From Obrimoposthia wandeli (lineage: Eukaryota), in contig CDROCS010000506.1 in assembly GCA_977020255.1 (NCBI GenBank), positions 186,001 through 250,000 on the forward strand: a stretch of DNA of 64,000 nucleotides, written 5' to 3'. The translations under genes and the position numbers were made by a program. Under the pieces are notes generated by a model, which was given only the letters and a program-made list of their open reading frames with translations, was not told the DNA's origin and did not search any database. Positions 1 through 64,000 of the stretch are shown here, piece after piece (positions within the stretch are counted from its first letter, which is position 1; each line of letters opens with the position of its first letter).

Positions 1-234
1 CTCACAGATCCCAACTCTACATTGTATGGCAATGCTGACAACATGCTTTATCCCAACATAAAAGTGACCCACAAATATAAAGGGTTACAGGCTATGTTTA
101 TCAATCGAATGCACTACCTTCACGATACCCTAGGTTATGATATTTACTTTCCCGAAGATGATCTTGACCGCCCCCCAGCAGAGTTTGTCACGTTACTGCG
201 TCAATTTAAAACACATTGTCCTAGATCAGTGTAA
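1..234 (+). CDS. 3' end of an unidentified protein (runs off window start)
   Basis: Frame open from base 1 to TAA at 232-234; no family motif recognised. Confidence 0.45.
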   Translation, partial: LTDPNSTLYGNADNMLYPNIKVTHKYKGLQAMFINRMHYLHDTLGYDIYFPEDDLDRPPAEFVTLLRQFKTHCPRSV

Positions 235-235
235 A

Positions 236-250
236 TGGTAATAATTATCA
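236..250. promoter_or_regulatory. Fur box (7-1-7)
   Basis: TGGTAAT-A-ATTATCA, one mismatch from TGATAAT-N-ATTATCA, ~90 bp upstream of the 673-aa gene. Confidence 0.75.
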
Positions 251-257
251 ATTAGAC

Positions 258-301
258 TTGCATTAAATATTTTTATATGGATAATACGAACTATTCTCAT
301 T
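258..301 (+). promoter_or_regulatory. Putative sigma70 promoter overlapped by a second Fur-like box
   Basis: TTGCAT (258-263)-N16-GATAAT (280-285); AATACGAACTATTCTCATT (283-301) matches AATGAGAATNATTCTCATT at 15/18. Confidence 0.5.
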
Positions 302-339
302 AAGACATAGTCTATTATAAAAAATAAAAAGGATTTGTT

Positions 340-2361
340 GTGAAAAAGTCTGCCCTTTGCTTTGCCATCTCTTCAGCTTTACTTACTGCTTCATTTGCAT
401 CACATGCTGCAAACGTACAAGTACTTGATAAAACACTTTCTCCTGCTGCAAACTTTCTTGCATATACAGAATTCGAATTATCAGGTGAACCACTTGCTGA
501 ATCTCTTGGTTTAGACCTTGACGTTTTAGACCCTAACCAAGTTGACCAGCCGACTGCATTCGATTATGCCGCTGGTATTGAAAGTTATGAATACTCAGAA
601 GAAGCGATGTATGCGTTAAACTACCAGTCTACGATGGGTCCTCACCTTGTAAATGGTCCAGTAAACCAAGCTCGCGGTGGTTCTCTTGCCGATCTAGGTA
701 AACGTTTCATCTCACTAGCAGGAGCAGTTGGTTTCCCAAGTGAAGAAATTCCATTAAATATGTATCCTATCTCTGTACCATACGTATCAGGTAATCCTGA
801 GTTCGTCGGTAAAGTAGATACAACTAAAGTAAATGGCGAAGAACTAGAAGTATTATCAGCAACAGGTAAAGCAGCAGTTCACAACACCGTAATTCCAGCT
901 TACTTCCGTGACTACAAAACACTCGCATGGGACAGCGCAAGTTTCGATAAAGCCTTAAACCCTGGCGCAATCGGCAGCATCTTCCTTAAAGAAGTCATGT
1001 GGTCACAAGATTTTCTCGGTGGCATGCACGTTACGACGACAGATGAAGAAGTTGAAGCAACATCAAGTACAATGGATCAAGATGGCGTACACAGTCTTGG
1101 TGTATCCGCTGCCGATGGTTTCAACGGTATGATCTTAACTGAAATGTCACTAGATAAGTTACTTATCCTACAACAGCAACTTGGCTTTGACGGTAACAAG
1201 CTAGGCGTTAAATTTGGTCCTGATTATGATGCATCTAAAAAACCTATCTGGTTTGCACATAAAGTCGCTGTTAAAGAAACACAGAAAAACAACGTCAATC
1301 ACATCGGTGAATTATCAGTAACAGATGGTTCTTCGTCATTACGTGATACTTGGATGCTATTGTGGCCAGTAAGTGAATTCTATGCATTTACTGACCAGCG
1401 TACAGCGAACACAGCGCAAAACCCAGCATTCAAAGCTGTGTTTGATGGCAAACCATTTGCTGCAGCACCAAAACAAAATATTGATAACAAGACAAGCAAC
1501 AATGTAATCGCTGACGATGCTTTCTCTGTTGCCAGCAACGTGGCTAACCTGTCGTTCCAAAACTTAGCAAACCTACATTTCAATAAGAAAGCAGGTACGT
1601 TTGTTACTCAATACGACGGCAAGCAAAATGCACAAGTTGAGACATTTGACGCGGCATACAGCATCGTAGCACTATCAATTTACCAACGTTCACAAGATGC
1701 ATTACCAGTAGGTTATGCAGCAGCAGACGGCGGTGATGTAGATTTAGCAACACCTCAAGGTAAACAAGCACTTAGTCTAATCAAAGCCCAAGCAGATTAC
1801 ATCGTTAACACGTTAGTAGCGAAAAATGGTCTCGTATATGACGGCGCCACAATTGGTAAATCAGTAGATAAAAATCAATCACTTGACGCGCAATTCTCTG
1901 CAATTCGTGGCTTAGTTGCTGCTTACCTTGCAACACAAGACGAAAGCTACAAGCAAGCAGCACGTTCAATCTTCCTTGCGGTAGAGAAAAACATGTTTGA
2001 TGCAGAACTAGGTACTTGGGCACAAACGCCAGGTAAAGCAACAATCCACACACCATTAACTGCTGCAGCAATCTCGGGTGGTTTACGTGAAACAATGCTT
2101 CACCTTGCTAACGAAGAAGCCGAGCATGTTCCAGCACTCGAACTACAACACTTAACAGAGCGTTACACTGCTTGGTTCAAGAAAGTAGTAAACGGTGGTC
2201 AACAATTATCAGAATGGGTTGGTGATTCAGGTGAAAACTTACTGAAAGACAACAATACTACCGATTCAGATAATGATGGCGTACACCAAGTAACAGGTGC
2301 AGGTGGTAAATTTGGTACAGCGCAAACGATGGCAGCAAAAGTGTCGGTTAGTGCAAACTAG
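340..2361 (+). CDS. Large secreted acidic protein of unknown function; C-terminal region possibly alpha/alpha-barrel-like
   Basis: 673-aa ORF, GTG start after AAGGA RBS, Sec signal ending ASHA; Asp/Glu-rich; DSDNDG motif; helix segment AIRGLVAAYLATQDESYKQAARSIF recalls six-hairpin/YyaL-type repeats; codon choice looks like a highly expressed gene. Confidence 0.85.
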   Translation: MKKSALCFAISSALLTASFASHAANVQVLDKTLSPAANFLAYTEFELSGEPLAESLGLDLDVLDPNQVDQPTAFDYAAGIESYEYSEEAMYALNYQSTMGPHLVNGPVNQARGGSLADLGKRFISLAGAVGFPSEEIPLNMYPISVPYVSGNPEFVGKVDTTKVNGEELEVLSATGKAAVHNTVIPAYFRDYKTLAWDSASFDKALNPGAIGSIFLKEVMWSQDFLGGMHVTTTDEEVEATSSTMDQDGVHSLGVSAADGFNGMILTEMSLDKLLILQQQLGFDGNKLGVKFGPDYDASKKPIWFAHKVAVKETQKNNVNHIGELSVTDGSSSLRDTWMLLWPVSEFYAFTDQRTANTAQNPAFKAVFDGKPFAAAPKQNIDNKTSNNVIADDAFSVASNVANLSFQNLANLHFNKKAGTFVTQYDGKQNAQVETFDAAYSIVALSIYQRSQDALPVGYAAADGGDVDLATPQGKQALSLIKAQADYIVNTLVAKNGLVYDGATIGKSVDKNQSLDAQFSAIRGLVAAYLATQDESYKQAARSIFLAVEKNMFDAELGTWAQTPGKATIHTPLTAAAISGGLRETMLHLANEEAEHVPALELQHLTERYTAWFKKVVNGGQQLSEWVGDSGENLLKDNNTTDSDNDGVHQVTGAGGKFGTAQTMAAKVSVSAN

Positions 2362-2441
2362 TCTCACCCTTTTGGCAATGAATAGCCATCTCGCAGTACA
2401 CGGTTTAAATTAACATGTGGCTGCGAAATTAACATAAAGTT

Positions 2442-2477
2442 GCAAAAAGGGATGAGATTTTACTCAGCCCTTTTTGC
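2442..2477 (+). terminator. Intrinsic terminator/attenuator inside the cluster
   Basis: GCAAAAAGGGATGAG...CTCAGCCCTTTTTGC hairpin with T tract. Confidence 0.7.
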
Positions 2478-2511
2478 GTTTTCATTACGTCGATATGAAT
2501 AAGGTTTTATC

Positions 2512-2994
2512 ATGTCAATTCAAATAGCTACCTCAACCAGTGATAATGCTTGGTCACGTTTACAAGATCATTTTAAACGTTTAGCCTTTCACCACAAAAA
2601 AGCCGAAGCAATATTATATTTAATGTTCTTATCAGGGCTTTTACTGTGGCCATTTATCAGCATTCCATGGCAAGTAGAACGCACTGTACTGCTCATGCAT
2701 ATGCTTGCTGGTATTAGTATCTTCCCTGCTTTTGTTGGTAGTTTTTGGCTGTCTCATCGAAATCTTATTCAAAAAAGTAACAAGAAATTCTTGCGTCAAA
2801 CTGGCAATGTGATTGAGTACTTACTTGTTACTTGCACTCTGACTGGTGTTTATCTCACTTTTTGGGGAAACACAGGTAATGACTTCAGTATCCTGATGCA
2901 AGATATCCATTTTTACAGCTCATGGTTACTTACCCCGCTTGTTCTTCGCCACGCATGGCGCTGGACTGTCATTAAATTCTTTAGGAAGTCATAA
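2512..2994 (+). CDS. Small multi-pass membrane protein, cytochrome b-like
   Basis: 160 aa, ~4 hydrophobic segments, His pairs in TM helices including H-x13-H (IHFYSSWLLTPLVLRH). Confidence 0.65.
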   Translation: MSIQIATSTSDNAWSRLQDHFKRLAFHHKKAEAILYLMFLSGLLLWPFISIPWQVERTVLLMHMLAGISIFPAFVGSFWLSHRNLIQKSNKKFLRQTGNVIEYLLVTCTLTGVYLTFWGNTGNDFSILMQDIHFYSSWLLTPLVLRHAWRWTVIKFFRKS

Positions 2995-2995
2995 T

Positions 2996-3844
2996 ATGTT
3001 TGCCAGTTTTTTAATTACTTTCCGTGAAGGACTCGAAGCCTTCCTACTTGTAGGCATCATTCTGTCTTACCTCGCCAAGCTTGGTGAATCAAAACACAAC
3101 AAACTTATCTATATTGGAGTGGCGCTGGGTTTAATTGCCTCGTTAATTGTTGCTTTCATTTTCCAGTTTGTAGTCGACCAGTTTGACTCCCATGAATATC
3201 GTAATTTATTAATGGCGGGTATTTTAAGCTTTGCGACTGTCGTCCTTACCTACATGGCAATTTGGATGCAACGCCAGGCTAAAAGCCAAGTAGCAAATAT
3301 GCAGAACAATATCCGTGCAATATTAACCACGGGTAACGTTTTTGGGTTAATCTTTCTGGCCTTCCTAGCTGTGATGCGCGAAGGCTTCGAAACCGTGTTA
3401 TTTTTCTCAGCATTGATGTATTCAGGCCAAGGCGACTTTTCATTACAAGATGGTTTAATTGGCGCAGGCGCCGGTCTTGTTGCATCGCTTGTACTCGTTA
3501 TCGTATTAATGCGTGGTACCCGTAAAGTACCAATCCAAGCATTCTTCAAATGGACTAGCTTGTTAATCATTATTATTGCCGCTGGGCTATTATCTTCAGC
3601 AACCAATATGCTACAGAGCGCCGACGTATTGCCCGTATTCCAAACAGCCGTATTTGATATTAGCCATATCCTTGATGATCAAGGTGTATTTGGCACTTTC
3701 TTACGGGCTTTATTTGGTTATAATTCATCACCAAATCTATTACCACTGCTTGTTTGGATTATTTATTTAGCGGTATTTAGCGTTTTCTGGCAGCGTGGTT
3801 ATCAAACACAGGCCAAACCAACAGCTAATGTAAGTAATACATAG
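2996..3844 (+). CDS. FTR1-family iron permease
   Basis: Two RExxE motifs (FREGLE, MREGFE), ~7 TM; true start ATG 2996 follows AGGAAG RBS and upstream stop (track start 2939 too long). Confidence 0.92.
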   Translation: MFASFLITFREGLEAFLLVGIILSYLAKLGESKHNKLIYIGVALGLIASLIVAFIFQFVVDQFDSHEYRNLLMAGILSFATVVLTYMAIWMQRQAKSQVANMQNNIRAILTTGNVFGLIFLAFLAVMREGFETVLFFSALMYSGQGDFSLQDGLIGAGAGLVASLVLVIVLMRGTRKVPIQAFFKWTSLLIIIIAAGLLSSATNMLQSADVLPVFQTAVFDISHILDDQGVFGTFLRALFGYNSSPNLLPLLVWIIYLAVFSVFWQRGYQTQAKPTANVSNT

Positions 3845-3868
3845 AAGCTAGCTAGCGATCAATATATA

Positions 3869-3970
3869 GAGTGGATAGCATAAACTAAGACAACTGTTGC
3901 AGGCATGGATGCCAGCCCAAGCCCCCATGGATGGGTTTACGGCGCGTTGGCGTGCTTATGTTATCTGCTC
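3869..3970. repeat. ~100-bp palindromic intergenic (MITE/REP-like) element
   Basis: Imperfect terminal inverted repeats GAGTGGATAGCATAA / TTATGTTATCTGCTC, internal GGCATGGATGCC palindrome, GC-richer than flanks. Confidence 0.55.
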
Positions 3971-4055
3971 GAAGGCTGCCAGTAGTTACAAATAATTATT
4001 CGCCGCTTAATAAAACTGTCTATTTGAAAAAAACTAATTTTAAACTGAGTTAATA

Positions 4056-5531
4056 ATGTCGAAAAAAATTGTAATTTTAGGCGCAGGTCCAGCTGGACTG
4101 ATGGCCGCATGGGAATTTAATCAAGCTGGCTATGAAGTCACCATCCTAGAACGTGAAGAGTTTGTTGGCGGTATGTGCGCAACCCAAACATTCCAAGGTG
4201 AAAAAGGCGAATACCGTTTTGATTACGGTGGCCATCGCTTTATTACTAAAAATCCGAAACTATTACAGTTTATCGACGATTTAATGACGGATGATCTGCT
4301 TTATGCTGAACGTACCAGTGTGATCCGTTTTAAAGGCCGTACCTACAACTACCCACTCGCGATTGGTAACCTACTGCGTAATGCGCCGATCAGCTTATTA
4401 GCGGGCGCAGCGGTAGATTTAGTATTTAAACTACCTTTCCAAAAACGCCCAAGTGAACAGAGCACCAGTAACTTTGCCGAATGGATTGAAACGCGCTTTG
4501 GTACCACGTTATACAAAAACTTCTTCGAAGGTTACACCGGTAAGCTTTGGGGCATCGACCCACGTCAACTCTCTGCTGACTGGGCATCACAACGTATAAG
4601 CTTGTTAGATTTAAAAGATGTGGCACGAAGATTAATACCCACGCGCGGCGCAACACCTCGTACCTATGCTAAGAAATACCGTTATCCTAAACTCGGCTTT
4701 GGTCAAATGTATACCAAGCTTGCTGAAAAGTTACAGCTGCAAGGCGTAACCATAGTACAAGGTGCGAATATCAGCGCGTTGCAGCAAGGCCATGATCCAC
4801 GTAAACATAATGAGCTTAATAAGAGCAATAGCATTGATGCCGTGACTTATGAGTTTAACGGTGAAACTCATACGATTAGCTGTGATCATGTTGTCGGCAC
4901 AATTCCATTACCTGTGGTTTGTACATTAACAGGGTTCGATTCAGGTCTAACTTATCGTTCACTGCGCTTTTTCAACATGCCAATGGCAACAGAAAATGTG
5001 TCACAGAATACCTGGCAGTACCTGTCCGACCCAGAATTAATCGGCACTCGTTTGCAAGAACCTCGTCGCCGTTCACCCTTCATGGCCCCCGAAGGACAAA
5101 CATCTGTGATGATTGAGATCCCTTGTGACAAAGGTGATGATGTTTGGAACATGGACAACGACAAACTATTAAAACGAGTAAAAGAAGACCTTGATCATTT
5201 AGACGTACCCGATGTCAGTACCGGTGAATACTTTACCACTTACACGGAATACGCTTATCCGATGATGGACGTGCGCTATAACGCCAAACGTGAAGCCGCG
5301 ATTAAACACCTTAACCAATTTGATAATTTGGTCATGACTGGTCGCCAAGGTACTTTCCGTTATATTTTTACTGATACAGCAATGGAAATGGGCTTAATGG
5401 CTGCAGAAGGTATTATTAAAGGTGAAGATAATCGCCGTCAGATCTTTGATCACCGTAACGAAAAAACAGTCATTGAAGTGCAAAGCATTATGGATGATAA
5501 AAAAACACCAGAGGGTAAAAATGTCACTTAA
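4056..5531 (+). CDS. FAD-dependent oxidoreductase, UDP-galactopyranose mutase/HemY-like superfamily
   Basis: GAGPAG dinucleotide fold, DYGGHRF, YAYPM, GRQGTFRY motifs; 491 aa. Confidence 0.8.
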   Translation: MSKKIVILGAGPAGLMAAWEFNQAGYEVTILEREEFVGGMCATQTFQGEKGEYRFDYGGHRFITKNPKLLQFIDDLMTDDLLYAERTSVIRFKGRTYNYPLAIGNLLRNAPISLLAGAAVDLVFKLPFQKRPSEQSTSNFAEWIETRFGTTLYKNFFEGYTGKLWGIDPRQLSADWASQRISLLDLKDVARRLIPTRGATPRTYAKKYRYPKLGFGQMYTKLAEKLQLQGVTIVQGANISALQQGHDPRKHNELNKSNSIDAVTYEFNGETHTISCDHVVGTIPLPVVCTLTGFDSGLTYRSLRFFNMPMATENVSQNTWQYLSDPELIGTRLQEPRRRSPFMAPEGQTSVMIEIPCDKGDDVWNMDNDKLLKRVKEDLDHLDVPDVSTGEYFTTYTEYAYPMMDVRYNAKREAAIKHLNQFDNLVMTGRQGTFRYIFTDTAMEMGLMAAEGIIKGEDNRRQIFDHRNEKTVIEVQSIMDDKKTPEGKNVT

Positions 5532-6159
5532 AGCGACTAATACAACGTTTGTGAAAACAAGCGTAATAAACACCAGCATGATGAAATCATTTATCCTAAG
5601 CTTTTTTGTCTTGCTATTTAGCACACAAAGTTTTGCTTATTCTTATGCTGCAGCAGGTAAAGAACCGTTAATTGAAGGACGAGAAGTGCTATTAAAAGCA
5701 TTATCAACGGATGATTATACCGCTGTACAAGCTGCCTATAATACCATGCAAGCTGAGTTCGTTTACTTCAATGAACACCATGGTTTAAATCTTGATGAAC
5801 AGATGGAAAAAGCCATCTCAAATAAAGACCAGCAAGGTGTAACGGGGGCACTCGTCACCACGATGAAAGCCGAAGTAATGCGCCGCCTTGAAGGTGCAGA
5901 GCAAAACATTAACGATTACCAAGTCGCTAAAGTGTTAGTGGTCAAAAGTAAGTTATTTATTGATTTACTGGCTGCTGATTTGACGGCTGATAATCGCCAG
6001 AAAGCAGATGTAGCGATCCGTGGGGCGCTCGCCTCTATCGGTAACCCAGGGGTATTTGGTGTTGGTCAAAAACCTGCCGATTTAACACGCTTTATTGCCT
6101 TCCGTACTGACTTACAAACGGCACTGCAATTTACATTACCCGATGCACCAACGAAGTAG
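5521..6159 (+). CDS. Secreted all-helical protein of unknown function
   Basis: ATG 5521 after GAGGG RBS overlaps upstream stop (alternative start 5578); signal-like FILSFFVLLFSTQSFA; amphipathic helices. Confidence 0.75.
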   Translation: MSLKATNTTFVKTSVINTSMMKSFILSFFVLLFSTQSFAYSYAAAGKEPLIEGREVLLKALSTDDYTAVQAAYNTMQAEFVYFNEHHGLNLDEQMEKAISNKDQQGVTGALVTTMKAEVMRRLEGAEQNINDYQVAKVLVVKSKLFIDLLAADLTADNRQKADVAIRGALASIGNPGVFGVGQKPADLTRFIAFRTDLQTALQFTLPDAPTK

Positions 6160-7576
6160 TAAGCCTTGCTACGCTGATTTAATTATCGGTATTAGCGTAA
6201 TAGCCTGCATTGCAGGCTATTTTGGCTTACTCAATTATTACAGTTTTGATATTAGCAGTGATGATGCACTGTACTTTCAGCGTGCATTAACTTATTTTTC
6301 GGTATTAGAGTTCAGCCCTCACTTTCCTGGATATCCTGGCTTTGTATGGTTAGAACGCCTTGTCTATGCAATCAGTCAACACCCGAACAGTAATGTATTA
6401 GTCAGTTACTTTTCTGCCATAGCATTAACCTTAAGCGTTTTTGCCTATTGTTATCAGCGCATGCATACCAAGTCATTTGCATTAGTCGCTGTACTGTTGT
6501 TTTTAGTGCAGGGCAATATCGCCGAATTAGCCTTTAACGGTTTGTCTGATGCTTCAGCATTGTGGTTTTTTAGCTTATATTTATTATGCACGCGCTTTGA
6601 TCCACCACCGTTACAAAGACCGACATTCACAGCTACATTTACCACAACATGCACAGCGATTATCAGCGGCTTATTATTGGCGGCATGTTTAGCAACGCGG
6701 CCGTCTTATTTACCTTTAGTTAGCAGCGCGATGCTATTGGCACTCTGTTACCAAGATAAAATCCAATCAAGCTATAAACAACTTGGTTGGCAGATAATCA
6801 GTATTACTGTTATTGGATTTATTTGCGCACTCTATGTGTTTATGCAAGACGGCTGGGCTTATTTTGAAGAAGGTCAACGCTTTACCCAAGGCCATTTTGC
6901 TATTTGGGGCAATACCACAAGGTCCACTGACTCATTACTCAGCCAGTGGCTGACAACATTAACCAATACCTATTCCACTTTCGGGCTGATATTATTAACC
7001 TCAATCCTCGTCATTGGTTTATATATCACCAAAACCCGTGGACTCAGTATTCTAGCCTGTTGCTGGTTAGCTTGGATAATTCGTGGACAAAACCCAGAGA
7101 ACATTCGTCATTTAGCTGTATTGGGCTTATTGCTGCCAATAATCAGCGGGCAGCTACTTGAATATTTTTATCATACCCAGCGCCTTCGCCCCGTCCTTAT
7201 TTTATTCATAGGGGGGTTATTAATAACCTTAAGTAGTCACAGTCTCAAGCAATTTACCGCACAAAAAAATGCACCCGTATTACAAGCGAGTCAGTTCTTA
7301 AATACCATAGAAAAACAACAAATCATCATCAGTAATTATAATATTGATAACCTGCGTAATAATCTGCCCCAGCATGTCGTGTTAGACCGTCATTATCAAA
7401 ACAGCAGTAATTACCAAGCCCAACAGCAAGACTACTGGCGTCTAAGCAGTAATAAGCTAGACTCGAATCCACTGGATAATGAACATTTAGTGGCTCAATT
7501 TAAAGGTCGTTTTCTTGGTGAGCGCAGTTTATACCTCTATTACTTTGATCCTAATCATTTAAGCTCGCAAACATAA
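6143..7576 (+). CDS. Polytopic membrane protein, GT-C/PMT-like glycosyltransferase candidate
   Basis: N-terminal TM followed by acidic loop SSDDALYF...SPHFPGYP, then ~10 TM and a soluble C-terminal tail; start uncertain (6095 TTG or 6143 ATG). Confidence 0.6.
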   Translation: MHQRSSKPCYADLIIGISVIACIAGYFGLLNYYSFDISSDDALYFQRALTYFSVLEFSPHFPGYPGFVWLERLVYAISQHPNSNVLVSYFSAIALTLSVFAYCYQRMHTKSFALVAVLLFLVQGNIAELAFNGLSDASALWFFSLYLLCTRFDPPPLQRPTFTATFTTTCTAIISGLLLAACLATRPSYLPLVSSAMLLALCYQDKIQSSYKQLGWQIISITVIGFICALYVFMQDGWAYFEEGQRFTQGHFAIWGNTTRSTDSLLSQWLTTLTNTYSTFGLILLTSILVIGLYITKTRGLSILACCWLAWIIRGQNPENIRHLAVLGLLLPIISGQLLEYFYHTQRLRPVLILFIGGLLITLSSHSLKQFTAQKNAPVLQASQFLNTIEKQQIIISNYNIDNLRNNLPQHVVLDRHYQNSSNYQAQQQDYWRLSSNKLDSNPLDNEHLVAQFKGRFLGERSLYLYYFDPNHLSSQT

Positions 7577-7585
7577 CTGCAATTA

Positions 7586-7629
7586 TTGCACTATCGCGCC
7601 AAAACTATATAATGATAACCATTCTTAAT
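7586..7629 (+). promoter_or_regulatory. sigma70 promoter with overlapping Fur box for the cytochrome gene
   Basis: TTGCAC (7586-7591)-N16-TATAAT (7608-7613); AATGATAACCATTCTTAAT at 7611-7629. Confidence 0.65.
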
Positions 7630-7667
7630 CGCAATACCACTCACCCCTGTCAAGATGCTGTAAATCT

Positions 7668-10649
7668 ATGAATATAAAAATGTTGCCTAAATTAATGTTT
7701 ACTTTACTGCTGCTAGTAAGCCAGTCACTTTATGCCAGCACTGTTAATGCCAATGCGGCTGATAGCAATATTGCTCATGCTAAAAGTACTTATGCAAATA
7801 CCAAAAGTAACAGCTTATTACTATCAACTGATAAAACTCAGTTTATTAGTGCAAATATGGATGCAGGCAGTGTCAGTATTCTTGATGCTGAAAGTGGTCA
7901 ATTATTAGCAGAACAAGCATTAGGTAAAGATTTACGCCGTCTGGCACTAGATCCGATTAACAACCAATTATTAGTCAGTGATTATCTGGCAGATCAACTG
8001 TATCTGATTGATGCAAAAACGCTAAAGTTAATTAAAACCATTAAAACAGGTTACCGTCCTTTTGGTATTGTTTATGACGAATATAATAGGCAGTATTACG
8101 TCACTTTATTCGAAGCCAAACAACTATTAACTGTATCGACAGAGGGTGAGATCACAGCAACAACGCCAACAGCAGAGACGCCGCGTGGACTCGCTCTGGC
8201 AGCCGATGGGCGTTTATTTATCACCCACAGCATGACAGGTCAGGTATCAATTTATGATACACGTTCTGCCACGCTGCAATTAAATAAGATAATTCAACTT
8301 GTCGATACGCCAGCGCATGCGTCTCGCGCGGTACCACAAGGTAAACCACGTGTACTCGATAATATTGCGATATCACCCGATGGTACGCAAGCTTGGTTAC
8401 CGCATGTATTGTGGTCATTTTCACAAAATTTTCAATTTCAATCGACAGTCTTCCCCACTATTTCATTACTTGACCTTACACCAGGTAAAGAAAAAGAAAT
8501 GGTTGATAAGCGTAAGCAATTATTTAAGCAAATAAACATTATCGAGAATAACAACACCACACGTATTGTCTCAAATCCACATGATGTTTCATTTCGTGAA
8601 GACGGTAAAAAAGTCTTTATTAGCTTATCTGGATCTGAGGACTTGCTGGTATTCGATTTATCTCGCCAAGCTAAAATAGGTAAAAAGTCTAAACGCCATC
8701 GTCGAACCAAGTTACAAGGCGGCGTGAAAGCCACGCAAATATATCGTCATATTCCAGGCAGTAATCCACGTAGCCTAATTGAAAAAGACGGCACCCTTTA
8801 TGTGCAAAATGCCATGTCGCACGACTTAGTCAGCTTTGATGTCAGTGGCAAAGGGCCTTTTGCTAAAGTTAAACTCGCTAATGCGCAGTTCGCCAAACTG
8901 ATTAATCAAGATCCAATCGCGCCAGAATTACGTTTAGGTAAAACCCTGTTCAATCTTGCCAACAGTGAAAAATTTGAAAACAGCGCCATGGCGGGTGATT
9001 TCTGGATGAGCTGTAATTCTTGTCACCTTGACGGTTTCAATTTTACCAACAAATACCTATTAGCTGACGGCACCAAAGACATTAGCCAAAATGCAATGAC
9101 AGGTCACATTGGATTAGCCAGCATGATTGCTGGCGATCCGATCGAAGCTTATATCGATATGATCCAAAAGACCCAAGGTGGTATGGGCACAGATCCGAAA
9201 AAACCTGAGTTACCAAAAGTCGATCCAAAATCACCATCTGTAGAGATCGTCCGTTTAATGTCAGCATTAAACATGTACGTCACGACCAAAGAGAATTTAC
9301 CTTACCTATCAACTTGGTTACGTTTTGATGACGAGCGCAAGTTCACGCACAAGTCAGAATGGTTAAACTCAGCCAGTTGTGAATCATGCCACAGTACCCT
9401 TTATAAGCAGTGGTCGAACTCAAACCATGGTATGCACATGGATAGCCCTTATTATCGCTTCCAAGAAAACTTAGCGGCTGAATCAGAAGGCGAACCCTTT
9501 AGAAATTTATGCCGTGGTTGTCATGCCCCGCAAACGATATTAAATAACAATACAGCGCCGTTGACTCACCTTAATAGCATGTATGAGAAAGAAGGCCAAA
9601 GCCTACGCGATGCATTAAAACAAGGCTTACCAGTCGACGAAACTGGCACCAGTTGTGTATTCTGTCACCGTATAACCAAAGCTGAAGATGCGGGTGGTAA
9701 TACCGATCTTACCGTTAACTTAAAAGACCGAGCAGAATACCTGTTCGAATTTTCGAGTAACCCGGCATTAAAACTCATTGCCGAAGCACAAATAAATGCA
9801 TCTCCACAGCAGCATAAAGACAGCTATTCAAACCCAGCGCTGTATAAAAGTTCGTTATATTGTGCGACTTGTCATAATGAGTTCACTCCAGGTCAAGGTG
9901 CTAATGTAAATAACAACTATGGCGAATGGCAGGCATCTAAATTTAACGCGCCTGACAACCCAGAACAAAACAAAACCTGTATCGATTGTCACATGCGCTC
10001 TGACATGACTGATTTCGATAACGATGTACCGGGACAGGCAACGGATAACGGGCCTATTAAGCCGAACCTCATTGCCCATAACTTTATTGGCGGTAACTAT
10101 TATTTCTCTGATATGCGTTCGAAAGAACACGGTAAACTTAGCCGTGATATCTTACGTAATGCCCTACTACTTGACGTTGAAAGTAGCGAAGATGGCCGTC
10201 ATATAAACGTGAAAGTAACCAACCATAATACCGGCCATAAAATGCCCGGTGGCGCACGTCGTCAAGTATGGGTTGATCTGGTTGTTACCGACAGTCAAGG
10301 TGTCGAGCGTTTAGTCAGTGGCCAATTGAATGATGGTTATTTACCGAAAGACAGCCGTGTATTTGCGAAGAAAAGCGGCTATATGCATGGCGAACCTGTA
10401 GGACTTAAGTTCTGGCGTGTAGAAAAGATTCTAGCAGATACCCGTATATCACCCGATGAAACGCGTATTGAGACGTTTGCTCTACCAGAAAAACTAAGCT
10501 ATCCAATCACCGTAGTTGCTAAAATTAACTACCGCTCTTTCTCAAAACCGTTAACAAGTAAAGTTCAAGCTGCCTTCCCTGAGCAAAACATTCCTTTTGC
10601 CGATGTGATCGAGCTAAACAAAGTCACTAAAGTGTTCCAACAACACTAA
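7668..10649 (+). CDS. Secreted beta-propeller / multiheme cytochrome c fusion (6 CxxCH)
   Basis: Signal peptide; YVTN-like repeats; CNSCH, CESCH, CRGCH, CVFCH, CATCH, CIDCH; C-terminal region resembles c554/c552-type multiheme domain (GHKMPGG). Confidence 0.88.
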   Translation: MNIKMLPKLMFTLLLLVSQSLYASTVNANAADSNIAHAKSTYANTKSNSLLLSTDKTQFISANMDAGSVSILDAESGQLLAEQALGKDLRRLALDPINNQLLVSDYLADQLYLIDAKTLKLIKTIKTGYRPFGIVYDEYNRQYYVTLFEAKQLLTVSTEGEITATTPTAETPRGLALAADGRLFITHSMTGQVSIYDTRSATLQLNKIIQLVDTPAHASRAVPQGKPRVLDNIAISPDGTQAWLPHVLWSFSQNFQFQSTVFPTISLLDLTPGKEKEMVDKRKQLFKQINIIENNNTTRIVSNPHDVSFREDGKKVFISLSGSEDLLVFDLSRQAKIGKKSKRHRRTKLQGGVKATQIYRHIPGSNPRSLIEKDGTLYVQNAMSHDLVSFDVSGKGPFAKVKLANAQFAKLINQDPIAPELRLGKTLFNLANSEKFENSAMAGDFWMSCNSCHLDGFNFTNKYLLADGTKDISQNAMTGHIGLASMIAGDPIEAYIDMIQKTQGGMGTDPKKPELPKVDPKSPSVEIVRLMSALNMYVTTKENLPYLSTWLRFDDERKFTHKSEWLNSASCESCHSTLYKQWSNSNHGMHMDSPYYRFQENLAAESEGEPFRNLCRGCHAPQTILNNNTAPLTHLNSMYEKEGQSLRDALKQGLPVDETGTSCVFCHRITKAEDAGGNTDLTVNLKDRAEYLFEFSSNPALKLIAEAQINASPQQHKDSYSNPALYKSSLYCATCHNEFTPGQGANVNNNYGEWQASKFNAPDNPEQNKTCIDCHMRSDMTDFDNDVPGQATDNGPIKPNLIAHNFIGGNYYFSDMRSKEHGKLSRDILRNALLLDVESSEDGRHINVKVTNHNTGHKMPGGARRQVWVDLVVTDSQGVERLVSGQLNDGYLPKDSRVFAKKSGYMHGEPVGLKFWRVEKILADTRISPDETRIETFALPEKLSYPITVVAKINYRSFSKPLTSKVQAAFPEQNIPFADVIELNKVTKVFQQH

Positions 10650-10651
10650 TT

Positions 10652-10712
10652 GATTGGCTAGCTGAATACTGGAATAGATAATGTGTCTATTGTGATATTC
10701 AGCTAGTCTATC
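10652..10712 (+). terminator. Long hairpin ending the cluster
   Basis: GGCTAGCTGAATA...TATTCAGCTAGTC with inner AATAGA/TCTATT stem; no clear U tract. Confidence 0.5.
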
Positions 10713-10960
10713 GATAAAATGATCCATACAAACTATCAATAAAAACCGTCAATAAAATTAGATCAAAAAACTCGAGATGTTTGGTCATAAACAATAATCC
10801 TATTCTTGGCTGGTACTATTTCAGACAGACATTATTGTAGATAAAGTACTACGACAGTACTCACCAAAAGTAATGGCAAGTTACTTATATTCATTAAATA
10901 ATTCGCCTTTTCGCTAATCCGGCATAAGCTATAGATAACTTTGTTAATAAAGCACCCTTT

Positions 10961-11596
10961 ATGCATGCATATATAGCTAAACAACCGATTTTAAACAGCG
11001 CTCGCCAAATTGTGGCTTATGAGCTGTTATATCGTGATAGTTTAGATAATACCTTCCCAATGATTAATGCTGAGCTCGCCACCGCGCGCTTAGTTGACGA
11101 GCACTTGTTGAATTCTAATATCAACAAGCTTGTGGACAACAAACCCTACTTCATTAATTTCACCGAGAAGAGCATACTGACTGGCTTACCACTAAAACTG
11201 CTCAACAAACCCATCGTCATTGAAGTATTGGAAGATGTCCCACCAACGCAAGCGATATTTAATGCGTTAACAAAGTTGAAAAGTATGGGGTTTACCATCG
11301 CATTGGATGATTTTATTTATTCTGAAGACTGGCTGCCATTTTTTAGCATTGTCGATATTATCAAATTTGATATTACCCTCACCTCTTTTAAAGAGATAAA
11401 AGCACTAAAGCCATTATTAGACAAACATGAGGTAAGTATATTAGTCGAGAAAATTGAAACGGAGGGGCAATTTACCCAAGCTAAAAACCTGCAAAGTGAA
11501 TATTTTCAAGGTTACTTATTCTCTGAACCAGAGATAGTATTGAATGAAATTAATACGCCGGAGACACAAACAACGCAGATGACAAGCGCACCATAA
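10961..11596 (+). CDS. Stand-alone EAL domain protein (YuxH-type EAL lacking HDOD)
   Basis: IAKQPI, YELLYR, IEVLE, ALDDF, KFD, EKIE, FQGYLF motifs. Confidence 0.85.
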   Translation: MHAYIAKQPILNSARQIVAYELLYRDSLDNTFPMINAELATARLVDEHLLNSNINKLVDNKPYFINFTEKSILTGLPLKLLNKPIVIEVLEDVPPTQAIFNALTKLKSMGFTIALDDFIYSEDWLPFFSIVDIIKFDITLTSFKEIKALKPLLDKHEVSILVEKIETEGQFTQAKNLQSEYFQGYLFSEPEIVLNEINTPETQTTQMTSAP

Positions 11597-11650
11597 TACG
11601 CCCATCACCAGCACATTTAATCGAATCAGAAAAATAACGCAACGATGAGA

Positions 11651-12232
11651 CTAAGCGCTCGCGTTACCATTCATGAAATGCTTACGACACAAGGATACAT
11701 AGCGTTCATTACCGCCGATTTCAACTTGTTCGCCTTCTCGCAATACCACACCACTGTCACTCACTCGAGCATTCATGTGCGCTTTATTGCCACACCAGCA
11801 AACCGTTTTCAGCTCTTCAACTTTATCTGCTAGACACATTAAGTGATACGAACCTTCAAACATCTCTAATTTAAAGTCCGTTTTTAATCCATAGACAATG
11901 ACCGGGATATTTAATTGGTCCACGACATTCGCGAGTTGATAAACCTGCTCGCGAGAGAGGAATTGCCCTTCATCAATGATAAACACATCGATTTTTTTCT
12001 CTTCTGAACGTCTCGAAACAGTGGTAAATAAGTTGGTATCTTTTTCAAATACTTCGACTTCTAGTTTTAAACCAACACGTGCACCAATAACCCCCTTGCC
12101 ATAACGACTATCACACTCAGGTGTCATCGCTAGTGGGTACATACCACGTTCAATATAATTAAAGTGAGCTTGGATTAATTGTGTTGATTTACCTGAATTC
12201 ATAGCTGCAAACTTGAAATGCAAAGATGCCAT
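11651..12232 (-). CDS. tdk: Thymidine kinase
   Basis: AAMNSGKST P-loop, IDEGQF, YGLKTDF, CWCG, YVSLCRKH. Confidence 0.96.
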   Translation of the reverse strand: MASLHFKFAAMNSGKSTQLIQAHFNYIERGMYPLAMTPECDSRYGKGVIGARVGLKLEVEVFEKDTNLFTTVSRRSEEKKIDVFIIDEGQFLSREQVYQLANVVDQLNIPVIVYGLKTDFKLEMFEGSYHLMCLADKVEELKTVCWCGNKAHMNARVSDSGVVLREGEQVEIGGNERYVSLCRKHFMNGNASA

Positions 12233-12243
12233 TTTATACCCTC

Positions 12244-12270
12244 AAAAAAAACGCCTGTATCAACAGGCGT
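12244..12270 (-). terminator. Intrinsic terminator after NhaC-family gene
   Basis: ACGCCTGT/ACAGGCGT stem with 8-U tract on minus strand. Confidence 0.7.
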
Positions 12271-12334
12271 ATATTATTACTTAACCATCAAATTCAAGGC
12301 TGCTTGTTACAAACAGTCTGTTTTTAATGTCTTA

Positions 12335-13930
12335 TTATACTTTACGACTTAATCGAGCCATAATAGCAACCACAACAGTAAATGCAATTGCAGAAGCGAT
12401 AAACCCAGATAGTACAGAGCTTGTAATACCAAGTACCAAGTAACCAATAGCACTTACTAACGCAATTGATAACGCATAAGGTAACTGAGTCATTACGTGG
12501 TCCATATGGTGGCAGTTAGCCCCTGTAGACGATAAGATCGTGGTATCAGAGATAGGTGAACAATGATCACCAAATACCGAACCCGCTAACACTGATGCTA
12601 ACATAGGTAACATTAAGGTTATTTCTGTACCTGCAGCCATATCACCTGCGATTGGTAACATGATACCAAATGTACCCCAGCTCGTACCTGTTGCAAACGC
12701 CATAAAGCCAGCGAGTACAAACACGATAACCGGTAATAAGCTCGTCGGGATTGAATCGCCCACTAACGCAGCAAGGTATTTACCAGTCTCGATAGAACCA
12801 ATCGTTGAACCAATTGCCCATGCGAAGAATAAGATATAAACCGCAGGTAACATTGATTTAGCACCGTGGAAACTTGCTTGTGCTAACAATGATACCGACA
12901 CACCAGAAATAAGGCTTAATACCAAGGCGACAGCCAGACCAGATAATGCACCGTATACCAATGAGCTACCTACATCTGTATTCTCAAACGCACCTAGAAT
13001 ATCGAAGGCTTTACCATCAGCAGCCAGTGACGAAGCACCAGAGTTAATCATAAAGAAGATAGTTGCAAAGATAAGTACAAGAATAGGTAAGATAAGGCCA
13101 GAAATGTGACCACCTTCAGCTTCTTTTAATTCAACGGTAGCGCCTGCTGGTTGGCCTTTTTTATCATCAAATAACTTGCCTTCTTTCGCTGCAGCTTCTT
13201 CTTTCGCCATTAAACCGAAATCAAGGTTTAACAAGACAACAGCAAACACCATTGCGATAGCGAAGATAGCGTAGAAGTTCATCGGGATCATTTGCATGAA
13301 TGCAGAAAGTGGACTGATATCCGTAATGGCATGGCTTGCTAAAATACCACCGATAACGGCAATAATATAAGCACCCCAGCTTGAAATCGGCATTAATACA
13401 CACATAGGTGCAGCTGTCGAATCCAGTAAGTAAGCTAGTTTAGCACGCGATACGTTGTAGCGGTCTGTCAATGGACGGCTTACACTACCGACTGCTAGAC
13501 TATTAAAGTAATCATCTACAAAGATGAAAATACCTAAAAATGCCGTCAATAATGTACTACCACGACGTGTTTTAATTCGTGTTTTAGCCCAGTCAGCAAA
13601 CGCACTTGTTGCGCCACTTACCATCATAACGCTCGTTAACATACCAAGTATGAACAAGAATACGATGATTGATAGATTCCAAGTGTTGAATGAACCCACT
13701 TCCCAGAACGAGCCCTTGCTCGCATCACCTGATTCCCAAACTAAGCTTAGCGCTAAGTCTGCAAGGTGTTTAGCCGCGTTAACAACATTAAAATCTGTTA
13801 AAAATAGTGCGCCAAGTAAAATACCACAACCAAGTGATAACAATACTTTACGCGTTAAAATTGCTAATGTAAGTGCAACTAATGGTACAACCAGCGATAA
13901 TGCTGAGTCTGAGTAATTAATGAGTTCCAT
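12335..13930 (-). CDS. Na+/H+ antiporter NhaC-family protein, predicted lysine transporter (LysW-type)
   Basis: FVDDYFN, LDSTAAP, ATGTSWGTF, GDHCSPISDTT motifs; lies under a lysine riboswitch. Confidence 0.88.
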   Translation of the reverse strand: MELINYSDSALSLVVPLVALTLAILTRKVLLSLGCGILLGALFLTDFNVVNAAKHLADLALSLVWESGDASKGSFWEVGSFNTWNLSIIVFLFILGMLTSVMMVSGATSAFADWAKTRIKTRRGSTLLTAFLGIFIFVDDYFNSLAVGSVSRPLTDRYNVSRAKLAYLLDSTAAPMCVLMPISSWGAYIIAVIGGILASHAITDISPLSAFMQMIPMNFYAIFAIAMVFAVVLLNLDFGLMAKEEAAAKEGKLFDDKKGQPAGATVELKEAEGGHISGLILPILVLIFATIFFMINSGASSLAADGKAFDILGAFENTDVGSSLVYGALSGLAVALVLSLISGVSVSLLAQASFHGAKSMLPAVYILFFAWAIGSTIGSIETGKYLAALVGDSIPTSLLPVIVFVLAGFMAFATGTSWGTFGIMLPIAGDMAAGTEITLMLPMLASVLAGSVFGDHCSPISDTTILSSTGANCHHMDHVMTQLPYALSIALVSAIGYLVLGITSSVLSGFIASAIAFTVVVAIMARLSRKV

Positions 13931-14042
13931 GATCCCTTTGACCTAATAAGTTTTATAGGAAGCGACTGAACAAGACAGATGAGATATGGCATAAGGCTAT
14001 TTACAAATGATGTATGTAAAGATAACACTTACAACTCTTCTA

Positions 14043-14225
14043 TTTCAGTAGCGCCCCATAGTTAATTTAAAATTGACTATGACAGTGATGTATCTATTCG
14101 AACACATCCCCAGAATGAATACTTTAAGCTGTTAGCATCCGTTCTTCGGCGCAATTCCCTTTCGTATTATTGTCATTGGAGCTACCTAAACAATACTAGT
14201 AATGAGTTGCGCACCTCTACTTAGG
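14043..14225 (-). ncRNA. Lysine riboswitch
   Basis: Minus strand AGTAGAGGTGCG...GAAAGGG...GCCGAA...CTGGG...CGAATA...ACTGTC...GGGGCGCTACT with P1 AGTAG/CTACT. Confidence 0.92.
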
Positions 14226-14642
14226 AGGAAGCCAGATAATAGCAGATAATTTCACCACATCAAGAAATAGTCAGTGTTAATGTTCATAAAACAAACAGCA
14301 AGTGACATTAAAATCTAGCTCAATCATCAGATTATTTTTCGACATAAAGTATATCGACTTCAAATAATAGACCATTAAATAGTTTAAAAAACAATGTTCA
14401 CACTATAGTTGAATTATATTCATTTACTCATCGAATTAATCCCTAATGAGTTCAATTTAATAAATAAATGTAAATACGTTTCTTATATTTATTTAGCTAT
14501 AGTATATTCATTACATTAGAGTATATTATTTACATTATATTTTTCGTATTAAATAGATTCATTACACTAGGTACTTCTTTGTATTAGTGTATTAATCTTA
14601 TTTCGCGTTTACTCGTCCCCTGTCTATATTTAGGTATTAATT

Positions 14643-15050
14643 ATGAATGATTTTATTAAAGTATTTTTAAATGCACGTAGTCTACGCGCTGCAACAAAAG
14701 AATTAAGCGTTGAGCAACTAGAAGAAGTGTTAATTAAATTCACTACAATAGTAGAAGACAGAAAAGAAGCTGAAGCGGCTGACTTAGAAAAACAGCAAGA
14801 AAAGCAAGCTAAAATGACCGAAATATTATTACAACTTAAAGAAAATGGCATTAGCCCTGAAGAATTAATGGGCTTAACTGATGCAACAGCTGAAAAAGCA
14901 AAAGTTAAAACTAAACGTGGCCCTCGCCCTGCAAAATACGCATATGATTTTAATGGCGAAACTAAAACATGGACAGGCCAAGGTCGCATGCCTTTACCAC
15001 TTCAAGAAGTAAAGAATGCTAAAGGTACAATTGAAGAATTCTTAATCTAG
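14643..15050 (+). CDS. hns: H-NS family nucleoid protein
   Basis: LNARSLRA N-terminus, RPAKY and TWTGQGRMP motifs; very AT-rich upstream region. Confidence 0.9.
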   Translation: MNDFIKVFLNARSLRAATKELSVEQLEEVLIKFTTIVEDRKEAEAADLEKQQEKQAKMTEILLQLKENGISPEELMGLTDATAEKAKVKTKRGPRPAKYAYDFNGETKTWTGQGRMPLPLQEVKNAKGTIEEFLI

Positions 15051-15060
15051 AGGGATCTTT

Positions 15061-15486
15061 GTGACACAGTTTATATTACATCCACAACTTTCTGCAGATA
15101 CCGTGCTGTTAGGTGAATTTCCATTATGCCAAGTATTATTGGCTAATGATGGTAATTTCCCCTGGTTAATTTTGGTGCCTAAAGTTAATGGGATTACTGA
15201 ATTTCATGAATTAAGTGATCAGCAACAAGTGCAGTTTTTATCTGAATCTAACGCTGTCAGTAAACTATTAAAAGACGGATTAAGTGCTGACAAGATCAAT
15301 ATTGCAGCCTTAGGTAATATGGTGCCGCAATTACATATCCATCATGTTGCACGCTTTAAAGAAGATGCTTGTTGGCCCAAACCAATTTGGGGTCAAATAC
15401 CAGCAATAATGCGAACAGAGCAACAGACTAAACAATTAATAACGATGATCACAACCAAGCTTCAAGCTGGGTTCATCAAGAAATAA
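15061..15486 (+). CDS. HIT family protein
   Basis: NIAALGNMVPQLHIHHVARF motif. Confidence 0.9.
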   Translation: MTQFILHPQLSADTVLLGEFPLCQVLLANDGNFPWLILVPKVNGITEFHELSDQQQVQFLSESNAVSKLLKDGLSADKINIAALGNMVPQLHIHHVARFKEDACWPKPIWGQIPAIMRTEQQTKQLITMITTKLQAGFIKK

Positions 15487-15717
15487 AATTAGCCTGCTAA
15501 TTAGTCTTATGCGCAGTTCAAATTGTGTTATTTCGAGTGATCGACATTTAACGGCAAGTATCTTTCAATTTGATACTTGCCGTTCTTTCGCTATCCCTCC
15601 CCTAGAGCAATTATCTGTAATCCCGCTATTAATAACTCATCCGCCCACTGCTTACCTATTAATAGATAAACCATTTATTTTAAATTCGCACTTAATAATT
15701 TAAAATAAAGAATAGAA

Positions 15718-15960
15718 CTATTTCCCTTCATTATCCAAATACACTGAAGGTCGTTTCAATAACGGCGCCAACATTGACTCCAGTCCATTTAGCTTAACTT
15801 CGTACATAAGCGCAAGTTGCTGTCCCAGTTTAGAATCAGGAAAACCATTGCTGTGAAACCACACTAAATAAGGTTCTGGTAACTCCAATAATAAACGCCC
15901 ACGATATTTACCAAAGGGCATCACGGTATTAATTGCTTCAATCATTGCTTGTTGTGACAT
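15718..15960 (-). CDS. DUF3820/YpeB-like small protein
   Basis: MPFGKYRGRLLLELPEPYLVWF motif. Confidence 0.85.
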   Translation of the reverse strand: MSQQAMIEAINTVMPFGKYRGRLLLELPEPYLVWFHSNGFPDSKLGQQLALMYEVKLNGLESMLAPLLKRPSVYLDNEGK

Positions 15961-16010
15961 ATTAAATCCAATATTAATTAATGACTTAGTGATTTTTATT
16001 CTCGCGCTAG

Positions 16011-16652
16011 CTATTTATAGTTTTTGTTAAATAATCCTTCAGGCATTTGTGCAATCTGGAAATTAATCATATATTCAAATGCAGTCAACAACGGTTGATA
16101 CTTGTGTTTATCTTGATCTAATGTTGAGAGTAATAAAAAACCCGCTTCTACTGTTGATAACCCACCCTCAATAGACGTTTGTCTTATTGTATATTGGCTT
16201 TGTTGCTGCGCATTTAATCGCACTGCAGGTATTGATTTTAAATTACTTGAAGATTGATACATTTTAAAGGCTTTACGCCAAGTTCCATCAAGTAAAATAA
16301 AAGTACGTTTAATATTCGCGTTTAGACCTTCATTTTCAATACCGCAATTAACCTTGTCCGCTAAATCCTCAGCGGCAATACTGTCGTCACTCGGATAAAG
16401 TAAAAAACACTGTCTCGCCGGATCATTGAGCATGTCATTTAACTGCGCATTGTCGGTAAAATTTTCACCAACTATAAGTTGACATTGTGGCAATGAAAGA
16501 TTGAGAATACGGGCTGTGCCGATCGCGTTTTTAACTTCGCTTGGATGCTGTAATATGATTAACTCAATAGCAGAATTAATCTTGGTGATGTGCTGACATA
16601 TACACGCGGCTAATGCTTTATCACAAACTGTACACTTTTTTCTTTTACTCAC
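16011..16652 (-). CDS. DTW-domain tRNA-uridine aminocarboxypropyltransferase (TapT/YfiP-like)
   Basis: CxxC..CxC N-terminus, LQHPSE, LDGTW, LSTVEA. Confidence 0.9.
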   Translation of the reverse strand: MSKRKKCTVCDKALAACICQHITKINSAIELIILQHPSEVKNAIGTARILNLSLPQCQLIVGENFTDNAQLNDMLNDPARQCFLLYPSDDSIAAEDLADKVNCGIENEGLNANIKRTFILLDGTWRKAFKMYQSSSNLKSIPAVRLNAQQQSQYTIRQTSIEGGLSTVEAGFLLLSTLDQDKHKYQPLLTAFEYMINFQIAQMPEGLFNKNYK

Positions 16653-16683
16653 GACAAACCTAAATATTATGGATTAATAAGAT

Positions 16684-17262
16684 ATGCTAATTCAACATCG
16701 GTGGTTAAACTGGTTTTTTATCGGACTATTATGCCTCGTTATATATGTGGTTTCAGCCGACAATATAACCGTGTTTGATTATAACAGGGAATTAATTATC
16801 AATGGCGAATATTGGCGTTTGATCAGTGGTAATTTTAATCATACTAATATCTATCACCTACTGCTAAATTTAAGCGCTTTAGCGGTCATGGCAGGCTTAC
16901 ACTATCGCTATTATAGCAGCGCGGCTTACGTTAGTTTAATTTTATGCTTATCTATTGGCGTTGGTATTGGCATATTATGGTTATCACCAAGTACGCATTT
17001 ATATGTGGGCTTATCAGGCGTGCTACATGGCATTATTATTGTAGGGGCGATATTAGATATAACGAAGCGCTATTACTCCGGTTATCTATTAATTATTGGA
17101 ACGATTATCAAAGTGATCCACGAGCAATTATTTGATAGCCCAATAGCAATGAGTCAACTGATCGACGCCAAAGTACTCACTGAAGCACACCTTTATGGCC
17201 TTGTGACTGGATTTGTTATTGCCCCCGCCTTTGTATATCTAAATAAAAAAAAGAGCGCCTGA
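16684..17262 (+). CDS. Rhombosortase
   Basis: WRLISGNFNH, YVGLSGVLHG (catalytic Ser), AHLYG (catalytic His). Confidence 0.88.
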   Translation: MLIQHRWLNWFFIGLLCLVIYVVSADNITVFDYNRELIINGEYWRLISGNFNHTNIYHLLLNLSALAVMAGLHYRYYSSAAYVSLILCLSIGVGIGILWLSPSTHLYVGLSGVLHGIIIVGAILDITKRYYSGYLLIIGTIIKVIHEQLFDSPIAMSQLIDAKVLTEAHLYGLVTGFVIAPAFVYLNKKKSA

Positions 17263-17271
17263 GCGCTCTTA
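17244..17271. terminator. Bidirectional terminator between rhombosortase and pyrF
   Basis: AAAAAGAGCGC-CTGA-GCGCTCTT. Confidence 0.6.
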
Positions 17272-17300
17272 TAGATATTAACGTTAATGTTAGACAGCTA

Positions 17301-18002
17301 TTAGCTTGCTAGGCTGTCATTAATTTCAGTTAATACCTGCATTGGTGATTCAGCTTGGGTAATTGGTCGACCAATCACTAAGTAATCAGCACCAGCGGCC
17401 ACCGCTTCAACAGGCGTCATAATACGGCGTTGATCGCCAGCTGCACTGCCTGCAGGACGAATACCTGGGGTAATTAACAGGAATGACTCACCAAGTGTTT
17501 CTTTCAGCATTGCTGCTTCCTGTGAAGAACACACCACACCGTCTAAGCCACTTTTCTGCGTTAGCGTCGCTAAACGAACAACTTGCTCCGCAGGGCTAAT
17601 GTTAACACCCATTTGCGCTAAATCTTCTTGTTCCATACTTGTTAGTACAGTCACGGCAATTAGAATTGGCGCTTTATCACCATATGGCACTAATGCTGCT
17701 TTTGCAGCTTCCATCATACGTTGACCACCACAAGCATGTACATTCACCATCCACACGCCCAGCTCAGCGGCTGCAGCAACGGCTTTAGCAACGGTATTTG
17801 GAATGTCATGAAATTTAAGATCTAAGAACACATCAAAATCACGCGCAACTAATTTGCGAACGAACTCAGGTCCAAATAACGTAAACATTTCTTTACCAAC
17901 TTTTAAACGACATTGGCTAGGATTGATTTTATCAACAAAATTCAATGCACTTGCTTCATCAGCATAATCAAGTGCGACTACTACTTTACTATCTTGCAAC
18001 AT
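17301..18002 (-). CDS. pyrF: Orotidine-5'-phosphate decarboxylase
   Basis: [25 protein letters not shown]. Confidence 0.97.
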
Positions 18003-18096
18003 ATCTCTTCCTAGGTCCGGTTAATCATTATCGTATTCTTGTTATATTATCTATCGCGATTATCTATCGTTAATAGACATGGATTATGAGGTCTCG

Positions 18097-19266
18097 CTAT
18101 TCGCCATCTAATCCACGAATTGGTTTAACGCTGCCCCAACGCTTACACGATGGGCAATGCCAGTAAATACTTTTAGTACTAAATCCACATTTACGACAGC
18201 GGTAAATCGGCTTTAACTTAAGCTGCTCACCAACTAGATTCCGTAACATGGTTAAACTTTCTTTTGCTTTCCCTTCTTCAGCAGCCCGCTCTTGGTATTG
18301 CATCAGGTGATAAAAGCCTTTCATCGTTGGGGTGCGGACAATTTGATTTAAAATCAACTTTTCTGCCGGTTCTAAGCCAACACTACTTACGGTAAAATCA
18401 GCTAATTCAATAGCTACACTGATACCCGCTTTATTATTTTGAGCATCGTTGAGAAAGTGAATAAAACCGTCTTCATCGTTAATTTCAACGTAGCAATTTT
18501 TTAGTTTCTGTAATATTTCGGTAACAAAATCGATATCCTGAATCATGACATGTTCAAGCCAAACAATGGCTTTTTTATGTTCCCCTTGCTCAATGTGCAA
18601 ATCAGCAAGCATAATACTTGCTCTCACACAGAGCTTGTCATGCTGCAGGGCTTTTTTAAGGCTTGCTAAACGTTTCTTGGGTTCATTAAGCAACGCTGGT
18701 GATTTCGCTAACTCACAATAAAAATGAGCCACTTTGCGTTCAATCTTAACATCACCTAATTTCTTCAATTTATTACCTATCGCAATCGCTTGTTCCCATT
18801 CTTTAGTTTGTTCATAAATAATAATGAGTTGCGATAATGCGACTTGACGATGATCAGGTTCATCAATCAATTTCAAAAATAATTCTTCGGCTCGATCAAC
18901 TAATCCAGCAGCAAGGTAATCCCGCGCGAGTTGTAATAAAGCCAGGTTACGCTGTTCATGCGTCAATGACGGGCGGGCAATCAGGTTTTGGTGGATCTTA
19001 ATTGCGCGTTGTACTTCGCCACGTTGACGAAATAAATTGCCAAGTGCTAAATGCGTATCGATTGTTTCGCTATCAACATCGAGTAAATCGATAAATAAAT
19101 CAACCGCTTTATCAGGTTGGTCTGATAATAAAAAGTTAAGACCGGTTACATACTCTCTAGAGATCGTATGTTGCTTATCTTGTTGTAAATAGCGGCCATT
19201 TCTTCTACCCATATACCAGCCATAAGCAGCTGCGACAGGAAGTAAAAGAAATAAAAGTTCAAACAT
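18097..19266 (-). CDS. lapB: LPS assembly protein B (TPR + rubredoxin)
   Basis: LLLPVAAAYGW TM, TPRs, CRKCGF...WHCPSC. Confidence 0.95.
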   Translation of the reverse strand: MFELLFLLLPVAAAYGWYMGRRNGRYLQQDKQHTISREYVTGLNFLLSDQPDKAVDLFIDLLDVDSETIDTHLALGNLFRQRGEVQRAIKIHQNLIARPSLTHEQRNLALLQLARDYLAAGLVDRAEELFLKLIDEPDHRQVALSQLIIIYEQTKEWEQAIAIGNKLKKLGDVKIERKVAHFYCELAKSPALLNEPKKRLASLKKALQHDKLCVRASIMLADLHIEQGEHKKAIVWLEHVMIQDIDFVTEILQKLKNCYVEINDEDGFIHFLNDAQNNKAGISVAIELADFTVSSVGLEPAEKLILNQIVRTPTMKGFYHLMQYQERAAEEGKAKESLTMLRNLVGEQLKLKPIYRCRKCGFSTKSIYWHCPSCKRWGSVKPIRGLDGE

Positions 19267-19274
19267 AGAGTAAC

Positions 19275-19562
19275 TTAACCTTTAATGTCGGTTGTACGTA
19301 ATCGCTCAAGCTCTGTCACTTGACGTTTAGATTTACGTTTTATTTTTGACAGTGACATTTTTAATTTCATCACGATTAAAGTCATGCAAACACCTGCAAC
19401 AACTAAACCAGAAATAAATGCACCAACAAGCAAAGAAGATAATTTAAATGAATCTAATGCGATTAGATAATTAAAATCGACTAACTGATCGTTACTCGCA
19501 GCAAATGCAGCTGCTAGCGCCAGTGTACAAGCGATAATAATAAAAAAGATAAATGATTTCAT
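19275..19562 (-). CDS. lapA: LPS assembly protein A
   Basis: Two TM, NDQLVDFNYL, position between ihfB and lapB. Confidence 0.85.
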   Translation of the reverse strand: MKSFIFFIIIACTLALAAAFAASNDQLVDFNYLIALDSFKLSSLLVGAFISGLVVAGVCMTLIVMKLKMSLSKIKRKSKRQVTELERLRTTDIKG

Positions 19563-19716
19563 CGACGTCCTCTGTGATATGAATTAGTAATACAAGGGAT
19601 TATCGCCAAAAAATGGGTCAAGTGCTAGTAATATATGGTGCAATCCAAAACTACTGCTTTCTTCTAGTATACAAACAACACAACAACTCAGTGTCGTTCG
19701 CTAAAAAAATGTAAAA

Positions 19717-19746
19717 AAAAACGACATACCTAGGTATGTCGTTTTT
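19717..19746 (-). terminator. Intrinsic terminator after ihfB
   Basis: Perfect palindrome AAAAACGACATACCTAGGTATGTCGTTTTT. Confidence 0.75.
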
Positions 19747-19760
19747 GCAAGTATCAACTA

Positions 19761-20045
19761 CTATAACGAAGCGTTAACACGATCTCGAAGTTCCTTACCA
19801 GGTTTGAAATGAGGAACATATTTTCCCTCTAATTCAACCTTTTCACCTGACTTAGGATTGCGCCCAACTCGAGGTTCACGGTAATGTAGAGAAAAGCTTC
19901 CAAAACCTCGAATTTCAATTCGATCGCCAGTAGCCAAAGTATCTACCATCTGATCCAGTATAGCCTTCACAGATAATTCAACATCTTTAGTCGCCAGCTG
20001 CGAATTTGCAGTGCAAAGACGTTCGATCAGTTCAGATTTTGTCAT
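19761..20045 (-). CDS. ihfB: Integration host factor beta
   Basis: [34 protein letters not shown]. Confidence 0.97.
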
Positions 20046-20113
20046 ATAATCTCCATTAAGAATATTGTCGACATCGTACTAATTAAGGGATGAATTAACA
20101 TCCCTCAGGCTTA

Positions 20114-21781
20114 TTATTCGCCTTTAGCAGCTTTAAATGCTTCTGCCATAGCAGAAAGACCAGACTCTTGCGGTTGGCTGTTTACACTAGCCATTGCTTC
20201 TTTCTCGTCAGCTTCATCTTTAGCTTTAACTGAAAGACTAATTACGCGGTTTTTACGATCAACACCAACATATTTAGCTTCAAGTGATTCGCCTACAGAT
20301 AATACTAAGCTTGCATCTTCGATACGGTCGCGAGAGATATCGCCAACACGGATGTAACCTTCAACGCCTTTAGCTAATTCAATTGTTGCGCCTTTAGCGT
20401 CAACTGAAGTAACTGTACCATTAACAATAGCATTCTTCTTGTTATTAGCTAGGTATTCGTTGAACGGGTCTTCATCAATTTGCTTGATGCCTAAAGAAAT
20501 ACGTTCACGCTCAGGGTCTACTTGTAGAACGATAGCTGTGATTTCGTCGCCTTTCTTATATTCACGAACGGCTTCTTCACCAGTAGCATCCCAAGAGATG
20601 TCTGAAAGATGAACTAGACCGTCAATGCCGCCGTCAAGACCGATGAAGATACCGAAATCTGTAATAGATTTGATCTTACCAGTAACTTGCTCGCCTTTAA
20701 TGCGTGAAGTTGAGAAGTTTTCCCAAGGATTAGCAATACATTGCTTAAGACCTAGAGAGATACGACGACGTTCTTCGTCGATATCAAGAACCATAACTTC
20801 AACAGAATCGCCAACATTAACCACTTTAGAAGGGTGAATGTTTTTGTTTGTCCAATCCATTTCAGAAACGTGAACTAAACCTTCAACGCCTTCTTCAATT
20901 TCAACGAAACAACCGTAGTCAGTTAAGTTCGTAACTTTACCCGTAAGCTTAGTGCTTTCTGGGTAACGTTTAGCGATAGCTACCCATGGATCTTCACCAA
21001 GCTGTTTAAGGCCTAGAGATACACGTGTACGTTCGCGGTCGAATTTAAGAACTTTAACGTTGATTTCATCGCCAACATTAACGATTTCACTTGGGTGCTT
21101 AACGCGTTTCCAAGCCATATCAGTAATGTGTAGAAGACCATCAACACCACCAAGATCAACGAATGCGCCATAGTCCGTAAGGTTCTTAACGATACCTTTA
21201 ACTTCTTGACCTTCTTGAAGGTTAGCAAGAAGTTCTTCACGTTCTGCACTGTTTTCAGTTTCGATAACTGCGCGACGTGAAACAACTACGTTGTTACGTT
21301 TTTGGTCAAGTTTGATTACTTTGAACTCTAACTCTTTGCCTTCAAGGTGAGTAGTGTCACGTACAGGACGAACGTCTACTAAAGAACCTGGTAAGAATGC
21401 GCGAATAGTGTTCACTTCAACCGTGAAACCGCCTTTAACTTTACCGTTGATAACACCGATAACAGTTTCTTGGTCTTCGTATGCTTTTTCAAGCTGAATC
21501 CAAGACTCGTGACGTTTAGCTTTTTCACGAGAAAGTTGAGTTTCACCGAAACCATCTTCAATTGATTCTAGTGCTACATCAACTTCTTGACCAACTTCAA
21601 CTTCAAGTTCGCCAGCAGCGTTCTTGAATTCTTCAGCAGGAATAGAAGATTCTGATTTAAGACCAGCGTCAACTAAAACGTAACCGTTTTCGATTGCAAC
21701 AACAGTTGCCTTGATAATGCTACCAGGAGCAGCAAGTTCTTGTAGTGACTCTTCAAAGAGTAAAGCGAAAGATTCATTCAT
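20114..21781 (-). CDS. rpsA: 30S ribosomal protein S1
   Basis: Six S1 repeats ([15 protein letters not shown] etc.), 555 aa. Confidence 0.98.
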
Positions 21782-21903
21782 AATGAGTTATATGTACTTA
21801 TAAAACGTTCACATAAGCAATCCGGCTAATGTGGGTTGTTAATCAAAAGTCATCATCATCCTTGATGCTTGACTGCTAAATAATCGACAGAATATCGACT
21901 ACC

Positions 21904-22578
21904 TTAAATTTTCCCTTCTGCAAAAGCCAACACACTAGCAACTACGTCCTCGATCGACATAGATGTCGAATCGATAACCAGTGCATCATCTGCAGGCTTT
22001 AATGGAGCGACCGGTCGATTGCGATCTTGATGATCACGCTTTTCGATCTCTTCCAGAAGGGCTGACATGCTAACATCGAAGCCTTTGTCTTGCAACTGAT
22101 TAAAGCGGCGAACAGCCCTTTCTTCAGCAGATGCATCTAAAAATATTTTTACCGGAGCATCAGTGAATACCACAGTGCCCATATCACGCCCATCGGCAAT
22201 CAGCCCTGGTGCGGTGCGAAAGTCACGTTGGCGTTGTAATAACGCTGCGCGCACAGCCGGATAAACCGCAGCTCGAGAGGCTGCAAAGCCCGCTTCTTCA
22301 GTACGGATTTCACGTGATACATTTTCGCCTTCTAGGATAACTTGTAACCCGTTATCAGTCGGTTCGAAACGTACGTCAAGGTTAGCTGCAAGCGCCGTTA
22401 ACCCTTCTTCGTTGTCCAAATCAACATGACGATGCATCGCAGCTAATGCTAAAACACGATAAATGGCACCACTATCTAGTATATGCCAACCTAGCTTAGC
22501 CGCAAGTAATTGGCATAAAGTACCTTTACCAGAGCCACTCGGCCCATCGACTGTAATAATTGGTGCTACTGCGGTCAT
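21904..22578 (-). CDS. cmk: Cytidylate kinase
   Basis: [17 protein letters not shown]; start after GGAG RBS at 22578. Confidence 0.96.
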
Positions 22579-22688
22579 AAATTCTCCAAACTCAATATCT
22601 AACATGCAACTTTATACTGTGCCGCATGGATCTGGCGGCGATTATAACGGATCTGTATGAAAAGTGTATGGATTAATAACCACAAATA

Positions 22689-22729
22689 AAAAAGCGAGGT
22701 ATCACCTTATCAGTAATACCTCGCTTTTT
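22689..22729 (-). terminator. Intrinsic terminator after aroA
   Basis: AAAAAGCGAGGTAT...ATACCTCGCTTTTT. Confidence 0.65.
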
Positions 22730-22780
22730 AAGATTGATACTGACGAACAATATCAATGATCAAGACAGTTTATTGATTGC

Positions 22781-24064
22781 TTATGCTTGCACTAAACTAG
22801 CAAAACGGTCGAAATAGTCTGGGAACGTTTTTGATGTACAACCAGGATCATTAATCGTTACCGGTGTATCACTTAATGCTACAAGTGAGAAACACATCGC
22901 CATACGATGGTCGTCATAAGTATCAATCGCGGCATGAATCAACTGTGCAGGAGGGGTGATTTTAATATAGTCATTACCCTCTTCAACTTCTGCGCCAACT
23001 TTACGTAACTCAGTCGCCATCGCCGCTAAACGGTCAGTTTCTTTCACGCGCCAGTTGTATACATTACGGATAACTGTCGTACCTTTTGCAAACAATGCTG
23101 TTGTCGCAATGGTCATCGCCGCATCTGGAATGTGGTTCATGTCTAAATCAACAGCCGTTAATTCACCTACTTCAGCTTCAATATAGCTATCAGCCCAGGT
23201 AATCTTACCGCCCATCGCTTCAATCACATCAGCAAACTGGATATCACCTTGGATTGAGTTTTTACCAATACCGGTCACACGGATCTTACCGCCTTTGATT
23301 GCAGCAGCAGCAAGGAAGTAAGACGCAGAAGATGCATCGCCTTCAACTAAGAAGTCACCTGCAGCTTGATAAGTTTGCTGACCTTTAATAGTAAAGGTCT
23401 GGTAATTATCATGGCTTACCGTCACACCAAATTGCGCCATAATATGCAGGGTAATTTCGATATACGGTTTCGACACAAGTTCACCGACAATTTCAATTGT
23501 CGTGTCATTTTCAGCCAAAGGCGCTGCCATTAAAAATGCGGTTAAGAATTGGCTTGATACACTGCCATCAATCTTAATATTACCGCCTTTTAAGCCAGTA
23601 CCTTTAATTAATACCGGTGGATAATCAACATTCTTTAAATAAGTAACATCTGCACCCGCTTGGCGTAAGCTATCAACTAGGCTACCAATTGGGCGCTCTT
23701 CCATACGCGGTTCGCCAGTGAGTTCAAACTCACCTTCGCTCAAACATAATGCCGCGCATAAAGGACGCATAGCAGTGCCCGCATTACCTAAAAATAATTC
23801 CAATTTTTCTGTGGCAGAAAAAGCACGGCCTAAACCAGTGACAGTACAAATTGTCTTACAGGCAGACAGATCATACTGTACACCCAGTTTTGTCAGTGCA
23901 TTTAACATATGACGAATATCATCACTGTCTAATAAATTAGTTAAACGCGTCGTGCCTTCAGCTAACGCCGCAAGTAATAACGCACGGTTTGAAACGCTTT
24001 TAGAACCGGGTAAGTTAATCGTACCTGATACTTGGTCAATTGGTTGTAATGTTAATTTTTCCAT
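22781..24064 (-). CDS. aroA: EPSP synthase
   Basis: [36 protein letters not shown]. Confidence 0.97.
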
Positions 24065-24203
24065 AAATTTATTCACTTAATTTTTAATATTTGATTCTCT
24101 ACATTCTGCTGTTTATAAGGGCTACACATAAAGCCTTAATACTGACCTAAATATAAACCTTCATTAACAGAAAACAGAATAAGGACTACAATCTTAACTG
24201 GTA

Positions 24204-25319
24204 TTACAGCGCGTCTAATTCAGCTAACACAGCCAGTAAGGCTTGCATAAATGTTTCATTTTCCAGTTCAGTACCAATGCTCACACGCAGGTGCTTGGTT
24301 AAACCATAACCCGCAACAGGTCGTACAATCACGCCTTTATGCAACAATGCTTGATAAACAGCAGCAGGATCTTGAGTAAGTTCCATGGTAATGAAATTAC
24401 CTTTAGATGGAATATAACCAATACCTTGTGCGCTGAAAAATGTTTCTAATACGGTGCGCTGCTGATTATTTAACGCCACACTGGCGGTTAAAAAATCGTG
24501 GTCAGACAATGCAGCTTCTGCAGCGGCTAATGCAAAGCTATTGCAATTAAATGGTTGGCGTACACGGTTTAGAATATCAGCAATATCAGGATGTGAAATG
24601 CTATAACCAACACGTAAACCAGCAAGGCCATAAGCTTTAGAGAATGTACGTGTAATGATTAGGTTCGAGAATTCCGTTAACCAGGTAATCGATGGCGCTT
24701 GCAGTTCTTTATCTACATACTCGAAATACGCTTCATCCAATACCACAATCACGTCTTTTGGCACATTACTCAAGAATTGGTATAACGCTTCAGCCGTTAA
24801 GAACGTACCCGTTGGATTATTTGGGTTGGCAATAAAGATAAGACGTGTGCGCTCTGTAATTGCCGCTAACATCGCCGGAAGATCATGCCCCCAGTCTTTA
24901 GCCGGAACCACAACACCTGTAGCGCCAATTGCTTGCGTCACTAATGGATACACTACAAAAGCATGCTGAGCAAAAATCACTTCGTGCTCAGGCGTCACAA
25001 AGCTGCGAGCGATGAGTTCGAGCACATCGTTTGAACCATTACCTAAGGTAAACTGTGCAGGCGCCAGATCGTATTTATCTGCCAGTGCTTGTTTTAAGTA
25101 AAAGCCATTCGCGTCTGGATATCGTGTGATACCCGATACTTCTTTCTCTAACGCGGCTTTAACTAACTCACCAACACCTAATGGATTCTCATTCGATGCT
25201 AATTTGACAATATTAGTTAGTCCCAATTCACGTTCTAATTCATCAGTCGGTTTTCCCGCTTGATAAGGGTGTAAACCTTGAACCCCTGTATTTGCTAAAG
25301 CAAAAAAATCACAACTCAT
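24204..25319 (-). CDS. hisC: Histidinol-phosphate/aromatic aminotransferase (HisC/HisH type)
   Basis: KLASNENP, NPNNPTG, DEAY, RTFSKAYGLAGLRVG. Confidence 0.9.
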   Translation of the reverse strand: MSCDFFALANTGVQGLHPYQAGKPTDELERELGLTNIVKLASNENPLGVGELVKAALEKEVSGITRYPDANGFYLKQALADKYDLAPAQFTLGNGSNDVLELIARSFVTPEHEVIFAQHAFVVYPLVTQAIGATGVVVPAKDWGHDLPAMLAAITERTRLIFIANPNNPTGTFLTAEALYQFLSNVPKDVIVVLDEAYFEYVDKELQAPSITWLTEFSNLIITRTFSKAYGLAGLRVGYSISHPDIADILNRVRQPFNCNSFALAAAEAALSDHDFLTASVALNNQQRTVLETFFSAQGIGYIPSKGNFITMELTQDPAAVYQALLHKGVIVRPVAGYGLTKHLRVSIGTELENETFMQALLAVLAELDAL

Positions 25320-25414
25320 ATCAAATCCTTGTAGTCGGCACTGCCGTGTTCAACCAATTTTGTCCATTGCCTTATAAGGCGACTATGTTGCTCTTATCTA
25401 GAGCACGCTGGCGA

Positions 25415-26506
25415 TTAACGCTGTTGGCGTTCAAAGTTTTCCATAAATTTAATTAACGCTTTCACACCTTCAATTGGCATCGCGTTATAAATACTTGCGC
25501 GCATACCACCGACAATTCGGTGACCTTTTAGCGCCATTAAATTAGCGTCTTGAGACTGTTGTAAAAACGCCGAGTCTAAGTCACTTGATGCTAATGTAAA
25601 CGGTATGTTCATTTTAGAACGGTTTACACTCGCCACATTATTGCTATAGAAATCGCTGCTATCAACGTAGTCATAAAGTAACTTGGCTTTTTCTGCATTA
25701 ATTTCTGCGATAGCAGACAGACCACCTTGGGCTTTTAACCACTTGAATACCAGTCCAGCTAAATACCAAGAATAAGTCGGTGGTGTGTTAAACATTGAAT
25801 CATTTTCAGCCATCAATTTATAATTGAAGATTGATGGGGTTTCTTGTCTGGCTTTATCGAGTAAATCATCACGCACAATCACCACACCTAAACCTGATGG
25901 ACCGATGTTTTTTTGTGCGCCGGCATAAACAATACCAAACTTGCTGATATCTAACGGCTTAGAAAGGATGTTTGATGACATATCAGCAACGAGTGGAATA
26001 TCGCCGGTATCAGGAATATCGTTAATTTCAATACCTTCAATGGTTTCGTTCGGGCAGTAGTGAACGTAAGCAGTATCTTTACTTGATACTTGCCATTGTG
26101 ACGCAGGTTTAACCGCAACAATACCATCTGTATTTGGCATGAGAATGTTCGATTCATTCACTGTGCAGTACTTTTTACCTTCAACAACCGCTGACTTTGA
26201 CCATTGACCTGTTAACAGGTAATCGGCTTGGGTTTTATCGCCAAGGATATTCAGTGGCACTGCAGCAAACTGACCGCGACCGCCACCTTGTGAAAAAATA
26301 ATTTTGTAGTTATCTGGAACCGCTAACAAATCACGCAGATCTTGTTCTGCTGCCGTCGCAACAGCCATGTAGTCTTTACTACGGTGGCTTAATTCCATTA
26401 CCGATACACCGGTATTATTCCAATTAATAAATTCTTTTTGGGCTTGTTCCATCACTGCAGCTGGCAACATTGCGGGACCAGCGCAAAAGTTATATGTCCG
26501 ACTCAT
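25415..26506 (-). CDS. serC: Phosphoserine aminotransferase
   Basis: [30 protein letters not shown]. Confidence 0.97.
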
Positions 26507-26755
26507 ATCAATTATCCTTGTTAACAATGCAGCTTAAACGGTTTAAACCTTTATTGGATGACCATCTAATGTAAGCGATTAACGTGGATTTTTAAAGTCT
26601 TTATTTTACTGCAAATAATTCACGATTAAGGCAATGCTTGCAGGGTATAAAAAACCAGAAGATTGACTGAACCACTTAGGGATTAAGGAGGGATTAAGTT
26701 ACGCTAATATCGTAAAAAAACGGGCACCCTGTAACACTTGATGGGTGCCATTTAA

Positions 26756-27028
26756 TTACTTTTCCACTTTCTTAGGTAGCGCTGATTTTGCGAAAAAGAA
26801 GATTAACGAACCAACAGCCATTGATAACATCGCCAATCCAAACTTAGCGTCACTGCCCATGCCAATAATGAGTAAAAATAAACCGATAACAATAAGTACA
26901 GAACCAGTGAACATCGCAGCGCGAGGATGCGTACTCACCAAACTAGCCTGTTTATTTAAGTCGTGATGCTTATGTGAATGCTTTGCTGCTTTACGTTTAT
27001 GCTTTCTGACTGTCATAATTTGCTCCAA
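26756..27028 (-). CDS. Small two-TM protein with His/Lys-rich N-terminus
   Basis: KHKRKAAKHSHKHH followed by two hydrophobic helices. Confidence 0.6.
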   Translation of the reverse strand: MEQIMTVRKHKRKAAKHSHKHHDLNKQASLVSTHPRAAMFTGSVLIVIGLFLLIIGMGSDAKFGLAMLSMAVGSLIFFFAKSALPKKVEK

Positions 27029-27071
27029 ACACTGGTAAATTAGATATGCTATCGATTACGTAAGATAGTGT

Positions 27072-28487
27072 TCACAATACTTTAACGCCTTCGATAATAT
27101 CCATCGGCGTTAACGCGTAATTATTTTTTGTATAATTCGTTGCGGCCATACCGTGCGCTAAGCTGGCTGTAATGGTTGCGTTAATAGCACTATATCCTTG
27201 AGTTAACAGCGACGCAATCAATCCAGTTAACACATCTCCAGTTCCGCCTTTACTGAGCGCATTATTTCCCAAAGTGTTGATGTAGAGCATATTATTATAG
27301 CTAATAAGTGAGTTCGCGCCTTTTAATAGCAGTACCGTTTGGGGATAGTGACTAGCAAACATCCGCACATACTTAAATCGATTACGTTGCAATTCGGCTA
27401 CGGTGATATCTGCTAGTTTAGTCAATTTCAACAAAGAACAGAATTCTTTAGGGTGTGGTGTTAGCACCACGTTTTCACGATTTAAAATAGTAAGGATAAT
27501 GTCATCATGAAATAAATCCGCATCAATTACTTTTGACAGTTCATTGTTTAAGATCTGTTGCACTTCCGCTTTTTTAAAATAGCCGAGCCCCATACCGATT
27601 GCGATCGCGGTGGAGTTTTCTGGCAAAACAGATTTTTGCATAATATGACACGGTAGATTTATCTCTTGATCTGTAATGACAGTAACCAAACCCGCACCAA
27701 ACGCAAAAGCAGCCTCGGCGGCAATAATACCAGCCCCGGTTTTATTACCGACGATCACGCTTAAATGGCCAAATGTACCTTTGTGTGAGTTTTGTTTTGT
27801 GCGTAATGGTAATTTCATATCCACGGAGTCTAAAAGAAAGGTATTAGTATTAGCTTCATAAATGCTTCGATGCACACCTAAATCACTGACTGTGATATCT
27901 CCCGTGTGATCTTTAGCGACATCACTGTAGAGCTGCGTTTTCAATGCTCCCATGGTGATAGTGATATCAGCGCAAAAAGCAACAAGACTAACCCTGCCCT
28001 GCTTATCTAATCCAGACGGAATATCACACGCAATTTTATATCCCGACAACGCGTTAAGCTGTTTCAGCAAACACTGCGACGCCTCATCCAAATCTCGGTT
28101 TAACCCTGAGCCGAAAAGGCAGTCAACAATAACATCAGGAGCATGTTCAAGTGATCGTTCCAATAGACCAGATAGGTCATCAACAATATTGACACCAAGA
28201 ATCTTGGCTCTTTTATGTTGCAGCTTGGCCATCGCAGATTTAGCCTGATACGGCATAAGCAAACTGACATCATATTGTGAATATAAAAGTCTGGCGAGCG
28301 CGATGCCATCGGCGCCATTGTTACCTGAACCACTGACGATAAGGATCTTGGCGTTATTTAAAAACTTACTGTGTATATGCCGCATCATTGACGCTGCGGC
28401 ATGTTCCATCAGTAAATCTTCGCTTAACCCAAATTCATCACAGCATCTGTTATCCAAAGCGTTCACATCATCAAATACTTTTTGCAT
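27072..28487 (-). CDS. nnr: Bifunctional NAD(P)H-hydrate epimerase/dehydratase
   Basis: LMEHAA, GSGNNGADG, DIPSG, SHKGTFG, TPHPKEF, KGGTGDVL. Confidence 0.92.
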   Translation of the reverse strand: MQKVFDDVNALDNRCCDEFGLSEDLLMEHAAASMMRHIHSKFLNNAKILIVSGSGNNGADGIALARLLYSQYDVSLLMPYQAKSAMAKLQHKRAKILGVNIVDDLSGLLERSLEHAPDVIVDCLFGSGLNRDLDEASQCLLKQLNALSGYKIACDIPSGLDKQGRVSLVAFCADITITMGALKTQLYSDVAKDHTGDITVSDLGVHRSIYEANTNTFLLDSVDMKLPLRTKQNSHKGTFGHLSVIVGNKTGAGIIAAEAAFAFGAGLVTVITDQEINLPCHIMQKSVLPENSTAIAIGMGLGYFKKAEVQQILNNELSKVIDADLFHDDIILTILNRENVVLTPHPKEFCSLLKLTKLADITVAELQRNRFKYVRMFASHYPQTVLLLKGANSLISYNNMLYINTLGNNALSKGGTGDVLTGLIASLLTQGYSAINATITASLAHGMAATNYTKNNYALTPMDIIEGVKVL

Positions 28488-28598
28488 CTTGTTACTCCAG
28501 TATAGATCGAATCAGATTAAGTAAATAACCGCACAACTCAGTTTTAGAGTCCTTGATGCACTAAGAAAGCCAATGTTATCGCTTAAAAATAAAAACCA

Positions 28599-29315
28599 TT
28601 ACTTTAATATACATTGACCAAATGTATCAGGATTATGAAAATTTGGTTTTTCTGTTTGTGGGTCTATCCATGTCATCCAACCCATGTCTAACTTATTATT
28701 TTCAATCGGTGTAAACTCAGCGCGCATTAACGCACAAAGTAAAACTGATTGTTTTTCATCTTGCCATAAACCTAACGCTGTAATTTTGGCGCGTGGTAAC
28801 TTTATTTCAACGGTGTATCCCTTCAGATCGTGACTTGCGGCATATTCTAGACTTCCCCATGAAAAACTATCATCTAATGATGTACGCTTTTTCAGGGCCA
28901 CATCATAAGTCGCTTCCGCACTGTATATCTGCGCGTTTGGATCAATTTCCATTGTATAGTAAGTCGATAACTGGGCATCTTTAGCTAAGAATATTTCAAC
29001 TCGATCAGAATCTAACGCACCACGTGCAGGATCAGACCCGATAGCTAAGACAGAATCTGCAACCTTATATCGGAAATAAACCGCATTCGTATCCCATAGT
29101 GCTTTAAACTCGGTTTCAGGGGCTGGATCCGCTCGCCAAGGAAACGTAAAATTGGTTAAAGCTTGCGCCTGTTCCCAGGCAGCATCACTACCCTTACCAT
29201 CAATGACAGGAGCAGAATCTGTATGTTTGATGTTATAAATATGCTCTGCAGCATAAACCTGAGTTACAGCTAAACAGCTGAACATAAGTGGTATTAATTT
29301 TATTATTTTTTTCAT
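28599..29315 (-). CDS. Secreted CBM9/DOMON-like sugar-binding protein
   Basis: Signal peptide; PVIDG..AW, FKALWD, DRVEIF, PNFH motifs. Confidence 0.7.
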   Translation of the reverse strand: MKKIIKLIPLMFSCLAVTQVYAAEHIYNIKHTDSAPVIDGKGSDAAWEQAQALTNFTFPWRADPAPETEFKALWDTNAVYFRYKVADSVLAIGSDPARGALDSDRVEIFLAKDAQLSTYYTMEIDPNAQIYSAEATYDVALKKRTSLDDSFSWGSLEYAASHDLKGYTVEIKLPRAKITALGLWQDEKQSVLLCALMRAEFTPIENNKLDMGWMTWIDPQTEKPNFHNPDTFGQCILK

Positions 29316-29487
29316 TATTTATCCATTCCATTAATATTGATTCAATTATTTCAAACCCAAAACCTTCATCTACTTTCAAAGTATTACGTTTAGGGCTGGT
29401 AAATCAATGAATTTGGATCGTTTATTTGAATTAAAGCATGAAAAAAGATAAATAAAAGTTAACGAAAAAAATAAAATCATGGAAAAC

Positions 29488-30390
29488 CTATTTTCTGGGT
29501 TTTAATGACCTAAAATTAAGGCTACCAAACACGTTGATTAAAGCGCCGAGAATAATTAGTCCTCCGCCAACCCAGGTCCATAATGAGGGTATTTCGCTAA
29601 ACAATAGCCAGCCAAATATGATTGAAAAAACCACTTGCACATAAGAATAGGCGGTTGCTTTACTTGCGACTTCCGTTTGCATCGCTTTCGTTAATCCGAC
29701 CTGGCCTATCTGCGTAAATATGCCAATCAAGATGAGTAATACCAACGCCTCTACATCCGGCATCACAAAGTTATTACCTAACAAAAACACAGACAAAGGT
29801 AATGCAATAAGTGGAAAATAAAATATAATCACCGAGCTGTCTTCAGTACTGCTAAGGCGCTTAACAATCACATACGCAATCGCACTGCCTAAAGCCCCCA
29901 TTAGCGCAACAAAAACGCTAAATAAAGGTAACTCAGTCGCCCCTGACAATGCCATATTTGGACTAACAATAAACAGTAACCCGACGATACAAAACACAAT
30001 GCAAACGATAGTTGAGCGTTGAATTCGTTCTTTAAGAAAGACTAAGGCAAGTATAGCGGTAAATACGGGGTGTAAATATTGTAAAATGGTGGCTTCGGCT
30101 AAAGGTAACGTGGTGACCGCGAAGTAAACACATATTAGCGCAACGGATCCCACAGCACCGCGCGCGAACAGTAATTTTTTATTGTTACCCCACACAGATA
30201 TGCGTTTTCGACGTACATCCACATAGCTAATAATCAATGACACAATAGCTCTGACCGCTACAATTTCAAAAACAGGAATGCCATGCGTACTGACTAATTT
30301 AACGCAGGCCGTCATAATCGCAAAAGCCAATGCAGACATCAGCATGAACCTGACGCCAACAGGGATATCGTGTATAAATTGAATATTCAT
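29488..30390 (-). CDS. DMT/EamA family transporter
   Basis: 10 TM in two EamA repeats. Confidence 0.88.
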   Translation of the reverse strand: MNIQFIHDIPVGVRFMLMSALAFAIMTACVKLVSTHGIPVFEIVAVRAIVSLIISYVDVRRKRISVWGNNKKLLFARGAVGSVALICVYFAVTTLPLAEATILQYLHPVFTAILALVFLKERIQRSTIVCIVFCIVGLLFIVSPNMALSGATELPLFSVFVALMGALGSAIAYVIVKRLSSTEDSSVIIFYFPLIALPLSVFLLGNNFVMPDVEALVLLILIGIFTQIGQVGLTKAMQTEVASKATAYSYVQVVFSIIFGWLLFSEIPSLWTWVGGGLIILGALINVFGSLNFRSLKPRK

Positions 30391-30467
30391 AGTAAGTGGT
30401 TAACTTTAAATGATTAGAATGATGATCCTATAAGACTAATCATCTAAATGAAAGTAGTTTCAGGTAG

Positions 30468-30797
30468 TTATCTAGCAGCATTAATGGTATCAATGTAGTC
30501 GCACCATTGTGCTGAATTACGCGTTGGTAGGCTTGAGTCACCGCGAATACCTAACTTGAATTCAATAACAGAACGCCATTCTGACGAACCTAAATCAGGT
30601 CCATGCCCTTGCCCATCACCTGTCACTAATTGACGGTCTATTTTAGTAAACCATTCGTTCGAACAGGCTTGCGGTTTAACATCGTCAATAACCGGGCTAA
30701 CACTTACGCCCGAAGTCGGACTCTGCTCTGCCCCTGAACATCCGATGACAACCGCACTCACTGTTGCTATCACCATTAATTTTATTACTTTAATCAT
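30468..30797 (-). CDS. Hypothetical lipoprotein
   Basis: Lipobox VIG-C; two further Cys. Confidence 0.65.
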   Translation of the reverse strand: MIKVIKLMVIATVSAVVIGCSGAEQSPTSGVSVSPVIDDVKPQACSNEWFTKIDRQLVTGDGQGHGPDLGSSEWRSVIEFKLGIRGDSSLPTRNSAQWCDYIDTINAAR

Positions 30798-30933
30798 AAT
30801 AACTTCCTTATCAAAACTACATTTTAGGATCAACTATCTTGAAAAACACCGTATACTGCAGCGATTAAACGAATACTCACGTTAGTAACGACATAAGTTA
30901 CTACCGACATTAATACAAAGATGGTGCAACACA

Positions 30934-31425
30934 ATGATTATTTTTACCACAAACTTAGGTGACATCGAAATTGAGCTCAATACAGAGCGAGCGCCTGTCA
31001 CCTCAAAAAACTTCATCCGCTATTGCAAAGAAGGTTTTTATGAAGGCACTATTTTCCATCGTGTGATTAAAGATTTCATGATCCAAGGTGGCGGTTTTAC
31101 TGAAAAGATGCAAGAAAAACCAACCCGCCCAGCGATTGCTAACGAAGCGAATCGAGGCCTTAAAAACGTCATTGGTAGTCTAGCAATGGCGCGCACTGAT
31201 TCGCCACACTCTGCAACGGCTCAGTTCTTTATCAACTTAGATGATAATGACTTTTTGGATCATACCGCGACCACAAACGCAGGTTGGGGTTATACGGTAT
31301 TCGGTGAAGTATCTGCTGGTATGGATGTGGTGAACATGATCGCGTGTTCACGAACGGCGACAGTAAAAGGCCACGAAGATGTGCCGAGTGAAGCGATTGT
31401 TATTAAAAAAATAACGATAAAATAA
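30934..31425 (+). CDS. Cyclophilin-type peptidyl-prolyl isomerase
   Basis: FHRVIKDFMIQGGG, AMART, SATAQFFIN. Confidence 0.95.
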   Translation: MIIFTTNLGDIEIELNTERAPVTSKNFIRYCKEGFYEGTIFHRVIKDFMIQGGGFTEKMQEKPTRPAIANEANRGLKNVIGSLAMARTDSPHSATAQFFINLDDNDFLDHTATTNAGWGYTVFGEVSAGMDVVNMIACSRTATVKGHEDVPSEAIVIKKITIK

Positions 31426-31448
31426 CTGCGCTTGTAAATAATCATAAT

Positions 31449-31477
31449 GGATGCCATAAATAATACATGGCATCCTT
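31449..31477 (+). terminator. Probable terminator after cyclophilin gene
   Basis: GGATGCCA...TGGCATCC followed by TTT. Confidence 0.5.
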
Positions 31478-31674
31478 TCATGATCATTTAGAATCGATAC
31501 AAGCTGCTGGTTTTAATATACGTATTGTCGACGCAGGATTATCCCTTAATGCATCGACAGGTCGAATCGGTCTAGCAACCAGATTACCTGCACAAAACAC
31601 ACTCATCATTTATCAGCACAAATAGCAGGTACAAAACGCATCTAGAGGGCTAACATTAACATATCCTTACAATT

Positions 31675-32169
31675 TTAGAATACTTCCTTCACTTGAAATT
31701 GGCATAACTCACTAAGAACTCTAATTTGTTGGTAATCACCAACCTCTTCCAGTGAGGCGCCAGGCGTATACCAAATCGCATTCAAGCCAGCCTCAACAGC
31801 GGGTATGATGTCACGATGTAGCATATCGCCAACCATGGTGACTTCGCAGGCCTCAACACCAAGCGCTTGCACTACCGCTTGATAATAAGCAGCGGTTCCT
31901 TTACCGATGCCGAGGTTTGATTGGCAAAAAAATGCCAATATATATCCATCAAGTCCAACACGTTCAAATGCCGCTTTAATATCTGCTTCACTAGAATCTG
32001 CAGCACCTGTTGCCACGTAAAGCTGACAACCCTGTTGTGACAATAAAGCGAGCGTATCATGTGCACCAGTGATGGCTTCAACATGTTCCCAGTTGCACAT
32101 TTTACCTTTCATCTCAGGCGGGTTCACCATCAATGTTCCGCCCCAGTCAAACAGATAAATCTTAGCCAT
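31675..32169 (-). CDS. HAD family hydrolase
   Basis: YLFDWGGT motif I, MVGD, AGL. Confidence 0.8.
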   Translation of the reverse strand: MAKIYLFDWGGTLMVNPPEMKGKMCNWEHVEAITGAHDTLALLSQQGCQLYVATGAADSSEADIKAAFERVGLDGYILAFFCQSNLGIGKGTAAYYQAVVQALGVEACEVTMVGDMLHRDIIPAVEAGLNAIWYTPGASLEEVGDYQQIRVLSELCQFQVKEVF

Positions 32170-32229
32170 CCTGTACTCCTTTACATTTTATCTTTAAAAC
32201 TCATGTCGTTATTGTTAGCTATCTAGTCG

Positions 32230-32862
32230 CTACTTCTGTGTCAGTACCAGAGAGCTGAAATATATCATCGCAGTACCTGAAATCCTCTGAATCCAATTGC
32301 CCATTTTAGTATTTTTAGCAGATGATTTTATTTTTTCTATTGCTAACGTAACGCCCAAAAACCACATAAAGATGATGCTGGCATGAATGGCCACTAACGA
32401 GAATGCATTAAAATACGAGAAATTGTCGGGCGATATAAATTGCGGGAAAGCCGCCAAGTAAAACATCGACACTTTGGGATTAAGGATCTGTGTTATGAAT
32501 CCTTCATTAAAATAACCAAGACCTTGCTTTTGAGGTTTAGTGACTTCATTCGTTTTAGTATCAGTGCCTGTGGTTTTGTACGAATTAATAATCGCTTTTA
32601 CGCCAATATAAAACAAATACCCAGCACCCAGTACTTTAATGATAAAAAACAGTTCTGCTGATTGCATCAATAGCGCCGAAAATCCGAAAATAGACAGCGC
32701 ACCATGAAAGAAAGTAGCCGTTGTTAACCCGAATATATTCAGGATTGAAGCTCTTTGTCCCTGTGATGATGCAGTTTTTAAAATTAACACGCCATTTGGA
32801 CCTGGTGATACTACTAAAAGTAACGCGATTAAACTAAACGCTAATATGTCATTCACTATCAT
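32230..32862 (-). CDS. LysE family translocator
   Basis: SPGPN, GYLFYIG, ILNPKV. Confidence 0.9.
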   Translation of the reverse strand: MIVNDILAFSLIALLLVVSPGPNGVLILKTASSQGQRASILNIFGLTTATFFHGALSIFGFSALLMQSAELFFIIKVLGAGYLFYIGVKAIINSYKTTGTDTKTNEVTKPQKQGLGYFNEGFITQILNPKVSMFYLAAFPQFISPDNFSYFNAFSLVAIHASIIFMWFLGVTLAIEKIKSSAKNTKMGNWIQRISGTAMIYFSSLVLTQK

Positions 32863-32911
32863 TCACTCCTTTTTTAATGATAATAAACACACTTTGAAGT
32901 TCAGTGTCAAT

Positions 32912-33412
32912 TTAGCTGATGATATTGAATCGCGCCATGTGATAAACATTCACATATTGGCCATTTCTAAACGCAAACGCTTTCGACTCACCTTCAATAA
33001 CAAAACCAAATTTTTCATACAGGGCAATAGCAGAGTGATTGTCGGTATAAACGGTGAGTTCAATACGCATGATATTAAGCCAGTTATCAGCCAATTCAAT
33101 AATATTCGTGAGTAAGGCACTGCCAACACCCTTACCTTGGTAATGATCTTTAACCCCCATACCAAATGAACCAACGTGACGCCTGCGCATGTTACTGCAT
33201 ATTTCAAAACCGAGATGACCGACAATTTCGCCATTAATTTCAGCGACAAATGAATAGGCGTTAGCAGGTGCACTGGCCATACGTTCTGACCATCTATTCC
33301 CAGACGGTTTAGGGAGTTGCAGTGTACTACTATACGCATTTTCACATGCATAAATATCACGAATAGCCAATGCATCTTCGGGTTCTGAGTGTCTTACTTT
33401 AATTTCTTCCAT
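32912..33412 (-). CDS. GNAT acetyltransferase (YhhY/AaaT-like)
   Basis: YQGKGVGS acetyl-CoA motif, RIELTV, ALYEKFGF. Confidence 0.88.
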   Translation of the reverse strand: MEEIKVRHSEPEDALAIRDIYACENAYSSTLQLPKPSGNRWSERMASAPANAYSFVAEINGEIVGHLGFEICSNMRRRHVGSFGMGVKDHYQGKGVGSALLTNIIELADNWLNIMRIELTVYTDNHSAIALYEKFGFVIEGESKAFAFRNGQYVNVYHMARFNIIS

Positions 33413-33451
33413 GTTATGCGACTCCGCTACAACTCAATGCTAAAGACTAAA

Positions 33452-34087
33452 TTAATTTTCTACATACTGACTTACTAAATCAGCCATTGCTAACGATTCA
33501 AAACCGCCTTCTTCCACCAGCCCAGAAATAACCCCTAATTGATTTTCATGCGGCTGATTTTGACTTACTTTCCATTGACCCGTTATTGACACGATTTCCA
33601 GTTCCAAACCAACAATAGCAGGTAACATTTTTTGAATATATTCTGACGGTGCATCGTTGATAGACCAAGGGTTTGGCTGACCAGCTTCATGCTGATCACT
33701 GAGTTTAGTTATGTGGCTTAAAATCCAGGCATCATCATGAATACACTTCAGTGAACCTTTTACATGCACAGCAACATAATTCCATGTTGGTACTGCTCTG
33801 CCCGTTCTTTGCTTAGTTGGATAATGGTTTGGAGAGATATAGCCATTGGGGCCACTAAAAACGAGTAACACGTCGGCGTTATCATTTAATGTTTTCCATA
33901 CTTTATTGGCTTTGGCCACATGCCCTTGCAGTACATCCGAACCCAGAGAGTTGTCGAATATAAAGGGTATGTGGTTAGCCTCTAAACCAGCGTCTGAATA
34001 ACTGATTAATGTCGCCAGTGGATATTTCACAATAAGGGCTTTTAACTTATCGCTATCTGCCTGTTTAAACGTCCTTGGGATATGCAT
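33452..34087 (-). CDS. FMN-binding PaiB-like protein
   Basis: GHVAKAN, YISP, VPTWNY, WKVSQN. Confidence 0.88.
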   Translation of the reverse strand: MHIPRTFKQADSDKLKALIVKYPLATLISYSDAGLEANHIPFIFDNSLGSDVLQGHVAKANKVWKTLNDNADVLLVFSGPNGYISPNHYPTKQRTGRAVPTWNYVAVHVKGSLKCIHDDAWILSHITKLSDQHEAGQPNPWSINDAPSEYIQKMLPAIVGLELEIVSITGQWKVSQNQPHENQLGVISGLVEEGGFESLAMADLVSQYVEN

Positions 34088-34100
34088 TATCTTTCCTTAA

Positions 34101-34475
34101 TCATCCTGAAGTCAAAGTTTGACTTGGAAACGATATTTCCAAAACCACGCATTCTTGTTCACAAATAAACGGCCCATGAACTTCACCCGGTGGGCGGCTG
34201 GCATAATCCCCTGCTTCTAGCCAAACATCAAAAGCTGCATCAAAAAGCCGACCCGATATTATGTATATTTCTTCCGGGTATTCATGAGACTTACCACCAA
34301 ACATTGACGTATCAGCGCCCTCTTTGAACCGCGTTAAACGAGTATAATCTCCCGAGACAGGGTCCATCGATAACGTGAGCTGTTCAAGCTCACCATTTGT
34401 GTCCGCAATGACACTCCATTGATTTTTACTCGTCGATGCTAACGTATTCCAATACTCAATTGTGCTTTTACTCAT
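34101..34475 (-). CDS. Cupin (ChrR-like) protein
   Basis: HEYPEEIYIISG, RPPGEVHGPF. Confidence 0.8.
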   Translation of the reverse strand: MSKSTIEYWNTLASTSKNQWSVIADTNGELEQLTLSMDPVSGDYTRLTRFKEGADTSMFGGKSHEYPEEIYIISGRLFDAAFDVWLEAGDYASRPPGEVHGPFICEQECVVLEISFPSQTLTSG

Positions 34476-34871
34476 GACTGTCCTTGTCTATTCGTGATTT
34501 AAAACTAAACAATACATTCAAAAATACAGGTCATAAACCCAGTAAGCAATGGTTATAATTTAGTTCAATGAACGACATTACCAATAATACACTGTTGGTA
34601 ACATACAAAAGTTAGAAAACCTCGCAAGTTCATCCCTTAACACTTCTCGGTCTTATTTATTACGTCTTGAGGTCTGGAATATTGATGAAAATCAGTGAGA
34701 ACAAAATAATCTAGCTAGAAAATACTTAATAATGATTGTGTCCCAAGGCGCCAAAATTTCGCTCACTTACCACTCCAGAAGTACTCGTACACCAAAGTAA
34801 AATCAAAACTTCGTATGCTTTACCACAACGTATCAGTCAAATAGACAAAAATTTACTCTAGAATGCCAAAT

Positions 34872-35267
34872 TTATTCTTTATCAAAACTGTCCACGACAA
34901 TAGCACCCATTGACGCTGGCATTGTAATGACAATAATGCGTTTCAACGATACAATTGGATCACCTGCTAGCGGTAACTTGTCTAAACAAAAAAGCACCAG
35001 TGCAACGACTAATGCTGTGATTAAATAAGCAATCACAATTCGGAATACAAAAACTAATTTTCTCGATTTAATGTCTCGTTGGAAAACACTTTGGTAGGTA
35101 AACAGAGTGAGAAATATGACTGACAATGAAAACAGCATAAACAAATTAGCAAAAGGTAATGTCTCGCCTAACTTCCATGCTTCTTCAGAAAATGAAATGG
35201 GTACCGCCAACGCAAACGCGCCAACAAAAATTTGACTGGCATCTTCGAAGTTAAAACTAAATTTCAT
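34872..35267 (-). CDS. DUF2391-type membrane protein
   Basis: QIFVGAFALAVP...EEAW; PASMGAIVVD. Confidence 0.7.
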   Translation of the reverse strand: MKFSFNFEDASQIFVGAFALAVPISFSEEAWKLGETLPFANLFMLFSLSVIFLTLFTYQSVFQRDIKSRKLVFVFRIVIAYLITALVVALVLFCLDKLPLAGDPIVSLKRIIVITMPASMGAIVVDSFDKE

Positions 35268-35293
35268 TGTTGTTCCCCACTAAGTCACCGAAA

Positions 35294-35680
35294 TTAAAAT
35301 ATCTGTTGTTTAAAGCCTAGCTCATCCCTGATACCAACACGATTACCGTCTGGGTCGGTTATATTTATCACGACTCCCCAATCATTCTCTACTATCTGCG
35401 CATCAATACCATAGTCACGTACAGAGTGAAGCGCTGACTGAATATCGGCAACATTGAACCTCAACTTAGTCGCGTTTTCACTAATTGATTTACCGGCCGT
35501 ATTCGCCACACCTTCGGTTTCAATCATTAAATAGATTGCACCATATTCTAAACAAGTGAGTTTAAAGTCACCTTCAATTTTATAAAATAATACCGGTAAA
35601 CCAAATAAATCGCGATAGAAGGCAACGCACTCGTCAAAGTGTTCAACGTTTAATATAATGCCGTGTCGTTGTATTTCCAT
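35294..35680 (-). CDS. VOC/glyoxalase family protein
   Basis: FYRDLFG, DPDGNRV. Confidence 0.85.
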   Translation of the reverse strand: MEIQRHGIILNVEHFDECVAFYRDLFGLPVLFYKIEGDFKLTCLEYGAIYLMIETEGVANTAGKSISENATKLRFNVADIQSALHSVRDYGIDAQIVENDWGVVINITDPDGNRVGIRDELGFKQQIF

Positions 35681-35700
35681 AAATTCCTCTTAACTGGTCA

Positions 35701-36120
35701 CTATTTTGATTTCTCATCGAGATGCTGCGTAAAGCGTAACAAATATCCATCGGGATCTTGAACCAAAAACTCACGTTCTCCGGATAGCTTATCGCCAATG
35801 TCATACCATGCTTCTTTAACATCTCGGTAAAGTGGTATTTGACTGCTTTGAAGTCGTGTTAATAACGGCTCAATGTCCGGTAGTTCAATTTGAAAATTAA
35901 TACCGCGACCAAATGGAGCAAGCAATTCACCCGTATTCCATGCACTCGATGACACTTGTTCTAACATTAATTGAACTTGACCTTGTTCGAGATAAACAAA
36001 ATCAGGATCATCGCGTCGAATCCTTATCGCGAATCCAAGTAAGCGAGTATAAAAATCCAGTGATTTTTCAAAATCACTTACCATTAATTCGGGAACCATT
36101 GGGTTCCAATATTCAGTCAT
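35701..36120 (-). CDS. VOC/bleomycin-resistance-like protein
   Basis: VPELMVSD, FYTRLLGF, REFLVQDPDGYLLRF. Confidence 0.88.
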   Translation of the reverse strand: MTEYWNPMVPELMVSDFEKSLDFYTRLLGFAIRIRRDDPDFVYLEQGQVQLMLEQVSSSAWNTGELLAPFGRGINFQIELPDIEPLLTRLQSSQIPLYRDVKEAWYDIGDKLSGEREFLVQDPDGYLLRFTQHLDEKSK

Positions 36121-36186
36121 GCTGTAAATTCCTTTTACATATACATTATTGTTACTTCAATTACGATTATCGAATTTTATCGAAAA

Positions 36187-36582
36187 CTACCTATCAGTAG
36201 GATGGTTCACGCCATCATTAGTAACTACATCACCTAAGTCAAAGGGATTTACACCTTCTAAACAGCCGATATTAAAGCCATATTCATGCGGATTAGAACG
36301 TCGTTGATGATGGGTATAAATTCCACAGTTCGAACAGAAAAAATGTTGCGCCGTATCGGTATTAAATTGATATAACTTGAGAAACTCTTTGCCTTTTACA
36401 ACTCGAATGCCATCGAGATTAACTGAACCTACGATAGCCCCTTTTCGACGACAAATGGAACAGTCACAACGTCGAGGGTTTTCAATACCATTTGGTAATG
36501 ATAATTCAAGTTCAACAGCGCCACAATGACAGCTTGCTTTGTGCTTAGCTTGGATCAGAGTCTTTCCAACTTGTTTCAACAT
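36187..36582 (-). CDS. GFA/CENP-V family protein
   Basis: SCHCGAV, CDCSIC, FCSNCG. Confidence 0.9.
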   Translation of the reverse strand: MLKQVGKTLIQAKHKASCHCGAVELELSLPNGIENPRRCDCSICRRKGAIVGSVNLDGIRVVKGKEFLKLYQFNTDTAQHFFCSNCGIYTHHQRRSNPHEYGFNIGCLEGVNPFDLGDVVTNDGVNHPTDR

Positions 36583-36718
36583 ACTTAAAATCCCTTTTTA
36601 TAAATATCCCAACAATCGTAATGTATCCAGTGCCTTAGTATATGCAGTAATCACGTTCCACTTGGCTGTACGGGCTTTAAATCGCTCATATCATAATAGA
36701 GCCGCCATATCTCGAGTA

Positions 36719-37198
36719 TTAGATTTCGAGCATCATACAAAGTTCATTTTCAGTCCTCACAGCCATCGAGTCCTCGATTTTAAAACCGGACTTCTCGTAA
36801 GTTCTGATCGCACTTTGATTATCAGGGTAAACATCAAGCTTAAGCGTAGTGACTTGAAACTCTGTGGAAGCGTACTTTTGCGCTAATGAAAGTAAGTTCA
36901 CGCCAATACTATTACCACGATAGCTGGATTCAACATACATTTGAGTAATGTCTGCTGTATCAGTCGATTGAGGTGTAACACCACATAAACCGACTAACTT
37001 ACTGCCATCAAATGCACCTAGCATAATATGATTTTCACAGCTCTCTTCAATTAATCTTTCAAAATAGAGTGTCTGAAGATTAACTTGTTCTAGGTACTTT
37101 GAACCAAAACAGTCAGGGTGTAACTTAAGACTGTCTAAACGTACTTTGCGATATTGTAAGCTGTCCTCGGCTATCAAGGCTCTATATTTAATGTCCAT
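36719..37198 (-). CDS. GNAT acetyltransferase
   Basis: YVESSYRGNSIG, YEKSGF; start after GAGGG RBS (track start 37240). Confidence 0.82.
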   Translation of the reverse strand: MDIKYRALIAEDSLQYRKVRLDSLKLHPDCFGSKYLEQVNLQTLYFERLIEESCENHIMLGAFDGSKLVGLCGVTPQSTDTADITQMYVESSYRGNSIGVNLLSLAQKYASTEFQVTTLKLDVYPDNQSAIRTYEKSGFKIEDSMAVRTENELCMMLEI

Positions 37199-37900
37199 AT
37201 TGCCCTCTATCAACTGATTTTTTAGCGAGTAATAATCCATGATTACTTGACCCTAGCAGAGACGGTTCATCACAAATCTTAAGATGATAACGCAACCATG
37301 TTTTATATTGCTCTGGCGTAAAGTTATTAACACCAGATGAAATATATCGATTAAACCCATCAGTGGCTACATGCCGTAATTGAGTAAAACCATGTTCGCT
37401 AACAAGACCTTCCATTTCTGCGGGTGTGGAAAAGTACCCCACGTTAAAAAAACTATCCGCGAGCGGGCTTGGAATCAAACCTATTTCTAAAAGTGTGGAT
37501 AGGATCTCCGGTGTAACCAATTTCGGATAATGCTGAGCAAACATACCAGCAACGAAATGACGTGAAATGTAAGCAACCGCTAACACTCCATTCGGTTTTA
37601 AAATTCGGTAAGCCTCTGAAATGGCCTGGTCACGTTGCGCTTGATTGCCAAGCATAACGCAAAGGTAATCCCTGCATTATCGGTACTGAACGACATCATT
37701 AATTGAAAGTGTTAAACCTCCTTTTTAAGAATCTTGATTTCCGGAACCAACTCCACGGCTGTTGTATCCTCTATAGAGAATAACGTCCTGTAGCAGCGCC
37801 AAGTTCAATGACTTTTACTCTATACGCTTTTCCATCGTGGTATGTGAGTAAGACGGCTATCTTCATTAGCATCTGTATATTGCGCGATTAACCCCTGCAT
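37188..37900 (-). pseudogene. Class I SAM-dependent methyltransferase, disrupted
   Basis: GGAGG-ATG at 37900; motif I IELGAATGRY followed by a stop; indels ~37620-37850; intact C-terminal part LKPNGVLAVAYI...HGL. Confidence 0.75.
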
Positions 37901-37968
37901 TAAAGCCTCCTTTTTAAAATCCGTTACATCTATAGAATTAATATTATTTTGATGACGTGAATGACCCC

Positions 37969-38700
37969 TTACTTACCGCCTGCAATATCGATAAATGAAC
38001 CCGTAACATACGAGGCTTCATCAGATAACAACCACGCGATAGCATTAGCGACTTCTTCAGGCTTGCCGCCACGCTGTAAGGGGATTTGCGAGCTTAACCT
38101 TTCGACACGATTTGGTTCACCACCATCGGCGTGCATGTCGGTATGAATAAAACCGGGACGAACACAATTAACCCGAATGCCATCGGCAGCGACTTCGAGT
38201 GATAAACCTTTGGTTAACGTATCCATTGCGCCTTTAGAGGCGGCATAATCTATGTATTCGTTTGGCGCACCACTTCTTGATGCTGCAGAGGATACATTAA
38301 CAATAGCGCCACCAGCGTGCATTCGTTTAACCGCTTCTCTGCAACATAGAAAACAGCTGTTAACGTTGGTAGACATGACTTTATTAAAGCGTTCTAAACT
38401 TAAATCAACCAAACGTGATTGCGGGAATAAAATACCGGCGTTGTTGACTAAATGCGTGATGTTACCGAATCGTTTTTCAGTCGCCTCGAACAATTTAATC
38501 ACGTCACTTTCATTAGAAACATCTGCAGCAAAGGCAAACGCTCGACCACCAAGCGCTGTAATTTGAGATACTACAGATTCAGCGTCTGCCACCCTAGAAT
38601 GATAATTAACGCAAACAGCATAACCTTTTGAGGCTAACAATTTTGATGTGGCAGCGCCGATTCCTCGGCTACCGCCAGTAACAATGACAACTTTACTCAT
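37969..38700 (-). CDS. SDR oxidoreductase
   Basis: TGGSRGIG, NNAG, YAASK, NCVRPG. Confidence 0.92.
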   Translation of the reverse strand: MSKVVIVTGGSRGIGAATSKLLASKGYAVCVNYHSRVADAESVVSQITALGGRAFAFAADVSNESDVIKLFEATEKRFGNITHLVNNAGILFPQSRLVDLSLERFNKVMSTNVNSCFLCCREAVKRMHAGGAIVNVSSAASRSGAPNEYIDYAASKGAMDTLTKGLSLEVAADGIRVNCVRPGFIHTDMHADGGEPNRVERLSSQIPLQRGGKPEEVANAIAWLLSDEASYVTGSFIDIAGGK

Positions 38701-38709
38701 GTAAATCCT

Positions 38710-39162
38710 TTACTGTGTAAGTCTAATTTCCATTTTATAGTATGGAATACCTGATTTAATAAATGGCTCACCCAAAGTTTGCATACCAAATCGTTGATAG
38801 AAACTCACTGCACTTTCACGCGCATCACACCAAAAATAATTTATACCGATTACGTTTAATGCTTTCATAATATGAGCAATAACCTGAGAACCGATGCCCT
38901 TATTTTGAAAGTGAGGCAGCGTAGCGAATTTACGGAGCCTTGCTGTTTTACCCTCAATATAAATCGACGCGACACTCACTAATTCGCCATCGATATAAGC
39001 ACCGTAATGAGTGGCCGTTTCATCTCCATCTACTTTACAAAACAAAGGCGGTTTACTTGGCCACAATACTCGGTGTCGTATGGGTAAAGCGTCTTCCCAT
39101 TGAATCGTTTGTATATTCATATTGGCGTCATTTAATGGGCTGTCAGCTTCTAAAATATCCAT
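38710..39162 (-). CDS. GNAT acetyltransferase
   Basis: RLRKFAT, FQNKGIGS, WCDAR, FYQRFG. Confidence 0.85.
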   Translation of the reverse strand: MDILEADSPLNDANMNIQTIQWEDALPIRHRVLWPSKPPLFCKVDGDETATHYGAYIDGELVSVASIYIEGKTARLRKFATLPHFQNKGIGSQVIAHIMKALNVIGINYFWCDARESAVSFYQRFGMQTLGEPFIKSGIPYYKMEIRLTQ

Positions 39163-39217
39163 TTACTTTCCCTTTAGGTCAAATTCCTTACTTAAAGTAG
39201 TTTGTTGAACACAACAT

Positions 39218-39694
39218 CTATTTATAGATATTATGTTCGAGCTTTAAACGTTCAAGTAATTGATGTCTATTGATTTTTAGATTTAGTACGCCTTTATTTC
39301 TACCTGCTTCTTTAAAACCAAGTGAAAAATACTGCTCTTTAGCGACATTATTGTCGAATACACGGCATAACACTTGCGCGTTTTCATCAAAGTTGGCTTG
39401 TTCTTTTGTTAGCACTGCTTTTAACAAACGAAACCCACACAAGCCGTTTTGGTATTCTCGAGATATTTGAAGTGAATGGATCATTTGATTGTTGACTGAC
39501 ACATCATAAGCAATAAACCCAATAATATGACGTCCATATTCGCCAACTAATACCGACTTAGACATGTAATGTTTAATGATCGACTCTCGATTCCAATCCA
39601 GCCCTAACTCTTCTTGCATTGAAAACATGTTGTCTTCTATCAATTGATAGATATGCTCCCAATCTAAACTAGCGACTTGTCTTATCTTCATCAT
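39218..39694 (-). CDS. Divergent GNAT-fold protein
   Basis: IHSLQISREYQNGLCG, YFSLGF. Confidence 0.65.
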   Translation of the reverse strand: MMKIRQVASLDWEHIYQLIEDNMFSMQEELGLDWNRESIIKHYMSKSVLVGEYGRHIIGFIAYDVSVNNQMIHSLQISREYQNGLCGFRLLKAVLTKEQANFDENAQVLCRVFDNNVAKEQYFSLGFKEAGRNKGVLNLKINRHQLLERLKLEHNIYK

Positions 39695-39741
39695 TACATC
39701 CTTGTTTGAACATACGGTTTACCACTATTTACTGGACGCGG

Positions 39742-40206
39742 CTAAATAAATTTTTCCATGACAAAATTTGTTAACTTCTGCCCTCTGACTTCTATTAACT
39801 GCTCTTTGGCTAACGTAAACCCGCAATGTTCATAGAACGGGCGAGCGGTGATACTCACGTTTGAATAATATTTCATGACTCCCGCTTTCTCCCCAACAGA
39901 AAAAACGTGATTCATTAACGTCCTGCCGACACCTTGCCCTTGATATTCGAAATGACAAAAGAAATGATCGATCAATCCATCATCTTGTAGGTCAGTATAC
40001 CCAACGATAACGCCATCAATTTCAGCAACGAATGGTGATAATCTTGTCATTACTTTTTTCCAGACCTCAAAATCAAATGAATCAGGTGCCCATGCTTCAA
40101 CCTGCACTTTAGAGTAGTCACGGGCATTGATATGGCGAACAGTATTAAAAAATATATCCCATAACGCTTTAGCGTCACTGTCTATGTAGTTCCGAATGAT
40201 TATCAC
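39742..40206 (-). CDS. GNAT acetyltransferase (YafP-like)
   Basis: YQGQGVG, SITARPFYE. Confidence 0.85.
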   Translation of the reverse strand: MIIIRNYIDSDAKALWDIFFNTVRHINARDYSKVQVEAWAPDSFDFEVWKKVMTRLSPFVAEIDGVIVGYTDLQDDGLIDHFFCHFEYQGQGVGRTLMNHVFSVGEKAGVMKYYSNVSITARPFYEHCGFTLAKEQLIEVRGQKLTNFVMEKFI

Positions 40207-40234
40207 TGTAATCTCGCTTCTTGAAATTTAACGT

Positions 40235-40417
40235 CTAACGATAAGAAATAATATATATTACAAAGGGATGATCGACAATACCAAGCATAACTAAAGTGAT
40301 ATAAGTAACTGGCGTTATATTCAAATAACAAGACTCAGCTACAAAAAATCTATTCTGATGTAGCGTATCTACAATATACCACCAGATTGAAAACGTCCTT
40401 GGCGACAAACATACCAT
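40235..40417 (-). CDS. Possible small membrane protein or gene remnant
   Basis: 60-aa ORF with hydrophobic C-terminus; no clear RBS or family. Confidence 0.3.
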   Translation of the reverse strand: MVCLSPRTFSIWWYIVDTLHQNRFFVAESCYLNITPVTYITLVMLGIVDHPFVIYIISYR

Positions 40418-40610
40418 TGAGTGATGCTGAGAATTGGCTAATGTTAATCTAAACTTCCTTATCTATATCGCATTGTAGACACTTACGTTGATTATAGTAA
40501 CACTGTGAAATACACCTAAATCGTATTAAATCGACGGCGTTAAAATCGTGATCAAGATCTCATTTCCAGTCAATCTCCTTTTATACTGAGGATCATGTAT
40601 AGTGGCGCGC

Positions 40611-40699
40611 GGCGACTATCTCTAATGTGAATAGCAATCGTGCAGAGTCAACCAATAGGGCATGCCATTGTTCTTATCCCGCACATTTGAAATATCGCC
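40611..40699 (+). ncRNA. Candidate structured 5' leader RNA
   Basis: GGCGACTATCTCTAATGTG pairs with CACATTTGAAATATCGCC; inner CAAT-AG-GGCATGCC-ATTG hairpin; ends ~25 nt before ATG. Confidence 0.4.
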
Positions 40700-40723
40700 A
40701 CAACAATAACCCCAAGGAGACCT

Positions 40724-42226
40724 ATGTTAGACCCTGTGTTTTACCAATTTTCAACCAGTACTACTCTTATTCTCTTAGTCGGTTTTTACGGCCTTACATT
40801 CCTCTTCTCAACCTTAGCTTCAAAAAAATCTGATAGTGTCGACGGTTATATGGTTGCCAATGGCGCAGTCGGATTTGGAATAGCAGCAGCAAGTATGACA
40901 GCAACCTGGATTTGGGCAGCCTCTTTTTACGGCGCAGCAAGTTCAGGCTACCAATATGGCTTATCCGGATCTTTGCACTACGGATTCTGGGGAGCCTTGA
41001 TGATATTGTTTATCTATCCCTACGGCCAACGCTTCCGTGAACTAGCCCCTAGAGCACGTACCTTAGCAGAAATAATGCAAGCAAGGCACGGAACATCAAG
41101 TCAGCTTATCTTAGCGATTTCAAACTTAGTTGGCAGCATCATTAGCCTAATGGTTAACTTCACCGCAGCGGGCGCGTTAGTGTCTGTACTTACACCACTG
41201 TCTTTTGAAACGGGTGTAATGATTGCCGGTGTTGGTGTTTTATCTTATACCTTATGGTCCGGTTTTAGGGCTTCGATCCTAACCGACTTTGCACAAGTTG
41301 TGGCAATGATGCTCGTCGCGATTGTGCTGATCCCTTGGATTTATTTCAACATGGGCGGTTCAGAAGCACTGTCACAAGGCTTCGATATAATCACTGCTGA
41401 ACAGGCCGATTTTTTCTCGACTAAAGCCATGTTAGAACAAGGCGCACCATTTTTTGTCGCTGTTCTTGCCTACGGTATTGGTAATCAAACCATTGCTCAG
41501 CGACTTTTCGCAGTACGCCAAGACTTGATTAAATCGTCATTTATTACCGCGACACTAGGCTATGGCTCAATAGTTATCGGTTTAGGTATGCTTGGTATGA
41601 TGGCACTATTCATGGGCATGACGCCGTATGAAGGTGATTTAAACAACCTTATTCCCCAAGTTGCTTCTGCCTACCTACCTCCTGTTGCGATAGGCATGCT
41701 GTTTATCTTAGTGATTGGCTCTTTGTCATCAACGGCCGATTCAGATCTGTCTGCACTTTCTGCCATTGTCATGACTGATATCTACGCTAAAAACTTAGCC
41801 AAAGGTAAAATAGACAATAAGAAGATGTTACTGCTAGGTCGTATAACCATGATTATCGCGACAGCGCTTGGCTTAATACTAGCAAGTTTCTCACTCGACA
41901 TTCTAGTGATGTTGGTATTCGTCGGGGCATTATGGGGGACGCTTGTGTTCCCTGTTATCTCCAGTTGTTACTGGGACAGAGTCACCAACCGCGCATTTTT
42001 AAGCGCTGTACTTGGTGGTTTAATTCTATTTTGCTTAGTTCGTTTTGAATGGATAGCACTTGTTGGTGCGTGGGCTTCAAGCTTAGAGTTCATTGCGGCT
42101 GTCGGTGGTGGTACTGTCATTGGTTTGATGTTCTTCGGCTTTACAAATCGCAACGTAGCGCTTATCGCAGGATCGATTGTAGGTGTGTTATGCGCTTACT
42201 ATTTCCACGATTTTTTACGTGACTAG
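40724..42226 (+). CDS. Sodium:solute symporter (DUR3-like subfamily); 3' end probably disrupted
   Basis: SMTATWIWAAS, ILTDFAQ, LSSTADSDLSALS; hydrophobic coding-like sequence continues past the stop with indels. Confidence 0.8.
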   Translation: MLDPVFYQFSTSTTLILLVGFYGLTFLFSTLASKKSDSVDGYMVANGAVGFGIAAASMTATWIWAASFYGAASSGYQYGLSGSLHYGFWGALMILFIYPYGQRFRELAPRARTLAEIMQARHGTSSQLILAISNLVGSIISLMVNFTAAGALVSVLTPLSFETGVMIAGVGVLSYTLWSGFRASILTDFAQVVAMMLVAIVLIPWIYFNMGGSEALSQGFDIITAEQADFFSTKAMLEQGAPFFVAVLAYGIGNQTIAQRLFAVRQDLIKSSFITATLGYGSIVIGLGMLGMMALFMGMTPYEGDLNNLIPQVASAYLPPVAIGMLFILVIGSLSSTADSDLSALSAIVMTDIYAKNLAKGKIDNKKMLLLGRITMIIATALGLILASFSLDILVMLVFVGALWGTLVFPVISSCYWDRVTNRAFLSAVLGGLILFCLVRFEWIALVGAWASSLEFIAAVGGGTVIGLMFFGFTNRNVALIAGSIVGVLCAYYFHDFLRD

Positions 42227-42851
42227 TTAATTCCGTGTTGCTCGGCCTCTGTTACCTGCTTGCTGGGCAAGTTGTACATCACACTAATTACTGTACTGTG
42301 GTTAGCCTGCAAGCAACGCACGAACAAAGCTTCTTAATTTTATTGATCCATGAACGGTCTTTGTGTCAGCATTTCGATGATGAGTAGCTATTTTATCATT
42401 AATCACTATTTGATCATTAAAAGCTAAGGACACAAAATTATGTTATCATTTGCTATTTGATATGGCATTTTTTTCATCGTGCTTTCAGCGGCAGTAGCTG
42501 TTCGCTGTAAGAACCAAACAGGTAGTCCAAGCGCTTTTTTGTAAAGATATTGTTGTATGGCCAAGCGCGCTGCAAGATCGCTATACATCTAAGCTAAATG
42601 AAATACACAAAAGCCATACAACTCATGACTAAAATTCTATAGAGTATGTGGAGCCATGTGAATACCACATACGGCTTTTATATCTTTCAAGGTTAACGCA
42701 ATAACGCATTCTAATTTATTCTCAGCATGACTAAATTATAATTATACTTGGCTAAACATAAAAATGGCCTGTATAAACAGGTGAATAAGATACAAGGCAA
42801 TATTGAGGATGGTGATAAGACGTTATCAAATAAAAACACTGCTTTAGATGA

Positions 42852-43313
42852 CTAAAACAGCCTTGAAGGTGGACGCATTGCAGTAAAATGGCAGAGCGAT
42901 CTTAAGCCTCTCTGCCATGCCAATACTGGCTCTGCACTGTCAATATACGTTAAGTACTGTGACCAAAGTTCATGAGTACGTTGTTGCGTAAGCTTAGTCC
43001 GACAGCTTAACGTCATCATCACCCGCATTGAACCATCCCTGAACATAGTAAAAACCGAATCACACTGTGATTTACTATACGATTGCCATGCCGATTGTGC
43101 GATGTTGATCGACTCTACAACATCGGTATCCTCGGTATGTTGGGCAATACTTTTATCTAGATAGCGCTCCATTTCAGCTTCAGCTTTGTCTAATTCTACT
43201 TTAGCGCAGTAATTAATTTCTAATGTATTAATCGCTTTATCGCAGTCTACAGAGGTCGCCATTGCTGCAAAGCTGCACGCACTCATGAGTAACAATGTAA
43301 TTACCTTTACCAT
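42852..43313 (-). CDS. LprI/DUF1311 family secreted protein
   Basis: Signal peptide, DC...EINYCA, AQSAWQSYSKSQC, SCRTKLTQQRT. Confidence 0.8.
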   Translation of the reverse strand: MVKVITLLLMSACSFAAMATSVDCDKAINTLEINYCAKVELDKAEAEMERYLDKSIAQHTEDTDVVESINIAQSAWQSYSKSQCDSVFTMFRDGSMRVMMTLSCRTKLTQQRTHELWSQYLTYIDSAEPVLAWQRGLRSLCHFTAMRPPSRLF

Positions 43314-43439
43314 TATAGAATCAGCCTAGATGTGAATAGGCTGACAATATAACGACATCTCACCATTAATCCAATTATTCTAACAACTGGTTTGATTAGT
43401 TTGGTGTTATGAGCTAATTGTTATTAACAAAGAAACTTA

Positions 43440-44652
43440 TTAACCGTTATCCGCAGGAATACGCACCCAACCTTCCATTAAAATACGCGCGCTGCGGCTC
43501 ATGCTCGCTTTAGTAACGATCCATTGACCATCGACTTCACTTGCTTGTGCGCCCACCCGTAATGTCCCCGACGGGTGGCCGAAATTGACCGAATCACGGT
43601 TACCGCCACCAGCCGCCAAATTAACGAGTGTGCCAGGTACTGCAGCTGCAGCACCAATCGCAACAGCTGCCGTGCCCATCATCGCGTGATGCAGTTTACC
43701 CATAGACAACGCACGCACGGATAAATCAATATCGCTAGCGGCAATACGTTTATCACTTGAGGATATATAGTCCGCAGGCTTAGCCACAAACGCAACTTTA
43801 GGTGTATGCTGGCGCTGTTCAGCTTCAGATATGTCTGCTATTAACCCCATCTGCACTGCACCATAAGCACGAATAGTTTCAAACATGGCTAACGCTGTAA
43901 CATCATTATTAATCGCATCTTGCAGCTCTATACCAGCGTAACCAACATCTTCAGCATTGATAAAGATAGTGGGAATACCCGCATTAATCATCGTGGCTTT
44001 TAGCGTTCCACCAGCCACAACCGACTCCGGCACTAGCAAATCATCAATCAGATTACCGGTCGGGAACATAGACCCTTCACCATCTGCTGGATGCATAAAT
44101 TCTACCAGCACTTCCGCGGCAGGAAATGTTACGCCATCCAGCTCAAAGTCACCGGTTTCTTGCACCAAGCCATTGGTCATCGGCACATGGGCAATAATGG
44201 TTTTGCCAATATTAGCTTGCCAAATACGGACAATAGCAATGCCGTTTTCTGGAATGCGGCTCACATCAACCAAACCACTGGTAATCGCAAAAAGAGCCCT
44301 GAGCAACAGAGTTTTGCACAGTTGTGCCGTCGCTCAATCCACACGAAATGGGTTTATCAATCGATACCTGACCAAACAGATAATCGACATCATGATCGGC
44401 TTTATCGGTTGCCGATACGATCACTGTTTTACTGGTACTTGAGGTTGCACCACCCATACCATCGGTTTGTTTACCATAAGGATCCGGGCTGCCAATCACC
44501 CGCAGTAACAACGCATCACGCGCTGTTCCCGGTATTTGTGCCGCTTGTGGCAAGTCAACAAGGTTAAAAAACACCCCCTTGCTGGTGCCGCCACGCATGT
44601 AAGTAGCGGCGATCTTAAGCTGTGGTAAATACGCTCTACTATTTATTATCAT
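43440..44652 (-). pseudogene. prpF: 2-methylaconitate cis-trans isomerase, frameshifted
   Basis: YMRGGTSKG, GGATSSTSK, HHAMMGT, RSARILMEG; reading frame scrambled at ~44270-44350 (expected WSGNCGN). Confidence 0.88.
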
Positions 44653-44686
44653 CTATCCTGTTCCCCATCATGTATCGTATTCCTCA

Positions 44687-47321
44687 TTAGGCTTCACTTG
44701 ATTCAAGGAAGTCCTGTGCAAAGCGTTGCAATACACCACCGGCGCTGTAGATAGACACTTCTTCTGCGGTATCTAGACGACAAGTAACAGGCACTTCAAC
44801 CTTTTCACCATTGGTACGATTAATGATTAACGTCAATGCACATCCAGGCGTTGGTTCACCGATAACATCAAAGGTTTCACTGCCATCAATCGCACGGCGG
44901 GTCTTTCCTCCACTTAATTCGAAACTAATACCTCATACCCACCTAAGTTTACGTTCGATAGTGAATACGCTCAAGCAGCTGCAACAATCGCTTCTACACC
45001 CGCGAGACGAACGCCTTTCGCCGCCCAATCACGTGAAGACCCTTGACCATAATCTGCACCTGCGACAATAATCAGTGGTTGTTTACGCGCCATGTAGGTT
45101 TCAATCGCTTCCCACATACGAGTCACCGTGCCTTCTGGTTCGATACGCGCTAATGAGCCTTGCTTAACTTGACCGTTTTCTAACACCATTTCATTGTTCA
45201 ATTTCGGATTAGCAAAGGTCGCCCAGCTCGCTGCCCGTCAGTGATCACGATTGAGCGCGTACGAGTTAAAATCAACTTCAGAAGCCCGTTTATCTACGCT
45301 GCACCATCGCTATAATGCGTTAGTAGTTGCCGATAAATGGTCGTGGTAATATTGTCTTATTTTGCGCGAGGGACGTATGCCTGCTAAGAGTACGCTCACC
45401 CGCTAAGGCACCTTCCCAATAAGGAGGTCGACGAATATAAGTACTCATTTCACGCCAATCATACAGCGGGTCTATTTGGTCGCCATAATCAACGCTGCAT
45501 TCTATCTCTTTACCGGTATCAGTACCTATATCAGAGCCACCATCAGAATCAGAACCAACAGCAGTACCAAACATGGGGTTATAAACTTGGCGGAATTGTT
45601 CTGGTTTGACACTGGCCTTAAGCACTGCGTCAATCTCTTCATCATTTGGCCAAATGTCTTTCAGGGTGATGGCATTACCAGCCTGATCATAACCAAGTGC
45701 ATCACGTTCAATATCAAAACGAATAGTCCCGGCAATTGCATAGGCAACCACTAACGGTGGCGAGGCAATAAAAGCTTCATTGGCGTGTGGATGAATACGG
45801 CCATCAAAGTTACGATTTCCCGACAATACCGCGGTGGCATATAAATCACGATCTAAGATCTCTTGTTGAATAACCGGATCCAGCGCCCCACTCATGCCAT
45901 TACATGACGTACAAGCAAACGCCACGATACCAAAACCAAGTTGCTCGAGTTCAGGTAATAATGTCGCTTCTTCGAGGTAAAGTTGCACTGCTTTTGAACC
46001 CGGTGCCAGTGATGTTTTAACCCAAGGTTTACGGGTTAAGCCAAGTGCATTGGCATTACGGGCAATCAAACCTGCTGCAATCATGTTGCGTGGATTACTG
46101 GTATTAGTACAACTGGTGATAGCAGCGATGATCACTGCGCCATCTGGCATTTTACCCGGTTCATTTTCGACTTTACCGCTGATACCACGCTTGCCATAGT
46201 TCAAACATTACAGCATCTGTTGCGATATTACGGCACACGGTCGATAAATAAATCGGTCGATAAATCGAATGTTAATACACGCTCATATTCAACATTAGCT
46301 AAATCATCAGCCCATAGGCCCGTTTCTTTGGCATACGTTTCCACCAACTTAACTTGTTCGTCTTCACGACCCGTTAACTTAAGGTAATCAATGGTCTGTT
46401 CATCGATAGAGAATAACGCAGCTGTCGCACCGTATTCCGGCGTCATATTTGAAATAGTAGCGCGATCACCTAGGGTCAGATGCGGCACACCTGCACCATA
46501 AAATTCGAGATAACTGGAAACGACTTTCTGTGCACGCAGGAATTCTGTCAATGCCAACACGGTATCTGTTGCTGTCATCCCTGCTGGTGGTTTACCCGTT
46601 AGCTCAACACCAATAATGTCCGGTAAACGCATATATGACGCACGACCTAGCATCACACTTTCAGCTTCGAGTCCACCAACAATGGCTCGCCCGCTGGCAT
46701 CAACCATAGGCGTATGGCTATCTGTTTGCCGAAACTATATCAGAAACGCCACACATCCAGAATTTGGACTCACCGAGTGACATACGCTTCTAAAGTTATT
46801 TGATGCAGAATGCTGCGTTACCTGGCGTGATCACATGATATTCTTAAAAGCTGTTTGTCAATTAATAAAATGAAAACGGTCATCGTTGCGCGCAAGATCT
46901 TCAATGGCACGGTTTTAAACGCATCGCAGGATCGAAACCCGCATGTTCAACAGCCAATGAATGGTCGACAATCAGGCATAATTGCGTTGGCACTACACAG
47001 GATTGACACTTGGATTGGATGCGCCACTTTCGCTGCATCGCATCGCCGGCGGCCAGATCAACCTAAGCGGTTTGGCCCGCACAAATATCATGGCAACACA
47101 ACACACGTGCCGGAAACCACGGAAATCAAGGTCTCGCGCTCAATAGTGCTTTAAAGGCGGTTAATGCCGCAGGTTCACAGCGACGCACCAAATTCTCGGC
47201 AAATACTCGAGATGTATAAGGCAAGGTGGCATACGCGCCAGCTTGAATGTCGTCAACAGCAGCGCGAGTATCAAAATAATCCAGTTCACTGCCAGGTAAC
47301 GCTTTACGATAATGTATTCAT
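44687..47321 (-). pseudogene. acnD: Fe/S-dependent 2-methylisocitrate dehydratase, multiply frameshifted
   Basis: Fragments: LPYTSRVFAENL, GGLEAESVMLG, IAAITSCTNTSNP, CTSCNG, GSSRDWAAKG, LQRFAQDFL. Confidence 0.88.
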
Positions 47322-47330
47322 ATCTTATTA

Positions 47331-48482
47331 TCTCTAAGAAATTGGTGTAACAACTCTTGACCATATATAATCTGCACTTGGGCTAATAATAAAGTTATTA
47401 CTAACGCTGTTCCATCATGCGCGCAGCCAGCATTAAAAACGTGAGCAGACAAAAATAGTAAACAGTTTCGTCGGAATGCCCATGAAAATGACTAAGCAGA
47501 GCATACGGGAAAAATCCGTACAGAACAGTTTTTTTATGCTATCCCACATAAATTCAGGGGCTCACAGGCAACTGAAATGTCACATCAACGTGTCGGTGTA
47601 TCATAAATAGTTTTTCTGGGCCATTTTTTGATGAAATTACGCGGATCCGAAGTACTGTAGATAGCCAGCGCTTATGACCAAAAGCCCGCGATGATTTTCT
47701 CTTTACGCGCTATGATTTTCTCTTTACTTTTTCAGCATGCCGTCTTTGTATTTTGGCATCTGCTGGTGACGTGAATTTTTGGATCATATCCATCGCCGCT
47801 TCATTCGCACCACCGTGTAAAGGTCCACGCAAAGTTCCCGAAAACATATCCGGTGACAAAGAGAACATGTCAAATAACCGTCGATAACGCGACACAATCG
47901 ACGCACAGCGCACTAAAGGTCGATGCATTCTCATTCGTGGCATATATGAATCAACGATACATCCATCACGCGGCGGCGTGTTCAGACGGCGTACTCTCGC
48001 CACGTAGGCAAGAAAATGACCGCCAATGACGCTTCACTGTGTATTTGTCAATTTCCACGCCATCATGAGAATAACGATACCAGTAACACATGATTGCAGG
48101 GAACGCAGCCAGTAGACGATTGGCCGCTTTATGCTGCGCTGAAAAGTCAGCTTCAGGTTCAATATTACCTAAGAATGAGCAACCGGTACGCATGACATCC
48201 ATTGGGTGGGCGTCTGCTGGTATATGTTGTAATACTTCTTTTAACGATTGCGGTAAATCGCGCAGTGTATGCAATTGCGCTTTATAAGTTTCCAGCTGAT
48301 CAAGTGTCGGCAATTCGCCGTTAAACAATAAATAAGCCACTTCTTCAAAGGTTGCGTTCTCGGCCAGATCCGCCACATCATAACCGCAATAAGTTAAACC
48401 GCTGCCTGACTTTCCAACGGTACAAAGTGCAGCAACCTGCCTTTTGATGCGAAGCCTGCGCACAAAATTTTTTGTCTGTCAT
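47331..48482 (-). pseudogene. prpC: 2-methylcitrate synthase, multiply frameshifted
   Basis: ALCTVGKSG..LTYCGY, AHPMDVMRTG, GPLHGGANE, MEQR..PSADY remnants. Confidence 0.85.
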
Positions 48483-48667
48483 CATTATTCCCTTAAAGTA
48501 ATTTAAACTGTTAATTTCAAACAGAATAGCAACTCTACATAATGCGCAATGCTTTTGACTGCAATTGGTCACTCTGCGCAACATCACTGTGCTACCCGAT
48601 TGATGATTTCTATGTTTATTTCTTTAATAAAGTCGATTTCTTCAATATCTGTTATGCCTTCGACTGT

Positions 48668-49571
48668 TTATTTATTCTTACCTTCCGAGAACAGCGTATC
48701 TAGCTTTTGTTCGTAGTCGTGGTAACCAAGATAATCATATAAATCCATACGTGTTTGCATGTTACCCACCACGGCTTTTTGATCCCCATCCGTCAATAAG
48801 GTTTTATATACTTGTTCCGCGGCTTTATTCATCGCGCGGAATGCCGATAATGGGTAAAGCACCATCGCGCAACCCCATTCACCAAGCTGTTCTTTATTCC
48901 ATAATTCGGTTTGACCAAACTCGGTAATATTAGCGAGAATTGGCACATCTAACGCTGCAGAAAAAGCACGATAATGCGCTTCAGTTTTCACCGCTTCAGC
49001 AAAAATGCCGTCTGCGCCGGCCGCACTACGAGCAGGCTATCGCGGTTTCTTCTAAGTCCTTCTTGTGCTTGTGCGAGAGATCAGTACGCGCCATAATGAA
49101 AAAATCAGGATCCGTGCGCGCATCAACAGCAGCCTTGATACGGTCAACCATTTCTGCGGTCGATACAATTTCTTTATTTGGGCGATGACCACAACGTTTT
49201 TGTGCCACTTGGTCTTCTAAGTGAACGGCGGCGGCACCGGCTTTTTCCATATCACGGATAGTTTTAGCTATATTGAATGCCCCACCCCAACCAGTATCGA
49301 TATCCACCAGCAAAGGTAAACTCGATGCAGCAGTAATACGTTGCACATCGACAATCACATCATTCAATGACGTCATGCCTAAATCGGGTAGTCCATAAGA
49401 CGCATTCGCCACACCGCCACCAGAGAGATAAATAGCCTGATGGCCTAACTGTTCTGCCATCATGGCGCAATAGGCATTAATCGTACCGACCACTTGTAAG
49501 GGTTTATTGTTGGCCAAAGCTAAACGGAATTTAGCGCCGGGGGATAAACGTTGTGATGATGGTGTAGACAT
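48668..49571 (-). pseudogene. prpB: Methylisocitrate lyase, frameshifted near 49030-49070
   Basis: [24 protein letters not shown]; C-terminal ANITEFG in another frame. Confidence 0.9.
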
Positions 49572-49636
49572 ATTATTACTCTCCTTGAATTGGGGTAGAT
49601 GCTGTTACTGTCTTTAATTTTAGTTTCTGTGCAATT

Positions 49637-50332
49637 TTAGGTGCTCGGTAATTTTAATTGCTGTGTAATTTTAATTTCAATGTTTTTACGTGAAGCAGCG
49701 ATATGGCGGCGCATTAATATTTCGGCTAATTCACCATCTCGGTCACTAATGGCTTCGATAATTTGGGCGTGTTCTGAAAAAGCCCGGCTGGCTCTAGGGC
49801 TGTGCATACCAAACTGACAGCGGTACATGCGGACTAAGTGATAGAGTTGGCCACATATCAAATGAATGAGTTGGGCATTATGGCTGCCTAAAATGACTTT
49901 ATAATGAAAGTCTAAATCACCTTCTTCTTGATAATAAGCCACACCATCTTTCAGTGCTTGCGCCGATGCGTGTTGGTTAAGCATGGCTTTCATGTCGACA
50001 ATTTCGGCATCAGTCATGTTTTCTGCCGCTTGTCTGCATGCCATGCCTTCTAACGCTTCGCGTACAAAATACAGGTCGAGTAAACCTTGCGTTGTACATT
50101 GTACGACCCGTGAACCAACATTGGCTTTACGCTCAATTAAATGGCATTTCTCTAATCTATTTAATGCTTCACGCAGGGTAGAACGACTGACTTGGTAACG
50201 TTTTGCGAGTTCGGGTTCACTGATCTTACTGCCAGCGAGTATTTCACCGTCAACAATGGCACGTTGCATTTGCTCGAAGACTTTATCTGCTGTTGTCACA
50301 GCGACTATTTTTGTTGGGTCATCTAAAGGCAT
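49637..50332 (-). CDS. GntR/FadR-family regulator of the prp operon (PrpR-type)
   Basis: ISEPELAKRYQVSRSTLREAL HTH, FCD domain; likely start MPLDD at 50332 (track 50374). Confidence 0.88.
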   Translation of the reverse strand: MPLDDPTKIVAVTTADKVFEQMQRAIVDGEILAGSKISEPELAKRYQVSRSTLREALNRLEKCHLIERKANVGSRVVQCTTQGLLDLYFVREALEGMACRQAAENMTDAEIVDMKAMLNQHASAQALKDGVAYYQEEGDLDFHYKVILGSHNAQLIHLICGQLYHLVRMYRCQFGMHSPRASRAFSEHAQIIEAISDRDGELAEILMRRHIAASRKNIEIKITQQLKLPST

Positions 50333-50335
50333 AAG

Positions 50336-50347
50336 ATTGTCGACAAT
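50336..50347. promoter_or_regulatory. Putative PrpR (GntR) operator
   Basis: Perfect palindrome ATTGTCGACAAT just upstream of the likely regulator start; related CTTGTCAACATC at ~50384-50395. Confidence 0.6.
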
Positions 50348-50539
50348 GTTTGAATTTAATTCAATATCATTCATTTTTTACATCTTGTCAACATCCCAGC
50401 AACTAAATTGACGATTGCAGAACGGATAAATCGATAACACCAATACCTATTCCCATACTTTTTTCACCTACTAAGCTTTGCGAATATTGTTAAAATCATA
50501 AGCAATTAAATGACTTAGATAACTAAAATGGAAATACGT

Positions 50540-51220
50540 ATGTCAGACGCTTTTAAACTCATTAGGGCTAATACTTGGCGTGGTGATTTTCTGCAGCCAA
50601 ATGATTCGCGAACCCAAGTATAGCAATCCGTAACTCGGTATTTTTCGATATCCTTGTCGGTATTATCCATAACTGCATGTTTTTCGGTTCTGTTTAACGG
50701 TTTATTTAAGCGCATATTCAATGTGTTGGCATTTTCGCAGGTAAATTACTCAACAGCTCAGCATTGAAGACTATACAAGGTATATAGACTCACCGATTGA
50801 ATGGCTGGTGAGTCTGTGTTTGGTTTTGTGCGGCGTTTTACGATGACAATGACCAAAGGTACTAGCAGGGTCATATTACAACACTACCCAGTGTCGCTCG
50901 CTGCGCTGGTAAGCATATGGTTTTGTTTATTGGTGTGGCTGTGGTTGTGTATCAGCAAAGCATGGTTACAGGATATTAAGCCGATTCTATTCAGCAAGTG
51001 GCTAGCAATACCAATCTGTATTGGGTTCTGTTTTATATTAATGTGGGGCGACATTGCTGCAAGTTGGTTTTTTGCGCTCAATCATGACTGCAAGGTACTG
51101 ATCTGTCGCCATCACTGGGTCACACTAATGGCTCATTTGGACTACGGTTCGGTTCCTGGAAGTACAAAATTCAGTATTACCCTAACCGTGACACGCGTAC
51201 TTAGCTTGAGTTATCGTTAG
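50540..51220 (+). pseudogene. Possible degraded membrane-protein gene
   Basis: Hydrophobic ORF pieces (ATG 50540; track ORF 50801-51220) interrupted by stops; family not recognised. Confidence 0.3.
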
Positions 51221-51242
51221 TACCAATCGGCGCGCTACAAAC

Positions 51243-51695
51243 CTAGATACCTGGACTTCTGCGAATAAATTGACTGCCAAACAGTGTGGTTAATGCGCTT
51301 TCTTCCGGTTTAATTTGATATCGATTCATATATAAAATAAAACCCATGATGCCGAATAAGCTCAACGGGGTTGATAAGTAGACATTCCAAGCAAGTAATA
51401 ACAGCACTAAGCCAACATACATCGGGTTGCGTGAGTACTTGTAAACACCTGAAGTCACCAGTAATGATGCAGTTTCTGGTTTTAATGGATTCACCGTGGT
51501 TGCAGCTTTTTTAAATGACACCACACCGGCGATAGCAAAAAAGAGGCCTAAGCCAATAAGGACTAAAGATAAGATCAGTCGCAACGTCAAGCTCATTTCA
51601 ACACTGGGGGCAAGGAACGAACATCCCCACATGATAGCAGCAAAGAATAAGCTAATAACCGGTGGTGGGATCTTATTTTCAAGTCTCTTCATCAT
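51243..51695 (-). CDS. Isoprenylcysteine carboxyl methyltransferase-like membrane protein (last codons scrambled)
   Basis: TTVNP, GVYKYSRNPMYVG, QIKPEE; the usual VRRW ending appears only as an indel-broken remnant. Confidence 0.82.
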   Translation of the reverse strand: MMKRLENKIPPPVISLFFAAIMWGCSFLAPSVEMSLTLRLILSLVLIGLGLFFAIAGVVSFKKAATTVNPLKPETASLLVTSGVYKYSRNPMYVGLVLLLLAWNVYLSTPLSLFGIMGFILYMNRYQIKPEESALTTLFGSQFIRRSPGI

Positions 51696-52138
51696 ATAAC
51701 GCCAAGTAGATTAAGCAGTTGTACTAGCATACATTATTTAATCTTATTAAAATTAAACCGAGATCTTAATTGTGAGAACTGGACAGGAGTTTAAGGTGAT
51801 CTATACTAGATATTGAAAAGCGTTTTATCTACCGACAGACCTAAGAGGTGAGGCAGATATAGCAACCACGTCAGTTTCTGGGCTTGAAACGTGGCCAACG
51901 GGAAAGAAGCAGAACCCTGTAATAGCTAATTCTCGACGCGCTTTTCACACTTCAATCTCCGCATTAAATTAAATACTGCCATCCCCTATTTCGACGCTAT
52001 ATACCCAATATCCATTATAAATTAATGGTTAAAGTCCCTCTAAATAGATATTCTGCTGAAATTTAACTCTAAATTTGCTAAACTCTCGAACAACAAATAA
52101 CTAAACAAATAGAACAGGCTTGTTCTAACTGAGGACTA

Positions 52139-53719
52139 ATGAGTATTAATAGGGATAAATACAGTATTGATAATACTGACTACACTGTTGGTCAAGATAA
52201 TGTCCAAAAATGGGGTTTTGATGTTCACAACCCAGTATTTGGTATCAGTGCATCGTTAATCGGCTTATTCTTGGTTGCAATTTTAGTAGTTGACCCTGAA
52301 ACATCCAAATCATTTTTAGACGGCATCAAATGGCAAATCATTGGCACTTTTGATAGCCTCTTCATGTGGTCAGCAAATATTTTTGTTATTTTCTGCCTCG
52401 GTTTAATTGTCTCGCCATACGGTAAAATCCGTTTAGGCGGCGATGACGCTAAAGCCGATTATAGCCGCATGTCTTGGATTGCAATGCTATTTGCTGCCGG
52501 CATGGGTATTGGTCTTATGTTCTGGGGTGTTGCAGAACCTGTTGCTTACTTCACGGGTTGGTATGAAACACCGCTTAACGTAGCAGCAAACACACCTGAA
52601 GCAGCACAACTGGCATTAGGCGCGACTATGTTCCACTGGGGTTTACACCCATGGGCAATTTATGGTGTTGTTGCACTGTCACTGGCTTTCTTCTCTTATA
52701 ACAAAGGCCTACCACTTTCAATGCGTTCTGTATTCTATCCGATCTTAGGTGATAGAACGTGGGGTTGGGCTGGTCATATTGTTGATATCCTAGCTGTAAT
52801 CGCGACCCTATTTGGTTTAGCAACATCACTTGGCTTAGGCGCACAACAAGCGGCAAGTGGTTTCCACCATGTATTGGGCATTGATAACGATCTATTCTTA
52901 CAAATTTCGATCATCTTTATCGTGACGTTATTAGCTGTTGTGTCGGTAATTCGTGGTATTGACGGTGGTGTTAAAGTAATTAGTAACATCAACATGCTAC
53001 TCGCGTTAGTGTTATTAGTATTCGTTGCGTTAGTCACGTTTGCCGTATCAATGGGCACAATTCCAACGACTATTATGGGTTATGTTAAAAATATCATCCC
53101 ATTAAGTAATCCAATTGGTCGTGAAGACGAAGCTTGGATGCACGGTTGGACTGTATTCTATTGGGCATGGTGGATCTCATGGTCACCATTCGTAGGTATG
53201 TTCATCGCGCGTATTTCTCGTGGTCGTACTATTCGTGAATTTATCACGGCGGTATTACTGGTTCCAACCGGTGTGACAGTATTGTGGATGTCTGTATTTG
53301 GTGGCATAGCGATTGATCAAGTCGTTAATAACGTCGGTACGTTAGGCACTGAAGGCTTGACTGAAGTACCTTTAGCTATGTTCCAAATGTTTGATGCTTT
53401 ACCTATGGGTAACGTATTATCCATGCTAGCTGTATTGTTAGTATTAGTATTCTTCATCACCTCTTCGGACTCAGGTTCGTTAGTTATCGACAGCATCACT
53501 GCTGGTGGTAAAGTTGATGCGCCAGTACCACAACGTGTGTTCTGGGCATTCATCGAAGGTGCTATCGCAGCAGCACTTCTTTGGGTTGGCGGTACACAAG
53601 CAATTGAAGCATTACAAGCAGGTGCAATCTCAACCGCACTGCCATTCACGGTGATCTTATTGGTCATGTGTGTGAGCTTGATTATGGGTTTAAGAACAGA
53701 GCAACATAACCGCAAATGA
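52139..53719 (+). CDS. BCCT family transporter
   Basis: FAAGMGIGLMFWG, FHWGLHPW, WTVFYWAWWISWSPFVGMFIARISRGRT, SSDSGS. Confidence 0.95.
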   Translation: MSINRDKYSIDNTDYTVGQDNVQKWGFDVHNPVFGISASLIGLFLVAILVVDPETSKSFLDGIKWQIIGTFDSLFMWSANIFVIFCLGLIVSPYGKIRLGGDDAKADYSRMSWIAMLFAAGMGIGLMFWGVAEPVAYFTGWYETPLNVAANTPEAAQLALGATMFHWGLHPWAIYGVVALSLAFFSYNKGLPLSMRSVFYPILGDRTWGWAGHIVDILAVIATLFGLATSLGLGAQQAASGFHHVLGIDNDLFLQISIIFIVTLLAVVSVIRGIDGGVKVISNINMLLALVLLVFVALVTFAVSMGTIPTTIMGYVKNIIPLSNPIGREDEAWMHGWTVFYWAWWISWSPFVGMFIARISRGRTIREFITAVLLVPTGVTVLWMSVFGGIAIDQVVNNVGTLGTEGLTEVPLAMFQMFDALPMGNVLSMLAVLLVLVFFITSSDSGSLVIDSITAGGKVDAPVPQRVFWAFIEGAIAAALLWVGGTQAIEALQAGAISTALPFTVILLVMCVSLIMGLRTEQHNRK

Positions 53720-53772
53720 TAAGCGTATTCGATTTTCGACTGTGAAAATCTAATTGACGACATTCAAGCATG

Positions 53773-53809
53773 AAAAAGGCCACGCGTTACATTAACGCGT
53801 GGCCTTTTT
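53773..53809 (+). terminator. Intrinsic terminator after BCCT gene
   Basis: AAAAAGGCCACGCGTTA-CAT-TAACGCGTGGCCTTTTT. Confidence 0.85.
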
Positions 53810-53947
53810 ATTATCCTTAAAAAATAAATAACCGAATCAATGGCTAATGAATCATTGAGGAATCACTGCTAAATTGTTAAAGCAATTATATAATCTAAGT
53901 AACTGGCTATTGCGCTTTCAAAAAAACTTGTTACTATTGCCGCCTAT

Positions 53948-54030
53948 ATAGTCGGGGGGCCTAAAGGCTGAGAGCGCATATTGCGAGACCCGTTGAACCT
54001 GATTCAGTTAACACTGGCGTAGGGAACTAT
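53948..54030 (+). ncRNA. TPP riboswitch
   Basis: GGGG..CTGAGA..ACCC..GAACCTGAT..TAACAC..CGTAGGGA with P1 ATAGT/ACTAT; SD-sequestering hairpin TTCCTATAC/GTACTAGGAA at 54087-54109. Confidence 0.95.
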
Positions 54031-54114
54031 CAGTCTTGCTTCACCTGATTTGACCTACTCCGTCTCTCAATCTTGGCTTGATAAAGTTCCTATACGTCTG
54101 TACTAGGAATATTT

Positions 54115-54993
54115 ATGCTAAAGGTTACAACAAACACATCAACACCCGTTTCATCAACAGCTAGATCATTAATCAATAGCGCATCAACCCCTATCGTATT
54201 AACGATCGCGGGCTCTGATAGTGGTGGCGGTGCTGGTATTCAAGCTGATATCAAAGCAATCTCTGCAACGGGCAGTTACGCATGTTCAGTAATCACAGCC
54301 ATTACTGCGCAAAATACCCTTGGCGTGTCCGCTATATTCCCTATTCCACTCGAATATGTTGAAAAGCAACTTGATGCCGTCTTTAGTGATTTAAATATTG
54401 TCGCCGTTAAAGTGGGCATGCTGGCAGACAGCGATATCATTAAGGTTGTCACCGCTAAGATTAAACAATATAAACCCGCATTTTTAGTCGTCGATCCGGT
54501 CATGATTGCCACCAGCGGCGATTTACTGTTAAAAGAATCAGCCATCAACACCCTTAAATCTGAGCTATTACCGCTTGCCGACTTGATCACCCCTAACTTA
54601 CCCGAAGGTGCCGCTTTAACAGGTTCATCGCTGCCAACTTGTGAGGATGATATGGGCGCGATGATCCAATCATTACGCCAGCTTAACGTTAATGCAGTGC
54701 TGTTAAAGGGCGGTCATTTAGAACAAGACGAAAACAGTAACGACCTGCTTATCTTCCAGGATCATTTTGAGCAGTTAACCGCAAAACGTATTAATACCCA
54801 CAATACCCATGGTACTGGCTGTACGCTGTCTTCCGCCATCGCATCTTATTTAGCGCAAGGACACGACCTACTGCAAGCCGTCAAATTGGGTAAACAATAC
54901 ATTTCTAACGCGATTGCGCATGCCGATGAATTAGACATTGGCAGTGGTCACGGCCCTGTGAATCACTTCTTTGCTGGCCACGCTGATGTCTAG
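54115..54993 (+). CDS. thiD: Hydroxymethylpyrimidine/phosphomethylpyrimidine kinase
   Basis: AGSDSGGGAGIQAD, VDPVM, KGGH, THGTGCT. Confidence 0.95.
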   Translation: MLKVTTNTSTPVSSTARSLINSASTPIVLTIAGSDSGGGAGIQADIKAISATGSYACSVITAITAQNTLGVSAIFPIPLEYVEKQLDAVFSDLNIVAVKVGMLADSDIIKVVTAKIKQYKPAFLVVDPVMIATSGDLLLKESAINTLKSELLPLADLITPNLPEGAALTGSSLPTCEDDMGAMIQSLRQLNVNAVLLKGGHLEQDENSNDLLIFQDHFEQLTAKRINTHNTHGTGCTLSSAIASYLAQGHDLLQAVKLGKQYISNAIAHADELDIGSGHGPVNHFFAGHADV

Positions 54994-55891
54994 CTCACCA
55001 CAGGTAATTTTAGCCCCTACAAATAGCAAGGACAGCATTGCGGTAAAAACAGTGCGAATAAATAACTTTGAAGCTAATAGCCTTGCGGTGAACATAACCA
55101 TTACCAACGGTTACTTACGCTATCACGACAGTATCGACCCCGTGCTCAGTCAGCTAAACATGACGATGCCTGCAAAACAGTGGACATGTATATTAGGTCG
55201 CAGCGGCTGCGGAAAAACCTCGCTACTGCGTTATCTTGCAGGCTTGTTAGATCAGCAAGTGACATGGTCTGGTGAATATGTCATTAACGCTAACCAGCAA
55301 GTCCTGGCAGATTTAAACAATCAAATAGCCTACATGGCACAACAAGACTTGCTACTGCCTTGGTTATCCGTGCTCGACAATGTCACTTTAAGCAGTAAGT
55401 TTGGCGGAAAAATATCGGCAGCAGCTTCGAAAGTAACGTCGCAAGCAAGCACTGACAAAGCGCTTACTCTATTAGCTAAAGTCGGACTTGCTGACAATGC
55501 TCAGCATTTACCCCAGCAACTGTCTGGCGGTATGCGTCAACGAGTGGCATTGGCAAGAACATTAATGCAAGACAAGCCAGTCGTCTTAATGGATGAACCA
55601 TTTTCCGCTTTAGACGCCGTGACGCGTTATCGATTACAGGATCTTGCTTGTGAATTGTTAGCAGATAAAACCGTGGTATTAATCACCCACGATCCGCAAG
55701 AAGCCATTCGTCTCGCTGACCAAATCTATATTATGCAAGGTACACCTGCTAGCGCAGAAAATTTATCCGTCCCCACATCAGCAACACCTCGGCAATTCGA
55801 TGCGGAATGTGCACAACTACAACAACAAATAATGTCTTGTTTGGCAAAAGAGTATCTGGATGAGAGTGAGAGTGGTGTTGGATATGAGTGA
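54986..55891 (+). CDS. ThiZ-type ABC ATPase
   Basis: GRSGCGKT, LSGGMRQR, MDEPF, THD. Confidence 0.88.
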   Translation: MSSSPQVILAPTNSKDSIAVKTVRINNFEANSLAVNITITNGYLRYHDSIDPVLSQLNMTMPAKQWTCILGRSGCGKTSLLRYLAGLLDQQVTWSGEYVINANQQVLADLNNQIAYMAQQDLLLPWLSVLDNVTLSSKFGGKISAAASKVTSQASTDKALTLLAKVGLADNAQHLPQQLSGGMRQRVALARTLMQDKPVVLMDEPFSALDAVTRYRLQDLACELLADKTVVLITHDPQEAIRLADQIYIMQGTPASAENLSVPTSATPRQFDAECAQLQQQIMSCLAKEYLDESESGVGYE

Positions 55892-56696
55892 ATTAATCAA
55901 TAACCTTACCCCAGCACAATCAAACGCAGTCAAAAATACCGACAAACAACAGCGCTATATTAGCCCCTTACTACGCGCGATTATTAGTACGTTAGTAATC
56001 ATTGGCCTATGGCAAAGTATTGTCGTTATTTTTGCCATGCCCTCTTTCATTCTGCCCGCGCCGTTAGCGGTATTTGAACGCTTAATAGAACGCCATGAAG
56101 TCTTGTTTAAACACACATTGGTTACTGCGCAAGAAATTGTCTTTGGCTTGTTACTGGGTTTATTCATGGGATTATTTTTTGCATTGCAGATGCTGCTATT
56201 CAAACCAATTAAGCATTGGTTGTTACCACTCTTAATTGCCAGTCAAGCCATTCCGGTATTCGCCATTGCGCCCGTATTGATGCTTTGGCTAGGTTATGGC
56301 ATGGCGTCGAAGATAGTGATGGCGGCATTAATCATCTTCTTCCCCGTCACAACCTGCTGTTACGACGGTTTACGTAATACCCCAACAGGCTATTTAGATC
56401 TGGCTAAAACCATGGGCGCAACCAAGTGGCAGCTACTTCGTCATATTCAGCTACCCGCGTCTCTGCCGACACTCGCATCCGGTATTCGGGTCGCTGTAGT
56501 CATAGCGCCAATCGGCGCCGTTGCAGGTGAATGGGTCGGCTCAAGTGCTGGACTGGGTTACCTCATGCTGCAAGCGAATGCGCGCATGATGATTGATGAA
56601 ATGTTTGCGGCATTACTGATCTTATCCGCTTTATCGATCCTACTTTATTTTGTCACTGATAAAACATTAAAGAGGTTCATTCCTTGGGAAAAATGA
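55884..56696 (+). CDS. ThiX-type ABC permease
   Basis: SQAIPVFAIAP, GAVAGEW, GLGYLM. Confidence 0.88.
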   Translation: MSELINNLTPAQSNAVKNTDKQQRYISPLLRAIISTLVIIGLWQSIVVIFAMPSFILPAPLAVFERLIERHEVLFKHTLVTAQEIVFGLLLGLFMGLFFALQMLLFKPIKHWLLPLLIASQAIPVFAIAPVLMLWLGYGMASKIVMAALIIFFPVTTCCYDGLRNTPTGYLDLAKTMGATKWQLLRHIQLPASLPTLASGIRVAVVIAPIGAVAGEWVGSSAGLGYLMLQANARMMIDEMFAALLILSALSILLYFVTDKTLKRFIPWEK

Positions 56697-56755
56697 AGTT
56701 ATATAACAATATACATTCGGACAACAACATATACAACAATATAAAAAGGATATTT

Positions 56756-57703
56756 ATGAAAAACAATACGTTACTAAAATCTGCAGTGTTAACTGCCACG
56801 ATGTTATCAACAAGTGTACAAGCAGAAACCAAGACGCTAACGCTGATGTTAGATTGGTTTGTTAATCCTAATCACGGCCCTATCGTCATTGCCAAAGAAC
56901 GTGGCTACTTTGCAGAGCAAGGCGTGAACGTGGTGATCCAAGAACCTGCCGATCCAAGTATGCCGCCAAAGCTTGTAGCGGCTAATAAAATCGATCTTGC
57001 TATCACCTACCAACCAAATCTCACTATTGATGTGGCTGCAGGTTTACCACTTATCCGCGCAGCAACCTTGATCGCAACGCCACTCAATACTTTGATGGTG
57101 CTCGACAACGGTAAAATCAATAGTATGGCTGATTTGAAAGGCAAGAAGATTGGTATCGCCATTGCTGGTAACGAAGAAGCAACTATCGGCACCATGTTAA
57201 AAACAGGCGGCGTTAGCTATGATGATGTCCAGATCATCAATGTTGGTTGGGCACTGTCTTCATCACTCGCATCAGGTAAAGTCGATGCTATTTGGGGTGG
57301 TCTACGTAACTTTGAAACAAATCAACTCGAACTTGAAGGCTTTAAATCAAAAGCCTTCTTTCCAGAAGAACATGGCGTACCCGCTTATGACGAATTAGTG
57401 TTTGTTGCTAATGCCAATACCTATGACAAAGTGGCGATCAAAGCCTTCAATAAAGCCCTAGAGAAAGCCACGACTTATATTGTTAATCACCCACAAGCAT
57501 CGTGGAAAGAGTTTGTCGCTTATGCACCAGACACATTAAACAACGAGTTAAATAAACGTGCTTGGAACGATACCTTGACTCGTTTCGCGTTGCGTCCTTC
57601 TGCCGTTGATTTAAACCGTTATGACGATTATGCCGAATTCATGTATTCGCAAAAGATCATCAAAACATTACCGAAAGCGCAAGACTACGTGCTGGCACTG
57701 TAA
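56756..57703 (+). CDS. ThiY/NMT1-type substrate-binding protein
   Basis: LDWFVNPNH, ITYQP, PAYDEL; start MKNN after AAGGA. Confidence 0.9.
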   Translation: MKNNTLLKSAVLTATMLSTSVQAETKTLTLMLDWFVNPNHGPIVIAKERGYFAEQGVNVVIQEPADPSMPPKLVAANKIDLAITYQPNLTIDVAAGLPLIRAATLIATPLNTLMVLDNGKINSMADLKGKKIGIAIAGNEEATIGTMLKTGGVSYDDVQIINVGWALSSSLASGKVDAIWGGLRNFETNQLELEGFKSKAFFPEEHGVPAYDELVFVANANTYDKVAIKAFNKALEKATTYIVNHPQASWKEFVAYAPDTLNNELNKRAWNDTLTRFALRPSAVDLNRYDDYAEFMYSQKIIKTLPKAQDYVLAL

Positions 57704-57730
57704 ACAACGTTGTAAAAAACACTGAGAAAA

Positions 57731-58399
57731 ATGATGAATCATCAAGACCTAATCAATGCCTGTCGTGAAGACTGGGATGCGTATACCCAACACCCATTTG
57801 TACAACAATTAGCGCAAGGCACGTTAGCACAGCCGAGTTACTTGCATTACCTTAAGCAAGACTTCTTGTTTCTTAAACAGTATGCCCGTGCTTACGCGCT
57901 AGCGATTTATAAAGCCCGTACTTTAGCGGATATGCGTAAAGCACTACCAAGTGTGCATGCCCTGCTGGATTCTGAAATTGGCCACCACATCACCTATTGT
58001 GCTAACTGGGGATTAACCGAATCTGATTTAGAAGCAGAACCGGAAGACTTTGGTACGGTGGCTTACACACGCTACGTCCTCGATTCAGGTATGGCTGGGG
58101 ATATTGTTGATTTGTATGCAGCGTTAGCACCCTGCTCGATTGGTTACGCCGAAATTGGCCGTAATCTTGCGGCAGATAGCAATACCAAGCTTGTTGATAA
58201 TCCATTCGCAAGCTGGATTGAGCTCTATAGTGGTGATGAATTTCAGCAAGGTGTGGCACAAGGTACAGCGCATATTGATGTGTTGTTAGCTGAAATAGAC
58301 GTCAACAGCCAACGTGGCAAAAATCTGCTACATGTATTTAAAACCGCAACACGCATGGAAATTGCATTTTGGCAGCAAGGGCTTGATGTCGATAAGTAG
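57731..58399 (+). CDS. tenA: Thiaminase II
   Basis: YLKQD, APCSIGY, WIELY, MEIAFW. Confidence 0.92.
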   Translation: MMNHQDLINACREDWDAYTQHPFVQQLAQGTLAQPSYLHYLKQDFLFLKQYARAYALAIYKARTLADMRKALPSVHALLDSEIGHHITYCANWGLTESDLEAEPEDFGTVAYTRYVLDSGMAGDIVDLYAALAPCSIGYAEIGRNLAADSNTKLVDNPFASWIELYSGDEFQQGVAQGTAHIDVLLAEIDVNSQRGKNLLHVFKTATRMEIAFWQQGLDVDK

Positions 58400-58474
58400 T
58401 AACTGTCGACTCATAAATACTGCGATCGAATTTATAATAAAATAGGTGAGATAGTTTCATTTAGGCTAATTTGG

Positions 58475-58503
58475 CCAGCAGTCGACATAGATTGCTGGTT
58501 TTT
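58475..58503 (+). terminator. Terminator between convergent tenA and AraC genes
   Basis: CCAGCAGTC/GATTGCTGG followed by T tract. Confidence 0.55.
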
Positions 58504-58516
58504 ATACTATTCAACG

Positions 58517-59368
58517 TCAGCTAACCCCACCATAGACATCAATAGTCAGGTCACGCTGCTTCACATAATTATTCGGCGTGGCACCTATTTGACCTTTTAA
58601 ATAACGGATCAAATGAGGCTGGTCACTAAAACCAAACTGATACGCTAAATCAACCCAATCAATGTCTTTGCTATCTCGTTGATATAAATATTCTAACAAG
58701 CTTTCTAACTTAAGCATTGACTGACATTGTTTAAGTGTAAGGCCGGTAACGCGATTAAAACTGCGCTCGATAGTCCGTTGCGAACAGTAAAGCTGTTCAC
58801 CTAAGTGTGCAATAGGTGTCGTCGTTAACAGCGGTAAGACTTTTCGCGTTAATTGGCTGTGGTTATCTTCATTATTATTCGCCAACCAAGTTGATAGATA
58901 TTGATCTAAACGCTCACAACATAGGTCAGGATCGTCTTTTGCAATAGCCAATATATGTTGCTCAATAAAGCTCTCATCTTTTGAACAATGGCTCAGACCA
59001 GCAATCAGTTCACTCAGATTCACGTCCATCACTTCATCGATGACGGGTTGCACCGGGGACATTGTCAGTGAATATAATGCGCCAACACGGAATTTAACAC
59101 CAAGATATAAAAAAGCGTGGGCATGGTCGAGCTGCAAAGTCTGAACTTGTGGAAATAGCCAATGACTACCCTGCCCTTGTTTTACGCCTGATTTTAAATC
59201 ATAACGATAGTGCTGTGCGGCTGGCGCTAATAGCAGATGACTTTCTGGATGTGGGTTTAACTTAGGTGACGGATGTGATCCCGTATCCGTCTCCTTAATT
59301 AATAACCAATAGCTTTCTACATACTTGGCTACAGAAGCAGATTTTGGCGTTCTAATCCAATTTATCAT
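58517..59368 (-). CDS. AraC family regulator
   Basis: SQRTIERSF, WVDLAYQFGFSDQPHLIR. Confidence 0.88.
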   Translation of the reverse strand: MINWIRTPKSASVAKYVESYWLLIKETDTGSHPSPKLNPHPESHLLLAPAAQHYRYDLKSGVKQGQGSHWLFPQVQTLQLDHAHAFLYLGVKFRVGALYSLTMSPVQPVIDEVMDVNLSELIAGLSHCSKDESFIEQHILAIAKDDPDLCCERLDQYLSTWLANNNEDNHSQLTRKVLPLLTTTPIAHLGEQLYCSQRTIERSFNRVTGLTLKQCQSMLKLESLLEYLYQRDSKDIDWVDLAYQFGFSDQPHLIRYLKGQIGATPNNYVKQRDLTIDVYGGVS

Positions 59369-59407
59369 TTAATATCTACATCCATAAATAAAGTGAGCGT
59401 TATAGCG

Positions 59408-60226
59408 CTAGCTATTAACACTAAATTGAACAATACGGTGACATGACGTAAACCCAGCTTTTACAATCGCCTTCTGCGCGCCAATATTAGCCATTTCGGT
59501 TGAGCACATCGCGGTTAAACCTTTCGATTCAGCACGCGTAACAAGATAATTTAAAACTTGAGTCGCAATACCTTTACCACGTTCAGATTCAGCAACGATC
59601 ATACCCAAATCAGCATATTCAGTCTGGACGGTATCAAACAGGCGGCATTCACCACTTGCTAACAGTTTACCGCGTTTCCAGTAACCGACTAATTCCTGAC
59701 GATGAATCAAGCGCTGATAATAACCCGTCAGCCATACTTCAGGGGCACCAATGGCTTGCACTGCAAATTGCACAAAGTCAGATAGCTGTGCATCGGTCGC
59801 GACGTCCATTGCAATTAATTCACCTTGGAATGGTGCTGCTGAAAGGTCTTGTTGATACATTAATGCGTTAGTTTGGTGCGTGGAATAGTTATCTAAACAC
59901 AAAGAGAGATACAAAGGTTCTGCAGTACTCACAAACGCACCTTTGACTTCACCTATCACTGCGCTATTTTGTTCAACGATCAGTGTAAATAATTCACTCG
60001 CCTGTAACGGACATTGTGGATCAAGGTGAAATTGCAGCAGGTAACCATCGGCGTTAATACAGCAATAGCCCACTAAGGTATTATTTTCATAAAAACCAAA
60101 GTGCGTCGCCATCGGTAAAAAACCGCATAACCACATGCCATCAAGCGCAGCGGTCGTCGTGCTAAGATACTGACATTTTAGCGCGTCGAGTTGTGTAATA
60201 TCGTCAATCTTTTTGATTACTAGCAT
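59408..60226 (-). CDS. GNAT acetyltransferase (C-terminal GNAT domain)
   Basis: DLGMIV..ERGKGIAT, NIGAQKAIVKAGF. Confidence 0.82.
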   Translation of the reverse strand: MLVIKKIDDITQLDALKCQYLSTTTAALDGMWLCGFLPMATHFGFYENNTLVGYCCINADGYLLQFHLDPQCPLQASELFTLIVEQNSAVIGEVKGAFVSTAEPLYLSLCLDNYSTHQTNALMYQQDLSAAPFQGELIAMDVATDAQLSDFVQFAVQAIGAPEVWLTGYYQRLIHRQELVGYWKRGKLLASGECRLFDTVQTEYADLGMIVAESERGKGIATQVLNYLVTRAESKGLTAMCSTEMANIGAQKAIVKAGFTSCHRIVQFSVNS

Positions 60227-60397
60227 CTGTCATTCCTATCATTTACTGACTTGTTATGACTGGGAACACTTAGCTATATACTCTTAGTTATATAAGAAAT
60301 GAGTCGCTCACCAGTCGATAACGTCAATATTAAGGCAGTAGCAAAAACAAAGATTGAACAAATACGACAATATTAAAACAACACGACACTCACTAGA

Positions 60398-61117
60398 TTA
60401 CAACCATAACTTTTTAATCGGCGTATCCGGTGAAAAGTGATAATGGATCTGCGCTTGTAATAACTCTGCCGTCGCAACCGCATCCGTTAATGCATCATGC
60501 GGTGGATAAGCAGGTAAATTATAACGCTCGCGGCTCTTACCCAAACGAATCGACTCTTGGCGTTTCTTGGGTTTGAATAGGCTGAAAAAGCCCTTTTTTT
60601 GCGAATCCTGTATGTCAGCTTCTATCTGCATGGTATCGACAACCGGAAACACAATACCTTCATCAATCAAACTGCGTAAATGATTATCAAAAAAATCGCG
60701 TTCAATACGGCGATAATGTACTACCACGACTTTACCTGCTAATGCCGCTAATACCGGTTTTAGAATATGTAATAAATCCGGTGCACCGTTCAAGTCAGTA
60801 TGGGTAATACCATGAATAATAATTGAATTTTCTTTCAATTTATCTTCAGGCTCAATATACCAATGCCGTGCTTGACGACAATAAATACGCTTTAAATTAA
60901 ACGGCACCAAACCAATACTAATAATACTGTTTTGTTCAGAATCCAGTCCCGTCGTTTCAAAATCTAATGCAACAAAATCAATATCACTTAACTTGGTTTC
61001 ATCATGATACATACCAGCGCGATAAAAAGACTTTAAACGTTCATCCTTGCTTTGCTCTACTTTTATTTTGTAGAAAGCGCTCCAGTTTAAAATCTCTTTA
61101 TTAATAAAATTATGCAT
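60398..61117 (-). CDS. DEDDh 3'-5' exonuclease (DnaQ-like)
   Basis: LDFETTGL, VVHY..IERDF, HDALTDA. Confidence 0.9.
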   Translation of the reverse strand: MHNFINKEILNWSAFYKIKVEQSKDERLKSFYRAGMYHDETKLSDIDFVALDFETTGLDSEQNSIISIGLVPFNLKRIYCRQARHWYIEPEDKLKENSIIIHGITHTDLNGAPDLLHILKPVLAALAGKVVVVHYRRIERDFFDNHLRSLIDEGIVFPVVDTMQIEADIQDSQKKGFFSLFKPKKRQESIRLGKSRERYNLPAYPPHDALTDAVATAELLQAQIHYHFSPDTPIKKLWL

Positions 61118-61126
61118 TAATGATCC

Positions 61127-63004
61127 CTACATTTTATTGGCGGTATAACGATACTTTAAAAAGTTCTGCGCGTTACTCAATACCAAAAATGCATCTTTAA
61201 GATTACGACGCTCAAATTCAGACATGTTTTCTGGTTCGATATTATTATCCGGTTCAATGTTCGACTCGACATCTAACGCTTGGTGACGTAAACGTACTAA
61301 GGAAATCAATTCCATTGCATGTTGTAAGTCTTGGCCTTTCGATGCAGGTAAGATCCCCGCTTCAATAATATCTTCTAAGCGTTCAAATGAATTTTGAGAT
61401 TGTGAACCAATGGCTAATCCATGCACACGGATCAAATCTGCAAGTGGTGCTGTACCACGACGTTTTAAATTAATAGAATTGTTATGGCGACCATCGTTCT
61501 CCATCACAAAGGTTTTGAAGAAACCCAATGGCGGCGTACGGTTTAAAGCGTTACGGGCTAAGCAGGCTAAAAATCGGTTATTTTTCTTGGCACGACGAAG
61601 AATGAAAGCGTTTAATTGTTCGGCCCATTTAACACGACCATAAACACCGGTTAAATCAAAGAAGATAGAACAATTTAATAACGCTTGTGGATTCGGATTA
61701 TCAATCCAATCAGCAAAGCAATCTTCCCACTGTGCTTGCGTTTTACGATGTTCTGGATTGGTAGCCATAATATCGCCAGTACAATAGGTATAGCCGCAAG
61801 CCGCTAATCCATCACAGACAAACTTAGATAGTTTTTCAAAATACTCGCCATGCAGCGCTTCGTCATAACTGTTATCTAAAATAATACCGTTATCTTGGTC
61901 TGTTACGATCAATTGTTCATCACGCGCCATCGACCCTAAAGCTAAGAAACAGTAAGGAACCGGTGGCTGGCCTAATTCTTCTTCAGCAAGTTCAAGTAAT
62001 CGCTGCTTAAAGCTACGACCAATTTCTGACATCGCACTACCAATCATGTGTGAGTTGGCATCTTCATTCACCATACGCACAAAACAGTCTTTAAGCTGCT
62101 TTGACAGTAACACCAAGTCTTCAATATTTTGTTGCAGAAAAATACTGCCCGACAATAACAAACTATTTTGTGATTCATAACGAATAATATCAGCCACTTC
62201 AATAAGGCCAATAGGTTGCTTGTTCTTGAGAATAGGTAAATGATGAACGTTATAGCGCAACATCATCAGCATCGCTTCTGATACATAAGCATTATGGTCG
62301 AGTGACATTAATTCTGTCGACATCACATCTGAAACGGGGTTATCAACACTCATGCCCATCGCGATAACTTTGGCACACAAGTCATGTTGAGTGATAATAC
62401 CGACAAAGTTATTGCCATCTTCGTCGGTGATTGTTGGATCATTAATCAGCGCAGCTGTGACATTTTCTACCGCCATCACTTTCGCCACATCTTGAATTGA
62501 TGTGGTGTTTTTCAACATGACTAAATCTCTGCTTAATAACTTTTTCACCTTTGACGTTGTTAATGAATTAGCATCATCATTATTATCTTCAACGGCTTGT
62601 TTTAAACGAATCGTACCTTCCACTTCGGAAAAATCTGAAAACGCTTCATAGCGCTCACAAAAATCATAAAAGATTGATTCTGGAATACAATAAAGCAGCG
62701 TATCTTTAACGGCTTTAGCAGGTAGTCGCACTTTATTATTGGCGATCAAGCCCATCTGACCGAATATTTCACCTTGGTCTAGACGATTGTATAGCTCACC
62801 TTTACGACGGTATATTTCCACCACACCACTGCGAATAAAATACAGTTCATGGATCTTATGACCATATTCAATAATCATCGAATCCGCACGGAAGTAAGAG
62901 ATTTCAATGCTCTTAACCACTTCGTTCAATGCTTCTTCTGGCAATTGATCAAAAGGTTGATACTGACTTATAAAATTTTTAATTTCTAGTAATTCGATTT
63001 CCAT
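61127..63004 (-). CDS. cNMP-binding / CBS / DUF294 nucleotidyltransferase-like protein
   Basis: cNMP domain, tandem CBS, LGSMARDEQ..TDQDNG, SIFFD, NLKRRG. Confidence 0.92.
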   Translation of the reverse strand: MEIELLEIKNFISQYQPFDQLPEEALNEVVKSIEISYFRADSMIIEYGHKIHELYFIRSGVVEIYRRKGELYNRLDQGEIFGQMGLIANNKVRLPAKAVKDTLLYCIPESIFYDFCERYEAFSDFSEVEGTIRLKQAVEDNNDDANSLTTSKVKKLLSRDLVMLKNTTSIQDVAKVMAVENVTAALINDPTITDEDGNNFVGIITQHDLCAKVIAMGMSVDNPVSDVMSTELMSLDHNAYVSEAMLMMLRYNVHHLPILKNKQPIGLIEVADIIRYESQNSLLLSGSIFLQQNIEDLVLLSKQLKDCFVRMVNEDANSHMIGSAMSEIGRSFKQRLLELAEEELGQPPVPYCFLALGSMARDEQLIVTDQDNGIILDNSYDEALHGEYFEKLSKFVCDGLAACGYTYCTGDIMATNPEHRKTQAQWEDCFADWIDNPNPQALLNCSIFFDLTGVYGRVKWAEQLNAFILRRAKKNNRFLACLARNALNRTPPLGFFKTFVMENDGRHNNSINLKRRGTAPLADLIRVHGLAIGSQSQNSFERLEDIIEAGILPASKGQDLQHAMELISLVRLRHQALDVESNIEPDNNIEPENMSEFERRNLKDAFLVLSNAQNFLKYRYTANKM

Positions 63005-63023
63005 TCTTTACTCTATATGTAAT

Positions 63024-63512
63024 TTATTGATATGCCGATGCGCGTTCAATTAAAGACTCAGCTTGTCGGCGTAACAGCCAATCTGCACCCAATGTTATCG
63101 ACTTTTCAGCCAATGAACGGGCTTGCTTATAATTACCTTGATAAAAATAGCGTTCGCCTAAACGATAATAGGTTTCAGGATAACGCGGTGCGATGCGGAT
63201 CGCGCGCTCTAATGACGCGATAGCGCCGCGGTTATCACCACTTTCCACTTGTTTATCAGCACGCTTCATCAGCGATAGTACCGCTGCGGGCGCTTGCGCC
63301 GTATCGTCAACAGGTGCTTGTTTTGGCGTCACCGTTGGCGCAGGCTTGCTTTGTTTATCGGTATCCGCGTTATCTATGCTTGTGCTCGTCGTGCTTTGTA
63401 CTTCAGTCCCATTAGAGTTATATGTTGGGATGGTGCCACAAGCCGTCAGCAACCAGGGTAAGGTCAACAGACACAGGCGTTTAATTATTTTCATTTTACG
63501 TCCATTTTTCAT
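63024..63512 (-). CDS. TPR lipoprotein, LpoP-like PBP1B activator candidate
   Basis: Lipobox LTA-C, Thr/Pro-rich linker, two TPRs (LERAIRIAP..P..YYRL); directly downstream of the PBP gene. Confidence 0.7.
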   Translation of the reverse strand: MKNGRKMKIIKRLCLLTLPWLLTACGTIPTYNSNGTEVQSTTSTSIDNADTDKQSKPAPTVTPKQAPVDDTAQAPAAVLSLMKRADKQVESGDNRGAIASLERAIRIAPRYPETYYRLGERYFYQGNYKQARSLAEKSITLGADWLLRRQAESLIERASAYQ

Positions 63513-63624
63513 TGTACATGATCACTATTTACTAAATATTCGATGAATAATGTTTGCTTAATGCACAAATATTATTCATCTATAATTCTACGGTTGATCT
63601 GCCCTTATTCTGCACTAGGTCAAA

Positions 63625-64000
63625 TTACTCGACCAAGCCTCGGAACCATTCAATGACCCGCTTAACACCTTGGTTACAACGTAATTCAATTTCAGGTTCA
63701 TAACCGCTTATAAAGGGTAACGGAATAGAGTTAAGACAACTGCCTTGACTACCTTGTCCCGTATCTTTATCTACCCAGCCGACCGTAATATTTTGTGGCG
63801 GAAGATTCTGAATCGGCAATGTCGAACGTTGACGGAAAATATCAGCCCACACACGTAATGCACCACTTGAACCGGTCAGACCGATAGAAGCATTATCATC
63901 ACGTCCCATCCAGACAACCGCCATCATGTCACCAGAAAATCCAGCAAACCAACTGTCTCTTAAATTATTCGTGGTCCCCGTTTTACCTGCTACTTCAAAG
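63625..64000 (-). CDS. mrcB: 3' end of class A penicillin-binding protein (PBP1B-like), runs off window
   Basis: Frame open to window end: AGKTGTTNNLRDSWFAGF, VWMGRDDN, GSSGAL. Confidence 0.78.
   Translation of the reverse strand, partial: FEVAGKTGTTNNLRDSWFAGFSGDMMAVVWMGRDDNASIGLTGSSGALRVWADIFRQRSTLPIQNLPPQNITVGWVDKDTGQGSQGSCLNSIPLPFISGYEPEIELRCNQGVKRVIEWFRGLVE

Follow-up and report, generated by a model that had tools for sequence, protein, structure and literature searches.

An intriguing question raised by this locus is what an FTR1-type iron permease does in the company of putative membrane and periplasmic haem proteins, a flavoprotein, a glycosyltransferase-like protein and two secreted proteins, in a cluster where four of the seven products lack a family annotation. 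The answer we favor is that the cluster probably serves redox-coupled iron acquisition, whichever way the electrons flow. The genes (g1 to g7) belong to a Moritella genome, and within the window (i.e., the whole 64-kb stretch of DNA that was analysed) they span positions 340-10649 (Table 1). A preliminary description of this DNA had claimed seven co-oriented genes, some overlapping or abutting. Both points hold, as all seven ORFs were confirmed on the + strand, g2 and g3 abut, and g6 overlaps the end of g5 from either of its candidate starts. Its family assignments for g2 (cytochrome b-like), g3 (FTR1), g4 (UGM-like), g6 (GT-C-like) and g7 (six haems) were also reproduced, but the description of g7 was understated in that the first 410 residues of the protein form a predicted 7-bladed beta-propeller. 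An EAL protein gene located downstream (g8, 10961-11596) was rejected as a member of the cluster, as it is a neighbor in Moritella only.

Table 1. Genes and predicted regulatory elements of the cluster, in window coordinates.
Feature	Position	Strand	Description
Sigma-70-like promoter before g1	216-245	+	TTGTCC, 18-nt spacer, AATAAT
Fur box 1 (predicted)	231-249	+	15/19 matches to consensus GATAATGATAATCATTATC
Fur box 2 (predicted)	280-298	+	13/19 consensus matches; box kept across genera
g1	340-2361	+	673 aa; Sec signal peptide; secreted protein, predicted (alpha/alpha)6 barrel
Stem-loop and T-run after g1	2442-2483	+	-20.6 kcal/mol; attenuator or partial terminator
g2	2512-2994	+	160 aa; 4-TM dihaem cytochrome b-like protein (predicted)
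g3	2996-3844	+	FTR1/EfeU-type iron permease; true start at 2996
g4	4056-5531	+	Cytoplasmic FAD protein, UGM/amine-oxidase-like
g5	5578-6159	+	193 aa; small secreted helical protein, no known family
g6	6143-7576	+	GT-C-type membrane glycosyltransferase-like protein; alternative ORF start 6095
Fur box 3 (predicted)	7608-7626	+	15/19 matches; overlapping TATAAT; internal g7 promoter
g7	7668-10649	+	993 aa; periplasmic 7-bladed beta-propeller and six-haem cytochrome c

Expression of the cluster is predicted to respond to iron. The Fur boxes discussed here and below are consensus matches, i.e., predicted sites in this organism, and the only ones in the whole 64 kb with at least 15/19 matches are box 1 before g1, which is overlapped by the -10 element of the g1 promoter, and box 3 before g7. 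The boxes reported in the preliminary description are real, although they lie a few bases from the positions given there. They do not bracket the cluster as had been claimed, since box 3 belongs to a Moritella-specific internal promoter. This box is identical in 5/5 Moritella loci and absent elsewhere, and the gap between g6 and g7 outside Moritella is usually 6-60 nt. Equivalents of box 2 occur at about -61 to -75 in Moritella, Endozoicomonas, Oleiphilus and Aeromonas loci. Fur-like boxes were matched upstream of g1 in most of 80 genome loci and, separately, upstream of g1 in Bacillota, and in an Aeromonas locus that lacks g1 the best match of the locus is found before g2. In nearly all loci, g1 is followed by a hairpin and T-run whose position is kept and whose sequences are unrelated, which suggests a stoichiometry in which g1 is in large excess over the other products.

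One explanation for the unfamiliar gene content is that two or three unrelated operons came together by chance, and the 150-210-nt gaps 3' of g1 and g3 in Moritella, together with the separate g7 promoter, fit such an origin. This is extremely improbable and is already contradicted by co-occurrence across loci and by the arrangement in Aeromonas. The genes are found together in more than 100 loci, with five recurrent gene orders across Gamma- and Alphaproteobacteria and metagenomes, and outside Moritella they are tightly packed. In Psychromonas the same seven genes have moved jointly to a different chromosomal site, and in Aeromonas, where the system was present in every locus examined, the genes are divided between two Fur-boxed loci and none is missing. 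The hosts include many marine Gamma- and Alphaproteobacteria (Moritella, Photobacterium, Vibrio, Aliivibrio, Psychromonas, Colwellia, Pseudoalteromonas and Motiliproteus among them), and co-occurrence, with Fur-like boxes almost everywhere, was confirmed in many genera and phyla.

The genes travel as modules around an invariant core of g1 and the propeller-cytochrome g7. Even in Bacillota, g1 is paired with a two-haem version of g7 and Fur-like boxes, with no g2, no five-haem wire and no permease. Proteobacteria add g2 to this core, while g3 and the g4-g5-g6 block, which travels with FTR1, are accessory. Wherever FTR1 is present in an arrangement, g3 directly adjoins g2 or g7. A linked FTR1 is missing from about 20 of the 49 informative g2-g7 loci (~40%). 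Thus, the cluster envisaged in the preliminary description as a new type of FTR1 system is real, but FTR1 does not define it, and these loci and the permease-free Bacillota core point instead to a redox iron-mobilizing system that often recruits FTR1.

The g1 protein has a relative in 234 species-level genomes, with identities of 59-98% across Gamma- and Alphaproteobacteria. The mature protein is acidic (pI 4.7) and has no Cys. It has no match in Pfam and no sequence match in the PDB, even by profile search, and the DUF4856 label given to it by some sources was not reproduced. The AlphaFold model (pLDDT 93.6) matches GH105, AGE, GH76 and GH88 structures with Z values of 18-21 over about 300-340 residues, and the modeled fold is accordingly that of an (alpha/alpha)6 barrel, as in the six-hairpin glycosidase/AGE superfamily. 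The orthologue in the fish pathogen Aeromonas hydrophila, whose identity with a published iron-starvation protein was checked using the published qPCR primer, increased ~10-fold with dipyridyl and was undetectable in iron-replete cells, and it accounted for 93 peptides in the Aeromonas proteome (PMC6387970). It was found in the extracellular fraction, which also contained periplasmic proteins (PMC6387970). Aeromonas g1 adjoins genes for catecholate-siderophore biosynthesis, and distant relatives carry g1-type domains fused to cytochrome c. We consider it likely that g1 captures or presents an iron substrate; iron capture by the secreted proteins, as proposed in the preliminary description, is still an inference.

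The preliminary description had also proposed an electron path through haem b and haem c, and this path is now strongly indicated by four histidines in g2, by g2-g7 fusions and by six invariant CxxCH motifs in g7. The histidines are placed in pairs (H63 and H82 on TM2, H133 and H147 on TM4); H63, H82 and H147 are invariant among 19 homologues and H133 is nearly so. Six of these 19 homologues match DUF4405 weakly and below threshold (best E 1.4e-4), one matches Ni_hydr_CYTB (1.9e-4), and weak cytochrome b561 matches also occur, while the g2 of the window itself matches neither the DUF4405 nor the Ni_hydr_CYTB profile. From these sequence features, g2 is predicted to be a DUF4405-like membrane protein that binds two haems b. 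A single ORF encodes g2 and g7 in Pseudovibrio, Terasakiella and Thalassospiraceae (Alphaproteobacteria) and in two low-GC metagenome lineages. The six CxxCH motifs of g7 are invariant in 25 homologues and account for all 12 Cys. Behind its signal peptide, g7 is arranged as a beta-propeller, a CCP-like haem-1 domain, a five-haem c552/c554-like wire and a C-terminal beta domain (model pLDDT 74.6). Structural matches are to hydrazine synthase beta for the propeller (TM 0.75 by target) and to 5ze8 for the haem part. The match of the haem-1 region to Pfam CCP_MauG is weak (17.2 bits, where the cut-off is 25.6). The orthologue in Anoxybacillus (35% identity, E 1e-94) is above the cut-offs for both CCP_MauG (30.9 bits) and RoxA-like (35.1 bits), and the Bacillota orthologue weakly matches DHOR.

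Might g2 and g7 instead act as a quinol peroxidase, or as a module for respiration or extracellular electron transfer, with a substrate other than iron (H2O2, a nitrogen or sulphur compound, or another metal such as Mn or Pb) and with Fur control for indirect reasons? The CCP-like first haem domain would fit such a role, as would the resemblance of the propeller to those of hydrazine synthase beta, NirN and cd1 enzymes and that of the haem part to c552, NrfA/MccA-type and ExtKL multihaem proteins. In iron-starved Aeromonas, however, other cytochromes (MtrF, c4) drop sharply (PMC6387970), so that haem proteins derepressed through Fur would be expected to repay their cost in iron. The repeated linkage to FTR1 or FeoAB, the Fur boxes across phyla and the lack of outer-membrane porin or terminal reductase genes alongside also argue against a non-iron substrate, which we regard as distinctly improbable.

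A link to iron comes from the permease. The g3 protein matches PF03239 (FTR1) with an E value of 1.4e-45 over profile positions 1-271 of 284, and both REXXE motifs are present (REGLE at residue 10 and REGFE at residue 128). Against the NCBIfam EfeU model it scores 206 bits, below the cut-off of 255. The REXXE motifs, together with feoA-feoB, which overlap the cluster end in locus L154, and the siderophore genes beside Aeromonas g1, link the system to iron.

The roles of g4, g5 and g6 are harder to place. The g4 protein matches NF005547 (PRK07208.1-3) with 577 bits, and Pfam Amino_oxidase and GLF are both above threshold (GLF with 37 bits against 26). Its closest solved structures are UDP-galactopyranose mutases, the nearest being 4dsg, but it was rejected as a true UGM (TIGR00031 66 bits against a cut-off of 304) and is UGM-like only. 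For g5, 281 homologues were found, and in every locus examined g5 lies inside such a cluster; the mature protein begins with a nearly invariant Y-[ST]-Y-[AS]-A-[AK]-G-[KR]-E-P, and its Atlas look-alikes are helical. The g6 protein has no direct Pfam match. It has an Atlas feature score of 0.99 to ArnT/PMT_2/RgtA-like clusters and a structural TM of 0.78-0.91 for the nearest cluster, and all of 14 homologues share a DD pair (D40, D41) in the first periplasmic loop, along with further invariant motifs. These comparisons place g6 among the GT-C proteins at the fold level only. From the folds and the conserved GT-C acidic motif we infer a glycosylation step, in which g6, aided by g4, most likely modifies or works with secreted g5.

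Such features leave room for an envelope or glycan system induced by iron starvation, in which g1, g4 and g6 synthesize, alter or break down an acidic polysaccharide or LPS moiety, perhaps an iron-chelating one, with the cytochromes and FTR1 only loosely associated. The likeness of the g1 model to carbohydrate-active (alpha/alpha)6 enzymes (GH105/GH88/AGE-like, Z about 20), the GLF domain of g4 and the acidic loop motif of g6 are consistent with this idea, and the same may be said of one g1 paralogue that lacks a Fur box and lies between a solute symporter gene and a GH13-like gene, and of a second GT-C-like gene in Aeromonas. By sequence, however, g1 was tied to no glycosidase family (Pfam, PDB profile search), and the cluster holds no lipid-sugar donor synthase. 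Moreover, g1 and the propeller-cytochrome are paired without g4-g6 in 15 proteobacterial loci and in Bacillota, and the cytochrome c fusions of g1-type domains would be needless for a pure glycan enzyme. An envelope or glycan function therefore has a low probability.

Within redox-coupled iron acquisition, our tentative choice, to which we give somewhat less than an even chance, is a quinol-driven periplasmic ferric reductase that feeds FTR1 or Feo. The system would be repressed by Fur, acquire iron without siderophores and perform its redox chemistry outside the cytoplasm. Upon iron starvation, soluble g1 would be made in large excess and may bind or release an Fe(III) source. Electrons would exit from the membrane or its cytoplasmic side through g2, which may carry a bis-His haem b close to each face of the membrane, and pass down g7 from haem 6 to haem 2 and on to the CCP-like haem 1 beside the beta-propeller, where Fe(III) held by g1 or by the propeller would be reduced to Fe(II). 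The Fe(II) would then enter through the linked FTR1 or, at loci without one, through Feo or some other ferrous importer. Electron flow in CCP-type enzymes is directed to the active-site haem. The many loci that lack a linked FTR1 fit a reductase that feeds any ferrous importer better than a dedicated ferroxidase, and the likeness of g2 to the extracytosolic electron carriers DUF4405, MsrQ and PepSY_TM (PMC11334425) also counts for the reductive direction.

Several considerations count against this reading. The carbohydrate-enzyme fold of g1 has no known redox or metal role, and eight haems per complex are costly under iron starvation. In the Bacillota form, which lacks g2 and the five-haem wire, the electron source must be assumed. 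If g1 is truly secreted in Aeromonas it would be apart from periplasmic g7, although this is not decisive given the periplasmic proteins in the same fraction. To our knowledge, every characterised FTR1 system couples import to the oxidation of Fe(II) and not to the reduction of Fe(III).

An alternative mechanism is therefore the same system in reverse, with g7 serving an oxidase-dependent FTR1 transporter as its ferroxidase arm. Fe(II) would be oxidised at the CCP-like haem, electrons would pass through the wire and g2 to the quinone pool (or to H2O2 in the wire-less Bacillota form), and g1 or g5 would hand Fe(III) to FTR1, in parallel with Fet3/Ftr1, EfeB/EfeO/EfeU and FtrB/FtrD/FtrC. An oxidant partner is present in all known FTR1 systems (PMC9174327). 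The constant adjacency of g3 to g2 or g7, the CCP/MauG/DHOR-like core of g7 and the parallel to the iron-regulated EfeO/EfeB and imelysin/DHOR pairs agree with this direction, and the Bacillota pair of g1 and a propeller-dihaem CCP-like g7 would, lacking a membrane wire, be self-sufficient only as a peroxidase. Inward electron flow through a dihaem b would, however, have to work against the membrane potential, and in the known g2 relatives electrons move outward (PMC11334425). The loci without a linked FTR1 and the feoAB coupling in L154, which fits a supply of Fe(II), likewise speak against a ferroxidase, as does the scarcity of Fe(II) in the oxic marine habitats of most hosts. We rate the oxidative direction as rather unlikely.

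A broader proposal, which we hold as doubtful, is that g1 and the propeller-cytochrome form the core of an unrecognised iron machinery that extends across phyla from Bacillota to Proteobacteria. Here g1 would capture or unlock environmental Fe(III), possibly bound to saccharide or uronate, a haem wire (dihaem b plus six haems c) would reduce it, and a glycosylation-dependent module would be accessory, the whole being a bacterial equivalent of the reductive iron assimilation of eukaryotes, assembled from parts unrelated to theirs. In the ocean, as in hosts, bacterial growth is limited by iron, and few non-siderophore routes are known (Feo, EfeUOB, FtrABCD, P19 and FetMP), to which the cluster would add a widespread, uncharacterised system. 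A quinol-driven ferric reductase would explain how organically bound Fe(III) is used without siderophores, and would give a function to the abundant iron-starvation protein of A. hydrophila, already tested as a vaccine antigen. Since Aeromonas can be manipulated genetically and a mutant deleted for g1 is available, the question is directly testable.

The novelty claimed in the preliminary description stood up within the scope of our searches. No EfeO, DyP-type EfeB, P19, FetP, cupredoxin, multicopper oxidase or polyferredoxin was found with Pfam and NCBIfam in the cluster or its immediate flanks, in line with the claim that no known FTR1 partner is present, and the literature searched held no published description of the cluster, as had been supposed. 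EfeUOB of E. coli and B. subtilis is similar in being iron-regulated and in having, besides an FTR1-family permease, a soluble protein outside the cytoplasm and a peroxidase-type haem protein. The cluster, in contrast, lacks EfeO (cupredoxin/M75) and DyP-type EfeB, its permease falls below the EfeU cut-off, and its haem protein is a c-type six-haem propeller fusion predicted to be wired to a membrane cytochrome b. FtrABCD of Bordetella, Brucella and Burkholderia likewise joins FTR1 to a periplasmic redox protein and a proposed transmembrane electron carrier, but P19 (FtrA), cupredoxin (FtrB) and polyferredoxin (FtrD) are missing here, the carriers would be haems b and c rather than copper or Fe-S centers, and g1 and g4-g6 have no counterpart.

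The closest analogy to the proposed mode of action may be yeast reductive iron assimilation, in which the transmembrane dihaem-b reductase Fre1 sends electrons outward to Fe(III) ahead of Fet3/Ftr1. Fre1, however, is a single NOX-type protein with its own FAD/NADPH domain and is not homologous to g2 or g7, the cluster has no multicopper oxidase, and its reductase activity is only predicted. Closer in size to g2 are small bacterial membrane proteins with four central His, one of which, FoxB, reduces ferric siderophores. In FoxB/PepSY_TM, MsrQ and DUF4405, the four His bind haem b and electrons are passed to the periplasm (PMC11334425). Unlike these proteins, g2 has 4 TM, matches DUF4405 weakly, and has as its dedicated or fused partner a multihaem c protein and not a flavinylated or molybdo-protein. 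Dihaem CCPs and quinol peroxidases resemble g7 in that its CCP-like first haem domain would be fed by further c-haems, but g7 is below the CCP_MauG cut-off, is fused to a propeller and occurs in an iron-uptake context, and a peroxidase activity is only hypothetical. The imelysin (IrpA)-DHOR/DUF1111 pairs are also under Fur control and also join a soluble protein that lacks haem to a CCP-like dihaem protein with an unknown mechanism, and a pair of this type is up-regulated in an A. salmonicida fur mutant (PMC5511505). The modeled (alpha/alpha)6 barrel of g1 differs from the imelysin fold, and g7 adds the propeller and the five-haem extension.

The seven-gene cluster probably belongs with Fur-regulated, redox-coupled, FTR1-associated iron uptake. 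Its ORFs, whose starts were adjusted by homologue comparison, all lie on the plus strand and span positions 340-10649 of the window; g2 directly adjoins g3, and g5 overlaps g6, much as the preliminary description of co-oriented, partly overlapping or abutting genes had it. The window is Moritella genome sequence, and g1 is 98% identical to its M. dasanensis counterpart. Moritella has intergenic gaps of 150 nt 3' of g1, 211 nt 3' of g3 and 91 nt 3' of g6. None of the neighbouring genes has a connection with iron: they encode a DUF2982 protein, a two-component system, an EAL protein, thymidine kinase and a member of the Na+/H+-antiporter family. In Psychromonas CNPT3 the same set of seven genes sits between eno and ftsB-ispDF. 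These non-iron flanks and the different chromosomal setting in Psychromonas imply that the seven genes are a self-contained unit. The EAL gene adjoins the cluster in Moritella alone among the loci compared, and its stand-alone product covers only positions 61-236 of the EAL profile. A lysine riboswitch lies directly upstream of the NhaC-like antiporter-family gene, which is probably a lysine-controlled transporter, and the window also holds a TPP riboswitch.

Coordinates of the cluster genes and associated features (window positions unless a comparison locus is named)
Feature	Position	Strand	Details
Fur-like box, g1 promoter region	231-249		15/19
Second g1 Fur-like box	280-298		13/19
g1, secreted (alpha/alpha)6-barrel protein	340-2361	+	673 aa
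g2, dihaem-b-like membrane protein	2512-2994	+	160 aa
g3, FTR1 permease	2996-3844	+	
g4, UGM-like flavoprotein	4056-5531	+	
g5, small secreted protein	5578-6159	+	
g6, GT-C-like membrane protein	6095 or 6143 (alternative starts) to 7576	+	
Fur-like box, g7 promoter region	7608-7626		15/19
g7, propeller plus six-haem cytochrome c	7668-10649	+	993 aa
EAL protein	10961-11596	+	211 aa
NhaC-like Na+/H+-antiporter-family gene	12335-13930	-	
Lysine riboswitch	14041-14227	-	117 bits
TPP riboswitch	53943-54042	+	81.5 bits
L027 (Oceanospirillales bacterium XeTr1), second g1 paralogue	9950-12007		
L130 / L171 (Aeromonas caviae), second GT-C-like membrane protein	17281-19029 (L130)		PTPS_related, PF10131
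L154 (metagenome contig, GC 36%), feoA and feoB	16856-19263		
L168 (Anoxybacillus amylolyticus pDSM15939_1)	9007-13979		DUF2325, 170-aa hypothetical, g1 homologue, propeller-dihaem CCP-like lipoprotein

A degenerate-pattern scan found relatives of g1 in 234 species-level genomes; 80 loci were retained, and their gene orders were derived by tblastn of the seven proteins. Co-occurrence in other genomes was borne out, as the seven genes recur across genera in several orders. A reciprocal metagenome scan with g7 added further permutations, for example g3-g4-g5-g6-g1 followed by a g2-g7 fusion, and a large g1-less class, g2-g7-g3-g4-g5-g6. An 8-kb insert between g1 and g2 at one locus (L045) is an unrelated operon on the opposite strand and was rejected as part of the cluster.

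Gene orders at the retained loci
Order	Loci	Taxa
g1-g2-g3-g4-g5-g6-g7	23	Moritella, Photobacterium, Vibrio, Aliivibrio, Ferrimonas, Endozoicomonas, others
g1-g2-g7 only	15	Colwellia, Pseudoalteromonas, Litoribacillus, Neptunomonas, others
g1-g2-g7-g4-g5-g6	8	Motiliproteus, Amphritea, Terasakiella
g1-g2-g7-g3-g4-g5-g6	5 + 1 truncated	Pokkaliibacter, Pseudovibrio, Thalassospiraceae
g1-g4-g5-g6	1	Motiliproteus
g1 alone	26	Aeromonas 25/26

The universal core is g1 plus a propeller/CCP-like haem protein; in the Proteobacteria, the haem protein is lengthened by a wire of five further haems and tied to the membrane via g2. The g4, g5 and g6 genes form one block. Within the genome set, FTR1 was found only alongside this block, always directly abutting g2 or g7, and a linked FTR1 is missing from about 20 of the 49 informative g2-g7 loci. 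In L154, which also has a fused g2-g7, feoA and feoB overlap the end of g6 and each other, which implies translational coupling to the cluster. Two Bacillota, one of them Anoxybacillus amylolyticus, where it is on a 258-kb megaplasmid, carry a two-gene unit with Fur-like boxes 5' of g1 and no g2, five-haem part or FTR1. The g1 homologue of this unit has 43% identity, while the g7 counterpart is a lipoprotein of 651-654 aa that aligns to g7 residues 9-579 (35% identity, E 1e-94) and comprises the propeller and a dihaem domain, above the CCP_MauG and RoxA-like thresholds. The Anoxybacillus locus has three Fur-like sites and adjoins the men operon; the 170-aa gene 5' of its g1 matches neither g2 nor g5 and was rejected as either.

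The preliminary description also had Fur-like boxes bracketing the cluster. When all 19-mers of the window were scored against the consensus GATAATGATAATCATTATC, only two sites matched at 15/19, and the one at g1 overlaps the -10 element of a promoter-like site. These best sites do front g1 and g7, but the g7 box is Moritella-specific; outside Moritella, usually just 6-60 nt separate g6 from g7, as would be the case in a single operon. The box kept across genera is the second one ahead of g1. A Fur-like site lies 40-150 nt 5' of g1 in most of the 80 genome loci and is often the top-scoring one in its 22-kb locus, and in the GC-rich Aeromonas it reads CATAATGCACACCATTCTC at about -74 relative to g1. 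In nearly all loci, g1 is followed by a stem-loop and T-run, with sequences unrelated between loci, and such an element after a first gene is the usual way to overproduce a soluble first product relative to membrane components. A search of sequencing runs for RNA evidence returned only two metatranscriptome runs with 5% of words and one likely DNA run.

The g1-less metagenome class proved to be Aeromonas, with 97% DNA identity to A. caviae KAM479. In that strain, g1 is located at 2.95 Mb and adjoins catecholate (amonabactin-type) siderophore genes, and the remaining six, together with a second GT-C-like gene, are 80 kb away, so that all seven co-occur though unlinked; the notion of g1 alone in Aeromonas was thus rejected at the genome level. 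Each of the two A. caviae loci has a separate Fur-like box, and that of the g1-less locus is 5' of g2. The second GT-C-like gene is immediately 3' of g6. The PLSDB entry NZ_AP026896.1, labelled 'plasmid pKAM479_3', is 4.94 Mb long, carries chromosomal genes and is almost unannotated in the collection; evidently the label is wrong and the record is an A. caviae chromosome.

The iron response of g1 has been recorded in A. hydrophila LP-2, where ORF01830 (the AHA_2481 homologue, 2001 bp, 'FIG00919923 hypothetical protein') became about 10-fold more abundant in the extracellular proteome under dipyridyl (93 peptides), gave no detectable protein by western blot in iron-replete cells and, when deleted, left the zebrafish LD50 3.6-fold higher (PMC6387970). 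We verified that ORF01830 is the g1 orthologue: the reverse qPCR primer of that study, when reverse-complemented, matches exactly within the g1 homologues at eight Aeromonas loci, and the primers translate to the invariant g1-family motifs GLDLDV and YEYSEEA. The forward primer had no exact match in the Aeromonas loci compared because A. hydrophila was not among them. Since the extracellular fraction also held periplasmic FecB, ModA, MalE and TolB (PMC6387970), it does not decide between a periplasmic and a secreted location for g1. Levels of other cytochromes (MtrF, c4) were sharply down in the same iron-starvation data (PMC6387970), which makes a putative Fur-derepressed eight-haem complex stand out. 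In a fur mutant of Aliivibrio salmonicida, the block VSAL_II0931-0937, annotated as membrane protein (fragment), exported protein, hypothetical protein and membrane protein, was up 4-6-fold (PMC5511505). This block might be a decayed copy of the cluster; FTR1 is not among the genes given in the A. salmonicida Fur-regulon papers.

What do the haem proteins do? The g2 protein has four TM helices, with conserved H63 and H82 on TM2 and H133 and H147 on TM4, which would place one bis-His site near each membrane face. Weak DUF4405 matches were obtained for 6 of 19 g2 homologues, and one of the 19 matched prokaryotic cytochrome b561; DUF4405 proteins have been shown to bind haem b and proposed to act as transmembrane electron carriers (PMC11334425). 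In order, g7 comprises a 7-bladed propeller closest to hydrazine synthase beta (TM 0.75 by target), a first haem domain weakly similar to CCP_MauG, a five-haem part resembling pentahaem cytochrome c552 (5ze8) and a C-terminal beta domain, and all six of its CxxCH motifs are invariant. The two genes are fused into one ORF of about 1120-1136 aa in Pseudovibrio, Terasakiella, Thalassospiraceae and two low-GC metagenome lineages (hhalign probability 98-99%), consistent with a topology in which both g2 ends are cytoplasmic and the g7 signal sequence becomes a fifth helix.

The overall role of the cluster is probably extracytoplasmic redox chemistry on iron. This view draws on Fur control across phyla, the links to FTR1 and Feo and the siderophore neighbourhood of g1 in Aeromonas, together with the g2-g7 and g1-cytochrome c fusions and the overproduction of g1 relative to the other components. 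One possibility is that electrons flow outward via g2 and g7 and reduce Fe(III), and that the output is taken up by any ferrous importer, including the coupled feoAB of L154. We favour this direction, albeit tentatively. The four-His transmembrane design of g2 recalls MsrQ, PepSY_TM/FoxB, DUF4405 and Fre-type carriers, which pass electrons outward with the assistance of the membrane potential, and in CCP-type enzymes electrons flow towards the active-site haem. Moreover, FTR1 is frequently not linked to the haem module and a reductase can supply any ferrous importer, and most hosts live in habitats where iron is organically liganded Fe(III). A rather unlikely alternative is that the complex acts as a ferroxidase or electron sink. 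The g7 core is peroxidase-like, the wire-less Bacillota pair would be self-sufficient as a peroxidase only, and oxidase dependence is common to all characterised FTR1 systems (PMC9174327).

The cluster proteins include no defining partner of EfeUOB, FtrABCD, P19/cFtr1, FetMP or Fet3/Ftr1, in keeping with the earlier reading; g3 itself belongs to the FTR1/EfeU-type permeases and has both REXXE motifs. The full-text literature yielded no description of the combination, which had been put forward as new; most subscription journals were outside the search, so absence is unproven. The trace of the cluster in that literature is the Aeromonas g1 orthologue alone, an unnamed hypothetical protein. In working logic, the closest systems would be yeast reductive iron assimilation together with FoxB-type periplasmic ferric reduction, while EfeO/EfeB and imelysin/DHOR are alike in composition, each being an iron-regulated pair made up of a soluble protein and a peroxidase-like haem protein. 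The g1/propeller-cytochrome core might even represent a separate, new class, a minority reading but a realistic one.

The g4-g5-g6 block, the part of the cluster whose role is most tentative, may serve a periplasmic glycosyl transfer. The g4 protein is a cytoplasmic FAD protein (NCBIfam PRK07208.1-3, 577 bits; Amino_oxidase and GLF domains) whose closest solved structures are UDP-galactopyranose mutases, and g6 resembles GT-C transferases of the ArnT/PMT_2/RgtA type, with an invariant DD pair in its first periplasmic loop. The small, secreted, helical g5 has 281 known homologues, lies inside a cluster of these genes in every locus examined and has a nearly invariant mature N-terminus, Y-[ST]-Y-[AS]-A-[AK]-G-[KR]-E-P. 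It is the conserved GT-C protein with its intact acidic motif, the UGM-like flavoenzyme and the Ser/Thr at mature position 2 of g5 that point to such a transfer; a lipid-sugar donor synthase is absent from the cluster. Glycan-centred and non-iron readings of the cluster as a whole are improbable.

The g1 protein has a Sec signal, a mature pI of 4.7, no Cys and no Pfam family match; the label 'DUF4856' on some of its database entries was rejected since Pfam did not reproduce it, and a literature search for that domain found no mention. It belongs to a small family, with 293 clusters at 50% identity out of 1.84 billion representatives, and is unusually conserved (59-72% identity between Gamma- and Alphaproteobacteria). 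Its conserved residues include E44, E81, Y83, Y85, H230, Y296, D336, D369 and H413. Searching the PDB with a sequence profile gave no match. The structure, modelled with high confidence (pLDDT 93.6), is an (alpha/alpha)6 barrel carrying extensive beta-rich additions and matches GH105/YteR, AGE-type epimerases/isomerases, GH76 and GH88 (Z 18-21 over about half its length); no relative closer than such barrels was found. Distant relatives bear C-terminal monohaem cytochrome c domains or T9SS tails, and AlphaFold-DB fold clusters sharing the architecture carry the name C-type cytochrome. The neighbourhoods of a cytochrome-c fusion (P0296) and a T9SS-tailed Bacteroidota relative (P0260) were short and uninformative, and the 152-aa gene 3' of the Bacteroidota one is not homologous to g2 and was rejected as such. 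Oceanospirillales bacterium XeTr1, which carries the full cluster (L006), has a second g1 paralogue (64% identity) that lacks a Fur-like box and is flanked by a sodium:solute symporter and a GH13 alpha-amylase-like gene, a context that may point to carbohydrates in the origin, or in a secondary function, of the g1 fold.

What the first reader, a model, noticed from the sequence alone, without database searches (positions are those of the whole stretch)
340..2361. Abundant-looking, highly acidic secreted protein heading the iron cluster
Seen: Sec signal; no Cys in the mature chain; dense acidic patches (GIESYEYSEEAMY, TTTDEEVE); DSDNDG and DQDG loops resembling DxDxDG metal-binding motifs; C-terminal helices that recall six-hairpin (alpha/alpha) barrels. 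It has its own terminator downstream and codon choice like a highly expressed gene. Inference: the main iron-binding or scavenging component, or the substrate of the cluster's glycosylation pair.
Basis: partly seen in the sequence, partly recalled or inferred. Interest (0 to 1): 0.75.

Follow-up and report, generated by a model that had tools for sequence, protein, structure and literature searches.

The report
Iron-starvation exported six-hairpin barrel protein
This Moritella gene encodes an abundant, exported protein that appears to be iron-repressed, has a sugar-enzyme-like barrel fold and belongs to an unnamed family; its Aeromonas counterpart is strongly induced by iron starvation, and its biochemical role in iron uptake is still unknown.

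Summary
The ORF 340-2361 (+) is real. It has a Sec signal, a Cys-free 650-aa mature chain, conserved acidic motifs and an invariant DxDxDG loop. A terminator hairpin follows it, and its codon bias is second only to rpsA in the window. "Highly acidic" is overstated: pI 4.8 is ordinary here.

AlphaFold (pLDDT 91) shows the whole chain, not only the C-terminus, as an (alpha/alpha)6 six-hairpin barrel. It resembles GH105/GH88, cellobiose/GlcNAc 2-epimerases and GH76 (Z 17-21). It passes no Pfam or NCBIfam model, so the family is unnamed.

Fur-box-like sites precede the gene in most lineages. Primer mapping shows it is the orthologue of A. hydrophila ORF01830/AHA_2481. That published protein rises 10-fold in the iron-starved exoproteome, and its knockout is less virulent in zebrafish.

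Across 80 genomes its steadiest neighbours are a DUF4405-like membrane protein and a propeller-multihaem cytochrome; FTR1 is present in only 29. Six of 67 distant relatives carry a fused cytochrome c or cupredoxin.

Best reading (about 0.4): an abundant extracytoplasmic protein that captures an iron species for one-electron redox processing. Iron binding is untested. The idea that it is a glycosylation substrate is not supported.

The parts
216..245 (+). sigma-70-like promoter (TTGTCC, 18 nt, AATAAT)
   Evidence: Consensus scan, 9 of 12 matches. The -10 hexamer is overlapped by the Fur-box-like site. This is a consensus match only.
231..249 (.). Fur-box-like 19-mer GTAAATGGTAATAATTATC (15 of 19 to the consensus)
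   Evidence: One of only two sites in the 64-kb window that match 15 of 19 or better. Equivalent sites lie upstream of the orthologues in most lineages.
280..298 (.). second Fur-box-like site GATAATACGAACTATTCTC (13 of 19), about 60 nt before the start codon
   Evidence: Read. It has the same position and form as the best site in L003 and as the conserved Aeromonas site CATAATGCACACCATTCTC at -72.
340..2361 (+). CDS of the 673-aa exported (alpha/alpha)6 barrel protein, called A673 here
340..408 (+). Sec signal peptide (residues 1-23, cleavage after SHA)
   Evidence: Read from the sequence. pLDDT is below 50 for residues 1-20. There is no lipobox.
457..492 (+). invariant motif LAYTEFELSGEP (residues 40-51)
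   Evidence: SGEPxAE is kept in distant full-length relatives.
580..609 (+). motif ESYEYSEEAM (residues 81-90)
   Evidence: ESYEYS is conserved across the superfamily. EEAM is found only in the close family.
988..1029 (+). motif KxxMWxQDFLGGMH (K217, W221, H230)
1075..1086 (+). DQDG (residues 246-249)
   Evidence: D246 and G249 are 90% or more conserved.
1576..1578 (+). His413, the only polar residue invariant across the superfamily
2086..2088 (+). Arg583, nearly invariant across the superfamily
2263..2280 (+). DSDNDG loop (residues 642-647), a calcium-type DxDxDG motif
   Evidence: D642, D644 and D646 are invariant. The form DxDxDG(I/V)P is kept in distant relatives.
2442..2485 (+). intrinsic-terminator-like hairpin (2442-2477) plus T-run
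   Evidence: z -4.4. A functional equivalent is present in 74 of 79 orthologous loci. Metatranscriptome contigs of relatives end at about 2396.
2512..2994 (+). 160-aa DUF4405-like membrane protein (B160), the steadiest neighbour
   Evidence: Present in 53 of 80 loci. The Cognaticolwellia orthologue gives a weak DUF4405 hit.
2996..3844 (+). FTR1/EfeU-type iron permease
   Evidence: Pfam FTR1 1.4e-45 and NCBIfam EfeU 6e-61. Present next to the gene in only 29 of 80 loci.
4056..7576 (+). UGM/amine-oxidase-like flavoprotein, 190-aa secreted protein and GT-C-like membrane protein
   Evidence: Present in 37-38 of 80 loci.
7668..10649 (+). beta-propeller multihaem cytochrome (CYT993)
   Evidence: Present in 52 of 80 loci. 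A Fur-box-like site lies at 7608-7626.

Best explanation
Shown: the gene encodes a highly expressed, Sec-exported, Cys-free protein of about 70 kDa whose whole chain folds as an (alpha/alpha)6 six-hairpin barrel. Its expression is probably under Fur control, judged from consensus matches. It founds an unnamed family. It is the orthologue of A. hydrophila ORF01830/AHA_2481, a major exoprotein induced by iron starvation.

Inferred mechanism: it is the abundant capture component of an extracytoplasmic iron-acquisition module. Its barrel pocket holds an iron species, either the ion or an iron-ligand complex. The conserved residues that may line this pocket include H413, K217, W221, R523, R583, Y296, D336 and the ESYEYS and SGEP carboxylates. 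One-electron carriers then change the redox state of the bound iron. In Moritella these carriers would be the propeller multihaem cytochrome, wired to the membrane by the DUF4405-like protein. In distant relatives the carrier is a fused cytochrome c or cupredoxin. The iron then enters through FTR1, or through another transporter in lineages without FTR1. The DxDxDG loop is most likely a structural calcium site. The terminator after the gene keeps the protein in excess over the membrane components, as with the binding proteins of transport operons.
For: Fold: pLDDT 91.4, pTM 0.92. VIA Z is 20.6-17 over 290-340 residues to GH105, AGE/cellobiose epimerase, YteR and GH76.

Iron control: Fur-box-like sites lie upstream in most of 78 loci, including a conserved Aeromonas site.

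Experiment on the orthologue: the primers for ORF01830 map to the start and stop of the Aeromonas orthologue, and the 2001-bp gene length agrees. iTRAQ ratios are 10.2 and 9.8 under dipyridyl, with 93 peptides. The protein is undetectable without chelator. The knockout LD50 is 2.9e4 against 0.81e4 for wild type.

Excess expression: codon bias is second only to rpsA. The terminator is conserved in 74 of 79 loci although its sequence differs between lineages. Metatranscriptome contigs from four studies cover 320/345-2396 but not 2612-3549.

Redox link: the DUF4405-like gene and the multihaem cytochrome accompany the gene in 53 and 52 of 80 loci. Of 67 near-full-length distant relatives, 5 carry a C-terminal cytochrome c and 1 a plastocyanin-type cupredoxin. 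These fusions sit next to further cytochromes and a ferritin-like gene.

Other iron contexts: the gene lies beside amonabactin-type siderophore genes in Aeromonas and in a cluster that also holds a PepSY_TM-like gene in Cognaticolwellia.
Against: No metal or ligand binding has been measured.

The fold class is typical of sugar-acting enzymes, not of iron-binding proteins.

All 27 Aeromonas loci carry the gene without cytochrome, DUF4405-like gene or FTR1 within 10 kb. The protein must therefore be able to work without an adjacent redox partner. Whether partners lie elsewhere in those genomes was not tested.

The Colwellia and Pseudoalteromonas three-gene versions lack a recognisable Fur box.

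The 'extracellular' fraction in the Aeromonas study also contains periplasmic proteins, so the final location is unsettled. The reported knockout phenotype is mild.
Confidence: 0.4

Rival explanations
1. It is a carbohydrate-active enzyme of the six-hairpin clan, of epimerase, isomerase, hydrolase or uronate-acting type. It would work on an external or envelope glycan: acidic polysaccharides that chelate iron, host glycoconjugates, or the product of the cluster's flavoprotein and GT-C pair. Its link to iron would be indirect.
For: The best structural matches are all sugar enzymes. A broader family profile reaches cellobiose 2-epimerases (E 1.5e-11) and GH76 in the PDB. Some distant relatives pass or approach the C5-epim_C and GlcNAc_2-epim models. 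Relatives carry T9SS tails or a dockerin, or sit in giant surface proteins, as secreted glycan-acting enzymes do. The conserved K, R, H and W residues suit an anionic sugar.
Against: No family model is passed by the protein or its 64 close homologues. The PDB profile hits come from the generic hairpin repeat, which matches three different hairpins of one epimerase, so no catalytic register follows. No conserved DD motif of GH76 is present. The fusions to cytochrome c and cupredoxin, and the cytochrome neighbours, are not explained by this reading. The glycosylation genes are missing from more than half of the loci.
Confidence: 0.25
2. It is a non-redox carrier protein, like a haemophore or a siderophore-binding shuttle. 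It would be secreted in bulk to bind haem or a ferric chelate and return it to the cell.
For: It is abundant, iron-induced and exported, with a terminator-boosted excess over downstream genes. It lies beside siderophore biosynthesis genes in Aeromonas. His413 is invariant and tyrosines are conserved. The knockout shows a virulence defect.
Against: No TonB-dependent receptor or ABC importer is linked to it in the loci examined. The fold is unlike known haemophores. The electron-carrier fusions argue for redox chemistry.
Confidence: 0.15
3. It is chiefly the acceptor substrate of the cluster's flavoprotein and GT-C-like pair: a glycosylated envelope or surface protein.
For: It is co-located with the pair in Moritella, the vibrios and some alphaproteobacteria (37-38 of 80 loci). 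It has a Ser/Thr-containing acidic loop at residues 232-249.
Against: The pair is absent from all 27 Aeromonas loci and from the three-gene clusters, while the protein's motifs stay invariant. The loop is confidently folded (pLDDT above 90) and is not a low-complexity linker.
Confidence: 0.05

Closest known systems
A. hydrophila LP-2 ORF01830 (= ATCC 7966 AHA_2481), 'FIG00919923 hypothetical protein' (PMC6387970)
   Same: It is the orthologue: 61-62% identity over the full length, 666 aa, with the same invariant motifs. The published primers map to its start and stop. It is iron-starvation induced and abundant in the culture supernatant.
   Different: In Aeromonas the gene stands alone beside siderophore biosynthesis genes. 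In Moritella it heads an FTR1-cytochrome cluster. The paper gives no fold, family or biochemical function.
AGE superfamily: N-acylglucosamine 2-epimerase, cellobiose 2-epimerase, YihS (PF07221)
   Same: Both have the (alpha/alpha)6 barrel (Z 18-20, rmsd about 3 A over 330-340 residues). They share the generic hairpin repeat signature at sequence level.
   Different: The Pfam score is 13.5 bits against a cut-off of 23.4. This protein is about 250 residues longer, with beta-hairpin insertions. It is exported, whereas AGE enzymes are cytoplasmic (general knowledge). The catalytic His pair could not be aligned.
GH105/GH88 unsaturated uronyl hydrolases (YteR, UGL)
   Same: They give the top structural match (4xuv Z 20.6, 1nc5 Z 19.7).
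   Different: Sequence identity is only about 10% and no family model hits. The catalytic Asp was not assessable.
Periplasmic partners of FTR1/EfeU permeases: P19/FtrA, EfeO (cupredoxin + M75), FtrB, FetP
   Same: It has the same operon position and logic: a Fur-controlled exported protein encoded next to an FTR1-type permease. One distant relative carries a cupredoxin, as EfeO does.
   Different: The fold and sequence are unrelated. FTR1 is present in only 29 of 80 loci.
YyaL/DUF255-type thioredoxin + six-hairpin proteins (e.g. Brucella Bab1_2064, 7tkv)
   Same: A six-hairpin barrel is joined to a redox domain, and the barrels are structurally similar (Z 18.2).
   Different: The redox partner is of a different type, and there is no detectable sequence relationship. 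That family is also of unknown function.

Membership tests
Six-hairpin (alpha/alpha)6 barrel superfamily (fold level) | Twelve helices arranged as six inner/outer hairpins that form a barrel | tested here: met
   The AF2 model has pLDDT 91.4 and 13 long helices. VIA gives Z 20.6-17 to many six-hairpin enzymes over model residues 25-671. Foldseek gives probability 1.0.
AGE / cellobiose 2-epimerase family (PF07221, NF041848) | Score above the curated family threshold | tested here: not met
   13.5 bits against 23.4, and 16.2 bits against 800. Only 1 of 65 homologues gives even a weak hit.
AGE / cellobiose 2-epimerase family | Two catalytic histidines plus an arginine at equivalent barrel positions | not testable with these tools
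   No residue-level structural alignment or model coordinates were available. The structure alignments fall in two registers shifted by one hairpin. H230, H413 and R583 are conserved, but their equivalence is unknown.
GH76 alpha-1,6-mannanases | Conserved catalytic Asp-Asp pair | tested here: not met
   There are no adjacent invariant Asp residues in 65 homologues. The profile hits to GH76 cover only the generic hairpin.
GH105/GH88 | Sequence family membership and a catalytic Asp | tested here: inconclusive
   There is no Pfam hit, but this family gives the top structural match. The catalytic residue could not be aligned.
DUF4856 (label given by UniRef to some homologues) | Match to the Pfam DUF4856 model | tested here: not met
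   No hit at E up to 1 in any of 65 homologues.
Bacterial lipoproteins (label given to the M. viscosa homologue) | Lipobox L-[AS]-[GA]-C at the end of the signal peptide | tested here: not met
   The only Cys is residue 7, in the context SALC, and it is not conserved in homologues.
Known FTR1/EfeU partner proteins (P19, EfeO/M75 imelysin, cupredoxin FtrB, FetP) | Sequence or fold of one of these families | tested here: not met
   There are no such Pfam or NCBIfam hits, and none appears among the structural matches.
DxDxDG calcium-binding loops | A DxDxDG motif that is conserved | tested here: met
   D642, D644 and D646 are invariant, and G647 is conserved in most homologues, including distant ones. 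Calcium binding itself was not tested.
Fur regulon | A Fur box over the promoter and induction by iron starvation | tested here: met
   Sites matching 15 of 19 and 13 of 19 lie at 231-249 and 280-298, with equivalents in most lineages. Induction of the orthologue is published. Fur binding itself was not tested.

The most novel reading that the evidence does not exclude
The family is a new class of extracytoplasmic iron redox protein built on a six-hairpin barrel. It would be a ferroxidase or ferric-reductase scaffold that takes the place of P19 or EfeO beside FTR1. In gamma- and alphaproteobacteria it would be served by a dedicated multihaem cytochrome and cytochrome-b-like anchor. In other phyla the electron carrier (cytochrome c or cupredoxin) is fused to it.
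Probability: 0.3. Interest if true: 0.8.

Novelty: new variant of a known kind. Interest (0 to 1): 0.62.

Why it matters
One of the most abundant iron-starvation proteins of Aeromonas has no assigned fold, family or function. It is a published vaccine candidate with a virulence phenotype. This work gives it all three leads. It is a six-hairpin barrel. It belongs to a compact, unnamed family spread through marine gamma- and alphaproteobacteria. It is repeatedly joined to one-electron carriers and to FTR1-type permeases. If the barrel does handle iron, it would be a new type of partner for FTR1 uptake systems and a new use of a fold known almost only from sugar enzymes. The question is directly testable with a soluble, Cys-free, easily expressed protein.

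Tried and rejected
- Pfam and NCBIfam scans of the protein and of 64 homologues gave no family. The UniRef labels 'DUF4856' and 'Lipoprotein' were therefore rejected.
- PDB sequence searches with the single protein and with the close-family profile found nothing usable. Only the broad profile A2 reached epimerases and GH76, and it did so through a generic hairpin that gives no catalytic register.
- Literature searches on FTR1 + Moritella, DUF4856, the Moritella secretome, and FTR1 + multihaem found nothing on this family. The FIG identifier returned only the same Aeromonas paper.
- Genomic contexts of the T9SS-type and other distant relatives were on short contigs and were uninformative.
- The simple terminator scan missed the hairpin; folding found it.
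- The RNA runs were available only as contigs, so expression could not be quantified. Only the placement of the contigs is reported.
- I did not test whether Aeromonas genomes carry the cytochrome, the DUF4405-like gene or FTR1 elsewhere.
Full report
**Observation**

The ORF at 340-2361 (+) starts with GTG and encodes 673 aa. An AAGGA lies 6 nt upstream of the start. The N-terminus is a Sec-type leader: MKK, a hydrophobic core, then SHA|AN. The mature chain has 650 aa, no cysteine, pI 4.7 and net charge -32. Of 120 homologues, 117 are also Cys-free after the leader.

The acidic patches, DSDNDG (642-647) and DQDG (246-249) are all present. LAYTEFELSGEP (40-51) and YEYSEEAM (83-90) are the best conserved stretches of the family. 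D642, D644 and D646 are invariant.

"Highly acidic" is an overstatement. D+E is 11.6% and pI 4.78, which are ordinary values in this window. The low pI reflects few K+R.

**Expression signals**

A strong hairpin at 2442-2477 with a T-run follows the stop codon (z -4.4). The simple terminator scan missed it. A terminator-type hairpin with dG of -12 kcal/mol or lower follows the orthologue in 74 of 79 loci, against 13% of random segments. The hairpin sequences differ between lineages, so the feature is kept by function rather than by descent.

Codon bias sets the gene apart. The C-ending fraction is 0.56, against a window mean of 0.33 +/- 0.095, and CGT is 0.90. Only rpsA (20114-21781) is more biased, and the other cluster genes lie at 0.32-0.39.

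Contigs from four metatranscriptome studies, from relatives 90-95% identical, cover 320/345 to about 2396. They do not cover 2612-3549. These are contigs, so this shows presence and boundaries only, not expression level.

**Organism and family**

The window comes from Moritella: the gene is 98% identical to M. dasanensis. Full-length homologues of 59-73% identity occur in Photobacterium, Vibrio, Aliivibrio, Aeromonas, Motiliproteus, Endozoicomonas and Colwellia-like genera. They also occur in the alphaproteobacteria Pseudovibrio and Terasakiella. In all, 237 GTDB species matched.

No Pfam or NCBIfam model is passed by the protein or by 64 homologues. The UniRef labels "DUF4856" and "Lipoprotein" are not reproduced. 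An exhaustive profile search of 1.8 billion representatives finds only 292 clusters at E of 0.001 or better, so the superfamily is small.

**Fold**

AlphaFold2 with 65 sequences gives pLDDT 91.4 and pTM 0.92. The whole chain from 25 to 671 is an (alpha/alpha)6 barrel with beta-hairpin insertions at about 163-186 and 308-329.

VIA-align gives these matches, all at rmsd about 3 A over 290-340 residues:
- Z 20.6 to a GH105 enzyme
- Z 19.9 to a mannose isomerase
- Z 19.7 to YteR
- Z 19.4 and 19.3 to cellobiose 2-epimerases
- Z 18.6 to GH76
- Z 18.2 to a thioredoxin-linked barrel

Foldseek agrees. No family stands out, and the alignments fall in two registers shifted by one hairpin.

A broader profile (A2) reaches cellobiose 2-epimerases (E 1.5e-11) and GH76 at sequence level. 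It does so only through the generic hairpin repeat at residues about 510-560, which matches three different hairpins of one epimerase. The protein is therefore a remote member of the six-hairpin clan. It has no assignable catalytic machinery.

**Iron link**

Fur-box-like 19-mers lie at 231-249 (15 of 19) and 280-298 (13 of 19). Similar sites lie within 300 nt upstream of the orthologue in most lineages, including a conserved Aeromonas site at -72. The Colwellia and Pseudoalteromonas versions lack one.

In Aeromonas the gene lies next to isochorismate synthase, DHB-AMP ligase, isochorismatase and NRPS genes.

The decisive evidence is published. In A. hydrophila LP-2, ORF01830 is homologous to AHA_2481, and its 2001-bp gene encodes 666 aa. 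It rose 10.2- and 9.8-fold in the extracellular proteome under dipyridyl, with 93 peptides and 56.6% coverage, and it ranked 19th of the identified proteins. It was undetectable by western blot without chelator. Its deletion raised the zebrafish LD50 from 0.81e4 to 2.9e4 CFU/ml. The recombinant protein was protective (PMC6387970).

I confirmed orthology in two ways. The paper's cloning primers map to the start (position 10001) and stop (11983) of the Aeromonas orthologue in the fetched loci. The qPCR primers encode GLDLDV and EYSEEA. AHA_2482 is GlgC1 (PMC3341381), which fits the neighbouring gene in L066.

**Context**

Counts of the window's cluster genes found near the gene, across 80 loci:

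| Neighbour | Loci with it (of 80) |
|---|---|
| DUF4405-like 160-aa membrane protein | 53 |
| Propeller multihaem cytochrome | 52 |
| Flavoprotein | 38 |
| 190-aa secreted protein | 37 |
| GT-C-like protein | 37 |
| FTR1 | 29 |

All 27 Aeromonas loci have the gene alone. A three-gene form (this gene, the DUF4405-like gene and the cytochrome) occurs in Colwellia-like genomes. In Cognaticolwellia it is followed by DUF4920 and a PepSY_TM-like gene.

FTR1 and the glycosylation-like pair are therefore optional partners. This argues against the idea that the protein is the pair's substrate.

**Distant relatives**

At 24-32% identity, the conserved residues are H413 (invariant), K217, W221, R583, Y296, S332, ESYEYS, SGEPxAE and DxDxDG(I/V)P.

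Among 67 near-full-length representatives:
- 7 carry T9SS sorting tails
- 5 carry a C-terminal cytochrome c
- 1 carries a C-terminal plastocyanin/azurin-type cupredoxin
- 1 carries a dockerin

Separately from these 67, other relatives are giant surface proteins.

The cytochrome c fusions sit beside further cytochrome c genes. The cupredoxin fusion sits beside a multihaem cytochrome and a ferritin-like gene. Repeated fusion to, and adjacency with, one-electron carriers points to redox chemistry at or on the barrel.

**Interpretation**

Shown: the protein is an abundant, exported six-hairpin barrel of an unnamed family. Its orthologue is induced by iron starvation, and Fur-box-like sites precede the gene here.

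Inferred, with confidence about 0.4: it captures an iron species that the cytochromes oxidise or reduce before import. The terminator would ensure an excess of the capture protein over the membrane parts. Assigning helices by the hairpin signature places H413, Y296, S332/D336 and Q518 on the face where six-hairpin enzymes bind ligands, and K217, W221, R523 and R583 on inner helices.

Rivals:
- a sugar-acting enzyme with an indirect link to iron (0.25)
- a non-redox haem or siderophore carrier (0.15)
- a substrate of the glycosylation pair (0.05)

The DxDxDG loop is a calcium-type motif. It is not evidence for iron binding.

**Novelty**

The fold is known, and the iron induction of the orthologue is published. 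The following are new: the fold and family assignment, the wide distribution, the conserved regulatory architecture, and the recurring tie to electron carriers and FTR1. No step needed referral.

Noticed in passing
window 7608-7626: A second strong Fur-box-like site (TATAATGATAACCATTCTT, 15 of 19) lies about 40 nt upstream of the multihaem cytochrome gene. This suggests the cluster has a separate internal promoter that is also iron-controlled.
   Followed up: no
window 2939-3844 and 5422-6159: The mechanical ORF starts are probably too early. The FTR1 protein most likely starts at ATG 2996 (MFASFLITFREGLE). The 190-aa secreted protein most likely starts near 5581 (MKSFILSFFVLLFSTQSFA).
   Followed up: partly
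L030:15736-16778 (Cognaticolwellia mytili): In the three-gene form of the cluster, the cytochrome gene is followed by a DUF4920 gene and a PepSY_TM-like gene. PepSY_TM is a family linked to ferric reduction. A putative metal exporter and a Ni-superoxide dismutase gene lie next door.
   Followed up: partly
L074 and L075 (Terasakiella MAG chromosome, about 1.82 Mb and 2.32 Mb): Two copies of the whole cluster, with identical match statistics, lie 0.5 Mb apart on one chromosome. This is either a large recent duplication or an assembly artefact.
   Followed up: no
L006 and L027 (Oceanospirillales bacterium XeTr1): One genome has two paralogues. One (71% identity) sits in the full seven-gene cluster. 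The other (64%) stands alone without a recognisable Fur box.
   Followed up: no
L045:20456-22000: In Gammaproteobacteria bacterium 45_16_T64, the DUF4405-like gene and the cytochrome lie about 8.4 kb downstream of the barrel gene rather than adjacent to it.
   Followed up: no
window 20114-21781 (-): This is a ribosomal protein S1-like gene (555 aa, 18% D+E). It has the strongest codon bias in the window and served as the highly expressed reference.
   Followed up: partly
L066:9314-9865 (Aeromonas media): A DUF1439 gene sits between the siderophore biosynthesis genes and the barrel gene in Aeromonas. The Fur-like site lies in the gap after it.
   Followed up: no

What the first reader, a model, noticed from the sequence alone, without database searches (positions are those of the whole stretch)
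7668..10649. Three-part cytochrome: beta-propeller + peroxidase-like monoheme + five-heme c554-like domain
Seen: a ~420-aa propeller-like region; then LGKTLF...MSCNSCHLDG, resembling the first heme of CCP/MauG-type proteins with no second CCP heme; then five more CxxCH and a beta-rich tail. Inference: a periplasmic redox enzyme in which the propeller binds substrate and the heme chain carries electrons, replacing the usual Fet3/EfeB oxidase for FTR1.
Basis: partly seen in the sequence, partly recalled or inferred. Interest (0 to 1): 0.75.

Follow-up and report, generated by a model that had tools for sequence, protein, structure and literature searches.

The report
Membrane-wired six-haem enzyme for iron uptake
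A Moritella gene encodes a secreted propeller protein with six haems. It belongs to an uncharacterised, iron-regulated gene module found in several bacterial phyla, usually next to an FTR1 iron permease, so it is a good candidate for a new redox partner in bacterial iron uptake.

Summary
ORF 7668-10649 (+) encodes a 993-aa secreted protein. It has a YVTN-type beta-propeller, one haem c domain and five more CxxCH sites followed by a beta-sandwich.

Refinements:
- The single-haem domain is a remote but real homologue of the N-terminal (catalytic) haem domain of propeller-fused CCP/MauG-type enzymes.
- The last 430 residues are a full copy of the Thermochromatium tepidum cytochrome c552 fold (5ze8, Z 25.3). 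This is the ExtKL/MccSep pentahaem family, but without its Sec/Cys active site. It is not cytochrome c554 proper.

New findings:
- The closest partner is a 160-aa four-helix protein with four invariant His (DUF4405-like, probably two b haems). It lies next to the gene in 63 of 64 loci and is fused to it in longer homologues.
- The 673-aa protein A accompanies even distant relatives, including a Bacillota one behind a 17/19 Fur box.
- FTR1 lies within 10 kb in 44 of 64 loci.
- Fur-box-like sites are strongly enriched upstream of the cluster genes.

Best reading: a Fur-controlled, membrane-wired haem redox enzyme for iron acquisition, most likely the ferroxidase partner of FTR1. The direction of electron flow is untested.

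First readers of this scan had already noted the seven-gene Fur/FTR1 cluster on this same stretch (s1-241103).

The parts
231..249 (+). Fur-box-like site (15/19 to GATAATGATAATCATTATC), about 90 nt upstream of gene A and overlapping a promoter-like -10
   Evidence: This is one of only two sites of 15/19 or better in the 64-kb window.
340..2361 (+). Gene A: 673-aa secreted acidic protein (pI 4.8), no Pfam family. It is a conserved partner of the cytochrome even in distant relatives.
   Evidence: Atlas features are nearest to DUF4856-named clusters (a lead only).
2512..2994 (+). Gene B: 160-aa four-helix membrane protein with four invariant His (H63, H82, H133, H147). Probably a di-haem b cytochrome (DUF4405-like) and the membrane anchor and electron gate of the cytochrome.
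   Evidence: fusion, invariant His; Atlas DUF4405, 0.91; next to C in 63 of 64 loci; DUF4405 binds haem b
2996..3844 (+). FTR1/EfeU-family iron permease with two REXXE motifs. The ORF lister starts it at TTG 2939; the probable start is ATG 2996, one base after the stop of B.
   Evidence: PF03239, E 1.4e-45; EfeU NF041756, E 6e-61, below its cut-off
4056..5531 (+). Gene D: cytoplasmic FAD-dependent oxidoreductase (amine-oxidase/UGM-like, PRK07208 type)
   Evidence: It always travels with E and G.
5578..6159 (+). Gene E: small secreted helical protein of about 190 aa, no family (probable start; the ORF lister gives 5422)
6095..7576 (+). Gene G: polytopic membrane protein of about 490 aa, no family
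7608..7626 (+). Second Fur-box-like site (15/19), about 60 nt upstream of the cytochrome gene. It is kept at the same place in five other Moritella genomes.
   Evidence: L004-L008 at -58 to -60
7668..7739 (+). Signal peptide of the cytochrome (aa 1 to about 24)
   Evidence: read directly from the sequence. In fused homologues this segment is a transmembrane linker that follows domain B.
7776..8879 (+). YVTN/YncE-type beta-propeller, probably seven blades (aa ~37-404), pI 9.4. It has invariant H187 and H246 and a conserved Lys/Arg-rich loop at aa 335-350.
8880..9347 (+). Single-haem domain (aa 405-560; CxxCH at C449; invariant H480). It is homologous to the N-terminal haem domain of propeller-fused CCP/MauG-type di-haem enzymes.
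9348..10139 (+). Helical cap of a c552/ExtKL-type pentahaem module (aa 561-824) with five CxxCH. Five further conserved His (H561, H587, H716, H804, H857) are candidate distal ligands.
10140..10649 (+). Ig-like beta-sandwich stem of the pentahaem module (aa 825-993, plus the stop codon). The conserved loop GHxxPGGA has Ala where MccSep has selenocysteine.

Best explanation
The protein (C) is the periplasmic working subunit of a Fur-controlled module A-B-C that serves iron acquisition.

Shown by sequence, fold and context:
- C consists of a signal peptide, a YVTN propeller, one CCP/MauG-type haem domain, and a c552-type pentahaem module with an Ig-like stem.
- B, a four-helix membrane protein with four invariant His, is encoded beside C almost everywhere and is fused to its N terminus in long homologues.
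- A travels with C even in distant relatives.
- FTR1 plus genes D, E and G lie adjacent in about two thirds of loci.
- Fur-box-like sites sit upstream.

Inferred:
- B carries two b haems and links C to the quinone pool or to the cytoplasmic side.
- The five c552-type haems are bis-His electron wires.
- The propeller plus the CCP-type haem 1, together with A, form the catalytic end.

The mechanism I commit to: Fe2+ is oxidised at that catalytic end. Its electrons are consumed by H2O2/O2 at haem 1 or leave through the haem wire and B to the membrane. The Fe3+ is handed to FTR1. In role, C would then stand where EfeB, Fet3 or FtrB stand, and B where FtrD stands.

I put about 0.75 on a role in iron redox for uptake and about 0.4 on the ferroxidase direction specifically.
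For: Architecture:
- Domains.
- 5ze8 match: Foldseek E 7e-15; VIA Z 25.3, 340 aa aligned, rmsd 3.4; profile E 8.8e-13.
- CCP-type origin of haem 1: plus weak fold matches to MauG (Z 4.9) and YhjA (Z 4.3).

B:
- Fusion, BLASTP E 7e-24.
- Four invariant His at the ends of helices 2 and 4.
- DUF4405-like by Atlas features. DUF4405 was shown to bind haem b.

Context in 64 well-flanked loci:
- B 63, A 53, FTR1 44, D-E-G 51.
- The gene order differs between Gamma- and Alphaproteobacteria and Campylobacterota.

Iron control:
- The only two Fur-box-like sites of 15/19 or better in the window lie upstream of A and C.
- In 80 loci, 31 of 43 sites fall in the 12.5% of bases upstream of cluster genes, binomial p 4e-19.
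- A 17/19 Fur box lies before the A plus propeller-CCP pair in a Bacillota contig.
- Ferritin and Bfd genes lie next to another distant pair.

Ferroxidase direction (from established knowledge of these families):
- FTR1 partners described so far include a candidate oxidising component (Fet3, EfeB, FtrB). C is the only periplasmic redox protein in the cluster.
- In CCP, MauG and hydrazine synthase gamma, the N-terminal haem is the one that reacts with a small oxidant.
Against: - No experiment and no RNA data exist for any member.
- FTR1 is absent within 10 kb in 20 of 64 loci. A-B-C operons stand alone among unrelated genes, so C does not strictly need a neighbouring FTR1.
- Relatives of B (MsrQ, PepSY/FoxB, DUF4405) are described as carrying electrons outwards, which fits a reductase.
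- The closest solved fold, T. tepidum c552, is a low-potential cytochrome.
- Six conserved extra His could make all six haems six-coordinate, leaving no open catalytic haem.
- Fur-box-like matches are AT-rich and the loci are related, so the enrichment p-value is inflated.
- No iron-binding site was identified on the propeller or on A.
Confidence: 0.4

Rival explanations
1. Periplasmic ferric reductase. Electrons flow outwards from quinol or a cytoplasmic donor, through the b haems of B and the five-haem wire, to haem 1 and the propeller. There Fe(III) chelates are reduced, possibly presented by A. The Fe2+ is then taken up by FTR1, Feo or another route. This resembles the yeast Fre plus Ftr1 logic or bacterial FoxB.
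For: - B resembles DUF4405/MsrQ/PepSY-type transmembrane cytochromes, which feed periplasmic reductions.
- The pentahaem module is closest to a low-potential cytochrome.
- A-B-C occurs without FTR1, so its product could serve any Fe2+ importer.
- The carriers are largely marine, where iron is mostly complexed Fe(III) (general knowledge).
Against: - FTR1-type permeases are described with oxidising, not reducing, partners, and the cluster holds no other oxidase candidate.
- Outer-sphere ferric reduction would not need a conserved CCP-type haem domain and propeller, yet these are kept across phyla.
Confidence: 0.25
2. Quinol-linked peroxidase. Like E. coli YhjA or quinol peroxidase, the complex reduces H2O2 at the CCP-type haem with electrons from the membrane. 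This would protect the periplasm from Fenton chemistry while Fe2+ is imported.
For: - Haem 1 is homologous to the peroxidatic domain of the CCP family.
- Weak fold matches to MauG (Z 4.9) and YhjA (Z 4.3).
- The link to the membrane through B.
Against: - The typical CCP motifs after the haem site (PRN.T, HW) that are present in the distant relatives are not kept in this family.
- Peroxide defence is usually under OxyR or PerR control rather than Fur.
- This reading does not explain the conserved partner A or the FTR1 adjacency.
Confidence: 0.1
3. MauG/MbnH-like maturation enzyme. C oxidatively modifies protein A to create a metal-binding or redox cofactor, and A is the real iron-handling protein.
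For: - A is paired with the propeller-CCP-type gene in all three informative distant loci.
- The best fold match of haem domain 1 is MauG.
- From memory: MbnH/MbnP is a precedent for a MauG-like enzyme in a metal-uptake operon.
Against: A one-off modification would not need five extra haems and a membrane cytochrome, which point to sustained electron flow.
Confidence: 0.1
4. Respiratory or sulfur-cycle multihaem enzyme: MccSep-like polysulfide reductase, cd1-type nitrite reductase, or extracellular electron transfer, unrelated to iron nutrition.
For: - NCBIfam ExtKL match at E 1.5e-12 and Pfam Cytochrom_D1 and MtrC-domain matches.
- The fold is shared with c552, which has been suggested to act in sulfur metabolism.
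Against: - There is no free cysteine at all, so neither the haem-ligating Cys nor the Sec/Cys of MccSep can exist.
- The ExtKL score is far below its cut-off (46.8 against 250).
- No outer-membrane porin or respiratory genes are in the cluster.
- Fur boxes and FTR1 or ferritin neighbours point to iron.
Confidence: 0.05

Closest known systems
Thermochromatium tepidum pentahaem cytochrome c552 (PDB 5ze8) and the pentahaem cytochrome (PHC) family
   Same: Residues 561-990 superpose on the whole chain (Z 25.3, 340 aa, 22% identity). The profile match is E 8.8e-13. Both have five CxxCH in a helical cap plus an Ig-like stem, and the GH..P.GA loop with Ala at the Sec position.
   Different: c552 is a free-standing protein of about 400 aa with no assigned function. 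Here the module is the C-terminal part of a 993-aa enzyme, following a propeller and a sixth haem.
MccSep / ExtKL polysulfide reductase of Geobacter (PMC13510729; PDB 9wt8/9wt9)
   Same: Same pentahaem cap plus Ig-like stem. The loop TN..GH..P.G aligns. NCBIfam ExtKL matches at E 1.5e-12.
   Different: Sec325 is replaced by Ala. The haem-ligating Cys239 is absent, and the protein has no free Cys at all. The score is far below the family cut-off. The context is iron uptake, not sulfur respiration.
Bacterial di-haem cytochrome c peroxidase / MauG family, including propeller-fused forms (hydrazine synthase beta-gamma-like) and the quinol peroxidase YhjA
   Same: The propeller plus first haem domain are homologous to propeller-CCP_MauG proteins (P0141: E 5e-76, 31% identity over aa 48-576). 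The LGK.LF...W.SC.SCH.DG motif is shared. Like YhjA, the enzyme is tied to the membrane.
   Different: The second (electron-transfer) haem domain of CCP is replaced by a pentahaem module. The Pfam CCP_MauG score is sub-threshold. The motifs that follow the haem site have diverged.
EfeUOB (EfeB haem peroxidase + EfeO + EfeU)
   Same: An FTR1/EfeU-family permease, Fur control, and a periplasmic haem protein as the only redox candidate. A could stand where EfeO stands (inference).
   Different: EfeB is a DyP-type b-haem peroxidase exported by Tat. There is no DyP, cupredoxin or M75 domain here. This system adds a haem wire and a membrane cytochrome.
FtrABCD of Bordetella/Brucella (P19, cupredoxin FtrB, FTR1 permease FtrC, polyferredoxin FtrD)
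   Same: The logic of a periplasmic oxidant plus a membrane electron-transfer protein beside an FTR1 permease (from memory).
   Different: It uses copper and iron-sulfur proteins instead of c and b haems, and none of its non-permease parts is homologous to these. A distant clade of this propeller-multihaem family does sit beside two cupredoxin genes.
DUF4405 / MsrQ / PepSY-FoxB transmembrane di-haem cytochromes
   Same: B has four invariant His at the two ends of two helices. Its Atlas features are nearest to DUF4405 clusters. DUF4405 was shown to bind haem b.
   Different: There is no Pfam DUF4405 hit. B has four helices, against the six described for DUF4405. Its partner is a multihaem c protein, not a flavinylated protein.
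Nitrosomonas cytochrome c554
   Same: Pfam PF13435 (Cytochrome_C554) matches aa 571-623 above its cut-off.
   Different: c554 has four haems and no Ig-like stem. The profile against 1bvb gives only E 0.49. The fold search puts 5ze8 far ahead of everything else.

Membership tests
c552-type pentahaem cytochrome (PHC family: 5ze8, ExtKL, Gsu2801) | Five CxxCH in a helical cap followed by an Ig-like beta-sandwich stem | tested here: met
   VIA Z 25.3 over 340 aa against the whole of 5ze8; Foldseek E 7e-15; profile E 8.8e-13
MccSep (ExtKL) polysulfide reductase | Conserved Sec or Cys in the Ig-domain loop (GHSIPDGU) | tested here: not met
   The loop reads GHKMPGGA, with Ala at that place
MccSep (ExtKL) polysulfide reductase | His/Cys-ligated active-site haem 2 (Cys239) | tested here: not met
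   All 12 Cys are inside CxxCH motifs, so none is free to ligate a haem
Di-haem CCP / MauG (PF03150) | N-terminal haem domain with the LG..LF...SC.SCH signature | tested here: inconclusive
   Directly sub-threshold (E 0.024, 15.7 bits against 25.6). Homology is shown through intermediates: P0141 hits CCP_MauG at 37.3 bits and aligns with this protein at E 5e-76; 19 of 36 distant relatives hit CCP_MauG.
Di-haem CCP / MauG (PF03150) | Second, His/Met electron-transfer haem domain (TAPY.HDGS region) | tested here: not met
   This domain is absent. A pentahaem module starts where relatives have the second CxxCH.
Hydrazine synthase beta-gamma | Propeller plus di-haem gamma part, with a third covalent Cys bond to haem gamma-I | tested here: not met
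   Only the propeller matches NF052342 (aa 49-352, E 4e-4, 18.6 bits against 1250). There is no free Cys. The feature is described in PMC12758564.
Cytochrome cd1 nitrite reductase | Eight-bladed d1-haem propeller with an N-terminal c haem | tested here: inconclusive
   Pfam Cytochrom_D1 scores 29.3 bits but covers only aa 37-200, and YVTN/YncE/lactonase 7-blade models match as well or better. The domain order is reversed. Blade number and d1 ligands could not be checked because no propeller model was made.
Cytochrome c554 | Tetrahaem c554 fold | tested here: not met
   1bvb at E 0.49; no c554 among the fold matches. The Pfam PF13435 hit reflects a generic haem-pair motif.
FTR1-linked iron uptake systems (EfeUOB, FtrABCD, Fet3-Ftr1 type) | Genomic linkage of the redox partner to an FTR1 permease | tested here: met
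   FTR1 lies within 10 kb in 44 of 64 well-flanked loci, in four gene orders and several classes. It is not obligate: 20 of 64 loci lack it.
FTR1-linked iron uptake systems (EfeUOB, FtrABCD, Fet3-Ftr1 type) | Ferroxidase activity of the partner and iron-dependent expression | not testable with these tools
   Only Fur-box-like sites could be scored. No RNA runs were found.
DUF4405-type di-haem b cytochrome (for partner B) | Four conserved His placed to ligate two b haems across the membrane | tested here: met
   H63 and H82 on helix 2 and H133 and H147 on helix 4 are invariant in 14 sequences. Atlas similarity is 0.91. There is no Pfam hit, so family membership itself remains a lead.

The most novel reading that the evidence does not exclude
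A plus the propeller-CCP-type haem protein form an undescribed, Fur-regulated iron-handling enzyme pair shared by Proteobacteria, Campylobacterota and Bacillota. In Proteobacteria the pair has been rewired, through a c552-type pentahaem module and a DUF4405-like b cytochrome, to the membrane's electron pool and teamed with FTR1. This would be a haem-only counterpart of the copper- or DyP-based ferroxidase partners known so far.
Probability: 0.5. Interest if true: 0.8.

Novelty: new variant of a known kind. Interest (0 to 1): 0.68.

Why it matters
FTR1-type permeases are thought to need a redox partner. The partners known so far use copper (Fet3, FtrB, P19/FetP) or a DyP peroxidase (EfeB).

This cluster has none of those. 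Instead it offers an eight-haem chain (six c, probably two b) plus two or more proteins of unknown family. It occurs in at least 270 species-level genomes, including Aeromonas, Photobacterium, Vibrio, Endozoicomonas, Magnetospirillum and Arcobacter relatives.

If confirmed, this would have three consequences:
- It would add a new class of iron-uptake machinery.
- It would give a first function to the T. tepidum c552-type fold outside sulfur respiration.
- It would give a physiological partner to a DUF4405-like membrane cytochrome.

Several carriers are genetically tractable, so the idea can be tested directly.

Tried and rejected
- **Fur consensus search.** A search allowing up to 3 mismatches found nothing. 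A full scoring scan then found the two 15/19 sites.
- **Middle domain, first attempts.**
  - The PDB profile search gave nothing significant; the best cytochrome hit was TsdBA at E 0.44.
  - Foldseek on the domain model gave nothing below E 5.
  - The word-based protein search restricted to that domain returned only fragments of the same family.
  - Only the exhaustive profile search resolved its origin.
- **VIA fold matches of the middle domain.** These are weak (Z at most 4.9) and are used only as concordant evidence.
- **Literature.** Searches for FTR1 with multihaem or propeller terms, with Aeromonas/Fur, with FtrABCD/EfeUOB/FetMP and for DUF4856 found no description of this family or cluster. 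The library lacks most subscription journals.
- **Expression.** No RNA sequencing run holds the gene.
- **P0086.** The look-up found no contig.
- **P0153.** Its contigs are cut at the gene start and say nothing about an upstream A.
- **Readings rejected.** MccSep-like chemistry, c554 and cd1 nitrite reductase; see the membership tests.
- **Not done.**
Full report
**Observation**

The ORF 7668..10649 (+) is real and encodes 993 residues. It opens with a Sec-type signal peptide. It holds six CxxCH motifs, at C449, C571, C615, C663, C732 and C771. These motifs account for all 12 cysteines and are invariant in 48 homologues down to 45% identity. The organism is a Moritella: the best genome match is M. 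dasanensis ArB 0140 at 97%. The family is large. The word search gave 302 proteins with E <= 0.001 among the 8,000 candidates scored, and 270 species-level genomes encode a relative. The sources call these proteins multihaem cytochrome, cytochrome D1 domain protein or YncE family protein. I found no functional study.

**Anatomy**

*Residues ~37-404: propeller.* This is a YVTN/YncE-type propeller. The evidence is 1l0q at E 2.3e-20, the YVTN repeat model above its cut-off, and 7-blade YncE and lactonase models. It is basic (pI 9.4). It carries invariant H187 and H246 and a conserved Lys/Arg-rich loop at 335-350.

*Residues 405-560: single-haem helical domain.*
Pfam CCP_MauG gave E 0.024, below threshold, and covered only the LGK.LF...SC.SCH stretch. 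The PDB profile search and Foldseek gave nothing.
- VIA-align put the N-terminal domain of MauG first (Z 4.9, 100 aa). YhjA, SoxAX, TsdA and hydrazine synthase gamma followed, all at low Z.
- The exhaustive profile search settled it. Beyond the own family it finds many proteins of 650-740 aa. Of 36 of these, 19 hit CCP_MauG (best 2e-12), 27 hit RoxA-like_Cyt-c and 17 hit the lactonase-type 7-blade propeller.
- One of them, P0141 (668 aa), aligns with the Moritella protein at E 5e-76 and 31% identity over residues 48-576. That span covers the propeller plus the haem domain, up to the place where P0141 has its second CxxCH.
- A shape search of the Atlas gives the same neighbours.
- So the propeller and haem 1 together are homologous to propeller-fused CCP/MauG-type di-haem enzymes. 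This is the architecture also known from hydrazine synthase beta-gamma fusions. Haem 1 corresponds to their N-terminal, substrate-reactive haem.

*Residues 561-993: pentahaem module.*
- This part is not a cytochrome c554 fold. It is a complete copy of the T. tepidum pentahaem cytochrome c552 fold: Foldseek E 7e-15; VIA Z 25.3, 340 residues, rmsd 3.4, with the next hits at Z 11 or less; profile E 8.8e-13.
- That fold is a helical five-haem cap on an Ig-like stem. It is shared with ExtKL/MccSep.
- MccSep's defining Sec (loop GHSIPDGU) is Ala here (GHKMPGGA), and its haem-ligating Cys cannot exist because no cysteine is free.
- Six further conserved His (H480, H561, H587, H716, H804, H857) would allow bis-His ligation of all six haems. 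This is an inference.

**Partners**

I label the genes as follows: A = 340-2361, B = 2512-2994, F = FTR1, D = FAD protein, E and G = two unknowns, C = the cytochrome.

The seven genes recur in Photobacterium in the same order. They are rearranged on both strands in Poseidonibacter, a member of Campylobacterota. In an alphaproteobacterial type the order is A-BC-F-D-E-G.

In that last type, C is about 180 residues longer, and the extension is B: BLASTP E 7e-24, and the 11 long homologues that I aligned all carry it. Of the 120 listed homologues, 23 are 1,088-1,173 aa long.

B has four invariant His at the two ends of helices 2 and 4, with H133 and H147 14 residues apart. By Atlas features it is nearest to DUF4405 clusters (0.91). 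DUF4405 has been shown to bind haem b through four central His, like MsrQ and PepSY/FoxB.

Among 64 loci with at least 9 kb on each side:

| Gene order | Loci |
|---|---|
| ABFDEGC | 22 |
| ABCFDEG | 13 |
| ABC | 9 |
| BCFDEG (Aeromonas) | 7 |
| ABCDEG | 7 |
| BC | 4 |
| rearranged | 2 |

| Gene(s) near C | Loci of 64 |
|---|---|
| B | 63 |
| A | 53 |
| D-E-G | 51 |
| FTR1 | 44 |

F never occurs without D-E-G. A-B-C-only operons sit among unrelated genes.

**Iron control**

The window has only two sites matching the Fur consensus at 15/19 or better. One is at 231-249, before A. The other is at 7608-7626, before C. Shuffles give a mean of 0.43 such sites. The second site is kept in five other Moritella genomes.

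Over 80 loci, 31 of 43 such sites lie in the 12.5% of bases upstream of cluster genes (p 4e-19). The caveats are AT-rich intergenic DNA and relatedness of the loci. The sites occur before A or B in Vibrio, Aliivibrio, Photobacterium, Endozoicomonas, A-B-C-only loci, Arcobacter and some Alphaproteobacteria.

**Distant relatives**

- In a spore-former contig (L087), the gene just upstream of the propeller-CCP protein P0141 encodes a clear homologue of A (41% identity, E 5e-163). A 17/19 Fur box lies about 70 nt before it, in a divergent promoter region shared with an ArsP_1/DUF1980 permease pair.
- Two more distant pairs also have an A homologue directly upstream: L089 at E 9e-29 and L090 at E 6e-30, next to ferritin and Bfd genes.
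- A still more distant propeller-multihaem clade sits behind two cupredoxin genes.

The conserved core is therefore A plus the propeller-with-CCP-type-haem unit, under iron control. What varies is the wiring: one more CCP haem in the 650-740-aa relatives such as the Bacillota P0141, or a pentahaem module plus B in Proteobacteria.

**Mechanism**

*Shown:* the architecture, the fusion with B, the linkage, and the Fur-like sites.

*Inferred:* B holds two b haems and exchanges electrons with the quinone pool or the cytoplasmic side. The five c552-type haems are a wire. Haem 1 with the propeller, working with A, is the reactive end.

Sustained wiring to the membrane argues for turnover chemistry rather than a one-off modification.

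I favour a ferroxidase role for FTR1 (about 0.4). Fe2+ would be oxidised at the reactive end. Its electrons would be used on H2O2/O2 at haem 1 or drained through the wire and B. There are two reasons for this choice:
- FTR1 systems described so far include a candidate oxidising component, and C is the only periplasmic redox candidate here.
- In CCP-family enzymes the N-terminal haem is the one that meets a small oxidant.

A ferric reductase with outward electron flow is nearly as plausible (0.25). It fits the relatives of B, the low-potential c552 and the FTR1-less operons. Quinol peroxidase and MauG-like maturation of A are lesser options. Sulfur or nitrogen respiration is disfavoured.

**Comparison and novelty**

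Each fold is known. What I found undescribed in the library searched is the combination: propeller plus half a CCP plus a c552 module, with a DUF4405-like anchor and protein A, in a Fur/FTR1 setting. I rate it a new variant of a known kind, namely redox-assisted FTR1-type iron uptake.

The scan's first readers had already flagged the seven-gene Fur/FTR1 cluster on this same stretch (s1-241103). I tested and extended that reading independently.

Noticed in passing
window 4056-7576: Genes D (cytoplasmic FAD amine-oxidase/UGM-like, NF005547 E 3e-173), E (~190-aa secreted) and G (~490-aa polytopic) always travel together. FTR1 never occurs without them in the loci examined, while D-E-G can occur without FTR1 (7 loci). 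Their role is unknown.
   Followed up: partly
L087 3818-5769 (minus strand) and 5953-5971: In the Bacillota contig, the 17/19 Fur box sits in a divergent region between the A plus propeller-CCP pair and an ArsP_1 (PF03773) plus DUF1980 permease pair. That pair may be the metal importer that replaces FTR1 there.
   Followed up: no
L086 445-1833: A distant clade of propeller-multihaem proteins (P0133, 959 aa) is preceded by two cupredoxin-like genes, the kind of partner seen in FtrABCD.
   Followed up: no
L090 3204-5623: Ferritin, Bfd-type ferredoxin, a small CxxCH lipoprotein-like gene and a 271-aa possible beta-barrel precede an A-like gene and a propeller-CCP-like gene.
   Followed up: partly
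window 10961-11596: A 211-aa stand-alone EAL-domain protein (PF00563, E 5.5e-11) lies directly downstream of the cytochrome gene. It matches only the C-terminal part of the EAL profile.
   Followed up: no
window 14643-15050: A 135-aa ORF lies in the lowest-GC stretch of the window (0.34 at 14001-16000). By eye it looks like an H-NS-type nucleoid protein; I ran no search on it.
   Followed up: no
L084 1449-2729: A group II intron reverse transcriptase (RVT_1 + GIIM) lies about 5 kb upstream of an A-B-C-only operon in a Pseudoalteromonas MAG.
   Followed up: no
L058 and L068 (Terasakiella sp. LRMN1 chromosome): The same chromosome carries two copies of the ABCDEG cluster, about 500 kb apart, with identical hit coordinates. 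This is a recent duplication or an assembly repeat.
   Followed up: no
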